A stretch of 64,000 bases of DNA from Candidatus Poseidoniaceae archaeon (GTDB taxonomy: Archaea; Thermoplasmatota; Poseidoniia; Poseidoniales; Poseidoniaceae). Made by a program: the position numbers and the translations under genes. How positions within the stretch are numbered: position 1 is the first letter of the stretch; each line of letters opens with the position of its first letter. The notes beneath the pieces are model-generated. The model worked only from the letters and a program-made list of their open reading frames with translations, had not been told where the DNA came from and made no database searches. The stretch spans positions 47,130 through 111,129 of the forward strand of contig CALHIR010000010.1 of NCBI GenBank assembly GCA_938030705.1, in the 5' to 3' direction. Shown here piece after piece: positions 1-64,000 of this stretch.

Positions 1-327
1 CTCTTCGCCGGGATAGTGTCCACCCTCTTCCTTGGGCCGTACCGTGAAAATAACGGGGAGAGGGATGCTCTCTTTCAGGCTTTGAATGGATTCTTCTACG
101 TCAATGCTCTCTATTTCCCGGACCGGCCATTCACTGTCAGGGGGCATGATGTGCTTGACTTCTCCGTTTTCGTCTTCAACAGCCTCCGCTTCGGGCCGCT
201 TGAGGTACAAACGGTCAAATCGGACTTCAACAAAGTCAGCACCGGCCAAATTTGCTCGAGCGGCTTCATCAGCCATTTCCTTCACGGTCGTGCCTTCCAA
301 TGAGACGCACACTTTTGGGTCAGCCAT
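1..327 (-). CDS. aroD: 3-dehydroquinate dehydratase, type I (3' end outside window)
   Basis: Reverse-strand translation from the ATG at 327 reads MADPKVCVSLEGTTVKEMADEAARANLAGADFVEVRFDRLYL...LPVIFTVRPKEEGG. This matches the type I DHQase pattern (V.VSL..., ADLVE.R.D.L, P.I.T.R...EGG). The frame runs off the window edge, so it is absent from the ORF track. Confidence 0.75.
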   Translation of the reverse strand, partial: MADPKVCVSLEGTTVKEMADEAARANLAGADFVEVRFDRLYLKRPEAEAVEDENGEVKHIMPPDSEWPVREIESIDVEESIQSLKESIPLPVIFTVRPKEEGGHYPGEE

Positions 328-605
328 GACCGCTCCATTTGTGCCCTCTTCTTAACGCTCACGCATCAGGTTGCAACAGGGTATCGGTGTGGCCGGGTTG
401 ATTTTTCCGCTCATTGCGAGCCAAAAAACCCTAAAAAAATCTGAACCGGATTTTCGGCGTTGCGTAGGGGATAAAATGCTTCGCAATGCCTCGTTTTCCA
501 GTGAGAAATTGGGGTACCTTTATACCCCGTAACGAGGAGTAGGAATTAGGGGAGGAAAAAGGCAACTCTGTGATTCAAAGTTGAGCCGCAGCAAGCCGAT
601 TTTAG

Positions 606-5273
<4,668 letters not shown>

Positions 5274-5277
<4 letters not shown>

Positions 5278-6650
5278 AGCGGTGTTCGATGCGGTGCGGG
5301 GCGCCCGCACTGCTAGAATCCGGAAGCGACGCATTCAAACGGGAAGGCGTGTTCTCAAGCGTGCTGGGGGTCTTCACCTCGGCGGTGAGATTGATGGATG
5401 AACATTCTTTGATTTATGATTGGAACACAGTGGAATACGATTTCAATCGTGAAGCATCCAACCACCCGCACGGCGTTTGGTTTGACGATGAAACGCTCAG
5501 GGATGGTTTGCAAAGCCCAAGCGCCCGGAACCCTACCATTGAACAAAAGATCGAACTTCTCGGCTACATGGAACAACTCGGCTTGCAAAAGGTGGACTTG
5601 GGCCTTCCCGGAGCGGGTCCGTTCCACTTGTCTCATATTGACGCCATGCTGACGCACATCAGCGAAAATGACTACGCTATCCGACCAGGTGCTGCCGTTC
5701 GGACGTTGATGGGCGACATTGAACCCTTGGTGGAGATGCAAGCCAAACACGAAATGGAAATCCAAGCCTCTGCTTTCCTCGGCACAAGTCCCATTCGACA
5801 ATACACCGAGGGTTGGACGATGGAGAAGTTGATGACCACCATGGAAAAGGCGGTCTCGTTCGCCGTGGAAAACGATGTTCCGGTCATGTTTGTGACCGAA
5901 GACACCACGCGGTCCAACCCCGAAGATGTGAAGATGATTTATCAGCGCGCCATGGAGCTTGGTGTTCGTCGTCTATGTGTCTGCGACACGTGCGGCCACG
6001 TCACTCCCAACGGCGTCAAGAAACTTCTCGCCTTCATCGATGAAGAAGTCATCAAAGACGCAGGTTATCAGCGCCGAGACATTGAGGTCAACTGGCACGG
6101 CCACCAAGACCGTGGACTGGGTGTGGCCAACAACATCGCTGCTGTTGAAGCAGGTGCCGATGTGATTCACGGTACGGCTCTTGGTGTGGGCGAACGCGCT
6201 GGCAATGCCCCGCTTGACCAAACCTTGGTCAACCTCAAACTCATGGGCGTCATCGACAATGATTTGACTCTCCTTGACACCTACATGCAAAAAGCCAACG
6301 AATACATCGAAGTTCCGCTGCCACGAAACTACCCTGTCTTTGGCGAGGACGCCTTTGAAACGGGAACGGGCGTTCACGCCTCTGCGGTCATCAAGGCCAT
6401 GCGAAAAGGTGACGATTGGCTTGCAGACCGCGTCTATTCCGGTGTGCCTGCCGGCGATTTCGGCTTGAAGCAAGTCATTCGTATCGGCCACATGTCCGGT
6501 CGCTCGAACATCATTTGGTGGCTAGAACAGCACGGTATTGAGCCCGAGGACGACCTCGTCGCTCACCTCTTTGAAGTGGCCAAGAGCCAAAAGCGGAACA
6601 TGATGGATGAAGAGATTCAGGCAGCTGTTGCGGCCTTTACGGCTTCGTGA
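5274..6650 (+). CDS. 2-isopropylmalate/homocitrate/citramalate synthase family protein (DRE-TIM metallolyase)
   Basis: HMGL-like motifs: [38 protein letters not shown] overlap with the gyrA stop. The true start may be an internal Met (MDEHSL..., about 5394). Confidence 0.6.
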
Positions 6651-7979
6651 TCAGGCCGCTTCTTCTTCGAAGTCCTTCTCCTCGCCTGTCGGCTTGGAAC
6701 CCACCCATTCTGAATCGACCGTGCCGCCGCTCCATTCACCATCAAGCGAAACTTCGTTCACTTCGTGCTCCTCTCGCCAGACGCGCTCTTCGAGACTTCC
6801 GTTCACAATGAACTGGCCGTTTTCATCGATTTGTTCTTCCAGCAAGGCAAAATGCTTGGAAATTGGAAGGAAGTGGCCGACAGGCATGCCTGCGGCAGTG
6901 AACGGATTGGTGGCTGCACCGATGATCAAACCGTCTTCGGGAGCGACGATGTCAACGGTCATTCCGGGTGTCCCGGGGTCTGAAATGGTCGCCACCACTT
7001 CTCCTTCGCGCATGACGCTTCCCGCCTGCACAAACATGTCCAAAAGGCCGCCTTCTCCAGCCCGAAGCCACGTTGAGCCACTGGCCATGATGCGGAATTT
7101 TGGACGCTGAGGGTTGCCCGGCACCATGCGCATTGAGCGCAAGGCATTCATGACGCCATGAACAGCCACCTTCACCGATTGATCACCCAGGGTGTCAGCA
7201 CCACCGCCTTCGTAGGTGATGACCGGGATATCCGCTTTGTTGGCGGTTCTCCGTAGCGTTCCCTTCGGTGGAACGGAGTCAAGAAGGATTTCAATGCCGA
7301 AAGATTTGGCCAGTAAGTATGAACTTGTATGGGTGAGGTCAACCCTGACCTGTGGCATATTTTTTCGGCCTTTGGCCGCGCTGTGGAGGTCGATGATACC
7401 ATCACTGTCTTCGACAAGATGGTTCCAGACTTGTGCAGCGACCCGTCGCGTCGTGGACCCGGACGGGTCGCCTGGGAATTGACGATTCAAGTCTCGGCCG
7501 TCAGGGAAATAGCGAGATTTCATCCGGTAGCCGGGCAAATTGACCACAGGGACAATTCTCAACGTTCCGGCCATGCTCTTAGGATCAAGCGGTTTCCCTT
7601 CATCGGTAAACGCATTGCTCAACAGGTGCGTGCATGCTGAAGGCCCGGTCAACTCATCGCCGTGCGTCCCTCCCAAGACGGTGATGCAAGGGCCTGGCCT
7701 TGCACCGTGGATGATGGTCACGGGGATGGGCCACGAATCGCCCAAACTGACATCGAGAAGAGGCAGGTGAACCGTTCGCAACGTACCGGGCTTGATGCGC
7801 TTCCGAAAGAAGCGTACGTCTCCCCAATCCGAGCCTCTGTCCCACTCTGGACGGTCTTCGGTTTGGTGAGCTTTCATCGCTTCGTCGATGGCCATCCGAC
7901 GACGTTTCGGAAGCTCGTGAGCAACACGGACCTTGCGAACGGTCTTCTTCTTCCGACCGGCCATGATTCTTCCACGCAT
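6651..7979 (-). CDS. succinylglutamate desuccinylase/aspartoacylase (AstE/AspA) family zinc deacylase
   Basis: 442 aa. ITVLGGTHGDELTGP zinc-binding signature typical of the AstE_AspA family. Basic N-terminal tail. Confidence 0.55.
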   Translation of the reverse strand: MRGRIMAGRKKKTVRKVRVAHELPKRRRMAIDEAMKAHQTEDRPEWDRGSDWGDVRFFRKRIKPGTLRTVHLPLLDVSLGDSWPIPVTIIHGARPGPCITVLGGTHGDELTGPSACTHLLSNAFTDEGKPLDPKSMAGTLRIVPVVNLPGYRMKSRYFPDGRDLNRQFPGDPSGSTTRRVAAQVWNHLVEDSDGIIDLHSAAKGRKNMPQVRVDLTHTSSYLLAKSFGIEILLDSVPPKGTLRRTANKADIPVITYEGGGADTLGDQSVKVAVHGVMNALRSMRMVPGNPQRPKFRIMASGSTWLRAGEGGLLDMFVQAGSVMREGEVVATISDPGTPGMTVDIVAPEDGLIIGAATNPFTAAGMPVGHFLPISKHFALLEEQIDENGQFIVNGSLEERVWREEHEVNEVSLDGEWSGGTVDSEWVGSKPTGEEKDFEEEAA

Positions 7980-8048
7980 GCCTCCATCATCAACACTCCG
8001 CTAAAGGTGGAGGGAAGAACCATCAATCGGCTGAGGCAACCCTCCCAT

Positions 8049-8516
8049 ATGGGCGAAGACGGTGTCCAACGAATCTACGCTCCCTCGTCAATTTGCTTTG
8101 GCTGTGGTCCAGCCAACGAACACGGTCTCCAAATCAACTCCTTTCGTGTAGAGGGTGGTCTCCGCATGGAGTTCCTTCCAGAGGAACACCACCAAGCCTT
8201 CCCGGGTATGGTGAACGGTGGTATCATCGGCACCTTGCTCGATTGTCATGGGAATTGGACCGCCGCTGTCGCCCTTATGGACGACCAAAAGTTGGACGAA
8301 CCCCCGTGTACGGTTACGGCGAAGTACGATGTTCAACTTCGTCGCCCAACGCCTCTTGGAGCCATGCTCACGGTCATCAGCCAAACCACTGAAGTTTTGG
8401 AAGACAGGGTTACGGTGAAGTTGACCCTTGAGGCTGAAGGCAAGGTCTGCGCCACGGGGAGCGGTCTTTTCGTTGCGGTAAAAGAGGGCCATCCGGCCTA
8501 TCACCGTTGGTCATGA
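8049..8516 (+). CDS. hotdog-fold acyl-CoA thioesterase (PaaI/4HBT-like)
   Basis: C-terminal 156 aa of ORF 7662..8516 (GMVNGGIIGTLLDCHGNW...). The upstream 129 codons overlap the AstE gene on the other strand, so the start was moved to the internal ATG at 8049. Confidence 0.55.
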   Translation: MGEDGVQRIYAPSSICFGCGPANEHGLQINSFRVEGGLRMEFLPEEHHQAFPGMVNGGIIGTLLDCHGNWTAAVALMDDQKLDEPPCTVTAKYDVQLRRPTPLGAMLTVISQTTEVLEDRVTVKLTLEAEGKVCATGSGLFVAVKEGHPAYHRWS

Positions 8517-8519
8517 GGG

Positions 8520-9056
8520 ATGCGGTTGGTCAAGCCGAACAGCCGACAACTGACCTTTCTGAACGGTCTGAGGCAGGATGTTCTCGAGCACATGGCTTTG
8601 ATGCCCTTCCTCCATTCGGCCGACTTCACCGCCCTTGGGATGACATCTTTGGGCGTTTTACGCTCCAACGCAACACAGCGTCACGGTGTGACTCGCTGGA
8701 CGGTTGATACTTCAGGGGACTTGGTGGTCGATGTCGTCGACCTTCATCCTGGTCTCCTGAATGATAAATGGCGGGATTACGCGTTGTTTGTCATGTACCA
8801 TGAATTTCTCCATGTTCTCGGGCATCGTGCCCATGATGCTCCTTTTCGAACCATGGAAGCGCAATGGCCAGACCAAATCGGGGCTTCTCGGGGCAAGGCT
8901 TTCACACACGAACGGCGATTGATGAGGGCCAAGTGGCATTGGGTCTGTCCGACCTGCGAACTTCGTTTTCCTCGCCAGCGAAGAGGTAGCGGTAGGTACC
9001 TGTGTCGAACGTGTCGCTCGGTCCTCCTCGATGTGCCCGTGCAGGACATTCAATGA
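8520..9056 (+). CDS. SprT-like zinc metalloprotease with C-terminal zinc ribbon
   Basis: 178 aa. HEFLHVLGH (HExxH) followed by CPTCE...CRTCRS (two CxxC pairs). Confidence 0.5.
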   Translation: MRLVKPNSRQLTFLNGLRQDVLEHMALMPFLHSADFTALGMTSLGVLRSNATQRHGVTRWTVDTSGDLVVDVVDLHPGLLNDKWRDYALFVMYHEFLHVLGHRAHDAPFRTMEAQWPDQIGASRGKAFTHERRLMRAKWHWVCPTCELRFPRQRRGSGRYLCRTCRSVLLDVPVQDIQ

Positions 9057-9080
9057 AATACTCCCTCATGTTGGTGAGGC

Positions 9081-11126
9081 TTGATGATGAACGGCTCTCG
9101 CCAGAGGCAAAGGCCGTTTCTGTTGGTCATGAGTCTCCTGTTGGTGATGGTTCATCCAGCCCTTCCTGCTTCCGCCGGTATCACCCAAGAAAGCGGGGAT
9201 CTCTTCCTCTCTTGCCGGGCGGATAACGACTGTGTTCTTACCCCAACCCCGGTTGGGGAGGAGGAAGTCTCGGGGCAAACGTTCGCCAACCTGTTCCAAC
9301 CCGAAGTGTTGACGTTTGAATTTGTGATGGACCCTGTTCAGCACCATGTGGCGTTGCTTCCTGAAATTCTTCAGGAATTCCAACTTGATTTCAAACACCA
9401 AACCGAAGCAGGAAGTCCGTTCCGGCCGGCTGTTGAACTTCGACTGATTCTCGGCCAAAACGTCAACGATTGGTCTTTTGAAGCCAGCACTCTTCCTGAA
9501 ATTGCATCCTCCAATTATGTTCTTGAAAACGAGCCGTTGAACCTTAATGAAGGTCGAATTCTCTGGGAGAGCGACCCCGTTCGCCTGTTGTTTTCGGTCA
9601 CCCTTGACCGTCCGGGGACATGGTCGTTGAACATGAGGGGGGCTTCATTCCTCAAACTCGATGTCCCGTGGTCCATCGATGGAGCACTTGCTGATTTGGA
9701 TGAACCCTCCTCCACCACACAACCGGTGGAAACGGTCTTCGAAGACATCCACCGTGGCGCTTTGGTGGGGGCTGACCACGATTGCTGGGCCTTTGAGGTT
9801 GAGACACACGAAGTCCTCCGATTGATGGTTGAATGGGAACTCGTGCCCATCGAAATTGAACAACCTCATCCAGTTCCCGACCTTGTGACGGCGGCCGGGC
9901 GGCTTTCTCCATCACCGGATGTGGTGGTGGATGACGATGGCGAGTCCCTGAAAATTACCTATAGATGGCGTGCCCTCCCCACCGGAGACTACACGCTGTG
10001 CATGCACGGTTCACCTGACAAAATTCAATCCTATTCGTGGTCCGGTGTGTTCGGCTACGAAGGGCTTGGCCCTACCGACCCAAGTGGTTTTGCTTCGGCA
10101 AGTTACTACCCACAAGGGGCTGCCTTTGTCGGTGATCTCGAACGTCCCGAGCAACTCGATGACCACGGCGTGGGTTTGCTGTTGGTTTCGGTGATGATGC
10201 TTCTGTTGTTCTTGGTGGTGGCCATGCGCCCAACCACGGCCTACGGCGTTCGTTTTGGTTTGTTTGTCCCCGGGGTGTTGATGTTGTTGGTTGGCGGTGT
10301 TTTGCATCCGCTTTGGGCGATGGCCGATGAGGTTCAACATCAGGACGAAATCACGCTTGATACCTTGATCGAGATGCGGCTTCAACAACTTTGGGACGTC
10401 TCGGCCGAGGGTGTCCCCGAGCAAACGCTTTACACGCACACTGGGGCAACTTGGGGCATGTTAGAGGGCGAGCGATTGAAGATGAAGTTGGACATTGAGG
10501 AGGCCATTCCGCTGGATGATGGCCGATGGCAGTTGGTGGTTCCTGAATTGGAATCCTTGCGTTTGGACCAGGTGATTTTTGGCCAGGTCGCCAAGGGAGA
10601 AAACCAGCAAACGCAACAGGGTATGTTGGAAAGCCAAACGGTTCGTTTCATTCTCCTCGCTGGCCGCTCCCTGCTGCTGGATTTACTGATTCTCGAAGCC
10701 ATGTTGGTGGTGGATGAAAAACCTGAATCCTCGGTCATCCACATCGATACTGAGATGCTGGCTGCGCCGGCTACGGGTTCCTTTGCAGCTCCCGCATGGG
10801 CCACACGGCCTGCGAGTGTAAGTTCGGATGAATGGGTACGTCTCCAAGGTTCGCTGTTCCCAGAACGCATTTCCATCTCCCTTTGCGATTGTGATTTGGA
10901 TTTGCTGGACGTTTTGTTCATTGCTTCCGACGGCTTTGACAGCAGCGATATTCCACCCTCATGGGGGGTGGAGAGCGCTTCGGGTTTGTTGCCTTACGGG
11001 AGTTCCTTGATGTTGGGTGGGTTGGCTTTGGGGCTCGCGGCGACGTGGATGGAAGTCCAACGAAAAGCGAGAGCAGAACAATTGGCGCAGGCCTATGGGG
11101 CCCAAACCGACGGTCAGTGGACCTGA
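9081..11126 (+). CDS. secreted/membrane-anchored hypothetical protein
   Basis: 681 aa. N-terminal signal peptide (LLVMSLLLVMVHPALPASA), two central TM helices, C-terminal TM (LMLGGLALGLAATWM). No recognisable catalytic motif. Confidence 0.6.
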   Translation: MMMNGSRQRQRPFLLVMSLLLVMVHPALPASAGITQESGDLFLSCRADNDCVLTPTPVGEEEVSGQTFANLFQPEVLTFEFVMDPVQHHVALLPEILQEFQLDFKHQTEAGSPFRPAVELRLILGQNVNDWSFEASTLPEIASSNYVLENEPLNLNEGRILWESDPVRLLFSVTLDRPGTWSLNMRGASFLKLDVPWSIDGALADLDEPSSTTQPVETVFEDIHRGALVGADHDCWAFEVETHEVLRLMVEWELVPIEIEQPHPVPDLVTAAGRLSPSPDVVVDDDGESLKITYRWRALPTGDYTLCMHGSPDKIQSYSWSGVFGYEGLGPTDPSGFASASYYPQGAAFVGDLERPEQLDDHGVGLLLVSVMMLLLFLVVAMRPTTAYGVRFGLFVPGVLMLLVGGVLHPLWAMADEVQHQDEITLDTLIEMRLQQLWDVSAEGVPEQTLYTHTGATWGMLEGERLKMKLDIEEAIPLDDGRWQLVVPELESLRLDQVIFGQVAKGENQQTQQGMLESQTVRFILLAGRSLLLDLLILEAMLVVDEKPESSVIHIDTEMLAAPATGSFAAPAWATRPASVSSDEWVRLQGSLFPERISISLCDCDLDLLDVLFIASDGFDSSDIPPSWGVESASGLLPYGSSLMLGGLALGLAATWMEVQRKARAEQLAQAYGAQTDGQWT

Positions 11127-11735
11127 TCACGCCTTGTCCAGTTCCTTGTTGACGGCCTTAGCGGTTTCTTCTTCCGTCATCTTGGCTGCCTTGGCGGCAG
11201 TCTCGATTGATTTTGCTTCTTCATCGGTGATTTCTCCGTCAGCGGCTGCGGACTTGATGGCTGCCTTCACGTTCAGGTTGGCTGCCTCCTCATCGCTGAT
11301 GCCGAGGGCTTCTTGGAAGGATTTCAGTTCCTTTAACTCCGCTTCGGTGATGACGCCGTCTTCCCACGCTGATTCGTAAGCGTGGACGAGGAATTCCTTG
11401 TAGGCGTCTTGGTTGAGCAAGACGTCCCGGATTAAGCCGGTATCGACTCCTTGGTCGTTGTTGACCATATCGAGGAGGGCAATCGAGCGTCGTACTTCTT
11501 TCACGCCCATGTCCTTGAGTCCGTGCCCGGCCCAAACTGCTCCAGCAGCAACCACGGCTGCCGCGAACCAGCGCATGATGTCCGGGTCAACGAGGTTTCC
11601 TGGCTCAACGAGATGGAACACCCCGAGCACGACCATAGCGGCCCCGCACATCACTTCGACCCAATCGTTCAGGTCGGGTTCATCATCAAACACCGATAGT
11701 CGTTCCTCAACCATGGCGTCTCGCTCGTCGCTCAT
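11127..11735 (-). CDS. TerB-like domain membrane protein
   Basis: Start trimmed to the internal Met (MSDERD...). One TM segment, then acidic helical repeats (DGVITEAELKELKSFQEALGISDEEAANL, DGEITDEEAKSIE) resembling TerB/DjlA-N modules. Confidence 0.4.
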   Translation of the reverse strand: MSDERDAMVEERLSVFDDEPDLNDWVEVMCGAAMVVLGVFHLVEPGNLVDPDIMRWFAAAVVAAGAVWAGHGLKDMGVKEVRRSIALLDMVNNDQGVDTGLIRDVLLNQDAYKEFLVHAYESAWEDGVITEAELKELKSFQEALGISDEEAANLNVKAAIKSAAADGEITDEEAKSIETAAKAAKMTEEETAKAVNKELDKA

Positions 11736-11817
11736 GACCCGACCATGGACAGGTGGAACTTGTAAGTGTCGGCAAGAAAAGCAGGGCGTTGTCCTTTTGA
11801 ACCGCTGCCCAACATGA

Positions 11818-14424
11818 GTGGGTATGAAGGTGGACGACAGGGTGGTTTCGAGCCTTCCCCTTCCTCTCCCTTTCCTTACCTTTCTCCAGCAAAACTGGGG
11901 CATTGATCGCTTGCATCCTCCTCAGGCCAAGGCCATTCCGAGCATACTTGCGGGCCGAAACACCTTGGTGGCTATTCCGACGGCTTCGGGTAAATCCTTA
12001 CTCGCTTACATGGGCATGGTGAAGCGCCTTTCCGAAGGCCATGAACGCTCCAAAGCGGTCTACATCGTTCCCCTCAAGGCCTTGGCGATGGAGAAATACG
12101 AGGAACTGAAGGAAATTGCAACGGCCTTGGGTCTCACGGTCGGTTTGGGGATTGGTGATGCCACCGCCGAAGCCAAGAACATCGATGAATGCAACATTCT
12201 TGTTTGCACATCGGAAAAACTGGATTCACTGTTGCGTCATCGGGCCGAACTCGTCGCTGATGTTTGCTGTGTGGTCGCCGATGAATTCCATCTCATGAAC
12301 GACGGAACACGTGGACCTACGCTGGAAATCAACTTGACGCGACTTCGGCACATCAAACCGGACGCACAAATCATCGCTTTGTCAGCCACCGTTGGGAATT
12401 CACCACAATTGGCGACGTGGCTTGATGCTGACTTGATTCAATCGGATTGGCGACCGGTGGCTTTGGAATACGCTACCTTCCATGATTTCCACGTTGAGCC
12501 AAGAAAGATTCAATCTCCAAGCGAAGAGGGTAAAACAGCGGCACTGAGCCCTCCCCGAGATCTCATCGGTCTGAAGAGTCATCCAGTTTGGAGTGTCGTG
12601 AGCGACGGCTTGGACCAAGATGCGCAGGTGCTGATGTTTGTCGGCACCCGAAGAAGCGCCCAATCTGAGGCGAAAAATTTGGCGAAACGTGTTCGCAAAC
12701 GCCTCGTGAAGGAGGACCCCGAGCGGTTGGAAAAACTCGAAGCCTTTGCCGGTCATCTCGCAGGACGTAGCCAATCCAACCTCGCTGAGCAACTGTCCGC
12801 TTGCCTCTCATCTGGGGTTGCTTTTCATCATGCAGGCTTGACCAATGCCCAGCGCAAGGACGTAGAGGCCGCCTTCAAATCCGGTCTTTTGGTGGCCCTG
12901 ACCGCTACGCCAACCCTCGCTGCGGGCGTGAATTTGCCCGCTCGACGAGTGTTGGTTAGAGATCTCAAGCGTTGGGACGATGGTATGAGCCGTCCCCTTC
13001 CGGTGATGGAGGTGCGCCAAATGCTCGGGAGGGCTGGTCGCCCCAAGTACGACACCAAAGGAGAGGCTTGGGTTTACTGCAAGGGAACGGATGGATGGGA
13101 GGTGGCTGACGCCGTTGCCGATCGCTATTTCTTTGGCCCCATCGAAGACATAACCTCCAAACTCGCCTCTGAGCCAGCCCTCCGAATGCACCTTTTGGCC
13201 AGCATCGCCACGGGAGGTTTGGTCCACAAAGGGTCGCTAGAGCATTTCTTTTCCTCAACCTTCCTCGGGGCCTCACTTCCTCCTTCACAACTGCGAGAGC
13301 GCCTCACCACGATGCTGGATTGGTTGGTTGAGGAACGGTTCGTCCGAAAATGCGGTCTGGACGAACATTTCACCTCGCCCTGGGTCGACGCCGCCGTTGA
13401 CGATGAGGAAGCTTGGGACGATACCGTTCCCGTTTGGGCGTCAAGCGCCCGTACCACACAAGGCGTTTCGTGGACGCCAGAGGGTCAGCCGCAGCCTCCT
13501 GGCCGGCGCCCGGCAAGTGCACACGACACTCCCTCAATTGGATTCTCAAGAGCCACCTCTTTGTCTCGGACGGGTGGCTGGGCTCAACCGGTAGCAGAAG
13601 ATGGACCCAACATGCGCTACGAGGCCACGCCGATGGGTGAACGGGTGACACAGTTGTATCTTGACCCGCTCTCTGCTTCTGTTCTCCGCCGGGGTTTGCG
13701 CCGAGCCGTTCGCCGTTCCGTCCGCCAAGACGGCCCCGTGACTGATTTCGGACTTCTGCACCTGGCCGTCGCAACGCCCGACTTTGTTTCGCTTTGGGCT
13801 AAATCTGCCGATATGGAAGTGAATTCACCAACATGGCTGAAGGCCAACGCTGCGGAGGACGAATTACTGATTGAGCCTGGATATGCTGAGGCTCTGTTGA
13901 GCGATATCAAATCGGCATGGATGGTCGAGGAATGGACCGAGGAGACCACCCTTCGTCAACTTGAGGAGACACTGGAGGTCTCACCCGGTGATGTCCATCA
14001 TCGTGTGGATTTGATGGGTTGGTTGCTTTCTGGGGCTCAACATGTGTTGTTGACCGATGATGTATTTGCGGAAGAGCATCTTCCTGTAGTCGCCTCCATT
14101 GTCCAACAGTTGAGTACCCTCCAGCAACGGGTTCGTCACGGTTGTAAACCCGATTTACTTCAACTCGTCAACATTCGTCATGTTGGCCGTCAACGTGCTC
14201 GCGAACTGGCGGCCTTGGGCATGCGAGAGCCGAAAGACGTCCTGAAAATGTCGAACAAACATCGTGAGGCTTTGCTTGCAAAACGCGGATGGGGGCCCGT
14301 TCTTTTGGAGAAGATCCACGTCGAAATCAACCGGGTGCTGAAGAGGGCAGCCTCAAACCCATCTGCGCCTCTCTCCAGGGATGACGACGCACCTTTGGCT
14401 GGTGAGCGAAGGGAGCATGATTGA
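11818..14424 (+). CDS. hel308: Hel308/Ski2-like DNA helicase
   Basis: 868 aa. Walker A (AIPTASGKS), DEFH box (VVADEFHLMND), SAT (ALSATVGN), helicase C motifs (HHAGL, TPTLAAGVNLPARRV), winged-helix/ratchet C-terminus. Carries a low-complexity insertion of about 70 aa. Confidence 0.85.
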   Translation: MGMKVDDRVVSSLPLPLPFLTFLQQNWGIDRLHPPQAKAIPSILAGRNTLVAIPTASGKSLLAYMGMVKRLSEGHERSKAVYIVPLKALAMEKYEELKEIATALGLTVGLGIGDATAEAKNIDECNILVCTSEKLDSLLRHRAELVADVCCVVADEFHLMNDGTRGPTLEINLTRLRHIKPDAQIIALSATVGNSPQLATWLDADLIQSDWRPVALEYATFHDFHVEPRKIQSPSEEGKTAALSPPRDLIGLKSHPVWSVVSDGLDQDAQVLMFVGTRRSAQSEAKNLAKRVRKRLVKEDPERLEKLEAFAGHLAGRSQSNLAEQLSACLSSGVAFHHAGLTNAQRKDVEAAFKSGLLVALTATPTLAAGVNLPARRVLVRDLKRWDDGMSRPLPVMEVRQMLGRAGRPKYDTKGEAWVYCKGTDGWEVADAVADRYFFGPIEDITSKLASEPALRMHLLASIATGGLVHKGSLEHFFSSTFLGASLPPSQLRERLTTMLDWLVEERFVRKCGLDEHFTSPWVDAAVDDEEAWDDTVPVWASSARTTQGVSWTPEGQPQPPGRRPASAHDTPSIGFSRATSLSRTGGWAQPVAEDGPNMRYEATPMGERVTQLYLDPLSASVLRRGLRRAVRRSVRQDGPVTDFGLLHLAVATPDFVSLWAKSADMEVNSPTWLKANAAEDELLIEPGYAEALLSDIKSAWMVEEWTEETTLRQLEETLEVSPGDVHHRVDLMGWLLSGAQHVLLTDDVFAEEHLPVVASIVQQLSTLQQRVRHGCKPDLLQLVNIRHVGRQRARELAALGMREPKDVLKMSNKHREALLAKRGWGPVLLEKIHVEINRVLKRAASNPSAPLSRDDDAPLAGERREHD

Positions 14425-14451
14425 AAACCAAAGGCTTGGTGGGTTGAAATC

Positions 14452-15018
14452 ATGGGTTTCCCGGCTTTCCCATGCCATGGCGTTTGTGTTGGTAGCGGTT
14501 CGCCACAGACGCATGTGGAGGCTTTCTTGAGGACGCGCCCATCGTCCAATTGGGTGCTTTTGGGTCAACACGCGGTGATGAGCCATGAACAACTGTGGAC
14601 GGCTTGGATTCAAGCTGCCCGGAACGCATTGAGAAAGCGCATGGTCGCTCGTAGCATTGACGCTGAATTTCTCAGGTACCTGGCTGGCACCCACCACATC
14701 TCAGAAGCCTTCAGTCGCGCCGGCCTTCAAGACGGTCAAACCATGGCTTGGGTGGTGTGTTTGCCCGCGGCGAAGGGCTTGGAAAACGACCTCGGCCACC
14801 TTCAGCCGGTGGCGGAGGATGTTGTTGATTTTGAGTCCAAACTTTCAGCGCTGGTGAACCAACTTGGGTGGTCCCTCGGTACTTTGGCTGCCACCTTTTC
14901 TATAGAGGGAGCGAGACAATTGGGTGTCGACGTTGACGGGTGGGAAGGCGTCCGAAGTTCCGAATCCATCCTTGCACACATTCTCATGGCCGATGACCAA
15001 AGTTCCTCTCACCGTTAA
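14452..15018 (+). CDS. hypothetical protein
   Basis: 188-aa ORF in the Hel308/TldD intergenic space. No confident family assignment; only a weak Cgi121-like impression. Confidence 0.35.
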   Translation: MGFPAFPCHGVCVGSGSPQTHVEAFLRTRPSSNWVLLGQHAVMSHEQLWTAWIQAARNALRKRMVARSIDAEFLRYLAGTHHISEAFSRAGLQDGQTMAWVVCLPAAKGLENDLGHLQPVAEDVVDFESKLSALVNQLGWSLGTLAATFSIEGARQLGVDVDGWEGVRSSESILAHILMADDQSSSHR

Positions 15019-15055
15019 TGGGAGGGTTGAAAGGCTCCCACTTCTTGGTCTCTTC

Positions 15056-16498
15056 ATGGTGATGGCGAAGCGAGAAAACGACGGACACCGACCAAGCGCA
15101 GGACGGTATTTGGATCAAGAAAAGGTGCGGAAGGCACTGGATTCAGCACAGACGCACGGAGCGAGTTATGCCGAAGTCCGTGTTGTGGCCTTAACCGAGT
15201 CCTCGGTCGCCATGCGAGACGGTGTGTTGGAACGCGCCATTCCCGGCCAAGAACTGGGCATGACCTTGCGTGTGCTCGCCGATGGCGCATGGGGTGTTCA
15301 CTCGACTACAGACCTCGCTTCACTTTCCGACCAAATTGAATCAACCACTCGTTTGGCCAAAGCCGTTGCCAAGCGCCGTTCGCCCAAGGAGCAACCCATC
15401 GGCCTTGCCGAAGTCCCTGTGCTCGAGGATGAGACCCACTGGCGCTCAAAATTGGATGTCAGAGACACCGACCTCGATCAAAAAATGGCCTTGATGAACG
15501 AGATGTACCACGGCGCAAAAGGTCATGAGGACATTGTCTCGATTCGAACAGGATGGAGTGATGAGCACATCCACACCGAATTGATGACCACCGAAGGCAT
15601 GGACCGAGTATGGTCTTTCCAACGCTCGTTGGTGAACGCAATGGTCACCGCACGAAGCGACGGCGAAGTAGTATCTTATCGCACTCGCCATGGCGGACAG
15701 GGTGGCTTGGAGATCATTCAAGCAGCAGATTTGGTCGGCTTGGGAGAGGATGCTCAGCGAGCTGCCCTTCGATTGCTCAAAGCAGAGCGGGCCCCCTCGG
15801 GCAAGTTACCTCTTGTCGCAGATAAGGACCTGACAGGCGTCTACATTCACGAAGCACTTGGCCACCCTTGCGAGGCTGATTTGGTCGCTGCAGGCGACTC
15901 ATGCTTGGATGGAAAACTCGGTCAGAAAATTGGAAATGAAATTGTCACGGTGGTTGACGACCCTACCATGATGGGCGGTTATGGCGCTTATCCGGTCGAT
16001 GACGAAGGCGTCAACACACGGGAAAAGGTGCTCATCAAGAATGGAATTTTGACCGAATACCTGAATCACCGAGAAACAGCTCATCACTTCGGCGTGGAGC
16101 CCAACGGAGGAGCAAGAGCCCAAGATGGCCTTCATCACCCGCTGGTCCGCATGAGCAACACCATGATTCAAGGAGGCACACACGCTGACTTGGACGAGTT
16201 GATGGAAGGCATCGAATACGGCGTATACGCCTGTGGTACTCGGGGCGGACAAGTGGATACGGGCCGTGGTTCCTTCCAATTTGCTGCTCAAGAGGCATGG
16301 CTCATCGAAAACGGTGAATTAACTCGCCCGCTCAAGGATGTCAGTGTCAGCGGGCTCACGCTTGAAATTCTCAAGAACGTGGATGGCTTGACCAGAGATG
16401 CCTCGCTTGCTTCACCAGGGTTTTGCGGAAAAGGTCAAACCGTTCCGGTTGGCGATGGCGGTCCAGTGATGCGAATCAGCGAAGCGTTGGTGGGCTGA
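15056..16498 (+). CDS. tldD: TldD family metallopeptidase (U62)
   Basis: HEALGHPCEADL (HExxxH) and the conserved C-terminal GxC...G region. Start trimmed to Met45 to avoid overlap with the upstream ORF. Confidence 0.85.
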   Translation: MVMAKRENDGHRPSAGRYLDQEKVRKALDSAQTHGASYAEVRVVALTESSVAMRDGVLERAIPGQELGMTLRVLADGAWGVHSTTDLASLSDQIESTTRLAKAVAKRRSPKEQPIGLAEVPVLEDETHWRSKLDVRDTDLDQKMALMNEMYHGAKGHEDIVSIRTGWSDEHIHTELMTTEGMDRVWSFQRSLVNAMVTARSDGEVVSYRTRHGGQGGLEIIQAADLVGLGEDAQRAALRLLKAERAPSGKLPLVADKDLTGVYIHEALGHPCEADLVAAGDSCLDGKLGQKIGNEIVTVVDDPTMMGGYGAYPVDDEGVNTREKVLIKNGILTEYLNHRETAHHFGVEPNGGARAQDGLHHPLVRMSNTMIQGGTHADLDELMEGIEYGVYACGTRGGQVDTGRGSFQFAAQEAWLIENGELTRPLKDVSVSGLTLEILKNVDGLTRDASLASPGFCGKGQTVPVGDGGPVMRISEALVG

Positions 16499-16499
16499 T

Positions 16500-17903
16500 A
16501 TGCTGCCCGAAGGTGCTGAAGATCGGCTTCTTGCCAACGCCAAGGTCATTGCCGAAGCGTGCAAAAATAGTGGTGTGGACCAATGGGATCTCATCGGTTT
16601 CCAGTCCTACGGCCACCAATTGGATATCGAAGCGGGAAAAATCACCATGGCTGCAGGTGGCGGCGAGGGTGGTTTTGGCGTTCGGGTTGTTGACGATGGA
16701 CGATTTGGATTTGCCCATCTCGTCGACGTGGCTGGAGCGGAGCGAGCGGTAGGCCAAGCGGTGGCCATCGCCAAGAAATCACCTTCCATCCGTGGTTTCG
16801 TCCTGCCAAGCGAACAACCAGCAAATGAAGTGGGGGGCCGAATGGATGCCTCCCTCCTCGACCTGAGTTCAGAAGATCTACTCGAGCAAGCCGACGCTGT
16901 GCTCTCCCACGTAAAATCGCTTGACGAGCGAGCCATCGTCACCGGCGGCGGCGTCGGCGTTTCGGTCACGGCTGGATGTTTGATGAGCAGCGAAGGCATT
17001 CTCTCCACGGGCATGACCACATCACATGGAATTGGGTTGCAAGTCACCTTGGACGTTGACGGGCAATTGACCAGTTCTTACCAGGGGCAATCCAGCAGGC
17101 GTCAACTTCCGGAACTCCCAGATTGTATTGGTCGAGCGGTCCATTGGGCGCAAGTAACTCAAAACCCACTTCAAGTTGAGAGTCAGGCAATGGAGACGCC
17201 GGTGTTGCTAACAAGCGAGGGCTTTTCTCCGTTATTTTCCATGGTCGTACCTCCGGCAATGTCCGGAGAGAAAATGGTGCGGAAGGAATCCTTCTGGTCC
17301 GAGCGTCTGAACGAACAGGTCATCAATCCGGCGCTTTCTCTTCACGATGACGGGCTGCTCGAGGGCGGCATGGCCTCCGGATCAAGGGATGCTGAAGGTG
17401 TCCCCCGTCGGCGACAAACCTTGGTTGAAAACGGGCGACTTACCAACATGCTCTGGTCCACTCGGGACGCTGCTCAGCAGGTTGCAGAGGGTCGAACAAA
17501 CAGCGCATCGTCCACCGGTTCGGCCAATTCAGGAGGGCATCAATCTCCGCCTTCCACGGGTTGCACGGAGTTGTTTTTGACCACGAAGGAGGCGACTTCT
17601 TCTTGGGACCATCTGCTCGAGCAGATGGGTGATGGCTACGTGGTGAACAGTGTGATGGGGGCCCATACGGCCAACCCATCAAGCGGAGATTTTTCGGTGA
17701 CCACCAGCGCCATCCTCAAGGTAGAAAACGGGGAAGTCGTGGGTGCGCTGAAGCAAGCCGGAGTCTCAGGAAATTTGGCAAAAGCGATGAACGGTAAGGT
17801 CGTTCTTGGCAACGATGTGCGCCGACAAGGTTCCTATTCTTCCGGTAGCATGCACCTCCCTGATGTTTTGCTCATGGACGGATTGAGGATCAACCCCGCC
17901 TGA
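16500..17903 (+). CDS. pmbA: PmbA/TldE family peptidase (U62 partner)
   Basis: 467 aa. TldD/PmbA fold, immediately downstream of tldD (2-nt gap). Confidence 0.8.
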   Translation: MLPEGAEDRLLANAKVIAEACKNSGVDQWDLIGFQSYGHQLDIEAGKITMAAGGGEGGFGVRVVDDGRFGFAHLVDVAGAERAVGQAVAIAKKSPSIRGFVLPSEQPANEVGGRMDASLLDLSSEDLLEQADAVLSHVKSLDERAIVTGGGVGVSVTAGCLMSSEGILSTGMTTSHGIGLQVTLDVDGQLTSSYQGQSSRRQLPELPDCIGRAVHWAQVTQNPLQVESQAMETPVLLTSEGFSPLFSMVVPPAMSGEKMVRKESFWSERLNEQVINPALSLHDDGLLEGGMASGSRDAEGVPRRRQTLVENGRLTNMLWSTRDAAQQVAEGRTNSASSTGSANSGGHQSPPSTGCTELFLTTKEATSSWDHLLEQMGDGYVVNSVMGAHTANPSSGDFSVTTSAILKVENGEVVGALKQAGVSGNLAKAMNGKVVLGNDVRRQGSYSSGSMHLPDVLLMDGLRINPA

Positions 17904-18064
17904 TTCCTCCAAAGTTCTCTACGGGATTCTTTATGTCCTGTCGTCGTTGGTGAGATGTCCCATGGAGGTCAAGGGAGTGTCCAATCTTAACCAACCCGCA
18001 CGAAAGCCCGCAGCCTGTTCTCCGCACAGGCCCCGAACAACAACGCCTGTCGGAGGGTATCGTC

Positions 18065-19747
18065 ATGTCTGAAGGCAAATACGCTGACTATGTCGAGGCC
18101 GTGCAGAAAGAATGCCCGGAAGCTGATGCGAAGGAAATCGCTGAGGCTTTCGCTAAGTACGAGCAGGAGTTTTACATCCCCCCGCAGGATGCCATGCGTT
18201 CGGTGCTTCGCCGATTCCAAAGCGGTACTTCGCCAACCCCAACAGGGAGTGGAACGACGCCCCGAGAGACCAAGAAAGTCGCTGGTCTTTCGGAACTAAC
18301 GGGCAACGACCGAGACGTTGAGATCGAAGTGGCCATCATCACCCACAACATCCGCGACCAAATGATTCGTGGTGAAGAAAAGCAAATCGCCTTTGGTATG
18401 CTCGAGGATAATCCGTGGGAAGAAAACGGTCAACGCACCCGTTGGGACTACAAGGATTGGGGCCCCCACGCGAACCTTGCTTCGGGAAGCATCGTTCGAA
18501 TTGAGGGCGCCAGCGTGAACGAATACAACGGTAAAATGTCGTTGAACATCAATCAATCCACCCGTATCGTCGTTCTGAAAGAAGGTGTGGCTACCGAGGT
18601 ATCTTCCAACGACCCCATCAACATCGACACCATTCCCAAGGAAGGCTACATTTGTGTTGTTGGCCGCGTGTTGGCCAGCCGACCAGACCAAATTCACCGA
18701 AAGGATGGTTCAGGCTCCATCGATGTCGTTCGTGGACGCCTTGCTGACGATACGGGAACCATCGGCTTTCTTTCATGGGAGCCATTTGAGCACGAAGTCG
18801 GCACCTTGTTGAAAATTGATGGTGCTCAGGTTCGGAGTTTCAGAGACACGCCAGAATTGAATTTTGGCCGCACCACGCGAATCGAAGTGTTTCATGACAC
18901 CAACTTTGCCAACCTCGAAACATTGGCTCAGAGTACTAAAACGGACATTGCAGGCCTACGGGACGGTTCCCGAGATGTGGACGCCGTTGTCCAAATCACG
19001 GAGATCACCAAGCGAACGTTCGAGCGAGATGGCGAAGAGAAATTCCTGTGGTCTGGTCAGATTGCCGACCCAACGGGTCGTTGCCGAATCAGCATTTGGG
19101 ACGGCCTTCCGTTTGAAGAGGGCGACTTGCCTGTTACATTGGAAATCCGGGGTGCAAGGGTTCGAGCCTGGCAGGGCATTCCAGACATTACCGTCGATAA
19201 GGCCGACCAGCTCACGGTGTTGGATACGCCACCTTGGGACGATGACATGGACCTCACCAATCACTCCGTCGACGTCCCGTTGACCGAAGTCGTGGCTGGC
19301 CCAAGTCGTGTCGGCATGAAAACCGGGGGGGTGCTCGTAAGCGTCCGAGAGGACTCAGGCTTCATTCTCCGATGCACGGAGTGCCGCCGCGTTCTGCGGG
19401 AGGGAGCGTGTTTTGATCACGGTGCGAACGAAGGAAACGAGGATATTCGTCTTCGAATGGTCATGGATAACGACGGTGTGACCGCAGCTGTTCTCGTGAA
19501 CAAAGAGGCGACGCTTGCCGCTTTGGAACTGACCTATGAAGACATGAAAGCAAAGGTCGAGGAACTCGGCGACCTCGGGTTTGTCCAGTTGGTACGTGAA
19601 CGTGTGCTTGGACGCCGCGTCCACGTTTCTGGTCGCAGTATTGTTGATGAGCAGGGCGCCATGGTGTTAGCCGATGGTTTCCAAATCGAACAACATGACG
19701 CCCAAATGCGGGCGTCTGAATTGCGAGCACAATGGGGGTGGGCTTGA
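18065..19747 (+). CDS. rpa: replication protein A (ssDNA-binding, multi-OB with zinc finger)
   Basis: 560 aa. Archaeal RPA N-terminus (MSEGKYADYVEAV...). Several OB folds. C4-type zinc motif CTECRRV...CFDHG. Confidence 0.8.
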   Translation: MSEGKYADYVEAVQKECPEADAKEIAEAFAKYEQEFYIPPQDAMRSVLRRFQSGTSPTPTGSGTTPRETKKVAGLSELTGNDRDVEIEVAIITHNIRDQMIRGEEKQIAFGMLEDNPWEENGQRTRWDYKDWGPHANLASGSIVRIEGASVNEYNGKMSLNINQSTRIVVLKEGVATEVSSNDPINIDTIPKEGYICVVGRVLASRPDQIHRKDGSGSIDVVRGRLADDTGTIGFLSWEPFEHEVGTLLKIDGAQVRSFRDTPELNFGRTTRIEVFHDTNFANLETLAQSTKTDIAGLRDGSRDVDAVVQITEITKRTFERDGEEKFLWSGQIADPTGRCRISIWDGLPFEEGDLPVTLEIRGARVRAWQGIPDITVDKADQLTVLDTPPWDDDMDLTNHSVDVPLTEVVAGPSRVGMKTGGVLVSVREDSGFILRCTECRRVLREGACFDHGANEGNEDIRLRMVMDNDGVTAAVLVNKEATLAALELTYEDMKAKVEELGDLGFVQLVRERVLGRRVHVSGRSIVDEQGAMVLADGFQIEQHDAQMRASELRAQWGWA

Positions 19748-20658
19748 TGGAGCGAGCAAGAATTGCCCGTCAACCGGCTCATCTTTTACTCGCTTCTGAA
19801 TTTGGAAGTGCGACGCTCCATGAGAAGGGTTCGGGTGAATACGACCCGTCTTTTGTTATCACCAAACTCGGTGCAAAAGTCAACCGTATTGTCGCAGCAG
19901 GTTTGCTTGAACGTTTGGAATTGCGGGAAACCAGCAACGGGTCTTCGCTCTACCAAGGGCAACTGAGAGACCCAACCGGGCTTCATTACTTCTCGATTGG
20001 AGAATACAATTCCGAGATGATGCAAGAGCTGGCCCACCAGTGGACCGAACGTCTCGACGATGGAGAGCCCCTTCTGGTGATGATGACTTCCAAGACCCGT
20101 TGGTACCAAACCGACGAGGGGGCGGTCTACACCTCATTGCGGCCCGAAGAAGCATGCGTGGTAAAGCGAGAAATCTATGCGAACTGGCTGTTGGATGCCT
20201 GCGAGGCGACCATGGCCCGCATGAACCAATTCACGTCCTCCCTGGAGGTGGAGCCGACGCTCGATGCCTTTGCTCGGGCTGAACTTCCTTCCAGTCTCCT
20301 TGCGGCTCGCAATCATTACGGCGAGGTGGACCTTGAACCATTCAAGCTCAATTTGATGCAGGCGCTGGACATAGCCGAAGGGAAAATTGAGGCGGCCACA
20401 ACGCCCCCTCCTGTCATGTCGCTGCCCGATGAGCCAGCCGCCACTTCAGAGGGGGGCCAGAACGTTGAGGCATTTTTGCTTCAAGCGATTGGGCATTTGG
20501 ATCAAGGCGAGGGCGTAACCTTCGACACGCTCTTGAAGAACGCCGTGGCTCGTGGTTTTGTTCGTGAGGTCGCTGAAGCCAAACTCGAAGAGATGCTCGA
20601 CGGCGGAACCCTTGATGAACCACGATTTGGGTGGTTCAGACTTGCCGCCAATGAATAA
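19732..20658 (+). CDS. RPA-associated protein (COG3390-like, OB fold)
   Basis: 308 aa. Overlaps the rpa stop by 16 nt. OB-like N-terminal half. Matches the rpa-rpap operon arrangement known in euryarchaea. Confidence 0.45.
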   Translation: MGVGLMERARIARQPAHLLLASEFGSATLHEKGSGEYDPSFVITKLGAKVNRIVAAGLLERLELRETSNGSSLYQGQLRDPTGLHYFSIGEYNSEMMQELAHQWTERLDDGEPLLVMMTSKTRWYQTDEGAVYTSLRPEEACVVKREIYANWLLDACEATMARMNQFTSSLEVEPTLDAFARAELPSSLLAARNHYGEVDLEPFKLNLMQALDIAEGKIEAATTPPPVMSLPDEPAATSEGGQNVEAFLLQAIGHLDQGEGVTFDTLLKNAVARGFVREVAEAKLEEMLDGGTLDEPRFGWFRLAANE

Positions 20659-20696
20659 TTTGGCTCCAACACATTCAAGTTCTTCTCACGCTGTGG

Positions 20697-21068
20697 TTGG
20701 AACAGGGGTCAAACATGGCTGGAATGGATTTCTTTATTCGCCCCGCATCGGGCACATCAAGTTCTGACTGGGTTCGAATTGCGAACGCTGACATCAAAGT
20801 GAGAATGACACGACGACTGACACGTACGGTCATCAGAGGTCAAGAAGGCGATGATTTGCACGATGAAGGTTCAGAATCGACCATGTACACCGTCCGTGGT
20901 GAGTTGAGCATTGATGAATACAAGCGAATCGTTGCCATGTTCCGCACCGGTCAACCGTACATTCACGATCCCTTTGAAGAGCGAGATGTAAAAGTGATCT
21001 TCGCCGTAATGGAGTACGACAGCTCAAATGAGAGTTTCCACTTTGAACTGCTTGAAGACGTGATTTGA
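20697..21068 (+). CDS. hypothetical protein (first gene of pilus-like operon)
   Basis: 123 aa. A 5-nt gap to the T2SSF-domain gene suggests co-transcription. Confidence 0.4.
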   Translation: MEQGSNMAGMDFFIRPASGTSSSDWVRIANADIKVRMTRRLTRTVIRGQEGDDLHDEGSESTMYTVRGELSIDEYKRIVAMFRTGQPYIHDPFEERDVKVIFAVMEYDSSNESFHFELLEDVI

Positions 21069-21072
21069 GGAG

Positions 21073-21660
21073 TTGATTGACGTGCGTGAACTGGAGGAAA
21101 AGCGAGAACTCCTCTATGTCATTCGCACCATGGACGTCCTGATGTCTTCTGGCGTGGGTTTGGAAGCGGCGCTTCACACCATTGGTCGGGGCGGCTATGG
21201 CATCATATCCGAAGATTTCTCATCGATGATGAAGCGGTTGCGAAAGGGTACCGGTGGTGGTATTGACAAGGAATTGAAGTCCATGATGAAAACGGCGCAA
21301 TCCTCTGGATACAAGCGCCTCCTCAACACCCTTTACACGAACGTTACACAAAATACGGATTTGGTTGAAACCCTGAAAAAGCAGGGTGCAAGGATGGAAG
21401 AAGACCGCTCTGCAGAGGTTGAAAAATACATCGAAACACTTGGTGGCGTCCCCGAAACCCTTCTTTCTATAGGAATGATTGGGCCGATTATTCTCGCCAT
21501 TGTTGGCTTGATTCCTCAACTGATGCCAAGTGACGGCTCGCTCATATCCTTCCCGGATGCAGCGGTCATGAGCAGTGTGGTGAACATGGGCTTGTTGGTG
21601 ACCCTTGTTTGCATGGCGCTCATCGGTCTCAAGGCGCACACAAAAGACCCGGGCTTGTGA
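21073..21660 (+). CDS. type II secretion system F-domain membrane protein (TadB/TadC/FlaJ-like), N-terminal half
   Basis: 195 aa. T2SSF helical domain (LYVIRTMDVLMSSGVGLEAALHTIG) followed by a TM bundle. Confidence 0.65.
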   Translation: MIDVRELEEKRELLYVIRTMDVLMSSGVGLEAALHTIGRGGYGIISEDFSSMMKRLRKGTGGGIDKELKSMMKTAQSSGYKRLLNTLYTNVTQNTDLVETLKKQGARMEEDRSAEVEKYIETLGGVPETLLSIGMIGPIILAIVGLIPQLMPSDGSLISFPDAAVMSSVVNMGLLVTLVCMALIGLKAHTKDPGL

Positions 21661-21669
21661 GGTGAACTG

Positions 21670-22401
21670 ATGCTGTTTGGTTTCCTCGAAACGTTCAATG
21701 AAACGCCGCTCCTTCTGTACTTGGCGGTGATCGCCATCGCATGTGCCGGGGGAGGCATCCCCCCAATGCTGGAGCGTCGGCGTCGCCGAGCGATTGAAAA
21801 CGCCCTCCCAACATTCCTTGAAGCGCTTTCTGATTCCGTGGGGGCCGGGCGTGGTTTGCAAGAAGCCATGATGGAACAATCAGAGTCCAGCGACGGCCTC
21901 CTGCCCTCCTTGCTCTCTGAAACCCTAAAGGAAGCCCATGCGTCTTCCTTCGAAGCAAGCCTCACTGCGTTCGCTGCCAAAACCCGCTCTAGCCAAGTTC
22001 AGCGCGTCATGATGTTGATTGAGACCGCCATACAACAGGATTCCAGTCTGCGCGATATCTTGAGTGATTTAAGCCGAGATTACGAGCGACTCAACGACCT
22101 AATGAACCAGCGAGAGAGTGAACTCTCAGGGCGAGGCATGCTCATCATCATCTTTGTCAGCGTTGGCTTACCTGTTCTGATTGCCTTTATTGTCGGCCTG
22201 TTCGCACCGGCCAGCAAAGGGTTCCAAATTACTGGTTTCAACCAAACTTTCAGCCTCTTTTTCGCCGCCGCATCTGCAGTTGGCGTCGGTGTTTCCGGAC
22301 GCATGATGGGTCGTCTCAGAGATACGTTGTGGTGGCTTCCCATGTGGATGGCCATCTCCATGGGGCTCTATCTTGGAGCCGTCAAAGCCGTAGGAGGTTA
22401 A
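21670..22401 (+). CDS. type II secretion system F-domain membrane protein, C-terminal half
   Basis: 243 aa. Second T2SSF domain plus TM helices. In the same reading frame as 21073..21660, separated from it only by a TGA and 9 nt. Confidence 0.65.
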   Translation: MLFGFLETFNETPLLLYLAVIAIACAGGGIPPMLERRRRRAIENALPTFLEALSDSVGAGRGLQEAMMEQSESSDGLLPSLLSETLKEAHASSFEASLTAFAAKTRSSQVQRVMMLIETAIQQDSSLRDILSDLSRDYERLNDLMNQRESELSGRGMLIIIFVSVGLPVLIAFIVGLFAPASKGFQITGFNQTFSLFFAAASAVGVGVSGRMMGRLRDTLWWLPMWMAISMGLYLGAVKAVGG

Positions 22402-22404
22402 TGC

Positions 22405-23646
22405 ATGTCAGAACAAATTTTGGAACAATACGGAAGAGTGACCATTTACACCGAAGCCAATCACCCTTCTCCAATCTACCATGTTGAGGGTGAAATCCAG
22501 GCCAATCCATACGGTGATCTTGCCGCTTTGTTTGAAGACGATGCCCTTGAAGAGGTGATGTACAACGGCGGAACCCAATGTGTGAAGGTCGCCCACCGGA
22601 ACCATGGAATGTGCCGAACCAATATTTGGATTGACGATGAATCCGGCCTTCAAATCGCCAAGAACATCGCCTCATTCACCAACGTGCCTTTGGGTGATGG
22701 TCCTGGGCTTGTGCCCATCTTCGACGGCCGTCTTCCCGACGGGTCCCGTGTCAACGGAACCATCCCTCCGGTCTCGCCTGACGGGCCAACGCTAACGATT
22801 CGTAAGTTCAAGGAAGACCCGCTCACCATGATCGACCTCGTGAACTTCGGCACGGTGAATTCCCGCTTGGCCGCCATGATGTGGGTCTGGATTGAAGGGC
22901 TTGACAGTCGTCCAGCCAACTTTGTCATCGCAGGTGGAACCGGTTCAGGTAAAACCACGACGCTGAACTGTCTCGGCATGTACATTCCGTGGTCCCGTCG
23001 GCTTCTGACGGTCGAAGACACCGCTGAATTGCAAGTCTATCACGACCACTGGCTCCGTATGGAAACTCGCCGTGAGCGCCCCGATGGAACCCAGGAAGTT
23101 GACATGAACGATTGCCTAAAGTCAAGCCTGCGTATGCGACCTGACCGCATCATCGTCGGTGAAGTTCGCGGACCGGAGTGCGCCACTTTACTCACGGCCA
23201 TGAACACGGGACACGACGGTTCTTTTGGCTCGCTCCACGCCAACACGGCTCAAGAAACGGTGACTCGTATGATCAATCCACCGATGAGCGTACCGCCCAT
23301 CATGCTGAGCGGTCTCGACCTCATCATCATTCAAGCCCGGCTCCACGTCAACGGAAAAACGGCCCGAAAAATCACCGAAGTAGCAGAAGTTGCTGGGATG
23401 GAAGGCGACAAACCTCGTCTGAACGCCATTTGGAAGTACAATGCTGCAACCGACCAAATTGAAGAAACTGGCATTCCATCCAAACTCCGGGAAACCATCT
23501 GCAATGCAGCTGGCGTCACCCCCGATGTCTTCGAGAGGCATGTCGCACAACGACAAGCCATCATTGAGGACCTCTGCCAGCGTGGTATTTCAGATATCCA
23601 AACGGTGACTTCGGTGGTGCAGAACTTTTACGCACAGCAGCACTGA
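22405..23646 (+). CDS. type II/IV secretion system ATPase (TadA/VirB11/FlaI family)
   Basis: 413 aa. Walker A (IAGGTGSGKTTTLN), Asp box, Walker B (DRIIVGEVRG), His box (GHDGSFGSLHAN). Confidence 0.85.
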   Translation: MSEQILEQYGRVTIYTEANHPSPIYHVEGEIQANPYGDLAALFEDDALEEVMYNGGTQCVKVAHRNHGMCRTNIWIDDESGLQIAKNIASFTNVPLGDGPGLVPIFDGRLPDGSRVNGTIPPVSPDGPTLTIRKFKEDPLTMIDLVNFGTVNSRLAAMMWVWIEGLDSRPANFVIAGGTGSGKTTTLNCLGMYIPWSRRLLTVEDTAELQVYHDHWLRMETRRERPDGTQEVDMNDCLKSSLRMRPDRIIVGEVRGPECATLLTAMNTGHDGSFGSLHANTAQETVTRMINPPMSVPPIMLSGLDLIIIQARLHVNGKTARKITEVAEVAGMEGDKPRLNAIWKYNAATDQIEETGIPSKLRETICNAAGVTPDVFERHVAQRQAIIEDLCQRGISDIQTVTSVVQNFYAQQH

Positions 23647-23647
23647 A

Positions 23648-25384
23648 TCATCCATTCAGGCGGTTGAGCAGTTCATCAACACGGTCGATTTTTCCTCGGA
23701 TACGTGCAAGACTCTCCGAGGCATCGGACACCGATTCTGCAACTTCTCTTTCCTCGTCGGGCGAAGAGACTGGGTCTGGTTTGAAACTGGCAGCGAGCGA
23801 TTTCAACTCGGTCACAATGGCATCAACTTCCGTTTCGGTTACCAAAACACCCGGTGCGATGCGTGGAATCTCACTGGGTGAGATATAACCGAGTTCAGCA
23901 CCCAAGATACCTGCACAGGCCAACACTCGTGGGCGAAGTTGGGCGGTGTTGACATCGTATCCCTTCGATTCAAGGAAGCGAATCACGAGCGCTTGCTGGG
24001 CTTCATCAAAGCCTTCTTCCCCAGATTCAAGGATGGTTTGAACGAGTTCCTCAAAAGAGGCGATGTTGCGTTCGAGACGCTCTATGGTCATGCGCTCGTT
24101 TTCCGGCATGTGGACCGCTCCGCGATGGAGGATTCTCATCATGCGCTGGCGACGCTGAACAACTGGGTCGTTGAGAGCCTGTGATTCAGCGATTTCAATA
24201 TGGAGGTCAAACAGGGCATGCAAGCGCCCGGAGACGCTTGGAACACGGAGGTCAAGGTTCAGGTCTCTTCCTTCTTGCTCGAAGGCCATTCGTGCCTTCA
24301 CGACGTCCGTTGCGTGAAGTGCGAGAATGTTCTCTAATCGGTCTCGCAGGGTGCTGCGAACCTCCTCAAACCGTCGCAGAGCTTCTCGTTCGCTCCAAGA
24401 TTGCGGCAAGGCAATCGCCGCATTGCTTTCGTTTTGAACTTTGAAATCAAGTTCCATGATCATCTGTGCGACCGCTTGATGCACCTGCGGGAGGTCGGTG
24501 GCAAAACCCTGGCTTCGCAAGGATTGAATGAAGGCGTTCATGTCCTCTTGATTGGTGGTCGAACTGACCATAAGGAAATCACGGGCCATGGCATGGATTT
24601 CTGCGGTCCGCTCCCGGAGTTCAATCAATGCGGTTTCGACTTCAAGGCTGTGGGTTTCATCTCCGCTTGTATGTTGAATCATCGGCGGTACGTCGCTGGT
24701 GTCTTCGGCTGGTTCAGGGCGAAGTTGGTGTTCAAGTTCGGCATCGCTTCGTGAGGATGAAACATCGTGGCCGATGCTGGCAAGGTCTTCTTTGAGGGAA
24801 ACCTCCTCCTCAAACGTCCATCCTTCGTCATGGCCTTCCACAAAGGTCGAGACGGTCTCTTCCAATGTTTCGGGGGCTTGGGGCGCCATCACAGCGGCCG
24901 CTTTTGGTACGCTGACGGGTCCACGAGGTCTTCGGAGGCTTTTCTTGACTTTGCCCCACGCATTTTCTTGCGAGGCCAGGACGCCGGCGACCCGAGCGAG
25001 GAGGGCTTGTTTATTTCCAGAAAGCGTGAGTTCGAGGTCTTTGCACATGGCGTGAAGCTCGTCTTTGGTCATCTCGTCAAGGCGTTCAATGGCGAGGGAT
25101 TTGGGGTCGTGGTTCAAATGAAGGTGCAGTCGCTGCCTTCTCGCCTTGATGGAACCTGACTTTTTAATTCCGAACAGGCCCAAAATCTCTCCCAAGTCGC
25201 TGTTAGGGATGCTTCGTAGTCCAGCAGGCGAAAAATCCCAATCGGGGAAAATGAGATGTTGAATCAACCGTGCACGCAAGGATTCAACCGGTCCGGATTT
25301 AGCTATCCCGTGTTCTTGGGCGAGGGTTTTCAGATCGTCAAAACGGGCTTGGTAGAGTTGGCCCAACAACGCTGATGTGTCCAT
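23648..25384 (-). CDS. SAP-domain-containing coiled-coil protein
   Basis: Two SAP-like helix-extension-helix motifs (LKTLAQEHGIAKSGPVESLRARLIQHL; MTKDELHAMCKDLELTLSGNKQALLARVAGVL). The long acidic/helical remainder has no further family match. Start trimmed to Met33. Confidence 0.5.
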   Translation of the reverse strand: MDTSALLGQLYQARFDDLKTLAQEHGIAKSGPVESLRARLIQHLIFPDWDFSPAGLRSIPNSDLGEILGLFGIKKSGSIKARRQRLHLHLNHDPKSLAIERLDEMTKDELHAMCKDLELTLSGNKQALLARVAGVLASQENAWGKVKKSLRRPRGPVSVPKAAAVMAPQAPETLEETVSTFVEGHDEGWTFEEEVSLKEDLASIGHDVSSSRSDAELEHQLRPEPAEDTSDVPPMIQHTSGDETHSLEVETALIELRERTAEIHAMARDFLMVSSTTNQEDMNAFIQSLRSQGFATDLPQVHQAVAQMIMELDFKVQNESNAAIALPQSWSEREALRRFEEVRSTLRDRLENILALHATDVVKARMAFEQEGRDLNLDLRVPSVSGRLHALFDLHIEIAESQALNDPVVQRRQRMMRILHRGAVHMPENERMTIERLERNIASFEELVQTILESGEEGFDEAQQALVIRFLESKGYDVNTAQLRPRVLACAGILGAELGYISPSEIPRIAPGVLVTETEVDAIVTELKSLAASFKPDPVSSPDEEREVAESVSDASESLARIRGKIDRVDELLNRLNG

Positions 25385-25495
25385 TGATGCCCCACCTCTG
25401 CGGCTTTTCCCGCATTGAAAGCATATATGTCTTCGCTGTCCGACCATGCTAAGAGTGCAGGTTCTGGCGGCTGTTTGCATATGCCGAGAGGGTTG

Positions 25496-26599
25496 TCAAT
25501 CATCCAAATCCATGAGACGAGGGCTCGGGTCCATGAACGAGCGTGGCATGCCCCGAATGTTTCGTTTGGTTCCTTCGTGGTCGGTGGTCATGACCGAGAG
25601 CAGTTCCATGAATTCTTTGAGCAAGTTGACCATGCCAAGGTGGCTATTTTCGGGTTGAACAATCCGTTCACAGGCTGCCGTGACGGTGCCGCTGGAGTTC
25701 AACGTTTCAATGAGCATTTCAACGCGAGGGCCACTTTTGAACACCCCTCGCTTCTTATTGGGGTCGAGCAAGGACGTCAGAAGGGCTTCGTCGCCATCCT
25801 TGGATGCCTTTTTCAAAAATGTTGAAATTTTTCGTTGCTCAATATAGGCGCCAACGATGGGTCGCAGTGATGGTTCTAAACTTTCGACCAAGGCTCGTTC
25901 TAATCGGTAAGCCAGTTCAGCGCTCGGGTCAAGCATTTCCTTGATGCTTGCTTTCGGAAAACCTTTTCTCGACACCAAGAGGGTGAAGCCGTGCAAAGGC
26001 GGCGGGACAAATCGCTCCCGGTTATTTTCGGTTTGATCTCGCTGCAGCCCCAAGGTGTGGCGGCGTCCTTTCATGCGATGACCTGCGTGAATGGCCCGAG
26101 GCACGATGAACCCGTCCAGATGACCTTGGAGTCGTTGTTCCTCTATCCAGGGCCAAATGTCTTCGTCATCCAGTTCCTTGACCAACGCCCCTGCTCCTAT
26201 CCTGTCAGCGACCTCATCGATGGTTTCCAACACAATATCCGGGCGCATACGTCGCGTTTGCCGGCGAAGAAGTTCATGCTCACACATAACGAGAGCGCCT
26301 TGTTTCAAGTATTCGGGTTTGTCATCAGCAACCAAAACCCAGGTTGGCTCTTTTCGTGGCAGAAGCCCGGCTATGGTCAGGCCGTCAACATCGTGATTGG
26401 CCCAATCAAAGGCACTCATGGCGACGATATCGCCAATACCATCTCGAAGTGTTTGAATGGCCGTTTCAATGTGGGGGAGTTGCTTGAGGCGGAGGTCACG
26501 ATGTTTGCCATGCGTGCCCACAGCTCGCTCGATTTGAAGGCGAACGCCATCGTTCCTTGACGGCGTGGTGAGAATCACGAGATACTCACTTTTCTCCAT
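25496..26599 (-). CDS. hypothetical protein (weak phosphoesterase-like motifs)
   Basis: 367-aa core of ORF 25496..27088. The upstream 163 codons overlap the well-supported GGPP synthase gene and were trimmed to MEKSEYLVIL. GDIVAMSAFDWANHD and HAGH are suggestive but not diagnostic of a metallophosphoesterase. Confidence 0.4.
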   Translation of the reverse strand: MEKSEYLVILTTPSRNDGVRLQIERAVGTHGKHRDLRLKQLPHIETAIQTLRDGIGDIVAMSAFDWANHDVDGLTIAGLLPRKEPTWVLVADDKPEYLKQGALVMCEHELLRRQTRRMRPDIVLETIDEVADRIGAGALVKELDDEDIWPWIEEQRLQGHLDGFIVPRAIHAGHRMKGRRHTLGLQRDQTENNRERFVPPPLHGFTLLVSRKGFPKASIKEMLDPSAELAYRLERALVESLEPSLRPIVGAYIEQRKISTFLKKASKDGDEALLTSLLDPNKKRGVFKSGPRVEMLIETLNSSGTVTAACERIVQPENSHLGMVNLLKEFMELLSVMTTDHEGTKRNIRGMPRSFMDPSPRLMDLDD

Positions 26600-26680
26600 C
26601 GGTTCACCTCGGTTAGGGTCGCCCCTTACATGTCGTGGGCGTGGACGACCGGTTAAGAAGCCCACCCTCGTGGCAAGGTC

Positions 26681-27664
26681 GTGGGCAGCAGTCTTGAGGT
26701 GCTTCAATCGGCACTGGAATCCATGCGTGAGGAAGTCAACCAGGCTCTGCGTGACCTCATCAGCGACGAACTCGAGGCCGGGGCGGGTGAGGTGGCCCTT
26801 GAAGCAGGGCGTGTCTTGAATGCGGGTGGAAAACGGCTTCGTCCGATTTTGTTCCTGTTGGCTTACCAACTGGCGGGCGGCAAAAACAGAGAAGAGGTCA
26901 TGCCACTGGCGTTGGCCTTCGAACTCATTCACACCGCTACGCTTGTTCATGATGATATCAACGACGAAGCAAAACAGCGTCGAGGAATTCCAACCATCCA
27001 CGCTCAAGCAGGCCAGGCCAAAGCCGTCATCGCTGGCGATTGGCTTTTCGTCCAAGGCTTCGGCCTTGGTGGCCGCTACTCCGCACAAATTGTCTCCATT
27101 ATCGCTCGTTGTTGTGCGAACATTGCCGTCTCAGAATTCCATCAACTTGACCATGTGTTGAACCTTGCGACTTCGCCCGAAGATTACCTTTCCATCGTCC
27201 GTGGAAAAACTGCCGGGCCGTTCGCTTCAGGATGCTACAGTGCTGGTTTGGTCGCAGGTTTGGAGGACGAGAAAGCCAAGGCGCTGGAACGGTTCGGAAT
27301 GGAACTGGGTGTGGCCTTCCAGCTCGTGGATGACCTCTTGGATCTGCGCGGTGATGAACGCATGGGCAAGCCCCGAGGTGCCGATGTTTACGAAGGCAAG
27401 ATGACCCTCCCGTTAATTCACGCGCTGACCCTCTCTCACGGGCAACACCGTGAACGCCTGTCCCAAATTCTCGAAGATTTCTCGGATGAGAAGTTCGATG
27501 ACCTGATGGTGCTGCTGGAGCGTTCAGACAGCATGGAATACGCTGAAATTTTGGTCCGAACCCATCTTGAACGGGCGCAAGCAGAACTGCATCGGTTCCC
27601 CGATAGCGAGGCCAAAGATTTGATGCTGCTCATCACAAACATTGTCAAAGATCGGCATGCTTGA
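26681..27664 (+). CDS. idsA: geranylgeranyl diphosphate synthase (polyprenyl synthetase)
   Basis: 327 aa. First aspartate-rich motif (LVHDDINDEAKQRRG) and second (FQLVDDLLD). GGKRLRP N-terminal motif. Confidence 0.9.
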   Translation: MGSSLEVLQSALESMREEVNQALRDLISDELEAGAGEVALEAGRVLNAGGKRLRPILFLLAYQLAGGKNREEVMPLALAFELIHTATLVHDDINDEAKQRRGIPTIHAQAGQAKAVIAGDWLFVQGFGLGGRYSAQIVSIIARCCANIAVSEFHQLDHVLNLATSPEDYLSIVRGKTAGPFASGCYSAGLVAGLEDEKAKALERFGMELGVAFQLVDDLLDLRGDERMGKPRGADVYEGKMTLPLIHALTLSHGQHRERLSQILEDFSDEKFDDLMVLLERSDSMEYAEILVRTHLERAQAELHRFPDSEAKDLMLLITNIVKDRHA

Positions 27665-27673
27665 GGTGAATCC

Positions 27674-28819
27674 ATGGCCGTGAGTGAAATCGAACACCGC
27701 CAAGTCATCGTTATAGGTGCAGGTCCGGCCGGGAGCGCTGCGGCCCAACGCTTGGCAGAAGCCGGCATTGACGTGCTGGTGTTGGAGCGACGCGCCATCG
27801 TCGGTAATCCCGCCCAGTGCGGGGAATGCATCCCCAACTGGGGTGAGGTCATTGGGACGTTCAAGCATCTTGAGGACCACACATGGTTGAAGACGTATTT
27901 TGACTTCCCCGAACGGCTTCGCCTCCACCGTCTGGACAACATGCGGGTGTTTCTTCCCTCGGGGAAATCCTACAACTTCGCCTTGGATGCCTTTGCTGGC
28001 CACCGTCTTCAATTCGACGGGTACCTCGCCGATAAAGCGGTCAGAGCCGGTGCCGAAGTGCGCATCTCGACAATGTTGAAGCGTATTCAACAACAACGAA
28101 AAGCCAATCGAGAATTGTTGGTTACCAACGAGGGGAGGTTCACCTGCGACTACCTCATCGACGCTTCTGGTAGCCTGGCTCACGTAGGTCGACTCAAGCA
28201 CGGGCAAGACCCAGCGTTCCGTCCCGACGACCAAGTGCCAACCGTCTATGCTCAGGTCAAGGGCGAGGTGCCCGAAACCTTTGATGTGTTTCTGGGGTCC
28301 GTCGCCCCGTCTGGTTATGCGTGGATCATCCCCAAAGGACCCGGGTTTGCCAACGTTGGGTTGGGCGTACGTGCTGGAAAACTCAAAGGCGATTTGAAAG
28401 GGCATTTGGAACGATTTTGTGCCGATCTTAATCTCGAAATTGTCTCGTTTGGCGGTGGCTGGATTCCAATGGGGGGGCCGGTAAAACAGATGGTGGACGG
28501 AAACACGCTCGCCGTAGGTGACGCCGCAGGTTTGGTCATGCCAAGCAACGGCGGGGGGATCAGTCAAGCCATTATTTCGGGTTGTTTTGCAGCCGAAGCC
28601 ATCGTTGACAACATGAGGAAGAACACACCGCTCTCGTCTTACGAAGACAGGGTGCGCGCATCGATGGGCCCAGCGCTCAAGAATTCCCTCCGCAGCAAGA
28701 ACATGGGCTATGCCTTCATGCGAGGCGACGTTTTGACGGAGTTGATTCTTCGTTGCCTCGGTCCCATCGGTGGCATCAAGCGAGCCATGGAGTGCGAGAA
28801 ACCTCTCTGGTTGTTTTGA
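27674..28819 (+). CDS. geranylgeranyl reductase (digeranylgeranylglycerophospholipid reductase family)
   Basis: 381 aa. FAD-binding VIVIGAGPAGSAAA and a conserved GDAAG motif. Adjacent to idsA. Confidence 0.85.
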   Translation: MAVSEIEHRQVIVIGAGPAGSAAAQRLAEAGIDVLVLERRAIVGNPAQCGECIPNWGEVIGTFKHLEDHTWLKTYFDFPERLRLHRLDNMRVFLPSGKSYNFALDAFAGHRLQFDGYLADKAVRAGAEVRISTMLKRIQQQRKANRELLVTNEGRFTCDYLIDASGSLAHVGRLKHGQDPAFRPDDQVPTVYAQVKGEVPETFDVFLGSVAPSGYAWIIPKGPGFANVGLGVRAGKLKGDLKGHLERFCADLNLEIVSFGGGWIPMGGPVKQMVDGNTLAVGDAAGLVMPSNGGGISQAIISGCFAAEAIVDNMRKNTPLSSYEDRVRASMGPALKNSLRSKNMGYAFMRGDVLTELILRCLGPIGGIKRAMECEKPLWLF

Positions 28820-28891
28820 ACCACGCCAAACGTTTGGTTCGAGGCCGTGATTCATCGGTGTGTTCAAGTGATTTGACAGGATGGGAATTTC

Positions 28892-29383
28892 ATGCGAGGG
28901 CTGATGCGACGGGATGAAGATGCCGTTAGCCCCGTGATTGCGACCGTCCTCCTTCTCGCCATCACCGTCGTGCTTTCCAGCATGGTGTTCGTTTTGATGC
29001 AAGGGGCCTTGACCACGGTTGAGAAATCGGCCCCACAGGCAACCGTCAGCGTGCGGGCGCTCGACAACGGTTTCCACGTCGTGAGGATCACCAGCCTTGA
29101 CCAATCCATTGACCCCGCCCGTCTTCAATTCGATTTGCTCCCTGCGAACGTGACCGAATCCCTTCTCATCCGCGGTCAAGTTTCTGATGCAGATGTTTAC
29201 GGCGTTATCGGGACGGAAATCTCGTTCCATGATAGGGATGCAGGCTATTCGGTCACCCAAGGTGATTACTTCGTCATCGATTCCGAAACGATTGGGGCTG
29301 ACGACGGCACCTGGCGTTTCCGTCTGGTTGAGAAGACATCAGATACGCTCATTGTTGATGTTTCGCTCCCTGCGATGGCCTGA
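28892..29383 (+). CDS. archaeal type IV pilin-like protein (class III signal peptide, DUF1628-like)
   Basis: 163 aa. N-terminus RRDEDAVSPVIATVLLLAITVVLSSMVFVL matches the archaeal prepilin pattern (A-VSPVI-hydrophobic). Confidence 0.7.
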   Translation: MRGLMRRDEDAVSPVIATVLLLAITVVLSSMVFVLMQGALTTVEKSAPQATVSVRALDNGFHVVRITSLDQSIDPARLQFDLLPANVTESLLIRGQVSDADVYGVIGTEISFHDRDAGYSVTQGDYFVIDSETIGADDGTWRFRLVEKTSDTLIVDVSLPAMA

Positions 29384-29386
29384 CCT

Positions 29387-30394
29387 TTATCCACCGATGA
29401 AGGACATCTCGACCTTGTTTTCATCGTCCATGCGATCTGCCCGTTCCATGGAATAGCGGTCATTTCGTTTCTCCCAAATCGCCCGAATGGCCTCCAAGAC
29501 ATCGTTTTTATTTGCGCCGAACCGAAGCAAACCTTTGAGGTCGTTTCCGTTTGCTGAGAACAAGCAGGTGTAGATGGAGCCGTTGGCAGAGAGCCTTGCA
29601 CGGGAACAATCGCCGCAGAAGGGGTTGGAAACGGATTCAATGAATCCAAATTCATATCCCGATTCAAGGGTGTACCGTCTGGCTACTTCGCTGCGCTCCT
29701 CCGAAGGTTTTGGTGTCAAGGTTCCAAATTCAGTTTCAAGAAGAGATCGGATCTCAGCGCCATCGACCACTTCGTCCAGTTTCCAGGCATTCGTATTCCC
29801 CACATCCATGTACTCGATGAACCGGAGGGAGATGTTGCGCTCATGACAGATGCGGGCGAGGGGAAGGATTTGGTGTTCATTAACCCCTCTTCGCACAACA
29901 GTGTTCACCTTCACGGTCAGGCCGACGCGCAACGCTTCATCAATGCCAGAAAAGATGACCTCCGGGTCGACTTGTTCAGTGTCGGACATGGATTGGAACG
30001 TGCTGGTGTCCACAGCATCAAGGCTGACGGTAACTCGGTTGAGTCCTGCCTCACGAAGCGCTGCTGCGTGAGTTTTCAACAGCGCGCCATTGGTGGTCAT
30101 GGCGAGGTCGAGTTCAGGGCCAACCTCCCGCAACATGGCTACCAAAGCCTTCAGATTTCGTCGTAGGAGGGGTTCCCCTCCCGTCAATCGAATCTTTTGA
30201 AGGCCGCAGGCGGTAAGTGCATCGACGACGAAGGCGATTTCTTCGTAGGTCAGCAGTTCGTCTCGAGGGAGGAAGGCATGGTCGGCCCCAAAGTGTTCGC
30301 GAGGCATGCAGTAGGTGCATCTGAAATTGCACCGGTCAGTCACTGAAATTCTCAAATCTTTCAACGGACGTTGATATGCGTCCGTGAGGGCCAT
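29387..30394 (-). CDS. moaA: GTP 3',8-cyclase (molybdenum cofactor biosynthesis protein A)
   Basis: 335 aa. Radical-SAM CNFRCTYCMP, second C-terminal cluster (CGDCSRARLSANG), GG signature. Confidence 0.9.
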   Translation of the reverse strand: MALTDAYQRPLKDLRISVTDRCNFRCTYCMPREHFGADHAFLPRDELLTYEEIAFVVDALTACGLQKIRLTGGEPLLRRNLKALVAMLREVGPELDLAMTTNGALLKTHAAALREAGLNRVTVSLDAVDTSTFQSMSDTEQVDPEVIFSGIDEALRVGLTVKVNTVVRRGVNEHQILPLARICHERNISLRFIEYMDVGNTNAWKLDEVVDGAEIRSLLETEFGTLTPKPSEERSEVARRYTLESGYEFGFIESVSNPFCGDCSRARLSANGSIYTCLFSANGNDLKGLLRFGANKNDVLEAIRAIWEKRNDRYSMERADRMDDENKVEMSFIGG

Positions 30395-30515
30395 GAACCG
30401 TGGACACCTCCACGGTTCTTGAATCTGTATTGCAAGGGTTCATGACAGGCCGGGGCCAGCCGCGTGTATGGGCAAGGCCTGGGTAAAGCGCTGGTCTCCC
30501 ACCCTCAAAGACGGC

Positions 30516-31889
30516 ATGGGGAGTTTGATTCCCGCTCTTGAAATTACGCCAGGGGCGTCTATAGATGAATTAACATGGAATCTCCCTCCGTCAAAAAGCC
30601 ACGCCATTCGTTGGCTCGCCTTGGCGGCACAATCCGAGCAGGAAGTTGTTCTCAACGGGCTCGGAAACGCCGGCCAGGACATCGTGTCCATGCGTCGTTG
30701 TTTGGGCCAAATGGGCGTTCTGATCACCGACTTGGGTTCCAACGGAGAGGCTTTGGAGGTTTCAACCAACCATGATGACCAGCCAGCGAAAGGGAGTGTA
30801 GCGTGGAAGATACACGGAGTGGGCACCAACGGGCTGCAGCCCCCTATCAGCGTGCTTCATGCTGGTAATTCCGGGACCGCCCTTCGAATTTTGATGGCGT
30901 TGTGCGCCAGATTTGACGTTCCAGTCATGCTGGACGGGGATGCCTCCTTGCGTTCAAGAAACCACGATGTGATGATCACCTCGTTGAAAAAATTCGGTGT
31001 CAAAGTTTCCTACGGTGCAAGTGTTGAGGGGTTGCCTCTCCTGGTTGAGGGCCCCTGGTCGCCGCCTGAGGAGATGGAACTTGACGTGTCGACCTCAAGT
31101 CAACCGATGACAGCTTGGCATCTCGCCGCCCCCGCCCTACCCCGGGGCCTGAAACTTCTCGCTTCCGGCGAGGGAGTCTCGCTTCGCCACAGTGGATTGA
31201 CGAAAACATTGTGTGAGCGAACGGGAGCGAAAAGGGGTCTTCGCAACGGGGAACTCGAACCCTGGGTGCCCACCATCACCGACGCTTCGGTCCACCTCCC
31301 TCTTGACGCTTCGATGTTGTCTTTTGCCTGTTTGGCCGCCAAAGTTGCCGGTGCTTCGGTTCTCCTGAACGGTACTCCGGCGACAGAGGATGCATTGGGC
31401 AACGAAGTGCTGTTTGAAGTCGCTCCTTCTCTTGGCCTTCTTCTGACCGAGCGGTCCATCACCGTCGAGGGGAAGGCATCGCCTATCGAGGTGAACCTTC
31501 AACATGCCAACGACCTCATCACACCGCTCGCTGCCTTGCTCGCTCTCGCAGGTGGAGGAAGCATCGTCGGCGCGCAACATGCCGCTTTCAAGGAAACCGA
31601 TCGCACACACGGGACCACAGCACTCCTTGCTCAATTCGGTCTTCTCTCTACGTTTGAAAACGGCATCCTCTCGGTGGAAGGTGGGCAAGCCATTGTCCAA
31701 CCCCAAGGTCTCGTCCGAACCTATGGTGATCATAGAATGCAAATGACGGCCCTGGTCTTAGCGATGGGATGTAAAGATACGGTTCTGGTTGAGGGATCGG
31801 ACCTTCACGAAGTCGCCGACCCAGAGGCGGTTCAACGGTGGAAATCAGCCGGTGTATCCGTTGAAAATATTCTTCATCAGCCTTGGTAA
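30516..31889 (+). CDS. aroA: 3-phosphoshikimate 1-carboxyvinyltransferase (EPSP synthase)
   Basis: LPPSKSHAIRWLALAAQSE N-terminal signature and two-domain length. Start trimmed to Met17 of ORF 30468..31889. Confidence 0.75.
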   Translation: MGSLIPALEITPGASIDELTWNLPPSKSHAIRWLALAAQSEQEVVLNGLGNAGQDIVSMRRCLGQMGVLITDLGSNGEALEVSTNHDDQPAKGSVAWKIHGVGTNGLQPPISVLHAGNSGTALRILMALCARFDVPVMLDGDASLRSRNHDVMITSLKKFGVKVSYGASVEGLPLLVEGPWSPPEEMELDVSTSSQPMTAWHLAAPALPRGLKLLASGEGVSLRHSGLTKTLCERTGAKRGLRNGELEPWVPTITDASVHLPLDASMLSFACLAAKVAGASVLLNGTPATEDALGNEVLFEVAPSLGLLLTERSITVEGKASPIEVNLQHANDLITPLAALLALAGGGSIVGAQHAAFKETDRTHGTTALLAQFGLLSTFENGILSVEGGQAIVQPQGLVRTYGDHRMQMTALVLAMGCKDTVLVEGSDLHEVADPEAVQRWKSAGVSVENILHQPW

Positions 31890-31890
31890 C

Positions 31891-33909
31891 TCAGCCATGA
31901 CGCCCAAAGTGGTGGTCCAAACTATCAATGGAGATTCGCAACGATGTCGGGCGTCCATGGACGCAGGCCCAAGGGTTTTGAATTCGGCGCATGTCATCAA
32001 GGAGGCGTCGCATTTCGGGTAAGGAAAGCGATTCATTGGCTTTCACGGCCCCTCGACAGGCGTTCATGAAGGCGATGTGGTCTTTCTTTGCTTCCATGGT
32101 TTCAAGCGGGCCACCATCAAGCGCTAAATCTTGAAGCAAATCGAGAAGGAAGGGTTTGATTTGGTCGCCCCCGAGGAGTTGCGGCGAGGCATTCAACACC
32201 CACATCTCTTTCTCTTTTGAGAGGTGGAACCCAAGGTCATGGAGCCGCTCATGATGTGCATCGACGAGGGCGGATTGCCTCGCATCGAGGTTCAGAGGAA
32301 GCGGAGAGAGCCGTTGTTGTGGCTCCCACGCCTGGCCACTGTGCCGCAATCGTTCGTATCGGACACGCTCGTGCAGGGCGTGCTGGTCGATGAGGAGCAA
32401 CTCGTCTTCAGCTTGGACAAGAATGTAGGAGTCCGCAAATTGTGCCAAAGGTTCCATGTGCGGAAGATCGTTCAAGTCTCCTTCGAGAGGGGCTTCTTCG
32501 CTCGGCCTTGACGTGGACCCAGTACCTGCATGTCGGTGCAGGGCGCGTTCAGCAGAAGAAAGAGGTGCAGCCATTGGTGCTGAAGGAAGGTTTGGGAGAA
32601 CCCCTTGTCCAAGAGGGGACGCTGACACAGGTCGCTCCTTTTCCGCCTTTGCTTGTTCTTCCGCTTCTTGGCCAACGAGGTTCAATTGCCGACCGGCAGC
32701 AAGCGCCCAGGCCGGTGGCCGAACGGAAGCTGTGGCGGTCTTGCCCTCCGGTTTTGCCGTCATGCCCGCCGCCGTTGAGATGGAGGCGTCAACCGTGGTT
32801 TCAACAGGCGGTCCGGTAAAGTAAGTTTCAACTGGTTTAGCAATCGATCCGCCTGAGAGTCCTTGAAGGCCAGGGATTTCACCCGTCGCATCGGGCTCGG
32901 TCGGCACGGCTTCAAGGGTGTAGGCAATGGCTCGTTCAAGCCGCTCCAAAACTCGCCAAGAATGACGAAGACGCACTTCCCGCTTCGTTGGATGGACGTT
33001 CACGTCCACTTCCTCGGGAGGGCATTGGAGGTTCACCACGGCCAACGGGTGGCGGCCTTGCATAAGGCGCGTTTTGTAGCCTCGGCGGATGGCTTGCAAA
33101 AACGGGCCTGCGCCCACAGGACGGCGGTTGATGAGAACGTGGATGTCGTCTCCCTTTCCTCGCGTGATGTCGGGTGTGCTGATCCACCCGCTCCAGCGTT
33201 CCTCGCCGGGGGCCTCCTCATCTTCGGGGGGTAATTTGAGTTCAACCAATTCAGTGGCCTGCGCACCCATGATGTCGTAAAGTCGGTCAAGCATGTTTTC
33301 CGTCGCCGGAACATTGAGCAGTGTTCTGCGTTCAGTTTTCAGGTGGAAACCGCAAGTTGGATGGGCAAGTGCATGGTCAACAACCACGTCCACGATTCGG
33401 GCCGTTTCTGTTTCTGGTCGTCGTTGGAACGCGAGTCGCGCAGGGGTGTTTTGAAAGAGATGTTCGACCGAAATGATGGTTCCGTTGGCCATTCCGTAGG
33501 GCTGGGCTTCGGACTTAATTCCGTCCTCCATCACGATGCTTGCACCCTGCGAACCTTCGGGTTTACTGGCTATTTTGAGGCGAGAGACCATACCAATGCT
33601 GGCCAACGCTTCACCCCGAAAACCGAGCGAGAGAATGGAGGCCAAGTCTTCTTTGCTGCTGAGTTTGGAGGTGGCGTGCCGGTCAAGGGCCAGGGAAAGG
33701 TCAGCTTGAGCAATCCCGCTGCCGTTGTCTTCAACCTCAAGACGGTCAAATCCGCCCCGTTCAACGGTGATGACAATGGAAGTTGAGCCCGCATCGAGGC
33801 TGTTTTCAATCAACTCTTTGACCACCTGTGCGGGGCGTTCGACAACTTCACCCGCTGCAATGAAACCGATGGTGGCTTCATCCAGCTGCCTGATTTTGTC
33901 TGGCTTCAT
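31891..33909 (-). CDS. mutL: DNA mismatch repair protein MutL
   Basis: 672 aa. GHKL ATPase N-terminus (VVKELIENSLDAGST, DNGSGI, GFRGEALASI). Pro/Ala-rich linker. Dimerisation C-terminus. Confidence 0.9.
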   Translation of the reverse strand: MKPDKIRQLDEATIGFIAAGEVVERPAQVVKELIENSLDAGSTSIVITVERGGFDRLEVEDNGSGIAQADLSLALDRHATSKLSSKEDLASILSLGFRGEALASIGMVSRLKIASKPEGSQGASIVMEDGIKSEAQPYGMANGTIISVEHLFQNTPARLAFQRRPETETARIVDVVVDHALAHPTCGFHLKTERRTLLNVPATENMLDRLYDIMGAQATELVELKLPPEDEEAPGEERWSGWISTPDITRGKGDDIHVLINRRPVGAGPFLQAIRRGYKTRLMQGRHPLAVVNLQCPPEEVDVNVHPTKREVRLRHSWRVLERLERAIAYTLEAVPTEPDATGEIPGLQGLSGGSIAKPVETYFTGPPVETTVDASISTAAGMTAKPEGKTATASVRPPAWALAAGRQLNLVGQEAEEQAKAEKERPVSASPLGQGVLPNLPSAPMAAPLSSAERALHRHAGTGSTSRPSEEAPLEGDLNDLPHMEPLAQFADSYILVQAEDELLLIDQHALHERVRYERLRHSGQAWEPQQRLSPLPLNLDARQSALVDAHHERLHDLGFHLSKEKEMWVLNASPQLLGGDQIKPFLLDLLQDLALDGGPLETMEAKKDHIAFMNACRGAVKANESLSLPEMRRLLDDMRRIQNPWACVHGRPTSLRISIDSLDHHFGRHG

Positions 33910-36560
33910 GTTCGCTCCTCCATGTCATGTTTCAGGGCATAAAGGACCTCGAGGGCTTGACGCGGGCTCAGATCGTCAACATTGGTCTCTTGCAGGCGTT
34001 GCATCATTCGCTCAACACTTGGCGACAACGCAGGCGGCGTTGGCGAAGAAGTTTTCATGGCTGCAGCTGCGAAATACCCCATCAGGCTGGCTTGGCCCGA
34101 ATCTCTTGATTGTGGTGCGCCGTGTTCACCCGCTTTTGCACCTCCTGCTTGCTGCTCAAGGAAGGCGAGTAAGTCGCTTGCACGCTCCACTACGCTTCGG
34201 GGTAGGCCAGCCAAAGCAGCGACTTGAACACCGTATGAATCATCGCATGGCCCATCTGCAACGGTGTGGAGGAAGCGAAGTTTCCCGTCGACTTGAGCCA
34301 CTTGGACATGGACATTGCACAACCCGTTTACCTCGCCCTCCAGGCCGATGAGTTGGTGGTAATGAGTGGCAAAAAGCGTCCGGGCACCGATTCTTGAGCA
34401 GATGTCCTCCGTGACGGACCACGCAATGGAAAGGCCGTCGAAAGTGGAGGTGCCTCGTCCAATCTCGTCCAACAGGACCAGGGAACGCTGCGTGGCCCGC
34501 TTGAGGATGTGGGCTACCTCGATCATTTCCATCATGAAGGTCGAACGCCCCCGCTTGAGGTCGTCACTTGCTCCTACCCGTGTAAAAATCCGGTCAACCA
34601 ATCCCACCTTGGCTTGCTTGGCGGGAACAAAACATCCGGCCTGTGCAAGAACAGTGACCAAGGCCACCGTCCGAAGGTAGGTGGATTTCCCACCCATATT
34701 GGGGCCCGTGATGAGCAGAAAACTCCGCTTTTGGTTCATCGAAACATCGTTGGGGACAAAACCGGACTGAGTTTCCAACACGGGGTGGCGAGCGCCATCA
34801 AGTTGGATTTGATGCTTGTCCGTGATTTCGGGTTTGGTCCAATTACGTTCCCTGCTCACCGATGCGAAGCACTGCAACACATCGATGGAAGCGACCCGTC
34901 GGGCGATGTCAGCCAAGGTCGCCGCCTGAGTGCCGCAATAGGTGCGAAGTTCGAGGAACCGGCGGTACTCAAGTTCTTTCAGTTTTGAATCGGCGGTGAG
35001 CAACAAGTCATCCCGCTCAACCAATTCCTCCGTAGTGTAGCGAGAGCCGTTGGTCAATTGTTGCTTCCTTCGCCACGTGTTTGGAACTTTTTCGATGTGC
35101 GCTTGGGTGACCTCGATGAACCACCCCACTTGTCGGTTGTTCTTGACCTTGAGCGAAGGGATAGCCAATTCCTCTCTGAGCCGTTGTTCAAGGTTGGTGA
35201 ACCAAGCCTTTCCTTCTGACGTGACGCTTCGCAAGCGGTCAACTTCCTCGTCCACCCCGGCTCGTAGGAGTCCTCCGTCCCGCAAACCGAGGGGAGGATG
35301 TTCGTCCAAGGTGTTGTGAATGGTCTCCCTCATCTCTTCAAGTTGGTCGAGGCCTTCACTGAGGTGGATGAGGAGTGGGTCCTGGCTGTCATTGCACCAT
35401 TGCACGAGGGCGGGCATCCGCTCAAGGGCATGGGCTGTGGCGACCAAATCCCTTGCATTACTGCGTTGGTAAGCGAGTTGGGTGGCCAATCGCTCCATGT
35501 CTCGGATTCCCTTCAAGGAGGTGCGCATGCCGTCCAACCGGCGAGCCGATCGTGTCAGGGTCGCCACGGCTTGATGGCGCGTTTGAATGGCCTCCGTGTT
35601 GGAAAGCGGATGCAAGAGCCAGGTTTTCAGAAGCCGCCTCCCCATGGCGGTTCGACATCGGTTGAGGGTGGAAAGCAAACTTCCGTCGTATTCCCCTGCC
35701 AAGGTTGACGTCAATTCCAAATTCCGTAGGGTGGTTTGGTCCAACAGCAGGTGGCCTTGTTCTTCCAGAAGTTCAACGTCTTGAAGGGGGATGTCTTGGC
35801 GCATGTGAACCGTCGCGAGGTAGTCAGCTGCGAGGCCTGTAGCCGAAATGGCCAACGGAGCATGGTCCAGGTCCAAGTGCCCCAAATCCGCCACATCAAG
35901 CATGCTTCGCAATCGTTCTTCTCGTTTTGCTTGGCTGAGTTGATGTTGGCTCACCATGGTAGACTCCAAGCGGGGAAAGAGGGGGGCGAGGTGGTCGTTT
36001 TCGGCGTCTTTTGGTGAGATCACAAGCTCGCTTGGTTGCCATCGGAGAAGGTCATCTTGGAGGCGAGTGAATCGTTCGGGCCCCTCGTGTGAACTCGCCC
36101 ACGCCTTCCCGGTGGATGCATCAAGCACGGCGAGGCCCAAGGCATCTGGGCCCAGCACAACACCGGCGAGCAGGGACTGCTCATCACCTTCCAACAACCC
36201 CTCCTCATAGAGGCTGCCGGGCGTGTAAACTCTGGTCGCCACTCGCTCCAGTAATTTGGCTCCAGGTCTCAATTCTTCTTCTTGCTCTGCTACCGTCACT
36301 TTGTAGCCAGCCCGGAGCATGGTGCGCAGATGGTCTTCAAGCCCGTGCCATGGGAAGCCCGCCATGGGGATGGGTTGGTCGGCGTTTTTGTCTCGAGAGG
36401 TCAGCGAAAGGCCAAGCACATCCGCCGCTACTTCTGCATCGTCGTGAAAGAGTTCGTAGAAATCTCCCATTCGGAAGAAGAGAACCGTGTCAGGATGCTG
36501 TTCTTTGATGTCAAAGAACTGGTCCATCATTCCTCTTTTTGACATGGTTGCACCCTCCAT
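33906..36560 (-). CDS. mutS: DNA mismatch repair protein MutS
   Basis: 884 aa. Mismatch-binding N-terminus (FFRMGDFYELF), Walker A (ITGPNMGGKSTYLR), DE (VLLDEIGRGTST), HTH C-terminus. 4-nt overlap with mutL. Confidence 0.92.
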   Translation of the reverse strand: MEGATMSKRGMMDQFFDIKEQHPDTVLFFRMGDFYELFHDDAEVAADVLGLSLTSRDKNADQPIPMAGFPWHGLEDHLRTMLRAGYKVTVAEQEEELRPGAKLLERVATRVYTPGSLYEEGLLEGDEQSLLAGVVLGPDALGLAVLDASTGKAWASSHEGPERFTRLQDDLLRWQPSELVISPKDAENDHLAPLFPRLESTMVSQHQLSQAKREERLRSMLDVADLGHLDLDHAPLAISATGLAADYLATVHMRQDIPLQDVELLEEQGHLLLDQTTLRNLELTSTLAGEYDGSLLSTLNRCRTAMGRRLLKTWLLHPLSNTEAIQTRHQAVATLTRSARRLDGMRTSLKGIRDMERLATQLAYQRSNARDLVATAHALERMPALVQWCNDSQDPLLIHLSEGLDQLEEMRETIHNTLDEHPPLGLRDGGLLRAGVDEEVDRLRSVTSEGKAWFTNLEQRLREELAIPSLKVKNNRQVGWFIEVTQAHIEKVPNTWRRKQQLTNGSRYTTEELVERDDLLLTADSKLKELEYRRFLELRTYCGTQAATLADIARRVASIDVLQCFASVSRERNWTKPEITDKHQIQLDGARHPVLETQSGFVPNDVSMNQKRSFLLITGPNMGGKSTYLRTVALVTVLAQAGCFVPAKQAKVGLVDRIFTRVGASDDLKRGRSTFMMEMIEVAHILKRATQRSLVLLDEIGRGTSTFDGLSIAWSVTEDICSRIGARTLFATHYHQLIGLEGEVNGLCNVHVQVAQVDGKLRFLHTVADGPCDDSYGVQVAALAGLPRSVVERASDLLAFLEQQAGGAKAGEHGAPQSRDSGQASLMGYFAAAAMKTSSPTPPALSPSVERMMQRLQETNVDDLSPRQALEVLYALKHDMEERT

Positions 36561-36654
36561 GGCTTACGCTGGAGTCTGAGAAGGCCGACGAGGGCACATG
36601 AAGGTTCTCAAGATGATGGCTCGTCAAAGCCGATATCCGCTGCCGGACAACGGA

Positions 36655-37863
36655 TTATGCTTGTGTGCGAAGTTGCTTGACTGCGTAGGTGAACATCATG
36701 GTGAGCAACGCCCCACCTCCGAGGAGGAACAACAGGTTCAAGAATCCACGGCCACTCTCTATAGAGCCTTCTGCTGTGATGTCGATGGACCATTGAATGG
36801 GCTCGCCTTCAGCATTTGTGCCGTGAACGTGAATGTAGTCGTCTTGAGCCCCCGCATCGGAAAGTTCAACCGGCACGGGGCGACTGAGTTGGTGCACCTC
36901 AAACACGCCTTCATCGTACGTTGAAATCGTGGTCGAGCCAAGAGCACCGATGAACCACGCCGTGCCTTCCTGGTCGCTCACCACCATGGCCGAGGGTGCA
37001 TCCAATGCCCGCACCTCTTGATTTGATGCGATGACCAAACTTTCAACGGTGCCACCGACGATCATGTCGGTTCCTGAAGAACCAAAGGAATGAAAAATAC
37101 CTGAGGCGAACATCTGGACGTTTCGAAGAACGGGCGTTGCTTCGTCTCCGTTCCATGTGATCCAACCAAGAACTGGCCTTGGCTCGGGGGTTGCGGGGCT
37201 TGAACCGTCGGCCCCTGATGTGCTGATATGGGTGCCAAGACCTACCCAGAGTCCTTCGGAGTGCGCTTCTACATGGTGCCATTGAACTCCAGACGAGGTT
37301 GACATCGGGGCGGTGGGTACCATGCCAACGACGCCTCGGAAGGAGTTCGAGCTTCCTTCTTGGGTGAGCATCAACCGCTGCGTGGCCGCTTTGTTTTCAA
37401 ATTCAGCAACATCGAGCACGGTAAAGGCACTCTCCTCTGACCCATAATCATAGGTCACCATGGTGTTACCCTGCAAACCTACCAGTTGATTGGGTTGAAC
37501 AGAGAACAGGATTTCGCCGTCGGGCATGGCTTTCAAGAAATTGACTTCATCGCCCAGATCCGTGCTCCCAGGACTGTAGACCGCGCTGACCGTACCGTCA
37601 TCCACGTGTTCGGTGAACAGGTGGTAGCCTGCCCCTGGGGCGTAAACGAGGGAGGTGTAGGAGGCGTTGTTTTGATGGTATTCGATGTCAAGGACCAATC
37701 CACCCTGATGCTGTGCAGTGACATTGGTGATGCGGTCGCCGACAAAATGGCCGGTAGCACTGATGGCGAACGCTCCGAGCAACACGAAAAGGGTGAAAAA
37801 GGACAGTGTAAGCCACTGGTGTTCGGATTCCTCCTCAAGCAGTCGGCGCCACCCTCCAGCCAT
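36655..37863 (-). CDS. membrane-anchored extracytoplasmic hypothetical protein
   Basis: 402 aa. N-terminal TM (LTLSFFTLFVLLGAFAI), beta-rich ectodomain, C-terminal TM. Confidence 0.5.
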   Translation of the reverse strand: MAGGWRRLLEEESEHQWLTLSFFTLFVLLGAFAISATGHFVGDRITNVTAQHQGGLVLDIEYHQNNASYTSLVYAPGAGYHLFTEHVDDGTVSAVYSPGSTDLGDEVNFLKAMPDGEILFSVQPNQLVGLQGNTMVTYDYGSEESAFTVLDVAEFENKAATQRLMLTQEGSSNSFRGVVGMVPTAPMSTSSGVQWHHVEAHSEGLWVGLGTHISTSGADGSSPATPEPRPVLGWITWNGDEATPVLRNVQMFASGIFHSFGSSGTDMIVGGTVESLVIASNQEVRALDAPSAMVVSDQEGTAWFIGALGSTTISTYDEGVFEVHQLSRPVPVELSDAGAQDDYIHVHGTNAEGEPIQWSIDITAEGSIESGRGFLNLLFLLGGGALLTMMFTYAVKQLRTQA

Positions 37864-37999
37864 GCATCATGCTGTGGGGTCCGCCCCATGAAGACTTTGC
37901 TTCCATCAGGTGCGAAGTGGCGGCCGGTTGAGGGTTGTCGGCGGGGGCGGAGATATCATAAAGGGAGCATCGGTCGCAGGAATGCTTGGAGGCATACCT

Positions 38000-38539
38000 A
38001 TGGCACGTAAACCAGCAGTGATGTACCGCCGTTTGAAAGGCCCTGCCTACACCCGCCGAAAGTACATCGGTGGTGTCCCCAACAACCGTATCATGCAATT
38101 CCACGTCGGAAACCGCCGTGCTGCTGAAACCGGACAATTCCAAGTGGTCATCGAACTTCGTGCCGACAACGATGTTCAAATTCGTCACACGGCCCTGGAG
38201 GCCGCTCGTGTCGTCTCCAACTCCACGATTCGTAATCAGGCCGGTGCACAAGGCTACGCTCTTCGAGTTCACACCTTCCCTCACCACGTGCTCCGAGAGA
38301 ACAAGCAAGCCACCGGTGCTGGTGCAGACCGTGTTTCACAAGGTATGCGATGTGCTTTCGGTAAGAACGTCGGAACAGCTGCCCGTGTAAAGCGTGGCCA
38401 GCGAGTCATTTCAATTCAGGTCAACGCCGAGCACTACCTCACCGCCCGTGATGCGCTTCGCAAGGCCAGCATGAAATTCCCCACCCCGTGCACCATCCGC
38501 CTCATCCGAGGACATGAGCATCTCAAGGGTCTCATTTGA
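38000..38539 (+). CDS. rpl10e: 50S ribosomal protein L10e (uL16)
   Basis: MARKPAVMYRRLKGPAYTRRKYIGGVP... is the canonical L10e N-terminus. Start trimmed to Met31 of ORF 37910..38539. Confidence 0.9.
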   Translation: MARKPAVMYRRLKGPAYTRRKYIGGVPNNRIMQFHVGNRRAAETGQFQVVIELRADNDVQIRHTALEAARVVSNSTIRNQAGAQGYALRVHTFPHHVLRENKQATGAGADRVSQGMRCAFGKNVGTAARVKRGQRVISIQVNAEHYLTARDALRKASMKFPTPCTIRLIRGHEHLKGLI

Positions 38540-38632
38540 GCAACAGCACTTTGGCTGTCTTTCCCGGTTTTTGACCGGGGAACGGCAGGTGAAACAAAAT
38601 AGAAAAGACGAGAGGATAGGCTGGGTGACGGA

Positions 38633-40411
38633 ATGCGTGTTGCGGTTCTTAAGGAAGACAATTGTCAACCGAAGAAGTGTAACGACGAGTGTCAAGTGTT
38701 CTGTCCACCTGTCCGAAACGGGCAAGAATGCATCATTATGGACGAGCAGACCGGGAAGCCCCACATTTCCGAAAGCCTGTGCATCGGATGCGGCATCTGC
38801 ATCAACAAGTGCCCCCATGATGCTCTGATCATCGAAAACCTTCCCAGTGAACTCGAGACCGATATGATTCATCGTTATTCCATGAACGGTTTCCGTTTGT
38901 TCCGCTTACCAACGCCCTCCAAAGAAAGCGTTGTGGGTATTCTTGGCCCTAACGGGATGGGCAAGTCCACCGCCATCAGTGCCCTATCTGGCCGCATGAC
39001 CCCCAATCTGGGGGATTGGCTTGACCAAGAACCAGATTGGGACAACGTCATCGAATCGCTTCCGAAAGGAGAACTCAGGGATTTCTTTATCGCCATCCAA
39101 AAGGGGAGCATCCGCGTGGCGCTCAAACCACAAAACGTGGATAAACTCCCAAAACGCATCAACGGTACCGTGCACGATCTTTTGACGAAAGTGGACGAGC
39201 GAGGCCTGCTCGAAGCAACCACGCGTTCGTTGGGCATCGACCATCTCCTCCAACGCACCGTTCAGCAACTTTCGGGTGGTGAATTGCAGCGCATGGCCAT
39301 CTGCGCTACGATTCTCCGAGACGCGGAGGTGTACTTTTTCGATGAACCCTCTTCATATCTTGACATCCACGAACGAATGCGGATCGTGCGTATTATCCAA
39401 GACCTCGCCGAAACCAAGCGTGTCATCGTTATTGAACACGATTTGGCGGTCCTCGATGTGTTGGCCGATCTGGTTCACATCGTGTACGGAAAGAAGGGGG
39501 CTTTCGGCATCTTTACGCCAGCACGCTCGACGCGCCAGGCCATCAACACCTACCTTGACGGTTTTCTTCCTGAAGAGAACGTCCGCATTCGGGATAAGCC
39601 GATCAAATTCCTTCGTCATCGTGACCGGAACGCAGAGATTGGTACGCCGGTCGTCAGCTGGGGCGGGCTCGAGAAGCAACTTGGTGAGTTTAAACTCACT
39701 TCAGGCGAGGGGGCCGTACACCGGTCTGAAGTCGTCGGTGTCGTCGGTTCAAACGGTACCGGAAAATCGACCATGGTCAAAATCCTCGCTGGTGAGCATG
39801 AATACGACGGGGGCTGGGTCACTGCCGACGCCACGATTTCCTACAAACCCCAACATATCGATGTGGATATTGACGGTTCGGTTCAACTGTGGTTGGACAG
39901 TGAATTGGGCCCCCGTTGGCGAAGCGGTGAGTTCAACGTGAACGTCATCAAAGCCTTAGGCATCGACCAACTCTTGCCGAAGCGAGTCAAGAAACTCTCG
40001 GGGGGGGAGCGTCAAGCGGTCTCCATTGCCGTTTGCTTGGGACGCGAGGCCGACCTTTACCTGCTGGACGAACCTTCGGCTCATTTGGACGCAAACGCTC
40101 GTATGGAAGCCGCCAAAGCCATCCGAAGAACGATGGAAGCCAACGAGAAGTCGGCCTTTGTTATTGATCACGACGTTTATTTCATCGATATTGTTTCGGA
40201 TTCGCTCTTGGTCTTTGAGGGTAAGGGCGGGGTTGAGGGTCGCGCAACTGGCCCTTACAACCTGAGAGAAGGTATGAATCGTTTCTTGGCAGGGGTTGAC
40301 GTCACCTTCCGACGAGACCACGATTCACGTCGCCCCCGAATCAACAAGAACGAGAGCAGAAAAGACCGGGAACAACGAAACAGTGGTGACTACTATTCCT
40401 ACGATGCATGA
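38633..40411 (+). CDS. abce1: ribosome recycling factor ABCE1 (RNase L inhibitor; twin 4Fe-4S plus two ABC domains)
   Basis: 592 aa. N-terminal ferredoxin-like CxxCxxC...C clusters. Two Walker A motifs (GPNGMGKST; GSNGTGKST), two LSGGE signatures. Confidence 0.92.
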   Translation: MRVAVLKEDNCQPKKCNDECQVFCPPVRNGQECIIMDEQTGKPHISESLCIGCGICINKCPHDALIIENLPSELETDMIHRYSMNGFRLFRLPTPSKESVVGILGPNGMGKSTAISALSGRMTPNLGDWLDQEPDWDNVIESLPKGELRDFFIAIQKGSIRVALKPQNVDKLPKRINGTVHDLLTKVDERGLLEATTRSLGIDHLLQRTVQQLSGGELQRMAICATILRDAEVYFFDEPSSYLDIHERMRIVRIIQDLAETKRVIVIEHDLAVLDVLADLVHIVYGKKGAFGIFTPARSTRQAINTYLDGFLPEENVRIRDKPIKFLRHRDRNAEIGTPVVSWGGLEKQLGEFKLTSGEGAVHRSEVVGVVGSNGTGKSTMVKILAGEHEYDGGWVTADATISYKPQHIDVDIDGSVQLWLDSELGPRWRSGEFNVNVIKALGIDQLLPKRVKKLSGGERQAVSIAVCLGREADLYLLDEPSAHLDANARMEAAKAIRRTMEANEKSAFVIDHDVYFIDIVSDSLLVFEGKGGVEGRATGPYNLREGMNRFLAGVDVTFRRDHDSRRPRINKNESRKDREQRNSGDYYSYDA

Positions 40412-40450
40412 TGTTCTGCTGGGCCTTGCTTTCGTGAAGGAGGCCATGAT

Positions 40451-42193
40451 ATGCCTGTAGGTCTTCCCCCTCGTGGAGGTCCACTTGGGCGAACCAGAGG
40501 CCGGATTTCAGCGAGTTCGCTGACGACCTATTTGCGATGTCCAAAACAGTGGCTCTTTGCCTATCAAATCGGTCTTCAAGGGCCCACGCGACCCTCACAA
40601 ATCTTGGGTATCGTGCTTGAAGACGCTCTCTGCGAGTTGTTGATGATGCACCCACCAAAGGTTTCCAGTTTTGAGGAGTTGAACACTTGGGCCTCTGGCA
40701 ATGTCGCCGACGTGGCTCAGCGAGCTTTGGCTACCGGCGAGACGATGTGGGATGAGGTGCTTTGGAAAACAAGCGAAGACGCATGGGATGAAGTCGATGT
40801 AGCCTCGTTGGAGGAACGTCTCGCTGGCGGTTTGAGCCTGTTCTATGAAGAAGTCCACGCATGCTTCAATCAAAACGGAGGACCCTACCTCCATCAACGA
40901 AGAACCGGTCAACAGCCGTTTGTGGTTCCCGAACCTGCTCAAAGCACCGTGCCGGTCTTCCCGCTTCCCGACAAGGTGAGGGATGTTGAGAAACGAGCAT
41001 GGGCAGCCTCTTCTTCGCCGTCATGGTCGGCACCCGAAGCCCCCATCACCTGGCATGAAGCCTGGGAGTGTGCTCGACCGTGGTTCAAAGACCCGCGTGT
41101 CCATCAGCCCCAACGCCTTTACCACCCGGATGGTTGGGCCTCAGGTGAATTGGATATGGTCCTTCGTTGGGACGGTCAGGTTCGAATCGTCGATATCAAA
41201 TCAGGTTCTCCGGGCTCGGCTTTTGCCTCCTCTCTTGAACACCAACTCCGGTTTTACGCATGGTTGTGGCATGAAACTCATGACGGTCAAACCGTCAACG
41301 GCATGGAAGGCTGGTACCTCAACGGCGGGCATCGCGTCCCGTATGCTCCGCCGGCCAAGAACGAGATGGCGGGGCTCACCTCCACCTTCCACGAACACCA
41401 CCGCGCCATGCAGCGTGCTGAAAAAGGCGTGAAGTCCTTCCCCGTGGCTCCTTCAGAGGCCTGTCAGGGTGAAGCAACAGGTTGTGGCTGGTGTGCTGTG
41501 TCTCGCACGGCCGCTGGCGAATGGTCCGTGCCCGAGCATCTCTCTTGGATTACGACCCTGCCGGAGGTGTCCATGAAAACCCCCTATGCGCCGCTTGGTG
41601 ATGTCCAAGGGCGCGTCGCCGTCCGAGGTCGTTTAACCGGGGCTTGGGGGCCGATGCCCAATCATTTCGCTGAACCCGTTTTGGGTGCGGTTTTGGTCGT
41701 TGGTCAGCAACACATCATCGTTGAGGAAAGCGAACCCGGTGCATTTTCTCAACTGCATGACCACATGGAACAGGAGATCGTGCTGGTGGACGCACTTCCG
41801 GGGGTGTGGCGGGACCAACCTCGTCTCTATGTTGATGCCACCACTGTTTTGCATTCTCACGCCGATGTGGATAAGGCAACGCTCCCGGAACTGACACGTC
41901 TGGGCCTGCTTCGGACACGAACCAACGTCAAGGGGCATGTCATCGGCATCCGTCGCCGTTCCGGTACGCGTGTTGATGGAAAACCATGGGGGATGCTCAC
42001 GCTGATGCTCTGGGATGGACATCATCTCGCCGAGGTGGTGGCCTTCGGTGCCAGCATCAATCAACGCTTGCTGAGTTTGCGACCCGGCGATGGCGTGGCG
42101 ATGACGGGCGTCGAACTTGGGTGGCGGTCGGGTCTTCTGCAACTCCGTATCGACAATCGGAAAACCCGATTGGAAACTTTCACTCAACATTGA
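40451..42193 (+). CDS. Cas4/RecB-family Fe-S PD-(D/E)xK nuclease fused to C-terminal OB-fold domains (paralog A)
   Basis: 580 aa. N-terminal Cys motif SASSLTTYLRCPKQW. Nuclease core (GELDMVLRWDG...RIVDIKSG, QLRFYAWLW). C-terminal Cys triad CQGEATGCGWC. Then two RPA/SSB-like OB-fold stretches (VAVRGRLTG..., GHVIGIRRRSG...WDGHHLAEVVAFG). Confidence 0.7.
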   Translation: MPVGLPPRGGPLGRTRGRISASSLTTYLRCPKQWLFAYQIGLQGPTRPSQILGIVLEDALCELLMMHPPKVSSFEELNTWASGNVADVAQRALATGETMWDEVLWKTSEDAWDEVDVASLEERLAGGLSLFYEEVHACFNQNGGPYLHQRRTGQQPFVVPEPAQSTVPVFPLPDKVRDVEKRAWAASSSPSWSAPEAPITWHEAWECARPWFKDPRVHQPQRLYHPDGWASGELDMVLRWDGQVRIVDIKSGSPGSAFASSLEHQLRFYAWLWHETHDGQTVNGMEGWYLNGGHRVPYAPPAKNEMAGLTSTFHEHHRAMQRAEKGVKSFPVAPSEACQGEATGCGWCAVSRTAAGEWSVPEHLSWITTLPEVSMKTPYAPLGDVQGRVAVRGRLTGAWGPMPNHFAEPVLGAVLVVGQQHIIVEESEPGAFSQLHDHMEQEIVLVDALPGVWRDQPRLYVDATTVLHSHADVDKATLPELTRLGLLRTRTNVKGHVIGIRRRSGTRVDGKPWGMLTLMLWDGHHLAEVVAFGASINQRLLSLRPGDGVAMTGVELGWRSGLLQLRIDNRKTRLETFTQH

Positions 42194-42215
42194 ACCACCA
42201 TCAAGGCACTGAGGC

Positions 42216-44099
42216 TTGAAAAAGAGTGGGTGCTTTGGTCGTTTCATGCCCGTGCACATGGCCAAGAGAGAGAACGATGCCGTCGGGCCTTACAACCGGA
42301 TGTCGGCCAGTCAAGCCAACACCTACTTGGCTTGTCCCCGCCTTTGGTTTTATCAGAAAGTTTACCGGTTCAAAATGCCCCAAATTCCGGTGCTTTTTGT
42401 CGGGAGGGCGGTTGAGGAAGCCGTCTGTCATGTGCTGCGTGAGTCTCCAGGTTTTATCGTTTCAAACGCAAGCCAAAACGCCATTGGTTCTTCGCCATAC
42501 AACGAGGATGGTCAACCCCTGCAAGGAAAGGAGTACGTTTGGCCAGCGATGGGTTTGATGCCATTTCCCCCCGAAGAATTGCCGCAATCCAGAGCTGCGC
42601 TCGAAGCGTGGGCTATCGAGCGGTGCCGCATCCATCTGCCGCCGGCGTTGGAGCGCATGCGGCTGGAATGGGAAAAGGATGAACGAAAAGCAGGGGAGTG
42701 GAGTCAGGTCGATCCCGACCGATGCATGGCCATGGTTGAGAGCGGCCTCCGATTTCACCTTGATGAAGTTGAACGCTGTTTTAACCAAGACGGGGGGCCG
42801 AACAAAGAGGAGTGGCGTCGAGGTGAACGGGCGCTCTGGCCCGCTCCCGATGGTTTTCCACACCAACCCTTCGAAGGGGGTCACCCCCTCCGTGGCGAAG
42901 GTCATGTTTCATGGACCGAGGCCTGGGAACTCGCGCGCCCTTGGTTCGTTGACCCAAGTGCACCAAAGTTCACCATGAATGCCATTCATCCCGAGCATTG
43001 GTTTCAGGGGGAATACGACTTGGTTTATCGCTGGTCCGGAACGCCGGTCATCGTTGATCTCAAAGCGAGTTTGGGAGCAAACGACCGTTCGGGAGATTAT
43101 GTTGAACAACTCAAGATGTACGCTATGTTGTGGTACGTTACCCACAACCGACAAGAAACGGTTGGTGGTCTCCAAATTTGGTACCTTGGCCACCCCAGCA
43201 TCAAGTCCATCCCCGTCCCCAGTTCGGAGGAGATGGAAGCGATTGAGGCGGAGATGAAAGCCCTCTGGGACGACTTGAAAGACGCCACACCATCACTCGC
43301 TGATTGTCCGCCTGCGCCCAAAGCGATGCGAGGTTTCTCGCCGGGTGGAAAGCCGTCAGAGCCGCCTTCGACATCCCGGTGCGAAGGGTGTGATTGGCGT
43401 GCCGTGTGTCCGGGGGGCGAAGGGACTGACGAACCACGACTTTCGTCTTCCGTTCAACTTCCAAGTTTCAATCAACAAACGCCACTTCAGGAAATTGGTC
43501 TGCTCAACCCACGAGCGACTGTCCGGGGGGAATTGTTCTCAGTGGGCTATGTAAGAGATAACATACCTTTGAGGATGACGTTGAAACAAGGCACCAATTC
43601 GGCTCACATTCAAGTGGTCTCAACGGTCAATGCTGATGGTGAACCAACGGTTGCTGTGCCCGCCATGAAAGGCGCTAAAGTTCTGCTTAAGGACGCCGTC
43701 TTCACCATCAATTGGAAAGGTGAAATCGTTCTGAAAATGGACCCCTTCGCTCGGCTAGAGGCGGACGATGACCCCGATGTGGAATCCTTTGACTTGTTTG
43801 ATTTTCAAGCGAAGCATAACGTTGGTGGCACCGTGATCTACACTTATGAAAAATCAGGTGTTGGTAAAAACGGGAAGGCTTGGTCTCGAAAAGGCCTCAT
43901 GTTGATGGACCATACGGGTGCCTGTAAGGTCGAGGGTTGGGCAGACGACTGGAATTCACAATACGCCATGCTTACGGTTGGCGACGTCGTTGTTATCGCA
44001 AACGTTGGTTTGGATGCGTGGGCTTCCGAAATCCGTTGTGATTATACTCGGAATTCGCGACTGCAAATCATTGAGCGTGTGGACCGCTCAGCCGCCTGA
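42216..44099 (+). CDS. Cas4/RecB-family Fe-S PD-(D/E)xK nuclease fused to C-terminal OB-fold domains (paralog B)
   Basis: 627 aa. Same architecture as paralog A: YLACPRLWFY; GEYDLVYRW...VIVDLKAS; EQLKMYAMLW; CEGCDWRAVC; RPA-like OB fold (MLMDHTGACKVEGWADDW...GDVVVIANVG). The start may be Met15 (about 42258). Confidence 0.7.
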   Translation: MKKSGCFGRFMPVHMAKRENDAVGPYNRMSASQANTYLACPRLWFYQKVYRFKMPQIPVLFVGRAVEEAVCHVLRESPGFIVSNASQNAIGSSPYNEDGQPLQGKEYVWPAMGLMPFPPEELPQSRAALEAWAIERCRIHLPPALERMRLEWEKDERKAGEWSQVDPDRCMAMVESGLRFHLDEVERCFNQDGGPNKEEWRRGERALWPAPDGFPHQPFEGGHPLRGEGHVSWTEAWELARPWFVDPSAPKFTMNAIHPEHWFQGEYDLVYRWSGTPVIVDLKASLGANDRSGDYVEQLKMYAMLWYVTHNRQETVGGLQIWYLGHPSIKSIPVPSSEEMEAIEAEMKALWDDLKDATPSLADCPPAPKAMRGFSPGGKPSEPPSTSRCEGCDWRAVCPGGEGTDEPRLSSSVQLPSFNQQTPLQEIGLLNPRATVRGELFSVGYVRDNIPLRMTLKQGTNSAHIQVVSTVNADGEPTVAVPAMKGAKVLLKDAVFTINWKGEIVLKMDPFARLEADDDPDVESFDLFDFQAKHNVGGTVIYTYEKSGVGKNGKAWSRKGLMLMDHTGACKVEGWADDWNSQYAMLTVGDVVVIANVGLDAWASEIRCDYTRNSRLQIIERVDRSAA

Positions 44100-44288
44100 T
44101 GAGATGGTGGTTACCAAAAGCTCCACGTGCTGTTGGAGCGGGGTTGAATGCGGTAGAACCGTTCCGTCGTAACTGACGATCACCATCGAGGGCAAGACAT
44201 TGGCCAGTTCCAAAGCCTTGCGAACGGTGGTACCGGGGTCAACTTGGACGGTGATGTCAACATCCCTCCCGTGAAAGCGGACGTCCAT
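44088..44288 (-). CDS. MoaD/ThiS/SAMP-type ubiquitin-like small sulfur-carrier protein
   Basis: 66 aa (MDVRFHGRDVDITVQVDPGTTVRKALELANVLPSMVIVSYDGTVLPH...TISSGG) with a beta-grasp pattern ending in Gly-Gly. The longer 120-aa ORF (44088..44450) reads through the tRNA-Ser sequence and is an artefact. Confidence 0.6.
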   Translation of the reverse strand: MDVRFHGRDVDITVQVDPGTTVRKALELANVLPSMVIVSYDGTVLPHSTPLQQHVELLVTTISSGG

Positions 44289-44343
44289 GACATCCCGACC
44301 AAACATCATGCTTATGACGGTGGCGCAAGAGCCGGGGGATGGA

Positions 44344-44426
44344 GCCGAGGTCGCATAGCCCGGTATTGCGGTGGATTCGAAATCCACTGTCCCTTGGACG
44401 CGGGGGTTCAAATCCCTCTCTCGGCG
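44344..44426 (+). tRNA. tRNA-Ser (anticodon CGA), class II with long variable arm
   Basis: Manual fold. Acceptor GCCGAGG/TCTCGGC (one G-U pair). D-stem GCA/TGC. Anticodon stem GTGGA/TCCAC with loop TTCGAAA, giving anticodon CGA. Variable stem GTCC/GGAC. T-stem GGGGG/CCCTC with loop TTCAAAT. Discriminator G. The opposite-strand ORF translation RDLNPR...FESTAIPGYAT is the typical through-tRNA artefact. Confidence 0.8.
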
Positions 44427-44433
44427 CTCTGTT

Positions 44434-45189
44434 TCACATGTAGAACGCATCGTGAGAGGTGGTCATTTCCTTCACGAGGTCTTCCTTCACGGAGGGTGCC
44501 ATGGCTTCGAGTTTTTCACGTAACCATTCGCCACCGCCGGTGGGGACGGTCAAGCCAAAGCCAAACCATCGCTCGAGGTGTTCAATCACCCTTTGAGAAC
44601 CCATGATGTCGGCGCTGGTACCAACGCTGGTCGCAATGACGCAAGCCGAATTGAGTTCGTAAAGCGGGCCCATGGAAGCGAGCAAAGCGGGCATGCCAAC
44701 GGCACCAGATTTGGGTTTGTCTCGTCGGACATCAACCCCCATGCTTTCCATGTCAATTCGGAAGGATGCCGAACTTGCAACCGCAAAGGTCTCTTTGTTC
44801 TCCGGCTTGTCAAACATGCCAGCGAGCACCAGTACTGTCGCTACGCCTTGGTCTTGGAAGAAGGCCATTAATTCCCCGGCCAACACGGATTGTTGACTCG
44901 GTTCGGTGGGTTGTGTTTTTCCAGTCAGGGTGATCAACGGGATTCCACTGGGTGTTTGTATTTGGCGAACGGTCAGATGCGGGGGTGCGAGCAAGCCATC
45001 CTCATCCAAGTGGGCATGCGGGGGCAAGCCAACGGGGTGAAGGCGAACGAGTTCAACCGATTCGTGAAGTTCGCAAACGGAGTCTACGGCCATCTTACCG
45101 ATGTTGCCAACGCCGGGGAAGGCCACCAAGGCTGTTGCACCACGGGGGAGTTCGGTGGTGCCTCCTCGCCATTCAATTCGCATGGTCAT
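44434..45189 (-). CDS. PAC2 (proteasome assembly chaperone 2) family protein
   Basis: 251 aa. N-terminal LVAFPGVGNIGKMAVD matches the PAC2 G-x-G-N-V/I-G motif. Confidence 0.5.
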   Translation of the reverse strand: MTMRIEWRGGTTELPRGATALVAFPGVGNIGKMAVDSVCELHESVELVRLHPVGLPPHAHLDEDGLLAPPHLTVRQIQTPSGIPLITLTGKTQPTEPSQQSVLAGELMAFFQDQGVATVLVLAGMFDKPENKETFAVASSASFRIDMESMGVDVRRDKPKSGAVGMPALLASMGPLYELNSACVIATSVGTSADIMGSQRVIEHLERWFGFGLTVPTGGGEWLREKLEAMAPSVKEDLVKEMTTSHDAFYM

Positions 45190-45279
45190 GAACTGCCCAT
45201 CGACGCAACACGCAGTATAATGTTTGAGATTCCAAACCGTCGGTTGCCCCTGATTTGGTGCACTTCTTTTGCCGGGCGT

Positions 45280-45519
45280 TCACTCTTCTTCTGAGGCAGC
45301 TTGTGACTTCAAGTCTTCAAGGTTGGGCAAGGTAGCGAGTTGAGCGGGCCACGACGCTTCCTCAACGCCGTTCATCTTTCGACGGAGTGCGGCTCGGTGA
45401 TCTTCTGGAGACCACTTCAAGGGGGCAGCAGCTTGTGCACGCTCACCACAGGACGGGCAGGTTGTTTTGAGTGAGAACGCTCCACATGAGAGGCATTGTT
45501 GCATACGTTGTTTTGCCAT
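45280..45519 (-). CDS. nop10: H/ACA ribonucleoprotein subunit Nop10
   Basis: Internal Met of ORF 45280..45552 gives MAKQRMQQCLSCGAFSLKTTCPSCGERAQAAAPLKWSPEDHRAALRRK. This is a zinc ribbon plus the P-[KR]-[FW]-SP-D motif. Lies immediately upstream of aIF2-alpha, as in other archaea. Confidence 0.7.
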   Translation of the reverse strand: MAKQRMQQCLSCGAFSLKTTCPSCGERAQAAAPLKWSPEDHRAALRRKMNGVEEASWPAQLATLPNLEDLKSQAASEEE

Positions 45520-45523
45520 GGAA

Positions 45524-46312
45524 TCACTCTCGTTCGGCGGTCGCCTCACCACCGGCAGCGGTCATGTGATTGACCACGGCCTGGGTTGCCTCTTCCCACA
45601 TCGTCTCTGCAACCTTGAAATCAGGTGCACGAAGTTCGATTCTGTAGGAAGGTGCACCATCATAGAAGCATTTGACCTCGATTTCTTCGGTTTCATTAGA
45701 GAGGGATTCGGCCGCCTCTAAGGCTGAGCGAATCACCGAGACGCCATTCATGTCGTTGATGCTCAACACCAAGGTGCCACGTACCTCAACAAACGGCGGA
45801 ATGATGTTTTCCACGGCGAGTTCGATGAAGGCGGTCATCCAATCGCCTTCGAAACCGGCGTTTTGGAGCGCACCTTCCTGCATTGCTGCTTCTTCAAAAG
45901 CGGTGTAAAGTCCACCGAAGGCTTCGGTCAATTCAATCGACTGTTCAGCGACTTCGCTTTCGCTCCATCCGACTTTTTCACCGAGGACCTTGAGGAGTTG
46001 ATGGGCTCGTTGTTCGTTCTTCCATTCTTGGAGACGGTCTCGTCGGCGTTCTTCTGAAACCGACTTGAGGGAAAGTTCCAGTGAGGAGCCATCTCGGCGA
46101 GTTCGCATGACTTTGCAAATCACACGTTGGCCTTCTCGAACGAAACCTCGGATGTTTTTGACCCAACCTGAGGCGATTTCGCCAATGAAGATGAAGCCCT
46201 CAATCCCCTCGTATTCGTCAAGGAGAACGTACGCACCGTTTTGTTTGACCGTGGTGATGGTTGCGACCACCAATTCCCCTTCTTCGGGGGTTGCGCGGTC
46301 TTGATTTGACAT
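45524..46312 (-). CDS. eif2a: translation initiation factor 2 subunit alpha (aIF2-alpha)
   Basis: 262 aa. S1 domain (EGELVVATITTVKQNGAYVLLDEYEGIEGFIFIGEIAS), helical and alpha-beta C-terminal domains. Confidence 0.9.
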   Translation of the reverse strand: MSNQDRATPEEGELVVATITTVKQNGAYVLLDEYEGIEGFIFIGEIASGWVKNIRGFVREGQRVICKVMRTRRDGSSLELSLKSVSEERRRDRLQEWKNEQRAHQLLKVLGEKVGWSESEVAEQSIELTEAFGGLYTAFEEAAMQEGALQNAGFEGDWMTAFIELAVENIIPPFVEVRGTLVLSINDMNGVSVIRSALEAAESLSNETEEIEVKCFYDGAPSYRIELRAPDFKVAETMWEEATQAVVNHMTAAGGEATAERE

Positions 46313-46327
46313 GGAGGCTCAGCCTCC

Positions 46328-46498
46328 TCAGTTCAGTGCTTCCACAACGGTGCAACCGACGAGGTCTGCTTTGCCGCCGGCTGGCTTGGTCAAGGTTGCG
46401 CTGCAAACACCGCAAGCGATGGATGTCGTGGCGCGTGAAAAGATGATGGATTCGCTTCCGCAATCGCGGCAACTTACTCGGAGAAAATGGTTGGTCAT
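46328..46498 (-). CDS. rps27e: 30S ribosomal protein S27e
   Basis: Internal Met of ORF 46328..46648 gives MTNHFLRVSCRDCGSESIIFSRATTSIACGVCSATLTKPAGGKADLVGCTVVEAL, the C4 zinc finger typical of S27e. Confidence 0.8.
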   Translation of the reverse strand: MTNHFLRVSCRDCGSESIIFSRATTSIACGVCSATLTKPAGGKADLVGCTVVEALN

Positions 46499-46508
46499 TG
46501 GGTTCACC

Positions 46509-46793
46509 TCATCGATCCACAAGTTCGAATTTCTTTGCACGCTTGCAAGGTGCGTAGTGGGCTTTTCCGGTTTCTGTGCACCGGTAAAGAATGTTGACGC
46601 GCTTCGTGGGCTTTTCACGACCGTCGGGTTTTGGACGTGGGAAACCACGGTAACCAGCCATCACTCGGCGGAAACGTCGCTGACCCCAGCGAAGCTCGGA
46701 AGCTCGCTTTTTCTTGACACGTTCAACGGTGTGCAGGGTGTGCTTGCCAGCAGACGGGCTGTATCGCATAACTTGACGGGGTCGCTTCACCAT
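46509..46793 (-). CDS. rpl44e: 50S ribosomal protein L44e
   Basis: C-terminal 94 aa of ORF 46509..47102: MVKRPRQ...GKHTLHTVERVKKKRASELRWGQRRFRRVMAGYRGFPRPKP...KPTKRVNILYRCTETGKAHY. The upstream part of that ORF (TTG start) is an artefact. Confidence 0.8.
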   Translation of the reverse strand: MVKRPRQVMRYSPSAGKHTLHTVERVKKKRASELRWGQRRFRRVMAGYRGFPRPKPDGREKPTKRVNILYRCTETGKAHYAPCKRAKKFELVDR

Positions 46794-46921
46794 GTGAACA
46801 CCGAAGCGTTCAGCCCACAGAGGAGGGGTATTTATGCCCTCCGCCACCGCTTTCGGTGCGTTCGGGGCACTGCGGTTCTCCCGGTGGGATTCTCTATAAA
46901 TGTCTCCGTACAGCATACGCC

Positions 46922-47719
46922 ATGGAAGAGGCGACGCAAGCCATCGTTTTCTTCTGGCTCGCAGGGCTATTCGTCGTCGTGGGGGGCATGTTGGCGTTCT
47001 TTTCCAAGGTTCAAGGGCAGCGCCGTCTCGGCGGTGCCCTCTTTGGCTTGGGCCTCCTTTCGTTGATGTTGACGCCCTGGACATTGCCCTTCTCTCCCTC
47101 AAGCGCCTTCGGGCACCTCCTCGGTAGTTTGGTAGGTCCAGGTGTTTTGTTGGGGGTTGGTCTCTACCAAATCGCTTTCTCGGGCCATGTGCCCGTTGGC
47201 CGCTTGAGCCGGACCGATCGCACCGTTGGCATCGTCATGGTGGTGGTGGGCGTGTTGTGGCTTGAGGCGATGCACTGGTGGGTCTTGACCCCGACCTATC
47301 CCGGCGAGGTCAACAGGTATTGGTACATTTTTTGGCCAACCATGTTGCTCGGTGTTCTTACGCTTTCATCCGCTGCTTACGTCTTGGTTGGCTTGGTGGG
47401 CCAACAGCGTCAACAAGAGCAACGATTGATGTTGGTTACATCGGCTTTGGCTATCGTTCTGATGGTCTTGGGGGCGATGTTTAACGGGCCGAGTGTGGAC
47501 CATCAGCGTTTTGCGACTGAACTGATCTTTGCCGCCGCTGATATCTTCGGGGCCATGGTCGGTGCTGCGGTTGCCATCCTTCTCTTTGCTGTCGTCCTTA
47601 CCGTCTATGAATCCCAACAACCTGCCCCTCAACGGCTCGCCCCGCCAACCGAACAGCAACTCGAACAAGCCAGTCAAATCATCGCCCAACACGTCGGAGG
47701 TGAATCCGAAGATGAGTGA
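46922..47719 (+). CDS. polytopic membrane protein, hypothetical
   Basis: About 7 predicted TM helices. Start trimmed to MEEATQAIVFFW. Confidence 0.5.
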   Translation: MEEATQAIVFFWLAGLFVVVGGMLAFFSKVQGQRRLGGALFGLGLLSLMLTPWTLPFSPSSAFGHLLGSLVGPGVLLGVGLYQIAFSGHVPVGRLSRTDRTVGIVMVVVGVLWLEAMHWWVLTPTYPGEVNRYWYIFWPTMLLGVLTLSSAAYVLVGLVGQQRQQEQRLMLVTSALAIVLMVLGAMFNGPSVDHQRFATELIFAAADIFGAMVGAAVAILLFAVVLTVYESQQPAPQRLAPPTEQQLEQASQIIAQHVGGESEDE

Positions 47720-48173
47720 CCGTTCTCCGATGCGTCCTTTCACCCTCTTGGGCGCCTTCGCAATACTTCCTGCAGGGGCTGTCTTGCTTCTCGTTTGGTG
47801 GACTTCGGTTGATTCAACCGAGGGAACCCTCGTGCGGTTTTCGAATGCTTTGTTGACCTCTTTCACTTTCATATCTTTCATCCTGATGATGACCCTCTTC
47901 GTCTACGGAGATGCACGCAAACGCCCCCTGGCCCCCCTCTTTGGTATGTTCATGAGCGTGCTTCTCGGGGTCGCCATGACCGTCTTTTTCCTCTCCCAGG
48001 GTGAACTCTTGATGGAGGACAACGGCTCGGTTCGGGCCCAAGCCCTCTCAAACCTCATTCGTTTGGCGACCACCCTCCTCGGTCTTGGCCTTGCAGGGAT
48101 GGTCGTAGCGGGCACCCTTTTCGCCAGTTTGATGAACACCCCTCCTCGTTCAATTCAATTTGAAGAGGAATGA
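47712..48173 (+). CDS. small polytopic membrane protein, hypothetical
   Basis: 153 aa from the internal Met (MSDRSPMRPF...). 4 TM helices. ATGA-type overlap with the upstream membrane-protein gene. Confidence 0.45.
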   Translation: MSDRSPMRPFTLLGAFAILPAGAVLLLVWWTSVDSTEGTLVRFSNALLTSFTFISFILMMTLFVYGDARKRPLAPLFGMFMSVLLGVAMTVFFLSQGELLMEDNGSVRAQALSNLIRLATTLLGLGLAGMVVAGTLFASLMNTPPRSIQFEEE

Positions 48174-48242
48174 AACACACCGAAAGGCCTGCCGTTGATT
48201 TCATAAGGGGGTGGTCGGTGGCCAACTCGTCCGGGTGAGCGC

Positions 48243-48422
48243 ATGTCCAAAGGTACACCGTCAATGGGTAAGCGACAAAAGACCACTCACATTCGTTGCC
48301 GACGCTGCGGGCGCAACGCTTACCACAAGCAGAAAAAGGTCTGCTCCTCTTGTGGATACGGCGAAACTTCAAGGATTCGAAAGTACAGTTGGTCCAAGAA
48401 GACTCACCGGCCCAAGGCCTGA
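48243..48422 (+). CDS. rpl37e: 50S ribosomal protein L37e
   Basis: 59 aa, below the ORF-track cutoff: [59 protein letters not shown]. Canonical L37e C4 zinc ribbon. The listed ORF 48211..48444 is the wrong frame. Confidence 0.85.
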
Positions 48423-48480
48423 AGCGTTCTCATCGCAACGATAAGAAGCAACCTCAGTTTAGTACGAATGAGGCGAACGC

Positions 48481-50022
48481 ATGTGCGGCATTCTGGGAAT
48501 TGTTGGTCAACACGGCTCCCACGTGAATCAGTTGCTCTATGACGGGTTGACAGTGCTTCAACACCGCGGGCAAGACGCTGCGGGAATCCTGACCGATACC
48601 AAGGGGCATTTTCGTCTTCGAAAATCGAACGGCCTCGTCGCTGATGTTTTTTTCAAGCGGCACATGCTTCGCCTTCAGGGCAATGTCGGTATCGGCCATG
48701 TACGCTACCCGACCGCAGGGTCGTCCTCCCGAGCTGAAGCCCAGCCCTTTTACGTCAACTCGCCCTACGGTATTGCGCTGGCACACAACGGTAATTTGAC
48801 CAACGCCGAGGAGCTTGAAGTGTACCTTCGCGACGAGTGCGTTCGCCACATCAACACCAACAGTGATTCTGAACTTCTCCTCAACGCCCTTGCTGTGGAA
48901 CTGGGTGAGCGTTCCTCGTCCCTCCGCATTCAAGGCAACCCCCACATCAACATCGAAACCATCTTCGGCGCCATTTCGGCCGTAAACGACCGTGTGCGCG
49001 GCGGTTATGCGTGCGTCTCGGTCATTTCTGGCTACGGTCTGCTCGCTTTCCGGGACCCCAACGGCATCAGGCCGCTGATCTACGGCAAGCGGGAGATTGA
49101 GGGCGAAACCGAATACATTGTCGCCAGTGAAAGCGTGGCCATTTCTGCTCTTGGTTTTGAAATCGTCAGAGATATTGCTCCAGGTGAAGCCATTTTTATC
49201 AGTTCTTCTGGCCACTTATTCACCCGTCAATGCACGCCTCCCGCCAGTTATTCGCCTTGCATTTTTGAGCATGTTTACTTCGCACGGCCCGACTCTGTTA
49301 TCGACGGTATGTCGGTCTACCAATCGAGGTTAAACCAAGGACAGCGGCTTGCTGAACGCTTACTTGAATCATGGCCTGACCACGACATTGACGTGGTCAT
49401 TCCTATCCCTGACTCCGGAAGAATCGCAGCCCTTCAGATGGCCAAGGCGCTCAGTCTCCCTTATCGGGAAGGCTTTGTGAAAAACCGATACGTTGGTCGA
49501 ACCTTCATCATGCCGGGGCAAGCCTTGCGCGAGAAGTCAGTCCGTCGGAAACTGAACGCCATTGAACACGAATTCCGGGGCAAGAACGTGCTGCTGGTGG
49601 ACGATTCCATTGTGCGTGGTACGACCAGTGCCCAAATCATTGAGATGGCTCGTGATGTAGGGGCGAAGAAAGTGTACTTCGCTTCTGCCGCTCCTCCAGT
49701 TCGTCACCCCAACGTCTACGGCATTGACATGCCAGCGGTAAAAGAATTCATTGCGAACGGGCGAACCATCGAGGAAATCAATGCCACCATTGGAAGCGAT
49801 CGCTTGTTCTATCAAACGTTAAGCGACTTGGTTGAAGTCACCCGGCAACCCAGTTCGCAGGTTGACCAGTTTGATTCAAGTTGCTTCAACGGTGAATACG
49901 TCACCGGCGATATCGGGGCGGATTATCTCCAAAAATTAGAAGATGCGCGAAACGATGGAGCAAAAGAACTCGTTCACATTGATGATGCAGTCATCGATCT
50001 CCACAACGACGATACTTTGTGA
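48481..50022 (+). CDS. purF: amidophosphoribosyltransferase
   Basis: 513 aa. N-terminal MCGILGIV (Ntn Cys), PRTase motif ([13 protein letters not shown]), and C-terminal Cys residues for the Fe-S cluster. Confidence 0.92.
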
Positions 50023-50076
50023 AGTTCACAAACACAGGAACCGAGTGCTTTTGAACACCTTGGGCCACCTCGTGTC

Positions 50077-51702
50077 ATGGTCTTGACGCGCCAGGTCCAC
50101 GCCTTGGTAAAACCCGAAGCTAAAGTCAAGCACCTCTGCCTCCATGCGGAAGAGGATTTGGTGGCATGGGCGGAATCCAACCAAACCATTACCATCGGTC
50201 GCCTTGAAGAGACTGACGTCGCCGTAGAGGCCCACTTTCCCGTGCCCCAACGGGTGAGTTTCATGCTGTTTCACCGAACGCATTTGGTGATTGGGGATGA
50301 CCTTGGCTCCATTTCGTTCTATGATGCTGCGGGTACCTTGCTTGAATCTCAAGAAATAGATGGTGGCGTCCAAACTTGCGAGCCGATGGGGTTGAAATTG
50401 GCCGTCATCAGTGGCATGGGTTCGGTTCACCTGGTTCAATTTGAACGGCCCTCACAGAATCTCTCCGAACAGTATGGTTTGGGCGACGTCCTCCAAATGG
50501 TCGTCTCAAGGAACGCCATCCATGTCGCTCAGCAAAACGGCTCCGTGTTGACATTGAACGAGGAGGGTATCCACTGGAGGCGCCCGACTCGGGGTGAACA
50601 CGGTGAACGCATCACGGGCATGGGATTGACTCGAAACGGTTCGCTCTTTTTGACCCGAGAAGGTCACGCCCTTGTGGCCGGCGATGAAGAAGCGATAGAA
50701 TTTGAATTGTGGGAGAATGGAGCCTTATCACTTCGCAAGGACCTACGTATGCGATTACTCACATCCTCGGAAGCGAACTTGGGAGCCGTTCTTGGCTTTG
50801 ATGATGGGACGGTTCATCTGCTCCACGAAGATGGGCGAATGGACGAGGTGCTCTCTACGGGATATCCGGTGTTTTCATGCTTTGAACATCAATCAAGCGT
50901 GGTGGCGAGTTCCTGGTTCTACATTCACGGTTTCACAAACGAACAGACGTGGAAGGTTGAGCATCAGGGTATGCCGCAGATGCTCCATGCTCACTCCGGA
51001 AGGGACCTGGTCGTTTTTGCTGGCGACGACCAAAACGATTACACCGAGCCCGAGCCCATTGGCTGCATTGACCTCAAAAGCGAGGCTTGGGAGACCGACG
51101 CTGCAGAATTGTCCGGCTGGTTTCAAAACGCTGGCCCACAGGTTCTCCTGACGGCCGAGCAACTCTACAGCGACGACAGCGATGATGTTCTGATGCACCT
51201 GACGGCAGATGAGCGTGCCTCCTACGGCGATGCACCAGCACCCGGTCAGCCCACGAGTTCTTTGCTTGCTGCGATGGGTACGCCCGAACCCACGCCAGCG
51301 TCCTCCGAAACGGTCCTCGATGAAAACGAGTTGATGGAAGCCCTCAACAGCAGCGAAGAGATGAGTTTAGAAGAGACAGGTTTGCTCCTCAATGCCCTTT
51401 CCTCTGCTGTGGACGAAGTGCATCCTCCAAAGGCGATGGCGGGGGATGACCAGCGGCAGCAAGCAGAAGCAGACGGAACATGTGTTGTCTTGCTGGACGG
51501 GCGAGGTTCCTACGACCCTCACGACCAGATTCTCCGTTGGTCATGGCACGACGGGCAGGGTCAAGAACTCTCAGATACGCCACAACTCAAACTCCGACTT
51601 CCCGTTGGGCAGCATACCTTCGAATTGAGGGTGGTGGACCGTCAAGGTTCGTGGACCACAGATTCAGTTGCTGTGCATGTGGTGGATGGCTCAACCTCAT
51701 GA
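50077..51702 (+). CDS. beta-propeller repeat protein with C-terminal Ig-like (PKD-like) domain, hypothetical
   Basis: 541 aa. Repeated beta-strand blocks (HLVIGDDLGSISFYD; HVAQQNGSVLTLNEEG; etc.). C-terminal CVVLLDGRGSYDPHDQILRWSW...FELRVVDRQG resembles a PKD/Ig domain. Confidence 0.5.
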   Translation: MVLTRQVHALVKPEAKVKHLCLHAEEDLVAWAESNQTITIGRLEETDVAVEAHFPVPQRVSFMLFHRTHLVIGDDLGSISFYDAAGTLLESQEIDGGVQTCEPMGLKLAVISGMGSVHLVQFERPSQNLSEQYGLGDVLQMVVSRNAIHVAQQNGSVLTLNEEGIHWRRPTRGEHGERITGMGLTRNGSLFLTREGHALVAGDEEAIEFELWENGALSLRKDLRMRLLTSSEANLGAVLGFDDGTVHLLHEDGRMDEVLSTGYPVFSCFEHQSSVVASSWFYIHGFTNEQTWKVEHQGMPQMLHAHSGRDLVVFAGDDQNDYTEPEPIGCIDLKSEAWETDAAELSGWFQNAGPQVLLTAEQLYSDDSDDVLMHLTADERASYGDAPAPGQPTSSLLAAMGTPEPTPASSETVLDENELMEALNSSEEMSLEETGLLLNALSSAVDEVHPPKAMAGDDQRQQAEADGTCVVLLDGRGSYDPHDQILRWSWHDGQGQELSDTPQLKLRLPVGQHTFELRVVDRQGSWTTDSVAVHVVDGSTS

Positions 51703-52496
51703 AGGGGTCCATGCTCCGAACCACCATGGCCTTGACGGACCCGTGGATTGAACATTTTTTCGTCGGCCCCCTCCAAATGCGGTGTTCGGTGGTCACCGAC
51801 CGAAGCAACGGCGACACCATCATTGTCGATGGTGGTGATGAACCTCAACGCATCATCGATTGGATTGACCGGTATGATGGACCAGGTCCGAATTGGACAA
51901 CCGGTCCAGAAACGCAAGCCATGGCTGCCGAACAGAACCTCCCTCCACGCCGGGTCGTGGCCCTCGTCAACACCCATGCGCATTTTGATCACAGCGGGTT
52001 CATCCCCACCCTTCGGGAGCATTACGATGTTGAGTGGTTCCTCCACCCAGATGACACGTTTTTGCAAACGCTTGCACAAGCCTCAGGCCGGCGATATGGC
52101 CTTCAACTACCGGAACCCGCCGTGGCCGATCAACCCCTCAATGCTCAAGAAAACCACAGGTTTGGGAGCATTGAACTCCGTGTACTCCACACGCCAGGGC
52201 ACACCCTTGGGGGATGCTGCCTTCTCTTGCCGGTGGACGATGGACCGGATCACGTCTTTGTCGGCGACACCTTGTTCGCTGGGTCTGTGGGTCGGACCGA
52301 CATCGAACATTCGGGAGGCGACTTCGAGTTGCTGGCCAATTCAATTCATACCCAACTTTGGCCTTTGGATGAAACGACGATTGTCCACCCCGGGCACGGG
52401 CCGCTGACCACCATTGGTCATGAAAAGCGAACGAACCCCTTTGTTGGTGAGCCCGCCGGCCAGGGCGGGACCTACGGTTTTGGCAAATACGCCTGA
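51699..52496 (+). CDS. MBL-fold metallo-hydrolase (glyoxalase II-like)
   Basis: HAHFDHSG (HxHxDH) and downstream His/Asp ligands (HTPGHTLG, HPGHGP). Start trimmed to Met74, giving an ATGA overlap with the upstream gene. Confidence 0.7.
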   Translation: MKGSMLRTTMALTDPWIEHFFVGPLQMRCSVVTDRSNGDTIIVDGGDEPQRIIDWIDRYDGPGPNWTTGPETQAMAAEQNLPPRRVVALVNTHAHFDHSGFIPTLREHYDVEWFLHPDDTFLQTLAQASGRRYGLQLPEPAVADQPLNAQENHRFGSIELRVLHTPGHTLGGCCLLLPVDDGPDHVFVGDTLFAGSVGRTDIEHSGGDFELLANSIHTQLWPLDETTIVHPGHGPLTTIGHEKRTNPFVGEPAGQGGTYGFGKYA

Positions 52497-53423
52497 TCAG
52501 CCCATCATGCCTTTCAGGCTCTCATGAAGCACTGGGAGGGCTTCTTCCCAAGTGGCGACGATGCCATAGTCGGCGTGCTGGAAAATCGGGGCATCTGCGT
52601 CTTTGTTGATGGCCACGATGTACTTTGAGGAACGCATGCCGGCCAAATGCTGGATGGCTCCAGAGATTCCCACGGCAATGTACAGGTTAGGGTTGACCGT
52701 TTTGCCGGTTTGGCCAACCTGCATTGAGTGAGGGATGGCCTCCCAAGTGTCAACAGCGGCTCGGGAGGCTCCGACGGCTGCACCGATGGTATCCGCAATG
52801 GCTTCGAGGTGAGAGAAATTGTCCGGTGAGCCCATGCCTCGTCCGCCGGAGATGATGATGTTGGCTTCCGCCACATCCAATCGCTCCGAGGCGCGGGCCA
52901 TGAATTCCTGGACAGAGGTGGCCACGTCGCCGTCGGTGTCCACAACGGCCACGTCTGACGCCCCGCCTTGTGCTGCAGCGAAGACGTTCGAGCGAACGGA
53001 AACCACCACGGGTCCGTTTGTTGAGACGGTCTGCATGGCCTTTCCACTGTACACTGGAGAGGTGATGTTCCCTCCTTCGATGGCCATGGCGTCTTGAACA
53101 ACCGAAACACCGCGACGGGCTGCAAGGCGTGCAGCCAAATCCTTTGATTGGGGGCTCGCCCCAGTCACGATGGTTCCCTGGGGGATAACAGCGTCCAAGG
53201 CAGCAGCCCATCCACTGGCGTCGTAGTGCGAGAAGACGCTGGATTTGGCCGCAAGGATGCTGGCTGCACCCATGCCCGAAGCACCGTCGGCCTGAGTGGC
53301 GTCGGTGCAGGGGATGACAAGGGTTGGTTCTCCGCCCAAGGCGATGGCCGCACTGACAAGTTCAGCGGTGCTGGCGTGGACGGTGTTGTTGCTCATTTCT
53401 GCGATTACAATGGTTTGTGTCAT
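52497..53423 (-). CDS. etfA: electron transfer flavoprotein subunit alpha
   Basis: 308 aa. FAD-binding C-terminal domain ([10 protein letters not shown]...[16 protein letters not shown]...[13 protein letters not shown]). Confidence 0.9.
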
Positions 53424-53432
53424 TTTTTCACC

Positions 53433-54170
53433 TCATAGAATGTTGGCTTCATCACGAAGCAGTTTTGCGACTTCCGCAGCTGATGCGCCACCCTCGTAGC
53501 TCTTCCCTGCAGGTTTGGCTGGCGGGAGTGAATGGGATACGATGGAGACCGAGGGGGCGGGTGCCTCTATAGAGCGAACATCGACACTCGCTTTCTTGGC
53601 TTGCATGATGCCCTTGACATTTGGCTTTCGGACCTTGAAACCTCCTTTGTCGCACGAGACCACGGCAGGGAGTGGGACGCTGACTTTGGCGTTGCCTCCC
53701 CCGCTTGGCATGGTCACCGAGAGACCACCATCGAAACCAGCACCGATGATGTTCGAAACGGATGCCCAACCCATGCGCTCGGCCACGCCGGGGCCCGTTG
53801 AACCTGCACCCGTGTCGGCTGCGGATTTCCCACAGTAGACCACTTCGCCTCCAAGATCTCCAATGGCTTGGGCTAGGATGGATTGCAGGGCGTTGGAATC
53901 CATTTCACCACCTGCGTCGATGCGAACGATATGGTCCACACCAATCGCTTTGGCGTCTTTGAGAATCTTTTCTGCTCCGGCTCCTCCAACGGTAAGGGCG
54001 GTGACTTCACCTCCCGACGCGTCCCGGTGCTGGAGCGCAGTCTCGACAGCAAATTCGTCGTAGGGGCTCATGACCATCTTGACCGATGAGAGGTCTACTC
54101 GGTCGCCGTTGACCACAATCTTGGCGTTGGTGTCGGGAACTTGTTTGACGAGGACGATGATGTTGGGCAT
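53433..54170 (-). CDS. etfB: electron transfer flavoprotein subunit beta
   Basis: Starts at the internal Met (MPNIIVLVKQVPDT), the typical EtfB N-terminus. The upstream 51 codons of ORF 53433..54323 are an unlikely extension. Confidence 0.85.
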   Translation of the reverse strand: MPNIIVLVKQVPDTNAKIVVNGDRVDLSSVKMVMSPYDEFAVETALQHRDASGGEVTALTVGGAGAEKILKDAKAIGVDHIVRIDAGGEMDSNALQSILAQAIGDLGGEVVYCGKSAADTGAGSTGPGVAERMGWASVSNIIGAGFDGGLSVTMPSGGGNAKVSVPLPAVVSCDKGGFKVRKPNVKGIMQAKKASVDVRSIEAPAPSVSIVSHSLPPAKPAGKSYEGGASAAEVAKLLRDEANIL

Positions 54171-54313
54171 GTGAATCAACTCGAATACTTGAGGAAACCC
54201 ACCCGAAGTCCATTCATGAACCTTGCCACGGTGCCACATGGGCACATCCCTGAGGAGAAGGATTCGGTTTGATTGGTTAGTATTATGAACCGTCTTAACA
54301 CCGGAGAAATTCC

Positions 54314-55165
54314 ATGTCGCCACCGAAGAAAGTTGATGTTAATCCAGACGAGCAAATCGTACTTCGCGAGTGGCGTGAACTGATCGTGGAAAACTACGAA
54401 AATGACATTGCTCGGTTGGAAGGCTTGGAGGAAAGTGTGCAGGGTTTTCATGTTGAACACGCCCTCATGGACCAAAAAGACACGCTCCGTCGCTTCTTTC
54501 ACGAAAAGCCAACGCGAGCCTTGGAACTCGGTTCGAGAATCATGCGAGAACAATTCGACAACCACCATATTCCAACTCGGCCGGTCCTGCGAGTTGTTGG
54601 TCTTTCCGAAAATTACCTCAACCGTGTGGACGACTTAAGGATGCGTGACCGAAACGATTTGGTTTCCCTTGACGTGAAAATCAACGAGGTGTCTCACGCT
54701 TACGGCTGGCTCAAGTTGGCCGTCTACGAATGCATGGACTGTGAATCGCGCGTGGAAGTTCCCCAGCGGCGAGCTCGTGAACGAGAGAGCCCCGTGCTCT
54801 GCCGCCCTTGCCTCAACCAAGCCATGGAGGGCTTCAAGAACACCGATATCCCAAGGAGCTTCATTCGTCCACAAAGTGATTTCCTGATGGTCGTTGAAGA
54901 GTGCAAGTACGAGGATGTTCAGGACATCAGCATGAGTCAAATCACGTACAACAGCGAACATCATCTCATCAACTGTTCAACCCGGAATCAAATTCTTGGG
55001 ACCATCACCGATGATCTGGTCGACCAACTTCGGCCGTCGACCTACATGCGAATCAACGGCATCGTGCGTGTTCAGCCCGTACCTGACCGGACCTTCTCCA
55101 AAGATACCCGTCGCCTTCTCTCCATTGACATCTTGAGCGTCGAGGAACTTCATATTGAGGAATGA
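54314..55165 (+). CDS. MCM N-terminal-domain-only protein (zinc finger plus OB fold, no AAA+ module)
   Basis: 283 aa. AVYECMDCESRVEV...VLCRPC (C4 zinc motif) followed by an OB-fold segment (ILGTITDDLVDQLRPSTYMRINGIVRV) that aligns with the MCM N-terminal domain C. The gene ends 3 nt before an opposite-strand gene, so no ATPase domain follows. Confidence 0.55.
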   Translation: MSPPKKVDVNPDEQIVLREWRELIVENYENDIARLEGLEESVQGFHVEHALMDQKDTLRRFFHEKPTRALELGSRIMREQFDNHHIPTRPVLRVVGLSENYLNRVDDLRMRDRNDLVSLDVKINEVSHAYGWLKLAVYECMDCESRVEVPQRRARERESPVLCRPCLNQAMEGFKNTDIPRSFIRPQSDFLMVVEECKYEDVQDISMSQITYNSEHHLINCSTRNQILGTITDDLVDQLRPSTYMRINGIVRVQPVPDRTFSKDTRRLLSIDILSVEELHIEE

Positions 55166-55167
55166 AG

Positions 55168-56325
55168 TTAATCTCGCATGATCGCTGTGACGTTGTCAAG
55201 CGTTTCAGGATGAGCCTCAAAGTGAGCGGCCAACCCCTCGAGGCCTTTCGCCAACCCGTCAGCGACCCCAAATTTGGCATCCAGAGGGTGAAGGGTGCCG
55301 TCCATGATGGCGTTTCGAAAGGCATCCAAACTCGTCCATGTGCTGGGTTCCCCGAATTTGGGGTTAGGGGTGACGTGGATGGCCCCGAATTCAGGAAGCA
55401 AAATGTGTTCGGCGAGTTCATACACCGGCGAGTTCGGGTCATCGGGTGAGATGTAGGCCTTCTTCATCTTCTTGCGTATCTTTTCGGGTGTATCGTGCAG
55501 CAAGAGGGCACCGTTGGGATCCGATTTTGACATCTTGTGATCAAAGGATTCCATGCGTGAGCCCGAGGCCTTGAGGGAGGAGATGATGGCGGTGTGAAGG
55601 CAGGTTGCTTTTTGCCAATTGTACTTGGAGGCCACGTCTCGCATGAACATGTGGGCTTTTCGTTGGTCCATCCCGCCAATGGCGATGTCGATGTCCATCT
55701 CAAAGATATCAGCGGCTTGCATGGCAGGGTAGTAAAACTTGGAGAGGTCGTGGTCGGAGGAGGCTTCATCTCGGCCCATGATGGTGAAGGTCTTTCTGAC
55801 CATGGCTAAGGTCGCCCCCTTTGAACAGCGCAACACTCGGGCCCAATAATCGCTGGATTCCATCAACTCAGAAGCCCACTTGAATTGCAATTCCCCCGGT
55901 CCACTGCCTTCTGGCGGGTGATTGAGAAGGGCTCGAAATGTTTCCTGCATGTAGACGCCGGTTGTTTTGATGGCCTCCATGTCACCGTTGAACTTGTCGT
56001 TTACCCAAGCGTGCCAGTCAGCCAAGAAGACCATCACGTTGGCCTTGGCGTCGAGCATGCGTCGGAGTTGGAGGGCCAGCACCTTCCAACCAATGTGGGC
56101 CTTTCCGCTTGGTTCAAACCCGACATAGCATCGCAAAACATCGTCGCCGCTGTGTGATGTCCCGTTCTGAAGGGCGTCGATGAGGTGGTCAACACCCACG
56201 ACTTCTTCCACGGAGCCGACCATCAATTCGAGTCGTTCTTTCATCGTGGTATCCAGGGAGGCATAACCTTCCTTGGAAGCGAGCAAGGCAGGGATGTCTT
56301 GCTTGGTGGTCATCCAATCCCTCAA
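55168..56325 (-). CDS. tyrS: tyrosine--tRNA ligase, archaeal type (class Ic; TrpRS not fully excluded)
   Basis: 385 aa. GFEPSGKAHIG (HIGH-type), LADWHA, YPAMQAADI, GGMDQRKAHM, KMSKS, and C-terminal DTPEKIRKKMKKAY closely parallel archaeal TyrRS. Confidence 0.65.
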   Translation of the reverse strand: MRDWMTTKQDIPALLASKEGYASLDTTMKERLELMVGSVEEVVGVDHLIDALQNGTSHSGDDVLRCYVGFEPSGKAHIGWKVLALQLRRMLDAKANVMVFLADWHAWVNDKFNGDMEAIKTTGVYMQETFRALLNHPPEGSGPGELQFKWASELMESSDYWARVLRCSKGATLAMVRKTFTIMGRDEASSDHDLSKFYYPAMQAADIFEMDIDIAIGGMDQRKAHMFMRDVASKYNWQKATCLHTAIISSLKASGSRMESFDHKMSKSDPNGALLLHDTPEKIRKKMKKAYISPDDPNSPVYELAEHILLPEFGAIHVTPNPKFGEPSTWTSLDAFRNAIMDGTLHPLDAKFGVADGLAKGLEGLAAHFEAHPETLDNVTAIMRD

Positions 56326-56846
56326 AACAACTTGTCCAATTTCTTCACTTGGGTTTCAGAAGGTGGTGTTCCCGCTTCGATCATCGACTCGAGCATAGCG
56401 ATCAATTCATGCGCTTGATCAATCTTGCTTTGGTCAAGTTTTTTCATCAGTTCCATGGATTTGTGGGCCATTTTGATGGCGGATTTCGCCTTTGAGAATT
56501 TCTTTGCTTCCTCCTTTGCTTTATCTCCACGTTGCTTTGCGTTGTACCCCGTGGCTTCATCGAGGAAGCCGGACCAGCGCTTACGAGATTCCATGGCCAT
56601 GCTTGGGCCCTCTTCAGTATCCAGGAATTCAGCGAGTTCGCTTCCCTTGAGTTGCACGACGTCAACGGCCAGTTTTCCGCTGTCGTCATAGGAGCCACGA
56701 ACGCTTTTCAGCAAACCGTAAGATCCTGTGAAGACGCCGTCAGCATCCACGTTAATGTCTTCAAAGTAGGTCGTCGCCAACTTGGCAAGACCAGCGTTTC
56801 CACCCGTTGATTTTATCAGGCCACGCTTGACAGCAAATCGCTCCAT
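56322..56846 (-). CDS. hypothetical protein
   Basis: 174 aa. 4-nt overlap with tyrS. Lys/Glu-rich helical C-terminus. Confidence 0.4.
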   Translation of the reverse strand: MERFAVKRGLIKSTGGNAGLAKLATTYFEDINVDADGVFTGSYGLLKSVRGSYDDSGKLAVDVVQLKGSELAEFLDTEEGPSMAMESRKRWSGFLDEATGYNAKQRGDKAKEEAKKFSKAKSAIKMAHKSMELMKKLDQSKIDQAHELIAMLESMIEAGTPPSETQVKKLDKLF

Positions 56847-56947
56847 GTGGTGCGCAACGGTCAGCGTCTCATAAGCCCACCGTCCGAACCGCTAGTTTGA
56901 ACCCATCTCATGGGAGATGTTTTGATGCAAGCCATGGTCGCGATTCC

Positions 56948-58123
56948 ATGCGAAGGCAAACTTGGCTGGCGATTGGACTTCTCACAGTCCTGCTCGCCCC
57001 GCTGGCCACGGCGGACCTCGTCAGTCGAATTGAGTTGGAGGATGCGGGTGCACTTGGCGACAGCGATCTTGGTATCAAGGTGGGGGCTGTTTCACCGAAC
57101 GGTCAAGATGTTCTCATCGGCGGCATGAACGGCTTTGCTCGGCTTCTCTCAGCTGAGGATGCCGGTAACCGGGCGTTGGATGTTGAACTGGTGACCGGCC
57201 GAAACTCTACGATTCAGGACATTGCTTGGCATCCACGCGGCAACACGGCGCTCTTGGTCGGCGATGAAGGCATGGCCATGCGATACGACACCTACGACCA
57301 CAGCATTACCTATGTCAACGGCACGTTCTCCGTCCTTGGCCACGACCTCACATCGGTTGTTTGGCGCCCCAGTGGTGATTTCGCCTACGTTGCTTCCTCG
57401 GAAGGCAAGGTTTGGAAGTTTGCAGAACACACCGGCTTCGAACCGCTCGAAAACACGGCCCAAAGCAGGGTGACTGATTTCTCCTGCCATCCAAACAAAA
57501 ACGTGTGCTTCATGGCCACTGTCGATGATGGTTTGGCGGTTATTGACCAAAGTTTCGCCGTGGCATGGTTGACTCAAACGGCCGCCTATACCTGGGTTGG
57601 TGTGGATTGCGCAAGCTCGGTGCTCAACGAATGTGTTGGCTTTGCCAGCGGACTTGAGAGCAAAGTCATCCGAATCAATGCTCTGGACGCCCGTCAATCC
57701 ACCGTAGAAGAGAACGTCCCTTGGGACATACCCACGGGTGATTTCGTGGATGTCTCAAGGGGTTATGACGGAACCAGTATGGTCCATCTTGCCCCACTCG
57801 GTTTGGTGCGCTTCGCTCCGCTCTCGGGAGATGCCTTCTCTGTTTTGCTTCCGGAGGATGCTGCTGCGTGGGACCCCGTAATCGCCGGCCGTGGCCTTCC
57901 CGTTGTGTGGGAGAACACACGGCACAACGGCTTCATCATAACGGACTTTGGAAACATCATCTCCTTCACACCAGCGGTCGAGGAAGTTGAAATGAACATC
58001 ATGGACGTCTTGGTCCTCGGTGCTGTGGCTGTTTCGGTCCCGGGCGTCATTCTGGGACTGATTTACATGAACAGTCCTTGGTTGCAACGAAAGTACCGCG
58101 AATTACGGTTTGGAAAGAAATGA
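56948..58123 (+). CDS. secreted beta-propeller-like protein with C-terminal membrane anchor, hypothetical
   Basis: Signal peptide (MRRQTWLAIGLLTVLLAPLATA), repeated beta blocks, C-terminal TM (VLVLGAVAVSVPGVILGLIYM) followed by basic residues. Confidence 0.5.
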   Translation: MRRQTWLAIGLLTVLLAPLATADLVSRIELEDAGALGDSDLGIKVGAVSPNGQDVLIGGMNGFARLLSAEDAGNRALDVELVTGRNSTIQDIAWHPRGNTALLVGDEGMAMRYDTYDHSITYVNGTFSVLGHDLTSVVWRPSGDFAYVASSEGKVWKFAEHTGFEPLENTAQSRVTDFSCHPNKNVCFMATVDDGLAVIDQSFAVAWLTQTAAYTWVGVDCASSVLNECVGFASGLESKVIRINALDARQSTVEENVPWDIPTGDFVDVSRGYDGTSMVHLAPLGLVRFAPLSGDAFSVLLPEDAAAWDPVIAGRGLPVVWENTRHNGFIITDFGNIISFTPAVEEVEMNIMDVLVLGAVAVSVPGVILGLIYMNSPWLQRKYRELRFGKK

Positions 58124-58195
58124 GTTCCTGCTTTCTATCAAGCGAGGGGACATGTTCATGAAGCACCCGCGTGGCAGGTCACGTGAGGGTGTTCT

Positions 58196-59371
58196 ATGGA
58201 GCCGTTTGAAGGACTCGATTTTTACGATGTTGATAGCCTCTTAACCGAGGAAGAAATCATGGTTCGCGACATGGTTCGTGAATGGGTCGACGAAGCCGTC
58301 ATCCCCAAGATTGAACAAGCCTGCGAGGAAGGTGTTTTCCTCGATGAATGGCGCGTTGCTCTTGGTGAAATGGGCGTCCTCGGTGCACCTTTGAAGGGAT
58401 ACGGCTGTCCAGGGCTATCGTACATCGCCTACGGCCTGATCTGCCAAGAACTGGAACGTGGAGACAGCGGGCTTCGCTCCTTTGCATCCGTTCAAGGCTC
58501 GCTGGCCATGTACCCGATCTGGGATTTTGGCACGGAAGAACAGAAAGAGAAGTATCTGCCAAAAATGGCGTCTGGTGAATGGGTTGGCTGTTTCGGCTTG
58601 ACCGAACCCGACTACGGTTCAAACCCGGGCGATATGGTCACGAAGGCTGAAGACAAAGGCGATCATTACCTTCTGAACGGAGCGAAAATGTGGATCACCA
58701 ACGGAACCATCGCTGATGTTGCCGTGGTGTGGGCCAAACTCGATGGCGTGATTCGTGGCTTTATCGTTGAGAAAGGCGATGAGGGCTTTACCGCACCCGA
58801 GATGAAAGGCAAGCACTCATTGAAAGCAAGCGTTACCAGCGAATTGGTGTTCCAGGACTGCAAGATTCCCAAAGACCGGATGCTTCCAGGTGTGAAGGGT
58901 CTAAGGGGGCCGTTTTCATGCCTGAACAACGCCCGCTACGGCATCTCGTGGGGAGCATTGGGCTCGGCCATGGCCTGCTTCCACAGTGCCAAAACCTACG
59001 CCTTGTCCCGTATTCAATTCGACCACCCCATCGCTTCTTACCAATTGGTACAGAACAAACTGGCGTGGATGCTTCGTGAAATTACCAAGGGGCAACTCCT
59101 GGCCTATCACCTTGGCAAGAAGAAGGACGACGGGTCGTGGTTCCCCGAACAGATTTCTCTTGCAAAGATGAACAACGTGGACATTGCGTTGGAGATTGCT
59201 CGTGTAGCCCGGGATATCCACGGAGCGAACGGGATTCTTGACGAGTACCCCATCATGCGCCACATGGCCAACCTTGAGTCGGTCAAGACCTACGAAGGAA
59301 CTCACGATATTCACAATCTCATTCTGGGTCGATACATCACGGGCATTCAAGCCTTCACCCGAAATGCTTGA
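58196..59371 (+). CDS. acyl-CoA dehydrogenase (glutaryl-CoA dehydrogenase-like)
   Basis: 391 aa. ACAD N/M/C domains (GCFGLTEPDYGSNPG; WITNG; catalytic-base region YEGTHDIHNLILGR). Confidence 0.88.
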   Translation: MEPFEGLDFYDVDSLLTEEEIMVRDMVREWVDEAVIPKIEQACEEGVFLDEWRVALGEMGVLGAPLKGYGCPGLSYIAYGLICQELERGDSGLRSFASVQGSLAMYPIWDFGTEEQKEKYLPKMASGEWVGCFGLTEPDYGSNPGDMVTKAEDKGDHYLLNGAKMWITNGTIADVAVVWAKLDGVIRGFIVEKGDEGFTAPEMKGKHSLKASVTSELVFQDCKIPKDRMLPGVKGLRGPFSCLNNARYGISWGALGSAMACFHSAKTYALSRIQFDHPIASYQLVQNKLAWMLREITKGQLLAYHLGKKKDDGSWFPEQISLAKMNNVDIALEIARVARDIHGANGILDEYPIMRHMANLESVKTYEGTHDIHNLILGRYITGIQAFTRNA

Positions 59372-59442
59372 TTCGTGAAGTTTGTCTCGTTGACTGCAGC
59401 CATATTGAGCAGTCAACTCATGCTTCCTCGCCGGGAGCACAC

Positions 59443-60792
59443 TCAAACTGCGGGGAGGAGGCCGACGCGTGCCAAGGCCCCCCATACGGGGTCAAGGAAT
59501 CCTGGCAGGAAACGGTGTCGAAGGTAAACGGCTGCTGCCAGCGAGATTTTTTGCACCTTGTTGAGTTTCACTCGCTTGGTGAAGACGTCGCCTTGTTGCT
59601 TCTCGATTTGGCGGAGAATCTTATCGTAAAAGGCGATCATGGCTGCGGGAGAATATCGTGTGCGACGGGGGAGGAGGGGGAGCAAGGCTCGAGCTTCCTC
59701 AAGGTAGGTGCGTGCACGAGATGCGTAATTTCTGCAGTACGGTTCCCAGTGCTTGTTGAGGACGATTTCACCTTCGCTGAGTTCGCCCTCGGTCATGCCA
59801 TTGCTCTCCAATTCATCGAGGGGAAGGTACACGCGGTCCCTCTGAATGTCTTCTCCGACATCTCTGAGGACATTGGTCAGTTGCATGAAGATGCCCCAAG
59901 ATTCTGCATATTTTCGGGCCATGGGGTTGTCGTATCCATAGACTTCGATGCACATCAACCCCACAACAGAAGCGACACGGTAGCAGTAGACGTAGAGTTC
60001 GTCAAAGGTTCGATATCGGTTGTTGTAGAGGTCGTCCTCCATGCCGGAGATCAGGTCATCGAAGACCTCTCGGGGGATGTTGTAGCGTTGCACGGTATCT
60101 TTCAAGGCGAGGAACACCGGGTCGGTGGAGTGAACATCACCGTAGCAGGTGGAGAGTTTCTTCCGGAAGAAAAAGAGTTGAGTGATTTTGTTGAGGTAGG
60201 CCTCTTCGTTGAGGATGGTTCCCCGGTCTTGCAAGGATTCGAGCTGATTCCGGTAAGCGGTTGCCTCCGGGTCCATCTCGCCCTTACTTCCGGGGAAACG
60301 GTCGGCCCAATCACCATCAGCAATGTCGTCTGCCCTACGGCAAAAAGCGTAGATGGCGCACATGGCTGAACGCTGTTCGTCGGGCAGGTACTTGAACGAG
60401 TGGTAAAAATTACCCGCTTCTCGCATCGTCAATTCCTCGCAGTATCGGTAGGCCAGCTTGTGCAGTTCTGCAGGTGGTTTCTCCGACCAAATCGGGGCAT
60501 CGAGGTGGGCGAAGGGGTCGACCAGTTCGTCGGTGTCGCCGACGATACCGATGAACGAGGCACCTTCACGAAGCGCCTCCATGGCGGTTACGCTGACGGC
60601 TTTGACCGCATCTCTGGCGAGGGTGACACCGGCCCTGAGGCGGTCGAGCGTGGTTGGGGGGCGGACTTCTTCTTCGCCGTTCCTGCTCGCTGCATTGCCC
60701 TTGAGCGGGAAGAGCAAATCAAGCGGTTTGCGGCGTTCCAGCATCCTAACCGGTCCTCCCTTGCATCCCTTGTTTATGAGACCTCGCCTCAT
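59443..60792 (-). CDS. squalene/phytoene synthase family protein (HpnD/CrtB-like)
   Basis: 449 aa. YAFCRRADDIADG (first DxxxD region), YCYRVASVVG, NVLRDVGEDIQRDRVYLP (second Asp-rich region). N-terminal extension of about 100 aa. Confidence 0.8.
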   Translation of the reverse strand: MRRGLINKGCKGGPVRMLERRKPLDLLFPLKGNAASRNGEEEVRPPTTLDRLRAGVTLARDAVKAVSVTAMEALREGASFIGIVGDTDELVDPFAHLDAPIWSEKPPAELHKLAYRYCEELTMREAGNFYHSFKYLPDEQRSAMCAIYAFCRRADDIADGDWADRFPGSKGEMDPEATAYRNQLESLQDRGTILNEEAYLNKITQLFFFRKKLSTCYGDVHSTDPVFLALKDTVQRYNIPREVFDDLISGMEDDLYNNRYRTFDELYVYCYRVASVVGLMCIEVYGYDNPMARKYAESWGIFMQLTNVLRDVGEDIQRDRVYLPLDELESNGMTEGELSEGEIVLNKHWEPYCRNYASRARTYLEEARALLPLLPRRTRYSPAAMIAFYDKILRQIEKQQGDVFTKRVKLNKVQKISLAAAVYLRHRFLPGFLDPVWGALARVGLLPAV

Positions 60793-60867
60793 CAGCGTGG
60801 GTCTGATTCGGTGTTCACCTCTATGTGAGTTCCTATTTACAATGAATAATTTATTCTATAGAAACCA
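60793..60867 (-). promoter_or_regulatory. AT-rich intergenic element, candidate promoter (TATA-like) for the downstream squalene/phytoene synthase gene and/or terminator of the upstream one
   Basis: tatttacaatgaataatttattctatagaaacc is the most AT-rich stretch in the window, located between two same-strand genes. Confidence 0.25.
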
Positions 60868-61935
60868 TCATTTGTCGCGATTCTTTTCGAGCAGGCGCTT
60901 CACGCCACCCGGTATGAGGAGCGCACGCAGGAGTTTACGTGCATAGGTTTTCATCTCATCTCGGGTGACTTTGATTCGTTCCTCTGAATTGAGAATATTC
61001 CCCTCACGAAGCAGTGTGACCGTTCGTTGACCAACCAAGACAGGGAGCATGCAGGACGCCTTGAGGCGGAATTGGGTTTCCGGGATCATCCGAATGTAGG
61101 CCGTCGCAGCTTCGAGATGTTCATTGGTCAGGTCCAAGTATCGATCATAAAGCCCACGAAAGGTCGCAAGGTTTCCATCATCAAGCAAATCTTCAGGATT
61201 GAGGCCGATGGCTTCTAAGGAGGATTGCGGGATATAGCATCGTCCGAATCGGAGGTCTTCAGGAATATCTCGAAGGATGTTGATCATTTGCAGAGCCTTA
61301 CCAAATCGAATGCCACGTTCCATGAACAGTGCTTCCTCTTCTGGAGGGAGTTTCATGAGGTGAGCCAATGACATCTTGGTCCAAAAAACCCCGACGCATC
61401 CAGCGACCCGAAAGGTGTAATCATCAAGTTCTTCCTCCGTCCTCAACGCTGAGATTTTTCCACCTTCGTTGGCTGGACCGAAGCGCTCAAGATCAAGAAG
61501 TTGGCCACCAACGATGACATCAAGGCATTCCAGCATGCGTTCCTTGTCTTCGGCGTTATAGATCTGGAGGCCTTCAACGACATCGCTGACATTACGGAGT
61601 AGTTCCGCCTCGTGCGGGTTCGTTTGTATCTCTGCCAGGTCACTCAAATCAGGGAGTTCACTCCCTCGACCTTGCACGGCGTCGTTGTAGGCTTTGAGGT
61701 GCTCGGAAAGCAAAGTTGTCTCTCCTACTTTCGAATCAGCTATGGTATCTGCGACCCTCGCAAGGAGGTACAGGAGTCCGGTTTGCCCTCGTGTTTTCTT
61801 TGGAAGATACTTCAACGTGGGATAAAAAGATCGAGAGGTAGTTTCCAAGAGCCGGTCGATTTTTTCATTCACGAAAACCGACAACTCAATCTCCTCCATT
61901 ACGCCCACAAGTGTCTTCTCCATGAAGATATTCAT
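60868..61935 (-). CDS. squalene/phytoene synthase family protein (HpnC-like paralog)
   Basis: 355 aa. YLLARVADTIADS, YTFRVAGCVGVFWTKM, NILRDIPEDLRFGRCYIP. Confidence 0.8.
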   Translation of the reverse strand: MNIFMEKTLVGVMEEIELSVFVNEKIDRLLETTSRSFYPTLKYLPKKTRGQTGLLYLLARVADTIADSKVGETTLLSEHLKAYNDAVQGRGSELPDLSDLAEIQTNPHEAELLRNVSDVVEGLQIYNAEDKERMLECLDVIVGGQLLDLERFGPANEGGKISALRTEEELDDYTFRVAGCVGVFWTKMSLAHLMKLPPEEEALFMERGIRFGKALQMINILRDIPEDLRFGRCYIPQSSLEAIGLNPEDLLDDGNLATFRGLYDRYLDLTNEHLEAATAYIRMIPETQFRLKASCMLPVLVGQRTVTLLREGNILNSEERIKVTRDEMKTYARKLLRALLIPGGVKRLLEKNRDK

Positions 61936-62047
61936 TCGTTCAAGTCCCCGCTTTGGTGTTGGGTTGGAGAAGCCGCGTGATGGAGGGCATCTTGACGCAA
62001 TCCTTTAGGAACAGTAGCCTGACCAAACCCTAGAAGGGGGTGGCATC

Positions 62048-63598
62048 ATGAACTGCGGCGCATGCGGTGAACAAATTCCAGCAGACAGTATGTTCTGCCC
62101 CGAATGTGGAGCCCGGCAAGACAATTCCGTCGCCGGAGGGTTCGCTCCAACACCCAACCAAAGCATTCCAACTTTCCCTCCGCAGCAGCGAACATTTGAC
62201 CCCGTTTCTGGGGATGCCCAGCGAATGCAACAAGAGAGCAACATGAATCAGATGGGTCAGTTGCCCCAGGATATGCTCCAAGGGATGGCTCAGGGCTTGC
62301 AGCATCAACAAAACCTCCCGCCCGGTACCTATCCTCAACAACCGCTGCAAGGGAACTTCCCTCCGAACCAACTTCCGCCGAACCAACTTCCCCCAAACCA
62401 GTTCCCTCCGAACCAATTTCCTCCCAATCAATTTCCTCCCAATCAATTTCCTCCGCAACAAGGCAATGTTGTGCCGGCTCCTTCTCAAAAGCCCATGAGC
62501 GATCTGCCCCCCCTTCAGCGTGGGCCCTCGATCGCCAGTGGAACTCCGCCAGCAACCGGCAACGTGTCTCCAATGGCTGCCGGCGGCACCAAAGTTGCCC
62601 ACAACCCCTCAAACTCTCCAACTGACGCTATGGTGAACAGGCTCGCAGAGGCCGAACGGGCCGTCAAAGATGAACGGCGAAATCAGTGGCTTTCGATGAA
62701 CCAATCTCCAGCATCTTCCGTCTTGGCAAACCTTGGTGGAGGAGAACTCCCTGCTCACCTCCGTGGAGGTGGAGAGGCCGCCAACCCTGCAGCAGACATC
62801 ATGGCTGGCGCCCTTGGTGCGCCTTCTAGCGATGCACCCAGCGAAGCGCTTCTTCGTCGCATCTCGGAAGTCGCTGTACGCCGTGTGGCACGGAAGCGAG
62901 GCGTTGCGGTTGAGGCGCCACAAAGCAAATTGAGCGGCGACATGTTTGACGTCAACATCACCTATGTGGACGATGGGCGTGTTTTGGATACGCCCGAGGA
63001 CTTGACGCAAGCCTTTGAACATGCCATTCAAACAGAACTCGCTTTGAAAGGGTTTGACCTGTCATGTAACATCACCATGTTCCGTTCAAAGGATGGGAAA
63101 ACGGAAAAAATCGGTGAAGAAGAAGCCGAAGAGGACATGTTTGCCTGTGAAATTTGCGACGGACTCGTGAAAGAAAGCGATCCTGTCTGCCCACACTGTG
63201 GCGCCATGTTCGAAGAAGAGGAAGATGAAGCAGAGCAAGCCCCTCCCTCCAAATCGGGCCCTCCCGGTCCTAAGAAAGGCGGTCCTCCGGGGCCGTCCAA
63301 AGGCGGCCCTCCCGGTCCGAAGAAAGGCGGCCCTCCCGGTCCCAAGAAAGGCGGCCCTTCGGGGCCGTCCAAAGGCGGTCCTCCCGGCCCCAAGAAAGGC
63401 GGTCCTCCCGGTCCTAAGAAAGGCGGCCCTCCTGGCGGTCCGAAGAAGAGCGGCCCTCCCGGCGGTCCGAAGAAGAGCGGTCCTCCTGGCGGTCCGAAGA
63501 AGAGCAGTCCTCCTGGCGGTCCGAAGAAGAGCGGTCCTCCCGGCGGCCCGAAGAAGAGCGGTCCTCCCGGTGGACCCAAGCGTGGTCCACCAAGGTGA
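62048..63598 (+). CDS. double zinc-ribbon protein with Pro/Gln pentapeptide repeats and a Gly/Pro/Lys-rich repeat tail
   Basis: 516 aa. N-terminal CGACG...CPECG, internal CEICD...CPHCG. (F/L)PPNQ x7. C-terminal GPPGPKKG / GPPGGPKKS repeats, about 14 copies. Confidence 0.6.
   Translation: MNCGACGEQIPADSMFCPECGARQDNSVAGGFAPTPNQSIPTFPPQQRTFDPVSGDAQRMQQESNMNQMGQLPQDMLQGMAQGLQHQQNLPPGTYPQQPLQGNFPPNQLPPNQLPPNQFPPNQFPPNQFPPNQFPPQQGNVVPAPSQKPMSDLPPLQRGPSIASGTPPATGNVSPMAAGGTKVAHNPSNSPTDAMVNRLAEAERAVKDERRNQWLSMNQSPASSVLANLGGGELPAHLRGGGEAANPAADIMAGALGAPSSDAPSEALLRRISEVAVRRVARKRGVAVEAPQSKLSGDMFDVNITYVDDGRVLDTPEDLTQAFEHAIQTELALKGFDLSCNITMFRSKDGKTEKIGEEEAEEDMFACEICDGLVKESDPVCPHCGAMFEEEEDEAEQAPPSKSGPPGPKKGGPPGPSKGGPPGPKKGGPPGPKKGGPSGPSKGGPPGPKKGGPPGPKKGGPPGGPKKSGPPGGPKKSGPPGGPKKSSPPGGPKKSGPPGGPKKSGPPGGPKRGPPR
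62360..62457 (+). repeat. 15-nt coding tandem repeat (ccgaaccaa[ct]ttcc-like), about 7 copies
   Basis: Direct reading of the sequence; encodes PPNQ(L/F). Confidence 0.8.
63256..63590 (+). repeat. 24/27-nt coding tandem repeats (ggcggtcctcccggtccgaagaaa-like), about 13 copies
   Basis: Direct reading; encodes GPPGPKKG and then GPPGGPKKS units. It generates long artefactual ORFs on the opposite strand. Confidence 0.8.
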
Positions 63599-63615
63599 GG
63601 ATTTGAGGTGCCAAC

Positions 63616-64000
63616 ATGGGCTCCGTTGACTTTGGAGGAATCGGATTTTCCGGTAGATTGCGCCCGTCCCAATTGGCTGCAAAAACGGTCATCAAAAAGC
63701 AACTCGAAGGCGGTGCGAACCAACTTTACATCGTCGCTCCGCCGGGTTCAGGAAAAACCATCCTTGGTCTCTATGTTTGGGCTGACATGATTCGGAAACC
63801 CGCCCTTGTGCTTTCCCCAAACTCGGCCATACAAGCGCAATGGCTCTCTCGGACCTCGTTATTTGATCTGGATGGACACGAGAACAATTTGAGTTTGGAC
63901 CCGAAAAAACCCGGTTTGCTCACCTCCCTTACGTACCAATCCCTAACGATGGTTCGAACCCAAGGCGGCGACCTTGAGGAAGCCGGCTTGCGAATGTGGT
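63616..64000 (+). CDS. SF2 (DEAD/DEAH or type III restriction-like) helicase, N-terminal fragment continuing past the window
   Basis: My own translation from the ATG at about 63616: MGSVDFGGIGFSGRLRPSQLAAKTVIKKQLEGGANQLYIVAPPGSGKTILGL... (Walker A in helicase motif I context). No stop before 64000, so it is not in the ORF track. Confidence 0.55.
   Translation, partial: MGSVDFGGIGFSGRLRPSQLAAKTVIKKQLEGGANQLYIVAPPGSGKTILGLYVWADMIRKPALVLSPNSAIQAQWLSRTSLFDLDGHENNLSLDPKKPGLLTSLTYQSLTMVRTQGGDLEEAGLRMW

Follow-up and report, generated by a model that had tools for sequence, protein, structure and literature searches.

A conserved four-gene cassette of Poseidoniales archaea that probably encodes the core of a type IV pilus-like machine

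The window analyzed here, a 64-kb stretch of DNA of a Poseidoniales (Marine Group II) archaeon, contains four tightly packed genes at 20715-23646 on the forward strand, which encode a 117-aa protein (gene 1), two T2SSF proteins (genes 2 and 3, also referred to as F1 and F2) and a 413-aa T2SSE ATPase (gene 4). The original prediction had proposed a four-gene operon at this place, and the co-directional ORFs were indeed found as described in the ORF list and by Pfam annotation, which covered most of the window. The intergenic gaps are 13, 9 and 3 nt; the first is reduced to 4 nt if gene 2 starts at the alternative TTG at 21073 instead of the GTG at 21082 that is chosen by gene callers. Shine-Dalgarno-like sequences (GGAG, GAGGTGA or GGAGGT) are present upstream of each internal gene. 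The cassette genes are real, because their dN/dS ratios against orthologues are low (~0.01-0.08) and because the identical ATPase is present on other contigs, of up to 335 kb. A convergent SAP-domain gene begins 1 nt past the stop codon of the ATPase gene, and hence there is no second ATPase gene downstream. The features are collected in Table 1; the boundaries of the operon are presumed ones.

Table 1. Features of the cassette and of the nearby prepilin gene, with positions in the window
Feature	Position	Strand	Description
Non-coding element CCAACACATTCAAGTTCTTCTC	20666..20687	+	Conserved; candidate promoter/regulator site
Gene 1	20715..21068	+	117 aa, acidic, soluble, pI 4.8; ORF spans 20697-21068
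Gene 2 (F1)	21082..21660	+	192 aa; platform N-terminal half; T2SSF E 7e-11; ORF 21073-21660
Gene 3 (F2)	21670..22401	+	243 aa; platform C-terminal half; T2SSF E 2e-7
Gene 4	22405..23646	+	413 aa; T2SSE/VirB11-superfamily assembly ATPase; T2SSE E 3e-42
Prepilin	28892..29383	+	163 aa; Pilin_N/PilA-like, class III signal

The first gene of the cassette most likely starts at the ATG at position 20715, because all homologues of its product start with MAG.DFF. The conserved non-coding element is located 28-49 nt 5' of this ATG. Among 73 distinct upstream sequences of Poseidoniaceae loci, the core of the element, CAACACATT(C/G)AAG, is near-invariant and its flanks are variable. The element is a candidate promoter or regulator site of the cassette. 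Its 15-mer occurs only once in the window, and matches with three mismatches are no commoner than expected by chance. We also considered a regulatory motif common to the cassette and the pilin gene; this was rejected, since the 15-mer has no second copy in the window and only TTCAAGT is common to both, which is not significant.

In most archaea the platform is a single FlaJ/TadC/PilC-like protein. Here, gene 2 encodes a single T2SSF domain followed by two C-terminal transmembrane helices (122-150 and 159-185), and gene 3 encodes an N-terminal transmembrane helix, one T2SSF domain and further transmembrane helices after it. Using hhalign, the gene 2 product was aligned with the N-terminal repeat (181-297 of 679) of a full-length haloarchaeal platform protein (probability 96%), and the gene 3 product with the C-terminal repeat (426-581 of 679) of the same protein (probability 95%). 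In addition, the gene 3 product weakly matches positions 280-443 of the 484 positions of the NCBIfam UpsF model, which correspond to the C-terminal half. Judged from these alignments, a normal archaeal platform protein is encoded here in two collinear pieces, its N-half by gene 2 and its C-half by gene 3.

The ATPase contains a Walker A motif (GGTGSGKTT, 177-185), an Asp box (200-209), a Walker B motif (248-256) and a His box (267-280), and its motifs GGTGSGKTT, MNTGHDGS and LHAN are identical to those of CpaF. Its best NCBIfam match by bit score is the FlaI equivalog model (251 bits versus a cut-off of 550), of which only positions 147-519 are matched and the first 146 are not; the ATPase therefore lacks the N-terminal domain of FlaI. 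The scores are also below the cut-offs for the TadA model TIGR03819 (206.9 versus 373 bits) and for the model of the bindosome ATPase BasE (144 versus 1000). Its matches in the PDB are CpaF (218.8 bits), afGspE (218.6 bits) and FlaI (152 bits), and the protein is 34% identical to FlaI of Sulfolobus acidocaldarius and 42-46% identical to CpaF. In the JGI annotation, the ATPase and its relatives carry the label 'flagellar protein FlaI'.

A phylogeny of the ATPase had been proposed as a check of the original prediction. We built a neighbour-joining tree of 22 sequences, a set to which EpdL, CdiPE, AapE, UpsE and PilB3 did not belong. In this tree the ATPase is located in a Thermoplasmatota/Hydrothermarchaeota clade, apart from the FlaI/afGspE clade (100% bootstrap) and from bacterial CpaF (94% support). 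Relatives from Thermoplasmatales MAGs, which are about 55% identical, fall in the same clade, and some of the Hydrothermarchaeales relatives bear the Pfam domain PilB3_C.

These data bear directly on the possibility that the cassette is an archaellum or a part of one, with the ATPase as FlaI and the membrane proteins as FlaJ. This is the reading conveyed by JGI/KEGG-style annotation and by the best NCBIfam match, and an archaellum operon does exist at another place in MGIIa genomes (PMC6336850, PMC6461757). Moreover, the cassette shares with the archaellum (FlaI/ArlI, FlaJ/ArlJ) the ATPase and platform superfamily and the logic of the class III signal. However, the FlaI score is far under the cut-off, the ATPase lies outside the FlaI/afGspE clade with low identity to the Sulfolobus protein, and the platform is split in two genes. 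Where the window was annotated, no archaellin, FlaF/G/H/C/D/E/X or KaiC-like gene was detected, and the identical contigs likewise contain no archaellin and none of these Fla genes. Furthermore, an MGIIb contig also carries the cassette, whereas most MGIIb clades have no archaellum operon (PMC6336850, PMC6461757). The archaellum reading is therefore largely refuted, and we give it next to no credence. The claim of the original prediction that the system is type IV pilus-like and not an archaellum is borne out by these results.

The same prediction had called the system Tad-like, which holds for its architecture but is not supported as to membership. Like the Tad/Flp systems (TadA/CpaF, TadB, TadC), the cassette divides the platform between two genes, either of which encodes a single T2SSF domain, and the motifs of its ATPase are CpaF-like. 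On the other hand, the ATPase scores below the TadA cut-off and falls outside the CpaF clade, and the pilin encoded nearby is a 163-aa PilA-type protein. The annotation of the window, as far as it extends, includes no short Flp pilin, TadV, TadZ/CpaE or secretin (RcpA/CpaC). The gene order differs as well, being ATPase-TadB-TadC in the Sinorhizobium locus and N-half, C-half, ATPase in the cassette. BLASTP comparison of the two halves with Sinorhizobium TadB and TadC gave matches that were too weak to assign one to the other.

A prepilin gene is located 5 kb downstream of the cassette, with four unrelated genes in between. As had been predicted for what was described as a DUF1628-type prepilin, its product proved to be a bona fide Pilin_N prepilin (Pfam E 5e-10; TIGR02537, 33.8 bits versus a cut-off of 20) with a class III signal, ...RRDEDA|VSPVIATVLLLAITVV, the sole such signal detected in the window by a regular expression. 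Its sequence matches the archaeal type IV pilus filament subunits in the solved structures 8fj5, 8gi2, 9myg and 8rey; the last, a weak match to a 135-aa chain, is presumably CdiPB. The gene is present at the same position in the MGIIa loci, where the N-terminal helix is invariant and the head domain is unusually conserved (SFHDRDAGYSVT.GDYFVIDS is invariant), but not at this position in the MGIIb contig. A single-sequence structure model of the pilin was poor (pLDDT 53). Given its proximity and family type, the pilin is a candidate in trans substrate of the motor encoded by the cassette. The annotated regions of the window yielded no gene for a prepilin peptidase of the A24 type (PibD/FlaK/EppA).

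The gene order small-F1-F2-ATPase and its location were retained in all 80 Poseidoniales genome loci inspected (80/80) and in one MGIIb contig. The cassette is the slowest-evolving stretch of its neighbourhood and is under strong purifying selection: the dN of the ATPase is 0.02-0.10, versus 0.15-0.32 for RPA, and its dN/dS is about 0.01. The F1-F2-ATPase module also recurs in contigs of Thermoplasmatota and Poseidoniia amid housekeeping genes, with no pilin genes adjacent.

The locus combines an ATPase with intact boxes, two T2SSF repeats (as two genes) and a class III prepilin 5 kb away, the constituents of an assembly core. We therefore consider it probable that an archaeal machine of the type IV pilus-like (type IV filament) kind has its cytoplasmic and membrane core encoded at this locus. 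In such a machine, the 413-aa ATPase would form a hexamer at the membrane and the two single-T2SSF proteins would jointly build the platform, whose ATP-driven movement would lift processed pilins from the membrane into the growing filament. The pilin genes would lie at other places, and the best candidate is the one for the Pilin_N prepilin (28892-29383), which would be cut after ...EDA by a prepilin peptidase whose gene lies beyond the window. Gene 1 is probably co-transcribed and may encode a cytoplasmic accessory of the motor. The role of the machine would most likely be surface or cell adhesion, as in other archaeal type IV pili. To our knowledge, a filament has not been observed in any member of the Poseidoniales.

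Order-wide retention combined with very slow evolution, even in the streamlined free-living MGIIb, is unexpected for a dispensable adhesion organelle, and the machine may in truth serve another role. A non-adhesive use of a type IV filament machine, be it as a short pseudopilus or a bindosome-like assembly for the positioning of surface or solute-binding proteins, or as a device for secretion or envelope biogenesis, would account for the near-housekeeping conservation. The evolution of the ATPase is 3-8 times slower than that of RPA, the cassette is kept in both Poseidoniales families in a fixed housekeeping context, and the conserved pilin head domain and the weak similarity of the ATPase to BasE point in the same direction. 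However, the BasE score is far from its cut-off, no solute-binding protein with a class III signal was detected by a regular expression in the window, and the characterized relatives CdiP, Epd and PilB3/C3 build true pili (PMC12448462, PMC4858521). We therefore regard a non-adhesive use as unlikely.

The location of the cassette could also suggest a pilus for DNA uptake or DNA transfer, because it lies right after the genes for RPA and RPA-associated proteins (rpap). The order RPA-rpap-small-F1-F2-ATPase is retained in both Poseidoniales families; in the window, rpap and gene 1 are only 56 nt apart. Yet the whole TldD-to-GGR block is syntenic, and the adjacency to RPA is therefore unspecific; the conserved element lies between rpap and gene 1; and outside the Poseidoniales the module was never seen next to RPA, its neighbours there being unrelated housekeeping genes. 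Furthermore, the annotated stretches of the window contain no ComEC-, DprA- or Ced-like gene. The DNA-uptake role suggested in the original prediction thus found nothing specific in its support, and we consider it very improbable.

Besides the genes of the proposed pilus-type machine, the cassette carries gene 1 as an extra small gene, whose product matched no Pfam or NCBIfam family and no PHROG or PDB sequence. The structure model predicts a beta-sandwich with a phage tail-tube/Hcp-like fold. The likeness to tail tube, Hcp and Dit-N proteins is one of predicted fold; the gene 1 protein differs from them in having neither sequence homology nor a tail or type VI secretion gene context, as no tail or T6SS genes are present near gene 1. 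We rejected the possibility that gene 1 is a viral or defence gene, for which there was no PHROG match, no PADLOC match and no relative on IMG/VR contigs. We likewise rejected the idea that its product is an N-terminal domain split off from longer ATPases, since an hhalign comparison with the 788-aa fusion P0306 found nothing.

Synteny suggests that gene 1 may encode a putative cytoplasmic accessory of the motor. The alternative, that gene 1 is an unrelated passenger of the same transcription unit and no part of a pilus machine, is in our view only somewhat less probable than its opposite. Gene 1 was seen beside the F1-F2-ATPase module in Poseidoniales only, the module does without it in other Thermoplasmatota, and its distant homologues lie away from T2SSF genes, their neighbours being membrane protein genes or a gene for a ribosomal protein; besides, the whole region is syntenic regardless. 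Against a passenger, only 2-13 nt separate gene 1 from the F1 gene that follows it in either family, despite an identity of only 39% between them, its conservation within MGIIa is second only to that of the ATPase, and the conserved upstream element precedes gene 1 and not F1. A bolder version of the accessory reading, which we hold to be doubtful, is that the protein serves the ATPase hexamer as a dedicated partner in the cytoplasm, possibly in the form of a ring, and was recruited in the Poseidoniales ancestor, perhaps from a tailed-virus module. The four-gene machine would then be a quasi-essential, order-wide surface system of the most abundant planktonic archaea of the ocean, overlooked through its 'FlaI' annotation. 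Gene 1, whose product has a predicted tail-tube fold, is a concrete candidate gene for a new accessory of the motor.

The Marine Group II archaea, none of them in culture, count as some of the most abundant archaea of surface oceans. Discussion of their potential for attachment has been confined almost entirely to the archaellum operon, which is absent from most MGIIb clades (PMC6461757, PMC6336850). The cassette equips both Poseidoniales families with a motor for pilus-type assembly and with a candidate pilin. Automatic 'FlaI' calls such as those made here can inflate the inferred presence of motility or of an archaellum. Our results also add well-sampled lineages (Poseidoniia, other Thermoplasmatota and Hydrothermarchaeota) in which a split platform and a CpaF-like ATPase are found in situ, a combination of relevance to the proposal that the Tad pili of bacteria arose in archaea.

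Compared with known systems, the cassette differs from the archaellum in the absent N-terminal domain of FlaI, the split platform and the lack of FlaB/F/G/H. It resembles the clade 2 PilB3/PilC3 systems of Haloferax, which function in adhesion, in being a pilin-less module of ATPase and platform combined with stand-alone PilA-family (Pilin_N) pilins; such euryarchaeal PilB3/PilC3-type loci are without pilins and use PilA in trans (PMC4858521). However, the haloarchaeal plasmid-borne ATPases form a separate clade with afGspE and are 31-40% identical to the cassette ATPase, and the haloarchaeal platform inspected is one protein of 679 aa, with an ATPase of about 990 aa. In the Epd-like and Tad systems, each platform gene encodes one T2SSF domain (PMC6668835). 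In the Epd system of Methanococcus (EpdJ/EpdK/EpdL; Makarova clade 1), as in the cassette, two single-T2SSF platform genes directly precede the ATPase gene (PMC6668835). Epd and Tad systems differ in having Flp/Epd pilins of 50-70 aa, whereas the pilin near the cassette is of the long PilA/Pilin_N type; the cassette locus is moreover without a TadZ/FlaH-like second ATPase, a secretin or TadV.

The CdiP pilus of Cuniculiplasma divulgatum (Thermoplasmatales), a member of the same phylum, likewise has a gene for the N-half of the platform followed by one for the C-half. This layout has been shown experimentally, with CdiPFa as the N-half, CdiPFb as the C-half and the pilins encoded about 500 kb away (PMC12448462, ISME J 2025). 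Its pilins are thus also encoded away from the machinery, and they are ~135-160 aa long with a class III signal. As far as the published description allows the two to be likened, CdiP has two ATPases (CdiPE1/E2) where the cassette has one, and no counterpart of the 117-aa protein has been reported for it. The closest precedent for the cassette is archaeal, namely the CdiP pilus of Cuniculiplasma together with Epd-like systems: the kind of machine is already known from related archaea, and here it is unusually conserved and accompanied by one extra small gene.

The original prediction described closely spaced genes encoding a small protein, two T2SSF-domain halves and a TadA/VirB11-type ATPase, plus a separate pilin with a class III signal. 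ORF and Pfam analyses confirmed four tightly packed genes on the plus strand (hereafter, the cassette), and Pilin_N and TIGR02537 matches confirmed the pilin. Spacers of 13, 9 and 3 nt separate the genes, and the internal genes are preceded by GGAG, GAGGTGA and GGAGGT stretches, one each. The gene 1 ORF opens at a TTG (20697), and its homologues all begin with MAG.DFF at an ATG; TTG 21073 is an alternative start for gene 2.

Features of the cassette and its surroundings (window coordinates)
Feature	Position	Strand	Description
DNA gyrase B/A genes	624-5277	+	bacterial-type
RPA gene and its neighbour	18065-20658		560 aa, PRK07218-like; 16-nt overlap with the gene of a conserved 308-aa protein
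Non-coding element	20666-20687		core CAACACATT(C/G)AAG
Gene 1	20715-21068	+	117 aa; no Pfam family
Gene 2 (F1)	21082-21660	+	192 aa, GTG start used by gene callers; T2SSF, E 7e-11 (Pfam)
Gene 3 (F2)	21670-22401	+	243 aa; T2SSF, E 2e-7 (Pfam)
Gene 4 (ATPase)	22405-23646	+	413 aa; T2SSE, E 3e-42 (Pfam)
SAP-domain gene	23648-25480	-	610 aa
ORF	25496-27088	-	530 aa mechanically; 367 aa by gene callers
Polyprenyl synthase ORF	26681-27664		327 aa
Prepilin	28892-29383		Pilin_N, E 5e-10; TIGR02537 cut-off passed
MutL/MutS genes	31891-36560	-	bacterial-type
Two neighbouring PD-(D/E)XK proteins	40451-44099		580 and ~617 aa

Against the FlaI equivalog model, the ATPase reaches 251 bits (cut-off 550) and matches model positions 147-519 only; about 35 residues precede its N2 domain, versus 130-146 in FlaI, afGspE and CpaF. 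Among solved structures, CpaF (218.8 bits) and Archaeoglobus GspE (218.6 bits) matched about equally well and better than S. acidocaldarius FlaI (152 bits). In its Walker A (GGTGSGKTT), MNTGHDGS and LHAN motifs, the ATPase agrees with CpaF and differs from afGspE and FlaI, and its C-terminal 60 residues are alignable with the archaeal protein only. When 72,556 plasmids were searched with the ATPase, the top matches were bacterial CpaF proteins (43% identity), whereas haloarchaeal ATPases came first with afGspE. In a neighbour-joining tree (265 gap-free columns, TrbB and VirB11 as root), the ATPase falls in a clade with Thermoplasmatota, Poseidoniia and Hydrothermarchaeales sequences (84% bootstrap), apart from FlaI, afGspE and the haloarchaeal ATPases (100%) and from bacterial CpaF (94%); this tree is small and distance-based, and, with EpdL, CdiPE, AapE and UpsE left out, it does not place the ATPase relative to Epd-like systems. 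The tree excludes membership of FlaI. The view that the cassette is type IV pilus-like and not an archaellum was essentially right, and an archaellum is effectively excluded. An archaellum operon (FlaA/B, G, H, I, J) has been described in MGIIa and a few MGIIb clades of Marine Group II (PMC6461757, PMC6336850, PMC6864105); it is the only such operon in these papers, and no account of the present cassette was found there.

Both T2SSF proteins could be aligned by profile with a full-length haloarchaeal platform protein of 679 residues at high probability (about 95%), F1 with the N-terminal T2SSF repeat (181-297) and F2 with the C-terminal one (426-581). F2 also matches the C-terminal half of UpsF (NCBIfam). 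F1 has two TM helices, both C-terminal, and F2 has one ahead of its T2SSF domain and more behind it. F1 and F2 are one platform protein in two pieces, and simple in-situ fission would give the order N-half, then C-half.

ATPases with 52-63% identity are present in MAGs labelled Thermoplasmata, Thermoplasmatales, Thermoplasmatota, Poseidoniia and Hydrothermarchaeales; they are named CpaF or TadA by PGAP and FlaI by JGI, and this systematic mis-annotation as FlaI is one reason for interest in the cassette. In every context inspected, two single-T2SSF genes (180-197 and 242-266 aa) precede the ATPase (410-465 aa), with about 1.1 kb between them and the ATPase on one contig (L007); the F1-F2-ATPase core is therefore general in Thermoplasmatota. 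The contexts inspected outside Poseidoniales have unrelated housekeeping neighbours, without pilins or gene 1, and gene 1 was seen beside the core in Poseidoniales only. Two relatives of ~790-800 aa from Hydrothermarchaeales and related MAGs (P0306, P0307) have two T2SSE stretches each, together with a PilB3_C domain; this gives them the look of ATPases fused in tandem and recalls the two separate ATPases of the Cuniculiplasma pilus (CdiP) operon.

The surroundings in the window are of a housekeeping nature (gyrase, RPA, MutS/MutL, GGPS/GGR, tRNA synthetase, ETF). Identical copies of the ATPase are present in NCBI assembly GCA_030836025.1 and on contigs as long as 335 kb, and its close relatives carry the names Poseidoniales, Poseidoniaceae or Thalassarchaeaceae. 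A gene 1 search recovered 80 genome loci, all from Poseidoniales MAGs. As far as the contigs reach, the order is fixed in all 80: TldD, RPA, the 308-aa protein, gene 1, F1, F2, ATPase and the convergent SAP-domain gene. An MGIIb contig has the identical order with only 39% identity for gene 1 and 73% for the ATPase. Compared with the window, the cassette is the best-conserved portion of the block, with median identities of 97% (ATPase), 90% (gene 1), 86% (F2) and 81% (F1), versus 76% for RPA and 72% for TldD. Likewise, dN against orthologues is 0.02-0.10 for the ATPase, 0.04-0.15 for gene 1, 0.09-0.29 for F1 and F2, and 0.15-0.32 for RPA, and dN/dS is ~0.01-0.08 in comparisons with unsaturated dS. 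The cassette genes are real and strongly constrained, and their ubiquity and conservation across Marine Group II make them of interest.

The 308-aa protein, which matched no Pfam or NCBIfam family, is suggested by its position to be RPA-associated; the pair lies upstream of the cassette in both Poseidoniales families and not in other lineages. The stop codons of the SAP-domain gene and the ATPase gene are 1 nt apart, and the SAP-domain gene is kept at the same position in MGIIa and MGIIb (38% identity). The long start of the adjacent 530-aa ORF is probably spurious, because it overlaps the polyprenyl synthase ORF on the opposite strand. The whole block, with gene 1 98% identical, is also present in a MAG labelled 'Verrucomicrobiales bacterium ARS100' (L018, NZEQ01000070.1), almost certainly as a binning contaminant. 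The DNA-uptake role considered in the original prediction has no support beyond the RPA gene adjoining the cassette, an adjacency that is lost outside Poseidoniales.

Gene 1 yielded 192 matches in an indexed search, the few named sources being Poseidoniales or unclassified archaeal MAGs, and 66 when 1.84 billion representatives were scanned in full with an HMM; it is present in 241 GTDB species genomes, and the family is narrow. The protein is acidic and soluble, with 43 of 117 columns invariant. Its AF2 model is confident (pLDDT 86, pTM 0.76) and consists of a beta-sandwich with a long hairpin and then a helix, the conserved hairpin tip (RRLTRTVIRGQEGDDLHDEGSES) being the least confident part. 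Three independent structure searches, including Foldseek against PDB and BFVD, returned phage tail-tube, major-tail, Dit, tube-initiator and Hcp proteins at the top, with TM 0.45-0.63 and E-values of only 1e-3 to 1e-2 in BFVD. An AGGGGT lies ~10 nt ahead of the ATG, and the non-coding element, found once in the window, lies 28-49 nt upstream of gene 1 and is near-invariant in ~73 distinct Poseidoniaceae sequences; it could be a promoter or regulator site. The order-wide tight adjacency to F1 (2-13 nt) and the position of this element upstream of gene 1, not F1, link gene 1 to the motor, and its product may plausibly act with the hexameric ATPase, as a ring or as an adaptor. Distant archaeal homologues of ~103 aa (contigs L012 and L013, protein P0301; L011, P0249) lie beside ribosomal protein S3Ae or a large secreted protein, or behind paired membrane proteins, and T2SSF genes are not visible downstream. 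This conserved, unexplained first gene with a tail-tube-like fold adds to the interest of the cassette.

The prepilin (...RRDEDA/VSPVIATVLLLAITVV) carries the only class III signal found in the window by a regex scan. It is syntenic across MGIIa loci whose flank extends that far, and absent from this position on the MGIIb contig. Its N-terminal helix is invariant (AVSPVIATVLLLAITV.LSSMVFV), and its sequence matches subunits of solved archaeal type IV pilus filaments (8fj5; Natrinema PilA2, 8gi2; 9myg; and the 135-aa chain 8rey, probably CdiPB). The single-sequence AF2 model is poor (pLDDT 53), with a long N-terminal helix followed by beta strands, as expected. For a subunit of a surface filament, the pilin has an unusually conserved head domain, possibly reflecting constraint on a surface used in binding or packing. 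In an alignment of pilins 63-99% identical overall, DVYG.IG..SFHDRDAGYSVT.GDYFVIDS is invariant in the head; the protein has one NVT sequon. We infer that this prepilin is the substrate of the motor.

Most probably, the cassette encodes the core machinery that assembles a type IV pilus-like filament. The hexameric ATPase would power the two-piece platform, which would pull PilA-type pilins, processed by a peptidase, out of the membrane; the annotated parts of the window yielded no prepilin peptidase. By analogy, the filament may serve in adhesion. The machinery may instead serve something other than a pilus, for example a structure related to the envelope or resembling a bindosome, which would fit the housekeeping-level conservation and the retention in streamlined MGIIb.

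As a pilus core, the cassette is a split-platform archaeal type IV pilus system with a CdiP/Epd/Tad-like architecture. The defining feature of Epd-like and Tad systems is a pair of platform genes, each with a single T2SSF domain, which is attributed to gene fission (Denise et al. 2019, PMC6668835); in Epd the pair lies ahead of the ATPase (PMC6668835). Euryarchaeal PilB3/PilC3-type loci without pilins use stand-alone PilA-family pilins (Makarova et al. 2016, PMC4858521). The closest precedent is CdiP of Cuniculiplasma divulgatum, a Thermoplasmatales type IV pilus seen by cryo-EM, whose platform consists of CdiPFa (N-half) and CdiPFb (C-half) and whose pilins are encoded ~500 kb from the machinery (PMC12448462, 2025).

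Follow-up and report, generated by a model that had tools for sequence, protein, structure and literature searches.

A split gene pair for the platform of a probable type IV pilus-like machine from a Marine Group II archaeon

When two open reading frames share one frame and only a stop codon and a few nucleotides hold them apart, the stop can be read as damage to a single gene, as an artefact of sequencing or assembly, as a site of recoding, or as the ordinary end of the first of two genes. This is the question raised by a locus in the 64-kb window (the whole stretch of DNA that we analysed), in which ORF 21073..21660 (plus strand, TTG start, 195 aa; hereafter ORF1) and ORF 21670..22401 (plus strand, ATG start, 243 aa; hereafter ORF2) lie in one common frame, with the TGA at 21658-21660 and the 9-nt spacer GGTGAACTG between them. 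A sequence-only reading of the same DNA had reported two ORFs in the same frame, split by a TGA and 9 nt, with one T2SSF domain in each. The sequence bears out both observations: Pfam T2SSF (PF00482, cutoff 25.2) matches ORF1 at 42.6 bits (E = 7.2e-11, residues 17-144) and ORF2 at 31.6 bits (E = 1.8e-7, residues 49-174). The explanation that we consider best, and hold with high confidence, is that these are two authentic, separately translated genes, carried by a Marine Group II archaeon, that encode the platform halves of a type IV pilus-like machine.

The two products have complementary layouts. In ORF1, the N-half-type platform subunit, a single T2SSF domain precedes two hydrophobic segments; in ORF2, the C-half-type subunit of 243 aa, the single T2SSF domain lies between an N-terminal hydrophobic segment and C-terminal ones. 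A Kyte-Doolittle scan, which is crude, found two hydrophobic segments in ORF1 and at least two in ORF2, so that both count as integral membrane proteins. Against the NCBIfam models, ORF2 gave a sub-threshold match to UpsF over model positions 280-443 of 484, that is, in the C-half, and ORF1 gave no match; PDB sequence searches found no solved relatives of ORF1 or of the ORF2 profile. The true start of ORF1 is probably the GTG at 21082, giving a protein of 192 aa (21082..21660, plus strand). Gene callers on independent contigs and the orthologs place the start there, not at TTG 21073, from which the longest ORF runs, and at the aligned position the orthologs have ATG, GTG or TTG.

Because 44 of the window's 50 long ORFs end in TGA (six end in TAA and none in TAG), the TGA that closes ORF1 is a normal stop, and the orthologous junctions described below identify it in the same way. 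The trinucleotides TAG and TAA are both rare in the window, with 386 and 421 occurrences on the two strands against 2649 of TGA. In six related genomes the stop of ORF2 is TAG, and TAG is therefore still read as a stop in this lineage. As for the common frame, two tightly packed genes are expected to share one 1 time in 3. Given this expectation, and given that 33 of 85 readable orthologous junctions are out of frame, the frame-sharing of ORF1 and ORF2 is not beyond chance.

We surveyed the orthologous junctions in 80 species-representative Poseidoniales genomes and 6 independent assemblies, 86 loci in all, of which 85 had a readable junction. A stop follows the conserved C-terminus "...PGL" of ORF1 in all 85 (TGA in 84, TAA in one). 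The length of the spacer varies: it is 9 nt in 44 junctions, 4 nt in 15, 1 nt in 11, 10 nt in seven, 6 nt in five and 3 nt in three. ORF2 is thus in the frame of ORF1 (spacers of 3, 6 or 9 nt) in 52 of the 85 and out of it in 33, the original MG-II genome CM001443.1, with its 4-nt spacer, being among the latter. The excess of in-frame junctions might be taken for selection on the frame, a reading that we reject, as the counts follow clades and one large clade has the 9-nt spacer; overall there are three in-frame spacer classes against three out-of-frame ones. The shared frame in the window is one among several neutral spacer states. One locus, L062, stands outside the scored set, and its 4-nt spacer was judged by eye. 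An apparent frameshift in its ORF1 was rejected, since it coincides with a run of N in the scaffold (3490-3880, DAME01000014.1, UBA88); to an automated comparison this run, either a scaffold gap or a masked stretch, looks like a disruption of the gene.

Searches for a fused ortholog gave a matching picture. With the fused ORF1+ORF2 sequence as query, a search of 5.8 billion proteins gave no fused ortholog among its best 120 matches, almost all of which were about 243 aa long (243-247) and corresponded to the ORF2 half alone, at 63-93% identity; the one exception was of ORF1 type. ORF1 on its own had 709 homologs, the best 120 of which were all 192-200 aa long, and the JGI name for such homologs is 'archaellum biogenesis protein FlaJ (TadC family)'. 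The named homologs belong to Candidatus Poseidoniales, Poseidonia or Poseidoniaceae, which is to say Marine Group II, Thermoplasmatota. The sequence-only reading had proposed a comparison of orthologs, fused or split, as a check on the TGA being an anomaly, and that comparison went against the anomaly: the orthologs are uniformly two genes with their own start signals. One syntenic contig stands out for its label, L005 (NZEQ01000070.1), which is 92% identical in ORF2 and fully syntenic, yet was deposited as 'Verrucomicrobiales bacterium isolate ARS100'; it is probably mis-binned in a Verrucomicrobiales MAG.

These results bear directly on the idea that a recent nonsense mutation inactivated a single FlaJ/TadC gene and so turned the pilus system into a pseudogene. 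The common frame and the joint content of a two-domain platform are what speak for it, and nothing more does. Against it, the stop stands at the same site in 85 of 85 readable junctions, many of them out of frame, every complete ortholog has both halves intact, the searches reported here turned up no fused ortholog, and the split recurs in a distant Thermoplasmatota genome described below. Selection gives the same answer. Using our own Nei-Gojobori implementation, with medians taken against the 80 loci and with synonymous sites near saturation, we obtained median dN/dS values of 0.066 for ORF1, 0.038 for ORF2, 0.031 for the upstream gene p117 and 0.011 for the downstream ATPase gene. ORF1 and ORF2 are under strong purifying selection, and neither half is decaying. 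With dN/dS at 0.04-0.07 on both halves, pseudogenisation, which the sequence-only reading had allowed for, does not hold, and we regard a recent nonsense mutation as exceedingly improbable.

A false stop made by a sequencing or assembly error is a general possibility in any metagenome-derived sequence, and beyond this nothing favours it here. The exact ORF2 protein, in the layout of 192 + 243 aa, occurs in at least 22 contigs of independent assemblies, and the index of the assembly collection places it in 51 blocks. Layout and junction (GGCTTGTGAGGTGAACTGATG) are identical in six contigs from separate assemblies (Logan, NCBI, ENA), and the stop is present in all 80 species-level relatives. Because the layout is identical in contigs assembled independently, error, another of the options first entertained, is excluded, and we assign it a probability that is practically nil.

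There remains programmed read-through or recoding of the TGA (selenocysteine, Trp or near-cognate), by which both platform halves would be made as one fused protein of about 440 aa, at least where the spacer is in frame. The 52 in-frame junctions out of 85 are compatible with such a product, and low-level leakiness of TGA is a general phenomenon that would favour it in the same broad way. However, since 33 of the 85 junctions are out of frame, including those with 1-, 4- and 10-nt spacers, a fused product cannot be required, and the loci that are in frame are phylogenetically clustered. In addition, TGA is the main genuine stop of this genome, and the spacer encodes a Shine-Dalgarno (SD) site and not a conserved peptide. 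Around the locus, Rfam scans revealed neither SECIS nor any other recoding RNA family; a C/D-box match nearby was sub-threshold and was dismissed as chance. We therefore consider read-through very unlikely, and the suggestion of it in the sequence-only reading is not sustained.

The start signals show how two separate genes are accommodated in so little space. The ORF1 stop and the spacer read T-GAGGTGA-ACTG-ATG, in which GAGGTGA (21659..21665, plus strand), the SD site of ORF2, overlaps the ORF1 stop, with 4 nt between it and the ATG. Its 7 nt match the SD consensus AGGAGGTGATC, which places it among the strongest sites in the window; 23 of 49 genes have an SD match of at least 5 nt ahead of the start, the background being 0.083 per 16-nt window. 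Where the spacer is 9 or 10 nt long, nearly all orthologs keep GAGGTG. The neighbouring junctions follow a similar plan. Upstream of ORF1, the SD-like GAGGAG (21067..21072, plus strand) overlaps the stop of p117 (TGA 21066-21068) and lies 9 nt before GTG 21082; orthologs have TGAGGAGGTG, TGATGAGGTG or TGAGGTG at this junction. Downstream, the SD of the ATPase gene, AGGAGGT (22392..22398, plus strand), lies within the end of ORF2 and 6 nt before the ATPase ATG, the ATPase gene beginning 3 nt past the ORF2 stop; in orthologs these two genes are 0-6 nt apart. The cassette junctions (21066-21072, 21658-21665 and 22392-22401) share a design in which the stop overlaps or abuts the next SD (TGAGGAG, TGAGGTGA and AGGAGGTTAA), and this design was looked at also in loci L001-L080. 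The four genes, p117, ORF1, ORF2 and the ATPase gene, are packed as one operon with a ribosome-binding site for each.

On this arrangement, ORF1 ends at its ordinary TGA, and ORF2 would initiate at its own ATG from the overlapping SD GAGGTGA. Clades in which the ORF1-ORF2 spacer is 1-4 nt long have no room for an SD after the stop, and in these relatives ORF2 would presumably be initiated through termination-reinitiation coupling.

How old, then, is the split? In a profile search of 1.84 billion representatives, every one of the closest relatives was a single-domain protein, about 240-370 aa long, and some of those beyond the Poseidoniales are annotated from Thermoplasmatota or Thermoplasmatales MAGs. 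Proteins of two-domain size (>550 aa) enter only from E ~3e-10, and they are matched through their C-terminal half. In one distant Thermoplasmatota MAG a T2SSF gene (180 aa), a second T2SSF gene (242 aa) and a T2SSE gene (443 aa) follow one another with the order kept and with an 8-nt spacer, amid surrounding genes unrelated to those in the window; a tandem pair of 279 + 314 aa occurs in another metagenomic contig. The presence of the split in this distant Thermoplasmatota genome means that it predates the Poseidoniales.

Two-domain proteins also offer a view of what the pair derives from. The ORF2 profile scored best in the C-terminal T2SSF domain of 16 of 16 two-domain proteins (41-54 bits, against at most 13 in the N-half). 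The ORF1 profile scored best in the N-terminal T2SSF domain of 10 of the 16, weakly, at 4-20 bits, and was uninformative for the other six. ORF1 and ORF2 are thus colinear with the N- and C-halves of two-domain proteins, and fission of a two-domain ancestor is therefore favoured. The rival origin is tandem duplication of a single-domain T2SSF gene, which would leave present-day function the same. ORF1 and ORF2 are homologous, both being T2SSF proteins, their closest relatives are all single-domain, and duplication is the older interpretation of tadB/tadC, as cited in Denise et al. 2019 (PMC6668835). Yet the similarity between the two is only marginal (21% identity, E = 0.09), they match different halves colinearly, and the same paper uses the colinearity argument for fission in both Tad and Epd. 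As the N-half signal of ORF1 is weak, we keep duplication as a minor rival, although an unlikely one. Our preferred account, in which we place strong confidence as part of the explanation as a whole, is that a two-domain platform gene underwent fission long ago, before the Poseidoniales arose, and that the two-gene state goes back to this event; an ancient fission of this kind has already been published. The gene fission listed among the options of the sequence-only reading is accordingly upheld as authentic, but as an ancient, conserved and already described state and not as a local event at this TGA.

The genes around the pair indicate the kind of machine to which it belongs. Immediately downstream lies the gene for a 413-aa secretion/assembly ATPase of the TadA/CpaF/FlaI superfamily (22405..23646, plus strand; Pfam T2SSE, E = 2.8e-42), the putative motor that partners the two platform proteins. 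Its closest solved structures are CpaF (1.1e-63) and Archaeoglobus GspE2 (~1e-63), with FlaI further off (1.5e-43), and its scores fall below cutoff for both the TadA model TIGR03819 (206.9 against 373) and the FlaI model (251 against 550). Across the Poseidoniales this ATPase is 86-99% identical, compared with 49-94% for RPA. Upstream, p117 (20715..21068, plus strand), a conserved cytoplasmic protein of 117 aa, ends 13 nt before ORF1 and is probably the first gene of the tightly packed cassette. The predicted fold of p117 is phage tail-tube/Hcp-like.

The cassette sits in a block (18065..25480) that comprises RPA (560 aa), p308, p117, ORF1, ORF2, the ATPase gene and a reverse-strand gene for a SAP-domain protein (610 aa), the last of these being the gene 3' of the ATPase gene, on the opposite strand. 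The block from RPA to the SAP-domain gene keeps its synteny in each Poseidoniales locus that covers enough sequence (L001-L080), and it is located among information-processing genes. We take these points as leads. Elsewhere in the window a Cgi121 gene is present, which marks the DNA as archaeal, two adjacent large proteins (580 and 627 aa) with PD-(D/E)XK nuclease domains are encoded at 40451..44099 (plus strand), and a 283-aa protein that matches only the MCM OB domain is encoded at 54314..55165 (plus strand). A tRNA gene at 44344..44426 (plus strand) is the only Rfam match in the window, and because it overlaps the 120-aa ORF at 44088..44450 (minus strand), that ORF is probably not a gene.

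A crude regular expression for class III signal peptides, together with Pfam scans, found no pilin-like gene and no prepilin peptidase in the 64-kb window; the signal-peptide matches that did arise were internal segments of ORF1 and ORF2 and were set aside as false positives. Likewise, no KaiC/FlaH or MinD/FleN family match, and so no secondary ATPase of these families, was found in the window; such an ATPase may be encoded elsewhere in the genome. Since no pilin, no peptidase and no FlaH/TadZ-type ATPase was found in the window, the function in pilus assembly is inferred from homology only. A different reading of these facts is that the cassette is a distinct, so far uncharacterised minimal type IV filament machine, made up of p117, the split platform and the very strongly conserved CpaF-like ATPase, and not an ordinary adhesive pilus locus. 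It draws on the same lack of a pilin, a peptidase and a secondary ATPase nearby, and on the RPA genes that adjoin the cassette in every Poseidoniales genome examined. We find this reading doubtful, if worth keeping in view; under it a role in DNA uptake or transfer is possible, with p117 as a ring-forming partner of the ATPase, and there too the in-frame TGA has no special role.

Returning to two genes for the halves of a type IV pilus-like platform, close counterparts are found among characterised systems. Both the Epd-like archaeal pili and the bacterial Tad pili have platforms encoded by two contiguous single-T2SSF genes, followed by the ATPase gene, a state attributed to ancient fission (Denise et al. 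2019, PMC6668835). The Epd-like system of Methanococcus maripaludis (EpdJ/EpdK with EpdL) agrees with the window in having the contiguous single-T2SSF pair directly before the ATPase gene, and in an archaeal host. It differs in that the cassette of the window has no FlaH-type secondary ATPase after the ATPase gene and has the extra 117-aa gene before the pair, and in that an EppA peptidase and short pilins were not found in the 64-kb window. In that system epdJ and epdK are each essential for piliation (Pohlschroder and Esquivel 2015, PMC4371748).

Tad systems (TadB/TadC = CpaG/CpaH; TadA/CpaF) likewise divide the platform into two single-T2SSF proteins, and among solved structures CpaF matches the ATPase of the window as well as any archaeal homolog does, and better than FlaI does. 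In contrast, the Tad order is tadA-tadB-tadC, with the ATPase gene first, whereas the platform genes come first in the window, as in Epd; moreover, the host is archaeal, and neither a secretin nor TadZ is encoded nearby. FlaJ (ArlJ) and UpsF share the domain family, ORF1 and ORF2 being colinear with their N- and C-halves, but they are single polypeptides of ~480-780 aa that are matched only at E 3e-10 or weaker. Unlike an archaellum locus, the window has no archaellin or FlaF/G/H genes and has two conserved, separate platform genes. Among the type IV pilus (T4P) loci compiled by Makarova et al. 2016 (PMC4858521), those of euryarchaeal clade 2 and crenarchaeal clade 4 resemble the cassette in their ATPase/TadC modules with two TadC-like genes; many euryarchaeal T4P loci have two tadC-like genes, and the pilins are often encoded elsewhere. 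A term search of that paper did not find Marine Group II genomes. Rinke et al. 2019 mention solely 'flagella' genes and flaJ abundance, and we found no paper describing this Poseidoniales cassette specifically. The locus is thus organised like the Epd/Tad split platform and would work like it; we do not claim that it is a member of the Epd-like clade.

By analogy with EpdJ/EpdK and TadB/TadC, the products of ORF1 and ORF2 would form a heteromeric inner-membrane platform, the equivalent of one two-domain FlaJ/PilC. This platform would dock the hexameric ATPase, so that pilin-like subunits, encoded elsewhere, would be inserted from the membrane into a filament, as in the characterised families.

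Two consequences follow for how such loci are read. Annotation should leave pairs of single-T2SSF genes in archaea as two separate genes and should treat them neither as pseudogenes nor as read-through candidates. For the family, Marine Group II joins the lineages with a split, Epd/Tad-style platform, which is consistent with the published ancient fission. No other planktonic archaea are as abundant in surface oceans as Marine Group II. That the cassette is so strongly conserved, and its synteny perfect, suggests that it is important to these organisms.

What the first reader, a model, noticed from the sequence alone, without database searches (positions are those of the whole stretch)
54314..55165. 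Stand-alone MCM N-terminal domain (zinc finger plus OB) without the AAA+ motor
The 283-aa product aligns with the MCM N-terminal domain: a helical subdomain, a C4 zinc motif (CMDCES...CRPC) and an OB fold with the conserved ...DDLVD.L.PGD/ST..R..GI.R segment. The gene terminates 3 nt before an opposite-strand gene, so no ATPase domain can follow. Such a truncated MCM could be an origin or helicase regulator (a dominant-negative or loader-like factor), a remnant of an integrated element, or a pseudogene fragment.
Basis: partly seen in the sequence, partly recalled or inferred. Interest (0 to 1): 0.6.

Follow-up and report, generated by a model that had tools for sequence, protein, structure and literature searches.

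The report
Motor-less MCM N-domain paralogue, Poseidoniales
This is a real, conserved gene of Marine Group II archaea that encodes only the DNA-binding, ring-forming front half of the replicative helicase MCM and no motor; it is probably a non-catalytic DNA-binding accessory protein, of a kind noted once before in haloarchaea but never studied.

Summary

It is neither a pseudogene nor a mobile-element remnant. Orthologues of 249-304 aa occupy the same slot (ETF-alpha, ETF-beta | MCM-N | TyrRS, DUF5611) in all 63 Poseidoniales loci examined, down to about 27% identity. dN/dS is about 0.04-0.06. No viral copies were found, and no AAA+ domain lies nearby.

The family keeps the zinc site, the channel-facing beta-hairpin and the elements that make PfMCM-N hexamerise. 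It has lost the ssDNA-binding MSSB residues and the loop that communicates with the ATPase. It has gained invariant arginine clusters.

Best reading: a ring-forming, duplex-DNA-binding, non-catalytic MCM paralogue acting in chromosome replication or maintenance. This is inferred, not shown.

I could not retrieve the host's full-length MCM myself; a published pangenome table lists Mcm in about 90% of MGII genomes. N-domain-only MCMs were noted in haloarchaea in 2014, so this is a new variant of a known kind.

The parts
54314..55165 (+). CDS of the 283-aa MCM N-domain-only protein (stop codon included)
   Evidence: ORF list; Pfam, NCBIfam and PDB matches; identical protein P0001 on 16+ contigs
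54344..54562 (+). Helical subdomain A (aa 11-83)
54632..55075 (+). OB-fold region with embedded zinc ribbon (aa 107-254; Pfam MCM_OB)
   Evidence: PF17207, 30.8 bits above the 24.8 cut-off
54635..54652 (+). LRMRDR (aa 108-113), family-specific Arg cluster before OB strand 1; R109, R111 and R113 are invariant
   Evidence: Alignments A1 and A2; mean top-residue fraction 0.80 for aa 108-115; only R109 has a canonical counterpart
54731..54811 (+). C4 zinc ribbon (C140, C143, C163, C166), subdomain B
   Evidence: Invariant in 27 sequences down to 24% identity; aligned to the zinc cysteines of Pfu, Tac and Mth MCM
54764..54793 (+). QRRARERESP (aa 151-160), family-specific basic loop between the two Cys pairs
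   Evidence: Most conserved element of the family, 0.81; canonical MCMs share only the Q and the P
54812..54889 (+). Family-specific insertion after the second CxxC (aa 167-192; the AF2 helix 164-176 runs into its first part), poorly conserved
   Evidence: Joint alignment with canonical N-domains; AF2 secondary structure; conservation 0.33
54908..54922 (+). Y199-E-D201-V-Q203, equivalent to the canonical F.D.Q; Y199 aligns with PfMCM F179, the aromatic core of the hexamer interface
   Evidence: Alignments; Y199 and D201 invariant and Q203 at least 90% conserved; role of F179 from PMC4627082
54950..54964 (+). Tip of the beta7-beta8 hairpin (aa 213-217), where canonical MCMs carry the allosteric communication loop QE.PE...GG.QP.R; the motif is absent here
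   Evidence: Joint alignment; regex check; conservation 0.36
54683..54688 (+). N124-E125, the position of the first MSSB basic residue (PfMCM R124; R/K in Tac and Mth); not basic in this family
   Evidence: phmmer and MAFFT alignments; MSSB definition from PMC3970758
55079..55114 (+). N-terminal beta-hairpin loop VPDRTFSKDTRR (aa 256-267); R259 aligns with PfMCM R234, and K263-T265 with the P238-F240 intersubunit strand
   Evidence: Alignment; conservation 0.75; lower pLDDT, about 70, fits a flexible hairpin
54277..54294 (+). Conserved upstream element TTAGTATTATGAACCGTC (TATA-like TATTAT at -33 to -28 from the ATG); putative promoter of the gene
   Evidence: Alignment of 25 orthologous upstream regions; sequence. 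Its function is inferred
54211..54229 (.). Second conserved spacer element CATTCATGAACCTTGCCAC with the palindrome TTCATGAA, on the ETF-beta side of the divergent spacer
   Evidence: a further copy lies upstream of the acyl-CoA dehydrogenase gene (58154-58162)

Best explanation
The gene encodes a non-catalytic paralogue of the replicative helicase MCM that consists only of the N-terminal tier (helical subdomain A, C4 zinc ribbon, OB fold). It arose in the ancestor of Poseidoniales (Marine Group II archaea), most likely by duplication and 3' truncation of a Thermoplasmatota-type mcm gene, and has been inherited vertically at one chromosomal position ever since.

Proposed mechanism, inferred and not shown: like isolated archaeal MCM N-domains, it assembles into a ring, most simply a homo-hexamer, through the conserved interface elements Y199, G131-W132-L133 and K263-D264-T265. 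It binds nucleic acid, most likely duplex DNA threaded through or docked on the ring, using the channel-facing beta-hairpin (R259, K263, R266, R267) and two family-specific arginine clusters (LRMRDR; QRRARERESP on the zinc ribbon). Having lost the MSSB residues and the allosteric communication loop, it neither binds ssDNA the way the helicase does nor talks to an ATPase. It would act as a passive DNA-encircling or DNA-marking accessory factor in chromosome replication or maintenance.

Shown: identity, fold, lack of a motor, orthology, purifying selection, and which motifs are kept or lost. Inferred: oligomerisation, DNA binding and the cellular role.
For: Identity and fold. The protein ends at the last N-domain beta-strand, before the N-C linker.

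It is a real, old, vertically inherited gene. There are 59 relatives by word-indexed search and further orthologues of 249-304 aa down to E=1e-17 by exhaustive profile search, with a gap from 78 bits to 64 bits or less before canonical MCMs. 54 loci were found in species-representative genomes, and all but one carry Poseidoniales-type names. Gene order is identical in all 61 loci, plus two deep subgroups. dN/dS is 0.04-0.06 against the closest orthologues, like ETF-beta and TyrRS. A conserved TATA-like element lies 28-33 nt upstream.

Conservation pattern. The three most conserved elements are Arg-rich loops (0.75-0.81), and 10 of 31 positions that are at least 90% conserved are Arg, in a net-acidic protein. 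The PfMCM-N hexamerisation determinants defined experimentally (PMC4627082) align with conserved family residues: F179=Y199, P130-V132=G131-W132-L133, P238-F240=K263-D264-T265, R234=R259. The MSSB positions (PMC3970758) are N124-E125 and S206, so not basic, and the ACL motif is absent and its region is the least conserved.

Origin. Thermoplasmatota MCM N-domains score higher against the family HMM (group medians 69-81 bits) than the best representatives of other lineages (62 bits). The best PDB sequence hit is the Thermoplasma MCM N-domain.

Established knowledge: isolated Mth, Sso and Pfu MCM N-domains form hexamers or double hexamers and bind DNA (PMC3970758, PMC4627082).
Against: No experiment or multimer prediction supports oligomerisation or DNA binding; these rest on alignment of motifs, by sequence and not by superposed coordinates. 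The protein evolves much faster than its neighbours (43-55% identity where ETF-beta, TyrRS and PurF are 75-86%), which is unusual for a core replication factor. It is not next to any replication gene; its fixed neighbours are metabolic and translational genes. OB fold plus zinc ribbon could equally bind RNA. I did not recover the host's full-length MCM, so the 'paralogue' status relies on a published KEGG table and on the general rule that all archaea encode MCM.
Confidence: 0.42

Rival explanations
1. It works through direct association with the host's full-length MCM. Either it enters mixed rings through the N-tier interface, which would poison or tune the helicase, or it docks head-to-head on the MCM N-face through the zinc ribbons, as a surrogate 'second hexamer', cap or loading aid.
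For: The same conserved interface elements (Y199, GWL, KDT, beta-turn) would serve hetero- as well as homo-oligomerisation. In canonical MCMs the zinc subdomain mediates the double-hexamer contact (PMC4627082 introduction), and here it carries the family's most conserved, novel motif, QRRARERESP. Fast sequence evolution is compatible with co-evolution with a partner. The closest canonical relatives are Thermoplasmatota-type MCMs.
Against: The family is very diverged from any canonical N-domain (about 15-22% identity; MCM_OB 30.8 bits against 50-126 bits for other MCM N-domains scanned), which makes a precise fit into a canonical ring less likely. It is not linked to mcm or to any replication gene. 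No host MCM sequence was available to test co-variation.
Confidence: 0.28
2. It is a nucleic-acid-binding protein recruited to a process other than replication, for example RNA or tRNA binding, or transcriptional control of the neighbouring ETF and acyl-CoA dehydrogenase genes. Only the MCM-N scaffold would be retained.
For: The replication-specific features, MSSB and ACL, are lost. The gene is fixed between the ETF operon and TyrRS/DUF5611. It shares a divergent spacer with ETF-beta that holds conserved motifs, one of which recurs upstream of the acyl-CoA dehydrogenase gene. Generic OB folds that bind RNA or ssDNA are the next-best structural matches.
Against: The whole 20-kb region is syntenic across the order, so adjacency carries little information. 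The ring-interface and channel-hairpin residues, which matter only in an MCM-like ring, are the ones kept. The palindrome lies on the ETF-beta side and is not enriched as a general site (5 matches against 1.3 expected; 2 of 100 shuffles reach 5).
Confidence: 0.13
3. It is an antiviral or conflict protein: a decoy N-tier that traps or mis-assembles the MCM helicases of archaeal viruses.
For: In the database-wide profile search the best full-length hit is an MCM on a tailed-virus contig (P0084: 64 bits, contig context). In the local re-scoring it ranks second (97 bits, behind P0257 at 102.6), and tblastn gives E=7e-13. The protein evolves faster than its neighbours. Viruses of Poseidoniales are reported to encode MCM (PMC10768690).
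Against: dN/dS is low (0.04-0.15), with no sign of positive selection at this resolution. The gene is single-copy at a fixed housekeeping locus in every genome, not in a variable defence island. There are no viral homologues of the family. The score advantage of P0084 over cellular MCMs is small and not consistent between the two scorings.
Confidence: 0.07
4. It is the N-terminal half of a split replicative MCM: Poseidoniales would assemble their helicase from a separate N-tier polypeptide and a separate AAA+ polypeptide encoded elsewhere.
For: I could not retrieve a Poseidoniales full-length MCM with its own N-domain. The candidate groups turned out to be other Thermoplasmatota or of unknown taxon. 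The protein ends exactly at the domain boundary.
Against: The allosteric communication loop that couples the N-tier to the ATPase is lost, and its region is the least constrained part. The MSSB residues, which PMC3970758 shows are essential in vivo in yeast Mcm2-7 (title and yeast mutants), are lost. The sequence is far more diverged than any functional helicase N-tier. No AAA+ gene lies within +/-7-10 kb in 63 loci. Tully 2019 lists the KEGG 'replicative DNA helicase Mcm' in 0.93 of MGIIa and 0.89 of MGIIb genomes, a call this 283-aa protein is unlikely to trigger (35 bits against an NCBIfam cut-off of 940).
Confidence: 0.04
5. It is a pseudogene fragment or the decaying remnant of an integrated virus or plasmid mcm.
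For: Extra, divergent mcm copies in archaea often come from integrated elements (PMC3914693). The gene is truncated relative to mcm.
Against: The frame is intact, length is conserved (249-304 aa) and motifs are invariant across the order. There is strong purifying selection. The gene has a fixed housekeeping context with no integrase, tRNA target or composition shift. No viral copies exist.
Confidence: 0.01

Closest known systems
N-terminal-domain-only 'outlier' MCM proteins of haloarchaea (Kristensen et al. 2014, Front Microbiol 5:123, PMC3972481)
   Same: [quoted passage not shown] The overall idea is the same: a motor-less MCM N-tier paralogue.
   Different: The haloarchaeal proteins were found in 4 of the 26 haloarchaeal species surveyed. 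The Poseidoniales gene is in every one of the 63 Poseidoniales loci I examined, always at the same position. Probable relatives of the haloarchaeal type among my hits (P0098, P0102; acidic, 329-341 aa) keep stronger canonical MCM_OB scores (57-58 bits against 30.8) and share only about 32% identity with this protein over about 100 residues. The origins therefore look independent. The LRMRDR, QRRARERESP and KDTRR motifs are specific to the Poseidoniales family. I could not confirm that P0098 and P0102 are the published proteins.
Isolated N-terminal domains of archaeal MCM studied in vitro (MthMCM-N 1LTL, PfMCM-N 4POF/4POG, SsoMCM-N, TacMCM-N 4ME3)
   Different: Those are laboratory truncations of helicases; this is a natural gene. 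It lacks the MSSB arginines (R124/R186 equivalents) and the ACL, and it has an insertion of about 20-25 residues after the zinc ribbon and extra Arg clusters.
Full-length archaeal MCM replicative helicase (NCBIfam NF040949; Pfam PF14551 + PF17207 + PF00493 + PF17855)
   Same: Homologous over the whole N-terminal tier (model positions 19-245 of 682). The nearest relatives are Thermoplasmatota MCMs.
   Different: No AAA+ P-loop, lid or winged-helix domains. It scores 35 bits against a family cut-off of 940. It cannot hydrolyse ATP or unwind DNA.
Other AAA+-less MCM-N architectures seen here (MCM-N fused to an HSDR_N nuclease-like domain, 411-426 aa; MCM-N fused to the MCM C-terminal winged helix, 323 aa)
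   Same: The N-tier is kept and the motor replaced or deleted. Most also lack the QE.PE ACL motif, which suggests a general rule that the ACL decays once the ATPase is gone.
   Different: They carry an extra C-terminal domain and keep canonical MCM_OB scores (37-99 bits). They are only 19-36% identical to this protein over partial alignments. Their taxa were not determined.
Inactive MCM homologue of Methanopyrus kandleri (MkaMCM2, PDB 3F8T)
   Different: From my own knowledge, MkaMCM2 keeps an inactive AAA+ domain and lacks the zinc subdomain. This protein is the reverse: a complete N-tier with zinc, and no AAA+.

Membership tests
MCM N-terminal domain (structural family: subdomains A, B and C) | OB-fold subdomain C matching Pfam MCM_OB (PF17207) above the gathering score | tested here: met
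   30.8 bits against 24.8, E=2.7e-7, aa 107-254 against profile positions 4-125 of 126
MCM N-terminal domain (structural family: subdomains A, B and C) | Helical subdomain A: sequence match to Pfam MCM_N (PF14551) | tested here: not met
   No PF14551 hit even at E<=10, whereas most canonical N-domains scanned hit it at least weakly
MCM N-terminal domain (structural family: subdomains A, B and C) | Helical subdomain A present in three dimensions, and the overall three-subdomain fold | tested here: met
MCM N-terminal domain (structural family: subdomains A, B and C) | Zinc-binding subdomain B with four Cys ligands | tested here: met
   C140, C143, C163 and C166 are invariant in A1 and A2 and aligned to the canonical Cys pairs. 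Metal binding itself was not tested
MCM N-terminal domain (structural family: subdomains A, B and C) | N-terminal beta-hairpin (beta-turn) with basic residues pointing into the channel | tested here: met
   R259 aligns with PfMCM R234; R259, D264, T265, R266 and R267 are at least 90% conserved across the whole family, and K263 is at least 90% conserved in the core alignment A1
MCM N-terminal domain (structural family: subdomains A, B and C) | MSSB ssDNA-binding residues (PfMCM R124 and R186) | tested here: not met
   The equivalent positions are N124-E125 and S206, variable across the family and rarely basic. Definition from PMC3970758
MCM N-terminal domain (structural family: subdomains A, B and C) | Allosteric communication loop (QE.PE...GG.QP.R) on the beta7-beta8 hairpin | tested here: not met
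   The motif is absent, and the region is the least conserved in the family (0.36)
MCM N-terminal domain (structural family: subdomains A, B and C) | Aromatic residue at the core of the hexamer interface (PfMCM F179, Mcm4 Chaos3 position) and the intersubunit beta-sheet segments | tested here: met
   Y199 is invariant within Y.D.Q; G131-W132-L133 and K263-D264-T265 align with P130-V132 and P238-F240. This is a sequence alignment only
MCM N-terminal domain (structural family: subdomains A, B and C) | Assembly into hexameric rings that bind DNA | not testable with these tools
   No multimer prediction or experiment was available
MCM replicative helicase (NCBIfam NF040949; Pfam PF00493) | [quoted passage not shown] | tested here: not met
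   The protein ends at aa 283, before the N-C linker. There is no PF00493 hit. tblastn with five MCM AAA+ domains finds nothing in the window or in 61 Poseidoniales loci, and the gene tables of L072 and L073 show none
MCM replicative helicase (NCBIfam NF040949; Pfam PF00493) | Whole-protein score above the curated family cut-off | tested here: not met
   35.4 bits against a cut-off of 940
N-domain-only MCM outliers of haloarchaea (PMC3972481) | Consists of the MCM N-terminal domain only and is encoded alongside a core MCM | tested here: inconclusive
   The N-domain-only architecture is met. Co-existence with a core MCM in Poseidoniales rests on Tully 2019 supplementary file 12, not on my own retrieval
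N-domain-only MCM outliers of haloarchaea (PMC3972481) | Common descent with the haloarchaeal proteins (same orthologous group) | tested here: inconclusive
   The likely haloarchaeal-type proteins P0098 and P0102 are about 32% identical over about 100 aa, lie well below the family's score gap, and keep stronger canonical scores. This points to an independent origin, but their identity with the published proteins was not verified

The most novel reading that the evidence does not exclude
Poseidoniales, among the most abundant archaea of the surface ocean, carry a dedicated trans-acting 'N-tier ring'. This would be a motor-less MCM paralogue that encircles duplex DNA and docks on, caps or licenses the replicative MCM through its re-modelled zinc-ribbon face. 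It would be a naturally separated version of the double-hexamer/N-tier function that in other archaea and in eukaryotes is built into the helicase itself. If so, it would be a new class of helicase accessory factor and a natural tool for separating N-tier functions from motor functions.
Probability: 0.2. Interest if true: 0.75.

Novelty: new variant of a known kind. Interest (0 to 1): 0.5.

Why it matters
MCM is the core of the archaeal and eukaryotic replisome, and its N-terminal tier controls loading, double-hexamer formation, DNA melting and processivity. A natural protein that is only the N-tier, kept under purifying selection across a whole globally abundant archaeal order, shows that this tier has a selectable function without the motor.

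The pattern of what is kept (zinc site, ring interface, channel hairpin) and what is lost (MSSB, ATPase-communication loop) amounts to a natural dissection of N-tier functions. It also gives a directly testable hypothesis with a small, soluble-looking protein.

More practically, the gene is auto-annotated either as 'hypothetical protein' or, misleadingly, as 'DNA replicative helicase MCM subunit Mcm2'. Counting it as MCM inflates helicase copy numbers in MGII genomes.

The limits are real. The organism is uncultured, the role is inferred, and motor-less MCM N-domains have already been noted in haloarchaea.

Tried and rejected
1. Finding the host's full-length MCM. This took the most effort and failed.
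- P0084, the best full-length hit to the family profile, lies on a tailed-virus contig.
- The P0089 clade and 'group A' carry Thermoplasmata/Thermoplasmatota names, and the abundant member P0269 sits next to an Mrp antiporter operon, which is reported absent from Poseidoniales.
- 'Group B' (P0335, 7,754 relatives) includes 'Thermoplasmata archaeon M11B2D'. I recall that genome as a benthic MBG-D type, from my own knowledge.
- An apparent contig-length match (53,151 against 53,152 bp) was a coincidence.
- An intein-bearing lineage (P0120, P0178; Tsr3-MCM-DUF424-NMD3) could not be assigned to a taxon.
- The tetranucleotide comparison was uninformative, because the Poseidoniales loci are all one homologous region.

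2. Mobile-element origin. There is no family member in IMG/VR or in 50,697 phage/virus records. Rejected.

3. Upstream motif as a lineage-wide promoter signature. It is not enriched enough (5 matches against 1.3 expected, 3 of them inside genes). Dropped.

4. Unavailable or empty sources. The broader alignment A2 was too diverse for the locus scan, so A1 was used. The afdb50 fold library was not available. The supplements of Raymann 2014, Rinke 2019 and PMC9258230 held no usable MCM table.

5. Literature. Searches found no description of this Poseidoniales family.

6. Pseudogene and split-gene readings were considered and rejected, or made unlikely; see the rival explanations.
Full report
**1. 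Observation.** It carries the quoted C4 motif (C140-M-D-C143 ... C163-R-P-C166) and the DDLVDQLRPSTYMRINGIVRV segment.

Its stop codon lies 2 nt (not 3) from the stop codon of a convergent gene. That gene is tyrosine-tRNA ligase (NF006330, 310.7 bits against a cut-off of 220). Upstream and divergent are ETF-beta (true start 54170) and ETF-alpha. The long ORF 53433-54323 that appears to overlap the start is only an upstream extension of ETF-beta.

**2. Is it an MCM N-terminal domain?** Yes.
- Pfam MCM_OB passes its gathering score (30.8 against 24.8 bits, E=2.7e-7, aa 107-254).
- The NCBIfam MCM model aligns aa 26-271 collinearly with model positions 19-245 of 682.
- A profile of 29 family members hits the Thermoplasma acidophilum MCM N-domain (4ME3) at E=6e-11 over residues 7-254.
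- An AlphaFold2 model built on the family alignment (pLDDT 84.3, pTM 0.73) matches solved MCM N-domains: Foldseek E about 1e-17 to 1e-18, TM 0.80-0.83 on the target.

So all three subdomains are present: helical A, zinc ribbon B and OB fold C. Subdomain A is too diverged for Pfam MCM_N. In a joint alignment with 21 full-length MCMs, the protein ends exactly at the last beta-strand of the N-tier, before the N-C linker.

**3. No motor nearby.** The window is ordinary archaeal chromosome. It encodes gyrase B/A, a Hel308-type helicase, an RPA-like protein, MutS/MutL, ABCE1, eIF2-alpha, PurF, ETF, TyrRS and acyl-CoA dehydrogenase, with even composition. tblastn with five MCM AAA+ domains finds nothing in the window or in 61 orthologous loci, about 1.0 Mb in total. 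The gene tables of the two further loci show none either.

**4. A conserved, vertically inherited gene of Poseidoniales.**
- **Relatives:** the word-indexed search found 59 relatives, about 54 of them full-length (282-289 aa) down to 42% identity. Where a source names the organism it is Candidatus Poseidonia, and JGI auto-names the protein 'MCM subunit Mcm2'.
- **Deeper members:** an exhaustive profile search of 1.84 billion representatives extended the family to proteins of 249-304 aa at E=1e-98 to 1e-17. After a score gap (78 bits, then 64 or less) it reached only the N-terminal 10-280 residues of full-length MCMs. The deeper members are also labelled Poseidoniales or Poseidoniaceae.
- **Species genomes:** a scan of one genome per GTDB species returned 54 loci. 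All but one carry Poseidoniales-type names (Poseidonia sp., Ca. Poseidoniaceae, Ca. Poseidoniales, UBA 'Euryarchaeota', 'Methanobacteriota archaeon', 'Thermoplasmatota archaeon'). The exception is a 12.6-kb contig in a 'Verrucomicrobiales' MAG that has the full archaeal gene order and is evidently mis-binned.
- **Synteny:** gene order is identical in every locus: PurF, PKD protein, metallo-beta-lactamase, then ETF-alpha and ETF-beta on the minus strand, then MCM-N, then TyrRS and DUF5611 on the minus strand, then WD40 and ACAD. This includes three deep subgroups at about 27-36% identity, one of them on a Tara Oceans contig. These are orthologues at a locus fixed since the ancestor of the order.
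- **Selection:** pairwise dN/dS is 0.04-0.06 against the closest orthologues (up to 0.15), the same as ETF-beta, TyrRS and DUF5611. Synonymous sites are near saturation, so the ratios are approximate.
- **Promoter:** a TATA-like element (TTAGTATTATGAACCGTC, 54277-54294) is conserved 20-37 nt upstream of the ATG in 25 orthologous spacers.
- **No viral copies:** none occur in 2.9 million viral contigs or 50,697 phage/virus genomes.

The pseudogene and integrated-element readings are therefore rejected.

**5. What is kept and what is lost.** I took experimentally defined N-tier elements from two papers on PfMCM-N and mapped them through the alignments.

Kept:
- The four zinc cysteines are invariant.
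- The aromatic residue at the heart of the hexamer interface, F179 (the Mcm4-Chaos3 position), aligns with invariant Y199 in Y.D.Q. Several canonical MCMs also have Y there.
- The two segments that form the short intersubunit beta-sheet, P130-V132 and P238-F240, align with G131-W132-L133 and K263-D264-T265.
- The basic beta-turn residue R234 aligns with R259. This beta-turn projects farthest into the channel and is needed for hexamer rather than pentamer formation.

Lost:
- The MSSB ssDNA-binding residues. R124 aligns with N124-E125, K129 with Y130 and R186 with S206; these positions vary and are rarely basic.
- The allosteric communication loop (QE.PE...GG.QP.R). Its position is the least conserved part of the protein (0.36).

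Gained:
- R111 and R113 in LRMRDR.
- The loop QRRARERESP between the cysteine pairs.
- A variable insertion of about 20-25 residues after the second CxxC.

Across 27 sequences down to 24% identity, the three most conserved elements are LRMRDR (0.80), QRRARERESP (0.81) and the hairpin loop VPDRTFSKDTRR (0.75). Ten of the 31 positions that are at least 90% conserved are arginines, in a protein with 38 K+R against 50 D+E.

**6. Mechanism (inferred).** Isolated archaeal MCM N-domains form hexamers or double hexamers and bind DNA only as rings (PMC3970758, PMC4627082). The ring-interface elements and the channel hairpin are retained, together with new invariant arginine clusters, while the elements that serve ssDNA handling and ATPase coupling are lost. 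The most economical reading is a ring-forming protein that binds duplex DNA and has no catalytic role: an accessory factor of chromosome replication or maintenance.

Whether it acts alone or on the host MCM cannot be decided here. In the second case it would act as a mixed-ring subunit or as a head-to-head cap through the re-modelled zinc face. I give these 0.42 and 0.28.

Two facts counsel caution. The protein evolves markedly faster than its neighbours (43-55% identity where ETF-beta, TyrRS and PurF are 75-86% and ACAD 95-97%). And it is not linked to any replication gene.

**7. Origin.** With a family HMM, Thermoplasmatota-type MCM N-domains score higher (group medians 69-81 bits) than the best representatives of other lineages (62 bits). 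The best PDB sequence hit is the Thermoplasma N-domain. This fits duplication and truncation of the lineage's own mcm.

One viral MCM (P0084, on a tailed-virus contig) also scores high: 64 bits and the best full-length hit, 97 bits and second, with its contig context. A viral donor cannot be excluded.

**8. The host helicase.** This is the main gap. My three homology searches and cluster look-ups recovered large MCM groups that proved to be other Thermoplasmatota:
- one is linked to an Mrp operon, which is reported absent from Poseidoniales;
- one contains 'Thermoplasmata archaeon M11B2D', which I recall as benthic MBG-D, from my own knowledge;
- an intein-bearing lineage is of undetermined taxon.

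Published support exists. [quoted passage not shown] The 283-aa protein is unlikely to trigger that call, since it scores 35 bits against a 940-bit NCBIfam cut-off.

Together with the loss of the ACL and MSSB, this makes the split-helicase reading unlikely (0.04). It is still not formally excluded.

**9. Comparison with what is known.** Kristensen et al. 2014 (PMC3972481) reported that four haloarchaeal 'outlier' MCMs of 312-315 aa consist of the N-terminal domain only and cannot be helicases, with function unknown. The kind is therefore known, though only as a passing remark.

The Poseidoniales family differs in several ways. It is present in all 63 loci examined and fixed in position, it is much more diverged, and it has its own motif set. 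It appears unrelated in origin to the likely haloarchaeal-type proteins in my hits.

I found no description of it in the searchable literature. Databases call it 'hypothetical protein' or, misleadingly, 'MCM subunit Mcm2'.

In passing I saw further motor-less architectures: MCM-N fused to an HSDR_N nuclease-like domain, and MCM-N fused to the C-terminal winged helix. Most of these also lack the ACL motif, which suggests the ACL decays whenever the ATPase is lost.

**10. Verdict.** This is a new, order-wide variant of a scarcely described kind of protein. Interest is moderate (0.5): a clean natural dissection of the MCM N-tier in an ecologically dominant archaeal group, with a clear and cheap experimental path, but with no functional data and with a precedent in haloarchaea.

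Noticed in passing
proteins P0104, P0105, P0133, P0151, P0154, P0176, P0188: A recurrent family of 411-426 aa in which the MCM N-domain (MCM_N + MCM_OB) is fused to an HSDR_N/HSDR_N_2 domain (the N-terminal domain of type I restriction R subunits; a PD-(D/E)xK-like nuclease fold, from my own knowledge) in place of the AAA+ motor. Several 50%-identity clusters exist, so it is a real family. Taxon and function are unknown.
   Followed up: partly
protein P0114 (323 aa), also P0098 and P0102 (329-341 aa): Other motor-less MCMs. P0114 joins MCM_N + MCM_OB directly to the MCM C-terminal winged helix. P0098 and P0102 are acidic N-domain-only proteins, probably the haloarchaeal type of PMC3972481. Most motor-less forms lack the QE.PE allosteric-loop motif.
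   Followed up: partly
L008 (contig SRR34348095_12470), gene 10001-12058: P0084, the best full-length hit to the family in the database-wide profile search, is an MCM on a tailed-virus contig (tape-measure protein, Gp80, SNF2/DEAD helicase, PD-(D/E)xK nuclease). It is only about 28% identical to MCMs of known archaeal tailed viruses, and its host is unknown.
   Followed up: partly
L070 10001-14260 and L071 3776-6892: An MCM lineage with a variable intein load (880 to 1,621 aa; exteins 60-72% identical) in a conserved Tsr3-MCM-DUF424-NMD3 arrangement. MCM-DUF424-NMD3 is shared with another Thermoplasmatota MCM group (L009). The taxon is undetermined; it could be the Poseidoniales helicase.
   Followed up: partly
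window 54211-54229 and 58154-58162: The palindrome TTCATGAA lies inside a strongly conserved element of the ETF-beta/MCM-N spacer and recurs about 40 nt upstream of the acyl-CoA dehydrogenase gene. It may be an operator for the functionally linked ETF and ACAD genes. Whole-window enrichment is weak (5 matches against 1.3 expected).
   Followed up: partly
L015 (NZEQ01000080.1, 12,626 bp): A contig filed under 'MAG: Verrucomicrobiales bacterium isolate ARS100' has the complete Poseidoniales gene order, with 80-98% protein identity to the window's genes. It is almost certainly an archaeal contig mis-binned into a bacterial MAG.
   Followed up: yes
window 18065-19747 and 19732-20658: An RPA/replication-factor-A-like ssDNA-binding protein (NF005554, 254 bits, below the equivalog cut-off of 447), followed by an overlapping 308-aa ORF with no family match. 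This could be an RPA-associated partner.
   Followed up: no
window 624-5277, 31891-36560, 40451-44099: Bacterial-type DNA gyrase B/A, MutL and MutS, and two large PD-(D/E)XK-nuclease proteins (AddAB-like) in an archaeal chromosome. Gyrase in this group is noted as probably a horizontal acquisition in PMC3914693.
   Followed up: no
window 23648-25480 (-): A 610-aa protein with a SAP domain (PF02037/PF18953). From my own knowledge this is a DNA-binding motif known mostly from eukaryotes. It lies next to a type IV pilus/archaellum-like ATPase and two T2SSF membrane genes (21073-23646).
   Followed up: no
window 54314-55165 compared with its neighbours, across L001-L064: The MCM-N protein diverges two to three times faster in amino-acid identity than its housekeeping neighbours at the same phylogenetic distances, yet keeps a low dN/dS among close relatives. 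Constraint appears concentrated in a few motifs. No current explanation fully accounts for this.
   Followed up: partly

Follow-up and report, generated by a model that had tools for sequence, protein, structure and literature searches.

A Candidatus Poseidonia (Marine Group II, MGII) genome was found to carry two genes of the SQS_PSY family (PF00494), arranged head-to-tail on the minus strand of the analyzed window, which is the whole stretch of 64 kb under study. Maximal ORFs corresponded to 59443..60792 (449 aa, gene A) and 60868..61935 (355 aa, gene B), adjoining on the same strand as the preliminary description had indicated, with B (sqs-type) located upstream and A (HpnD-type) downstream (Table 1). 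The lengths of 355 and 449 aa given there are those of the maximal ORFs. The start of A was placed at M17 (433 aa) on the basis of homologues, which share the conserved sequence MLERRKPLDLL, and of a GGGAGG located 10 nt upstream. B probably starts at TTG 61884 (338 aa; GGAGGAG 6 nt upstream), with ATG 61899 and ATG 61923 as alternative starts, and its homologues are 338-351 aa long. Both Asp-rich motifs were kept in each gene (DDIAD and DVGED in A, DTIAD and DIPED in B), as previously noted, and neither copy was degenerate. A and B displayed 24% identity and belonged to separate subfamilies; judging from their sequences, the term paralogs that had been applied to them holds at the superfamily level, but not any closer.

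The GGPP synthase and the geranylgeranyl reductase flavoprotein mentioned in the preliminary description were both present on the plus strand of the window. The former is a possible supplier of FPP/GGPP to the pair, a link that we infer, and the latter belongs to a flavoprotein family other than that of HpnE and lies 31 kb from the pair. Two longer ORFs without Pfam match (25496..27088 and 27524..29260) run antisense to these genes. HpnE, CrtN, CrtI, and CrtY gave no match within the 64-kb window (tblastn for HpnE, CrtN, and CrtI), so that the HpnE-like flavoprotein previously evoked as a partner was not found there. Four HpnE queries were used in tblastn, three bacterial ones against related loci and one from Poseidoniia against the window and the loci. 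An Rfam scan of the locus gave no match.

Table 1. Location of the genes, motifs, and spacer elements within the window.
Feature	Position	Strand	Basis or remark
Gene B, Sqs-type squalene synthase	60868..61935	-	PF00494 155.5 bits; tree; fold; 355 aa maximal ORF
B first Asp-rich motif DTIAD, residues 63-67	61735..61749	-	Translation; invariant in 16 homologues
B second Asp-rich motif DIPED, residues 223-227	61255..61269	-	Translation
B Tyr173, equivalent of human SQS Tyr171	61417..61419	-	HMM alignment to human SQS chains; invariant column
Gene A, divergent HpnD-type presqualene diphosphate synthase (predicted), 433 aa	59443..60744	-	PF00494 250.5 bits; synteny
A first Asp-rich motif DDIAD, of the DDxxD type shared with HpnD, HpnC, CrtB, and CrtM	60316..60330	-	Translation
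A second Asp-rich motif DVGED	59848..59862	-	Translation
A Phe133, at the chain-length-determining CrtM Phe26 position	60394..60396	-	Alignment
Polyprenyl diphosphate synthase (GGPP-type)	26681..27664	+	PF00348 206.3 bits; 33% identity to Paracoccus CrtE (tblastn)
Geranylgeranyl-reductase-family flavoprotein	27674..28819	+	
sqs-hpnD spacer, 123 nt with the A start at 60744	60745..60867	-	Candidate hpnD promoter/operator and leader
Perfect palindrome TTCTATAGAA, TATA-like	60854..60863	-	4 nt past the sqs stop codon
16-nt element GTAAATAGGAACTCAC, GTRA-N8-TYAC	60825..60840	-	Imperfect inverted repeat; candidate operator
Leader AGGTCTCATAAA (60773..60784), conserved, with a Shine-Dalgarno-like GGGAGG (60755..60760)	60755..60784	-	Before ATG 60744

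The spacer at 60793..60867, previously described as AT-rich, presented a GC content of 37% (26% in 60825..60867) as compared to 50-56% in the two genes. Of 86 related upstream regions, 42 carried the core TCTATAGA between -116 and -131 vs. 0.3 expected in shuffles, synonymous sites being saturated between the species compared for conservation of the palindrome. The GTRA-N8-TYAC element was present in 49 of the 86 regions (around 10 in shuffles) and also upstream of hpnD in loci of the hpnE-hpnC type (e.g., GTAAGTTTTTACTTAC in L085), and the leader motif was found at -40 in 38/86 loci. These conserved non-coding elements make the earlier proposal of an internal promoter in the spacer plausible.

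Subfamily assignment of the two genes

Neighbor-joining (NJ) trees were built with 28 and with 136 sequences. B was located inside the Sqs clade (99% bootstrap with 28 sequences, where it joined a Burkholderia Sqs-like protein, also with 99%), and the same placement was obtained with the larger set (97-99%). It fell outside the HpnC clade, supported at 93-94%, and the trees settled the Poseidoniia HpnC-like genes as well as B. The phylogeny proposed in the preliminary description was therefore conclusive for B, but it did not resolve A with respect to HpnD and CrtB.

The first motif of B corresponds to the DTxxD that distinguishes Sqs from the other subfamilies, which present DDxxD (PMC7306690). 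In the second motif, D223 and D227 were invariant across 16 Poseidoniaceae homologues, as were Y173, Y56, and the stretch S34-R35-S36-F37, which align to Y171, Y73, and the SRSF flap of human SQS. The human counterpart of Tyr173 is Tyr171, which we take to be the catalytic Tyr of the first half-reaction from mutagenesis of the rat and human enzymes. Human F288 and Q293 are implicated in the second half-reaction; in the HMM alignment they correspond to Ser294 and Val299 of B, in a region that is gapped and poorly alignable, and their equivalents are thus not evident.

The nearest known proteins are those of Burkholderia, Cupriavidus, and Caballeronia annotated as 'farnesyl-diphosphate farnesyltransferase', which belong to the Sqs subfamily as defined by Santana-Molina et al. 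(2020) and present 38-42% identity to B over 85% of the length. They share with B the ADTIAD sequence, the SRSFY flap, the second motif GKALQM.N.LRD, a soluble character, a length near 340 aa, and the presence of hpnD in the same genome, whereas the host of B is archaeal. The nearest plasmid-borne relatives of B also belonged to Burkholderiaceae. With respect to eukaryotic SQS (human FDFT1, Trypanosoma cruzi, and Aspergillus flavus), the profile of B aligned full-length and DTxxD and DxxED were shared, but identity was only 16-21% and B is without the C-terminal membrane anchor. The AlphaFold model of B (pLDDT 80.7) fitted the squalene-synthase fold, including the C-terminal helices that CrtM is without; its best PDB matches were the human (TM 0.71-0.73), T. 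cruzi, and A. flavus SQS (TM 0.70-0.73 overall, around 330 columns), and the top 13 matches were human or T. cruzi SQS (TMq 0.65-0.73, in contrast with 0.55-0.58 for CrtM). With TIGR01559 (NCBIfam), B reached 41.1 bits, under the equivalog cut-off of 286.75; a Burkholderia protein (82.6 bits) and a haloarchaeal Sqs-like protein (108.1 bits) also remained under it, indicating that the prokaryotic Sqs-like proteins tested are out of reach of this model. B is thus assigned, from its sequence and predicted fold, as a soluble, bacterial-type Sqs, and it would perform the NADPH-dependent step.

Gene A had its best NCBIfam match with HpnD (TIGR03465), at 237.7 bits and under the cut-off of 278.6, the score being split into two stretches due to an insertion of about 45 aa located after DDxxD. 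This insertion and an N-terminal extension of about 100 aa, both conserved, make A around 150 aa longer than the HpnD of bacterial HpnCDE systems, with which it shares the DDxxD and DVGED motifs; identity with the HpnD from Streptomyces and Cupriavidus was 30-33%. Orthologues of A in hpnECD loci gave 237 and 204.5 bits with the same model. HpnD was also the top sub-threshold model for Thermus CrtB, a Natrialba CrtB-like protein, and CrtM, so that this match alone is not diagnostic. On CrtB models A scored 191, 129, and 110 bits, far under the respective cut-offs (550, 500, and 480). Neither a simple CrtB duplication nor a degenerate copy, either of which would have spoken against the preliminary description, was found.

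In the NJ trees A did not group with the CrtB and CrtM references and joined Streptomyces HpnD with 38%, the backbone not being resolved, and published trees place Poseidoniia sequences within HpnD. Among the 89 nearest full-length representatives of 50%-identity clusters, 45 matched HpnD at E ≤ 1e-83 and 13 matched any CrtB model. The best match of A in a plasmid collection was a Streptomyces HpnD inside an hpnC-hpnD-hpnE cluster, and its best PDB sequence matches were CrtM-like and 'phytoene synthase' chains. The closest relative beyond its own 50% cluster (P0241, 47% identity) stood alone on a contig of 3 Mb, and P0253 was located on a 2.9-kb contig, neither context being informative. The AlphaFold model of A had a mean pLDDT of 61.3, with values below 50 in the N-terminal 87 residues, a quality too low for fold comparison. 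Four of the five residues of DDIAD were invariant among 14 homologues and the fifth was nearly so. At the position of CrtM F26, where the change F26A alters product size (PMC4510654), CrtM has F, HpnD F/M/I, Sqs L/I, and the four CrtB references S/T/A. In this alignment A carries a bulky Phe as in C30 (FPP) enzymes, unlike the four CrtB references, which is indicative of a C30 rather than a C40 (GGPP) pocket. Considering these sequence features and the synteny described below, A is assigned to the HpnD type, although the NJ trees do not resolve it between reference HpnD and CrtB, and it would still make presqualene diphosphate (PSPP).

Displacement of hpnE-hpnC by sqs in Poseidoniia

Conservation of the locus was clear among the 80 GTDB species contigs that matched best: hpnD was kept at every one of them, sqs adjoined it in 74, and hpnE-hpnC occupied that slot in the other six. 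Both genes were co-oriented in 68 of the 74 species, sqs being inverted relative to hpnD in one clade of six species. At ten loci, most of them with the same flanking genes, an A orthologue with 70-84% identity was directly preceded by hpnE-hpnC. The hpnE-hpnC-hpnD order was also found at L101 and L102, and a 42%-identical orthologue from another Poseidoniia-like genome shows it, so that both sister and distant Poseidoniia lineages are represented. The orthologues of A thus stand third in the cluster, with neighbors that surpass the NCBIfam equivalog cut-offs (HpnE, 309-342 bits, cut-off 283; HpnC, 283-308 bits, cut-off 250), whereas at the locus of A sqs is found instead of these partners. 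By tblastn, hpnE was obtained only in the ten hpnE-hpnC loci and in none of the sqs-type loci. No crtI, crtN, or crtY was located within 10 kb in around 90 related loci, and the crtN-hpnD neighborhood published for some Poseidoniia was not found in the related loci examined.

In the HpnD tree, eight of the ten hpnE-hpnC-type loci were basal and the sqs-type loci formed a large derived group, within which the two others (L079 and L080) were nested. The dN/dS ratio was 0.026 for A and 0.041 for B, showing that both genes are under purifying selection, strong in the case of A. Thus, sqs took over the slot of hpnE-hpnC in situ, next to the retained hpnD. The presence of hpnD plus sqs with loss of hpnC/E in Poseidoniia was published before (Santana-Molina et al., 2020, 2022), so that the finding is real and largely known. 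What is added here is the adjacency of sqs and hpnD in the majority of the Poseidoniaceae species that were examined, which disagrees with the statement by Santana-Molina et al. (2020) that HpnD has no Sqs in its vicinity; the occurrence of the displacement at the very same locus; and the strong purifying selection on hpnD.

Possible routes to squalene and their meaning for MGII

We consider it probable that the pair as a whole constitutes a squalene unit of mixed ancestry, formed by Sqs (B) and HpnD (A), in which sqs replaced hpnE-hpnC. B would convert two farnesyl diphosphates into PSPP and this into squalene with NADPH, through rearrangement and reduction; since an Sqs-type enzyme would use NADPH, the HpnE flavoprotein would not be needed. 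A would be the Poseidoniia version of HpnD and would form PSPP from two farnesyl diphosphates, as does HpnD in bacterial HpnCDE according to the account of Pan et al. (2015) given in PMC7306690. The ancestral Poseidoniia locus would have been hpnE-hpnC-hpnD; in the lineage of the present genome sqs replaced hpnE and hpnC in place while hpnD stayed, and the PSPP from A could either feed B or serve another use. Squalene, the product already proposed in the preliminary description, is likely the product of the pair. Several points weigh against this explanation: neither A nor B reaches the equivalog cut-off of its own family, the match of A with the HpnD model is not diagnostic by itself, the NJ trees do not resolve A with the reference HpnDs, equivalents of F288 and Q293 are not evident in B, and the strict retention of A would lack a reason should B be a complete Sqs.

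The pattern of retention would also fit an obligate hybrid, in which A is the sole PSPP synthase and B does only the work of HpnC plus HpnE, from PSPP and NADPH to squalene. This is agreeable with the fact that sqs displaced just the hpnE-hpnC pair at this locus and left hpnD in every case, with the adjacency and co-orientation of both genes across species, with a constraint on A at least as high as that on B, and with the lack of evident F288/Q293 equivalents in B. Moreover, HpnD and Sqs recur without HpnC/E in Verrucomicrobia and in beta- and gamma-proteobacteria (PMC7306690, PMC9907078), and hpnD-shc occurs without hpnC/E in Mycetohabitans, the nearest plasmid-borne relatives of B being in Burkholderiaceae. 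We nevertheless find the obligate hybrid unlikely, as B keeps all the features of the first half-reaction that were checked (both Asp-rich motifs, the SRSF flap, and the Y73/Y171 equivalents). In addition, the sqs inversion in the six-species clade indicates that strict co-transcription is not required, and a conserved promoter-like region precedes hpnD. Characterized Sqs enzymes are self-sufficient. Indeed, a cyanobacterial sqs alone stood in for hpnCDE in Escherichia coli (PMC9907078). With the same reserve, HpnD plus Sqs might represent a third squalene route, distinct and obligate, in which this Sqs clade would only rearrange and reduce PSPP; it would explain why hpnD was kept beside sqs in Poseidoniaceae and why both occur without hpnC/E in Verrucomicrobia and Burkholderiales. 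In a variant of this idea, the extended Poseidoniia HpnD would have a second product, other than squalene, that maintains selection on it.

Less probable still is that A is a CrtB phytoene synthase providing the C40 carotenoid/retinal precursor of proteorhodopsin, with B as an unrelated squalene synthase alongside. JGI and some NCBI records do name A homologues 'phytoene synthase', A is under the HpnD cut-off and matches best a model that genuine CrtBs match best too, the NJ trees leave it between families, MGII bear proteorhodopsin and need retinal (PMC6461757, PMC6336850), and a GGPP-type synthase is present in the window. However, A shares with CrtB and CrtM the superfamily and the two Asp-rich motifs, but not a desaturase or cyclase neighbor, crtI, crtY, and crtN being absent from the window and from the 10 kb around the locus in about 90 related loci; its orthologues lie in clusters whose other two members exceed the HpnE and HpnC cut-offs; the low scores on CrtB models, the bulky Phe, and the published position within HpnD are also contrary to CrtB; and an annotated beta-carotene cleavage enzyme is missing from most MGII. 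The possibility initially put forward, an HpnC/HpnD pair with HpnE encoded elsewhere, was correct regarding A, which is HpnD-like and whose orthologues follow HpnE and HpnC genes, but not regarding B, and as a whole it appears highly improbable. Two adjacent SQS_PSY genes with intact Asp-rich motifs, co-oriented as hpnC-hpnD usually are, would fit it. The HpnC identity of B was rejected, given that B gave 60.8 bits with TIGR03464 (cut-off 250.45), that ENFPVA and NxWQD, common to all seven HpnC sequences, are replaced by SRSFYPT and NILRD, and that trees separated B from HpnC with 97-99% bootstrap. True Poseidoniia HpnC proteins did not match the sqs gene significantly and hpnE was absent wherever sqs was present in the loci examined; this reading is therefore refuted at the sequence level.

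MGII are among the most abundant archaea of the surface ocean and are uncultured, so that their lipid and pigment chemistry is deduced from genes. The squalene unit of mixed ancestry would point to synthesis by MGII of squalene, an isoprenoid of 30 carbons that is unusual among archaea. This compound can act as a membrane modulator and can enter the 'squalene route', by which CrtN leads to C30 carotenoids, and in the literature it is considered a possible membrane lipid or a substrate of the CrtN desaturase reported in Poseidoniia. Poseidoniaceae thereby offer a clean natural test case for the role of HpnD beside a complete squalene synthase.

Gene pair and genomic setting

ORF calling returned two adjacent ORFs at the positions of the preliminary description, and both genes, here called A and B, belong to the SQS_PSY family and carry two Asp-rich motifs each, as it had proposed (see table). 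The lengths put forward there hold for the maximal ORFs and not for the proteins, since homologues point to shorter starts. In A the start corresponded to M17 (MLERRKPLDLL; ATG at 60744, preceded by GGGAGG), which was kept in homologues (n = 14), thus giving a protein of 433 aa and a gap of 123 nt between A and B. Homologues of B mostly had 338-351 aa, and the aligned start in the window was a TTG at 61884, preceded by GGAGGAG. The spacer was AT-rich, as described (37% GC vs. 50-56% within the genes). Identity between A and B was 24% and, as judged from their sequences, they are not recent paralogues.

The closest homologues of both genes carried the names Candidatus Poseidonia or Poseidoniaceae, which belong to Marine Group II (class Poseidoniia). 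The remainder of the window contained archaeal housekeeping genes (eIF2-alpha, RLI, L10e, PAC2, TyrRS, an archaeal pilin, and others), together with two genes already mentioned in the preliminary description, for a polyprenyl synthase and for a flavoprotein of the geranylgeranyl-reductase family. Bacterial-type gyrase and MutS/MutL genes were also present in this archaeal genome. Two antisense ORFs without Pfam matches, covering the plus-strand polyprenyl synthase, geranylgeranyl-reductase-family, and pilin genes, are probably spurious shadow ORFs.

Positions of the features discussed, in window coordinates
Feature	Position	Strand	Description
Gene A, maximal ORF	59443..60792	-	449 aa; PF00494 250.5 bits; motifs DDIAD and DVGED
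Gene A from M17	59443..60744	-	conserved N-terminal extension and insertion
Spacer elements	60745..60867	-	conserved, non-coding, upstream of hpnD, despite saturated synonymous divergence between species
Perfect palindrome TTCTATAGAA	60854..60863	-	4 nt past the sqs stop codon
Gene B, maximal ORF	60868..61935	-	355 aa; PF00494 155.5 bits; motifs DTIAD and DIPED
Zinc-ribbon gene	62048..63598	+	516 aa; two zinc-ribbon motifs; Q/P-rich PPNQ(L/F) repeats; ~14 C-terminal GGPPGPKK-type repeats
DNA gyrase B/A	624..5277	+	bacterial type
Antisense ORF	25496..27088	-	530 aa
Polyprenyl synthase	26681..27664	+	
Antisense ORF	27524..29260	-	578 aa
Geranylgeranyl-reductase-family flavoprotein	27674..28819	+	
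Archaeal pilin	28892..29383	+	
MutS/MutL	31891..36560	-	bacterial type

Assignment of genes B and A

The first Asp-rich motif of B was of the DTxxD type, a signature of Sqs, with DDxxD found elsewhere in the family (Santana-Molina et al. 2020, PMC7306690). The TSRSF flap was present, and Tyr56 and Tyr173, aligned to Y73 and Y171 of human SQS, were invariant; equivalents of human F288 and Q293 were not identifiable with confidence in the alignment. A profile of B homologues could be aligned to fungal and trypanosomal SQS over its whole length, and the AlphaFold model of B (pLDDT 80.7) had human SQS as its best match (TM 0.71-0.73 over ~330 columns), CrtM giving TM values of 0.55-0.58. In the plasmid collection the best relatives of B were proteins of Burkholderia, Cupriavidus, and Caballeronia annotated as 'farnesyl-diphosphate farnesyltransferase' (38-42% identity). 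NJ trees grouped B and its homologues with three further proteins, the one from Burkholderia, an Sqs-like one from a haloarchaeon, and one eukaryotic SQS, and this group was split from HpnC, HpnD, CrtB, and CrtM at 97-99% bootstrap. On the NCBI HpnC model B reached 60.8 bits (cut-off 250.45), and the ENFPVA and NxWQD motifs were absent. The Sqs hallmarks, the low HpnC score, and the absence of these motifs indicated that B is not HpnC.

Screening a single genome for each GTDB species retrieved 428 contigs encoding a relative of A, and the best 80 of them, annotated as Poseidoniales/Poseidoniaceae or only with broader archaeal names, were examined. Directly upstream of A, 74 of these 80 carried a B orthologue (70-89% identity), co-oriented with A in 68 and inverted in 6, the latter from one clade. 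In the other 6 of the best 80, B was absent; its place, with the zinc-ribbon protein on one side and A on the other, was taken by an amine oxidase and a third SQS_PSY gene, the downstream acyl-CoA dehydrogenase and WD-like genes being unchanged. Such a pair also preceded A orthologues in metagenomic contigs (~71-73% identity) and a 42%-identical one in another Poseidoniia-like genome. These neighbours exceeded the equivalog cut-offs of HpnE (323.7, 309.2, and 341.5 bits; cut-off 283.05) and HpnC (282.9, 308.3, and 298.7 bits; cut-off 250.45), and the HpnC-like ones joined reference HpnCs at 93-94% bootstrap in NJ trees. The zinc-ribbon gene was the conserved divergent neighbour on the sqs (or hpnE) side in 76 of the 80 related species. 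In one contig, L093 (5715..7960), hpnE and hpnC were each split by a frameshift and hpnD was intact; the record name ends in 'pilon', denoting a polished assembly, and the frameshifts reflect either ongoing decay of the two genes or an error in sequencing.

The top NCBIfam match of A was HpnD, with 237.7 bits, under the cut-off of 278.6; this model is also the best sub-threshold match for real CrtB and CrtM proteins, and the backbone around A lacked resolution in NJ trees. Sequence scores alone would leave the family of A ambiguous; genomic context is decisive, and A is classed as a divergent, HpnD-type gene. Four independent observations gave further support: the best match of A among plasmid records was a Streptomyces HpnD within an hpnC-hpnD-hpnE cluster; among the 89 full-length representatives of 50%-identity clusters nearest to A, 45 matched HpnD strongly, against 13 with a strong match to a CrtB model; the position of CrtM Phe26, a known size-determining residue (PMC4510654), is Phe in A, and C30 enzymes have a bulky residue there vs. 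Ser/Thr/Ala in four CrtB references; and neither the window nor the 10-kb surroundings of ~90 related loci contained relatives of CrtI, CrtN, or CrtY.

Many of the nearest 50%-cluster representatives (P0245-P0330) were 570-720 aa long and matched A in several stretches. Two-domain relatives of ~600 aa were numerous among the 89; in the 19 with delimitable SQS_PSY domains, N-terminal halves grouped with the HpnC clade, and C-terminal halves with sequences of the HpnD type. These proteins look like natural HpnC-HpnD fusions. Gene A also has a conserved N-terminal extension of ~100 aa (residues 17-115 of the 449-aa ORF), predicted with low model confidence to form a long amphipathic helix, and a highly conserved insertion of ~45 aa after DDxxD (residues ~160-205, GDWxDRFPGS...QLFFFRKKLSTCY); both were also found in hpnE-hpnC-type lineages.

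Evolution of the locus and its spacer

In the tree of HpnD orthologues, 8 of 10 hpnE-hpnC-type loci were basal and the sqs-type loci formed a large derived group, within which the remaining hpnE-hpnC pair (L079 and L080) was nested; inverted-sqs loci made up a single clade. Read most simply, this suggests an ancestral hpnE-hpnC-hpnD operon: hpnE and hpnC gave way in place to sqs, and hpnD was kept. When the window was compared with its relatives, dN was ~0.05 and synonymous sites were near or beyond saturation; dN/dS was ~0.03 in A and ~0.04 in B, which indicated that selection maintains both genes.

In the region upstream of hpnD, the palindrome core TCTATAGA occurred in 42 of 86 loci (0.3 in shuffles), and a 16-nt GTRA-N8-TYAC element in 49 of 86 (~10 in shuffles); loci of the hpnE-hpnC type also had the latter before hpnD. 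Likewise conserved there were a leader motif, AGGTCTCATAAA, at -40 and a Shine-Dalgarno-like sequence. No Rfam family matched the spacer or the locus. Conservation of these elements makes a candidate hpnD-specific promoter/operator plausible, as had been guessed for the spacer.

On the megaplasmid of Mycetohabitans rhizoxinica (L098, 3052..5923), hpnD is directly followed by a squalene-hopene cyclase gene, hpnC and hpnE not being nearby, and the closest plasmid-borne relatives of B are also from Burkholderiaceae; HpnD and Sqs thus appear to be paired also in bacteria with squalene-hopene cyclase.

HpnD beside Sqs

Most likely, B would condense two FPP to PSPP and then reduce PSPP with NADPH to squalene, and A would still make PSPP. 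The product of A may feed B in a hybrid route, or A may have another role. A hybrid route agrees with a replacement limited to hpnC and hpnE, with the adjacency of A and B in most species, and with the tight conservation of A; moreover, HpnD plus Sqs without HpnC and HpnE recurs in other phyla (PMC7306690, PMC9907078), and hpnD-shc without hpnC/E was observed in Mycetohabitans. However, every first-step feature checked in B was retained, and in E. coli a cyanobacterial sqs alone substituted for hpnCDE (PMC9907078), which speaks against cooperation. An HpnD that suffices on its own has been suspected in R. squalenifaciens.

Published trees had included Poseidoniia sequences under HpnD as well as under Sqs, with lateral acquisition of Sqs inferred and HpnCDE-Sqs co-occurrence noted (Santana-Molina et al. 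2020, PMC7306690), and Poseidoniia were reported to carry CrtN, the role of HpnD in isolation being unknown (Santana-Molina et al. 2022, PMC9907078). The combination of hpnD and sqs with loss of hpnC and hpnE had also been reported for Poseidoniia in these studies. The essence of the finding was thus already known; as far as we found, three points go beyond those two texts: the adjacency of sqs and hpnD in most Poseidoniaceae species examined, which differs from the 2020 statement that HpnD has no Sqs nearby, the same-locus replacement with conserved flanks, and the strong purifying selection still acting on hpnD. From the HpnC/HpnD/HpnE reading first proposed, HpnD is retained for A on the basis of context, HpnC gives way to an Sqs-type B, and HpnE would not be required. 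A and B are ordinary members of known families, and the pair has already been described in this taxon; what it still offers is a test case for why HpnD is kept next to Sqs.
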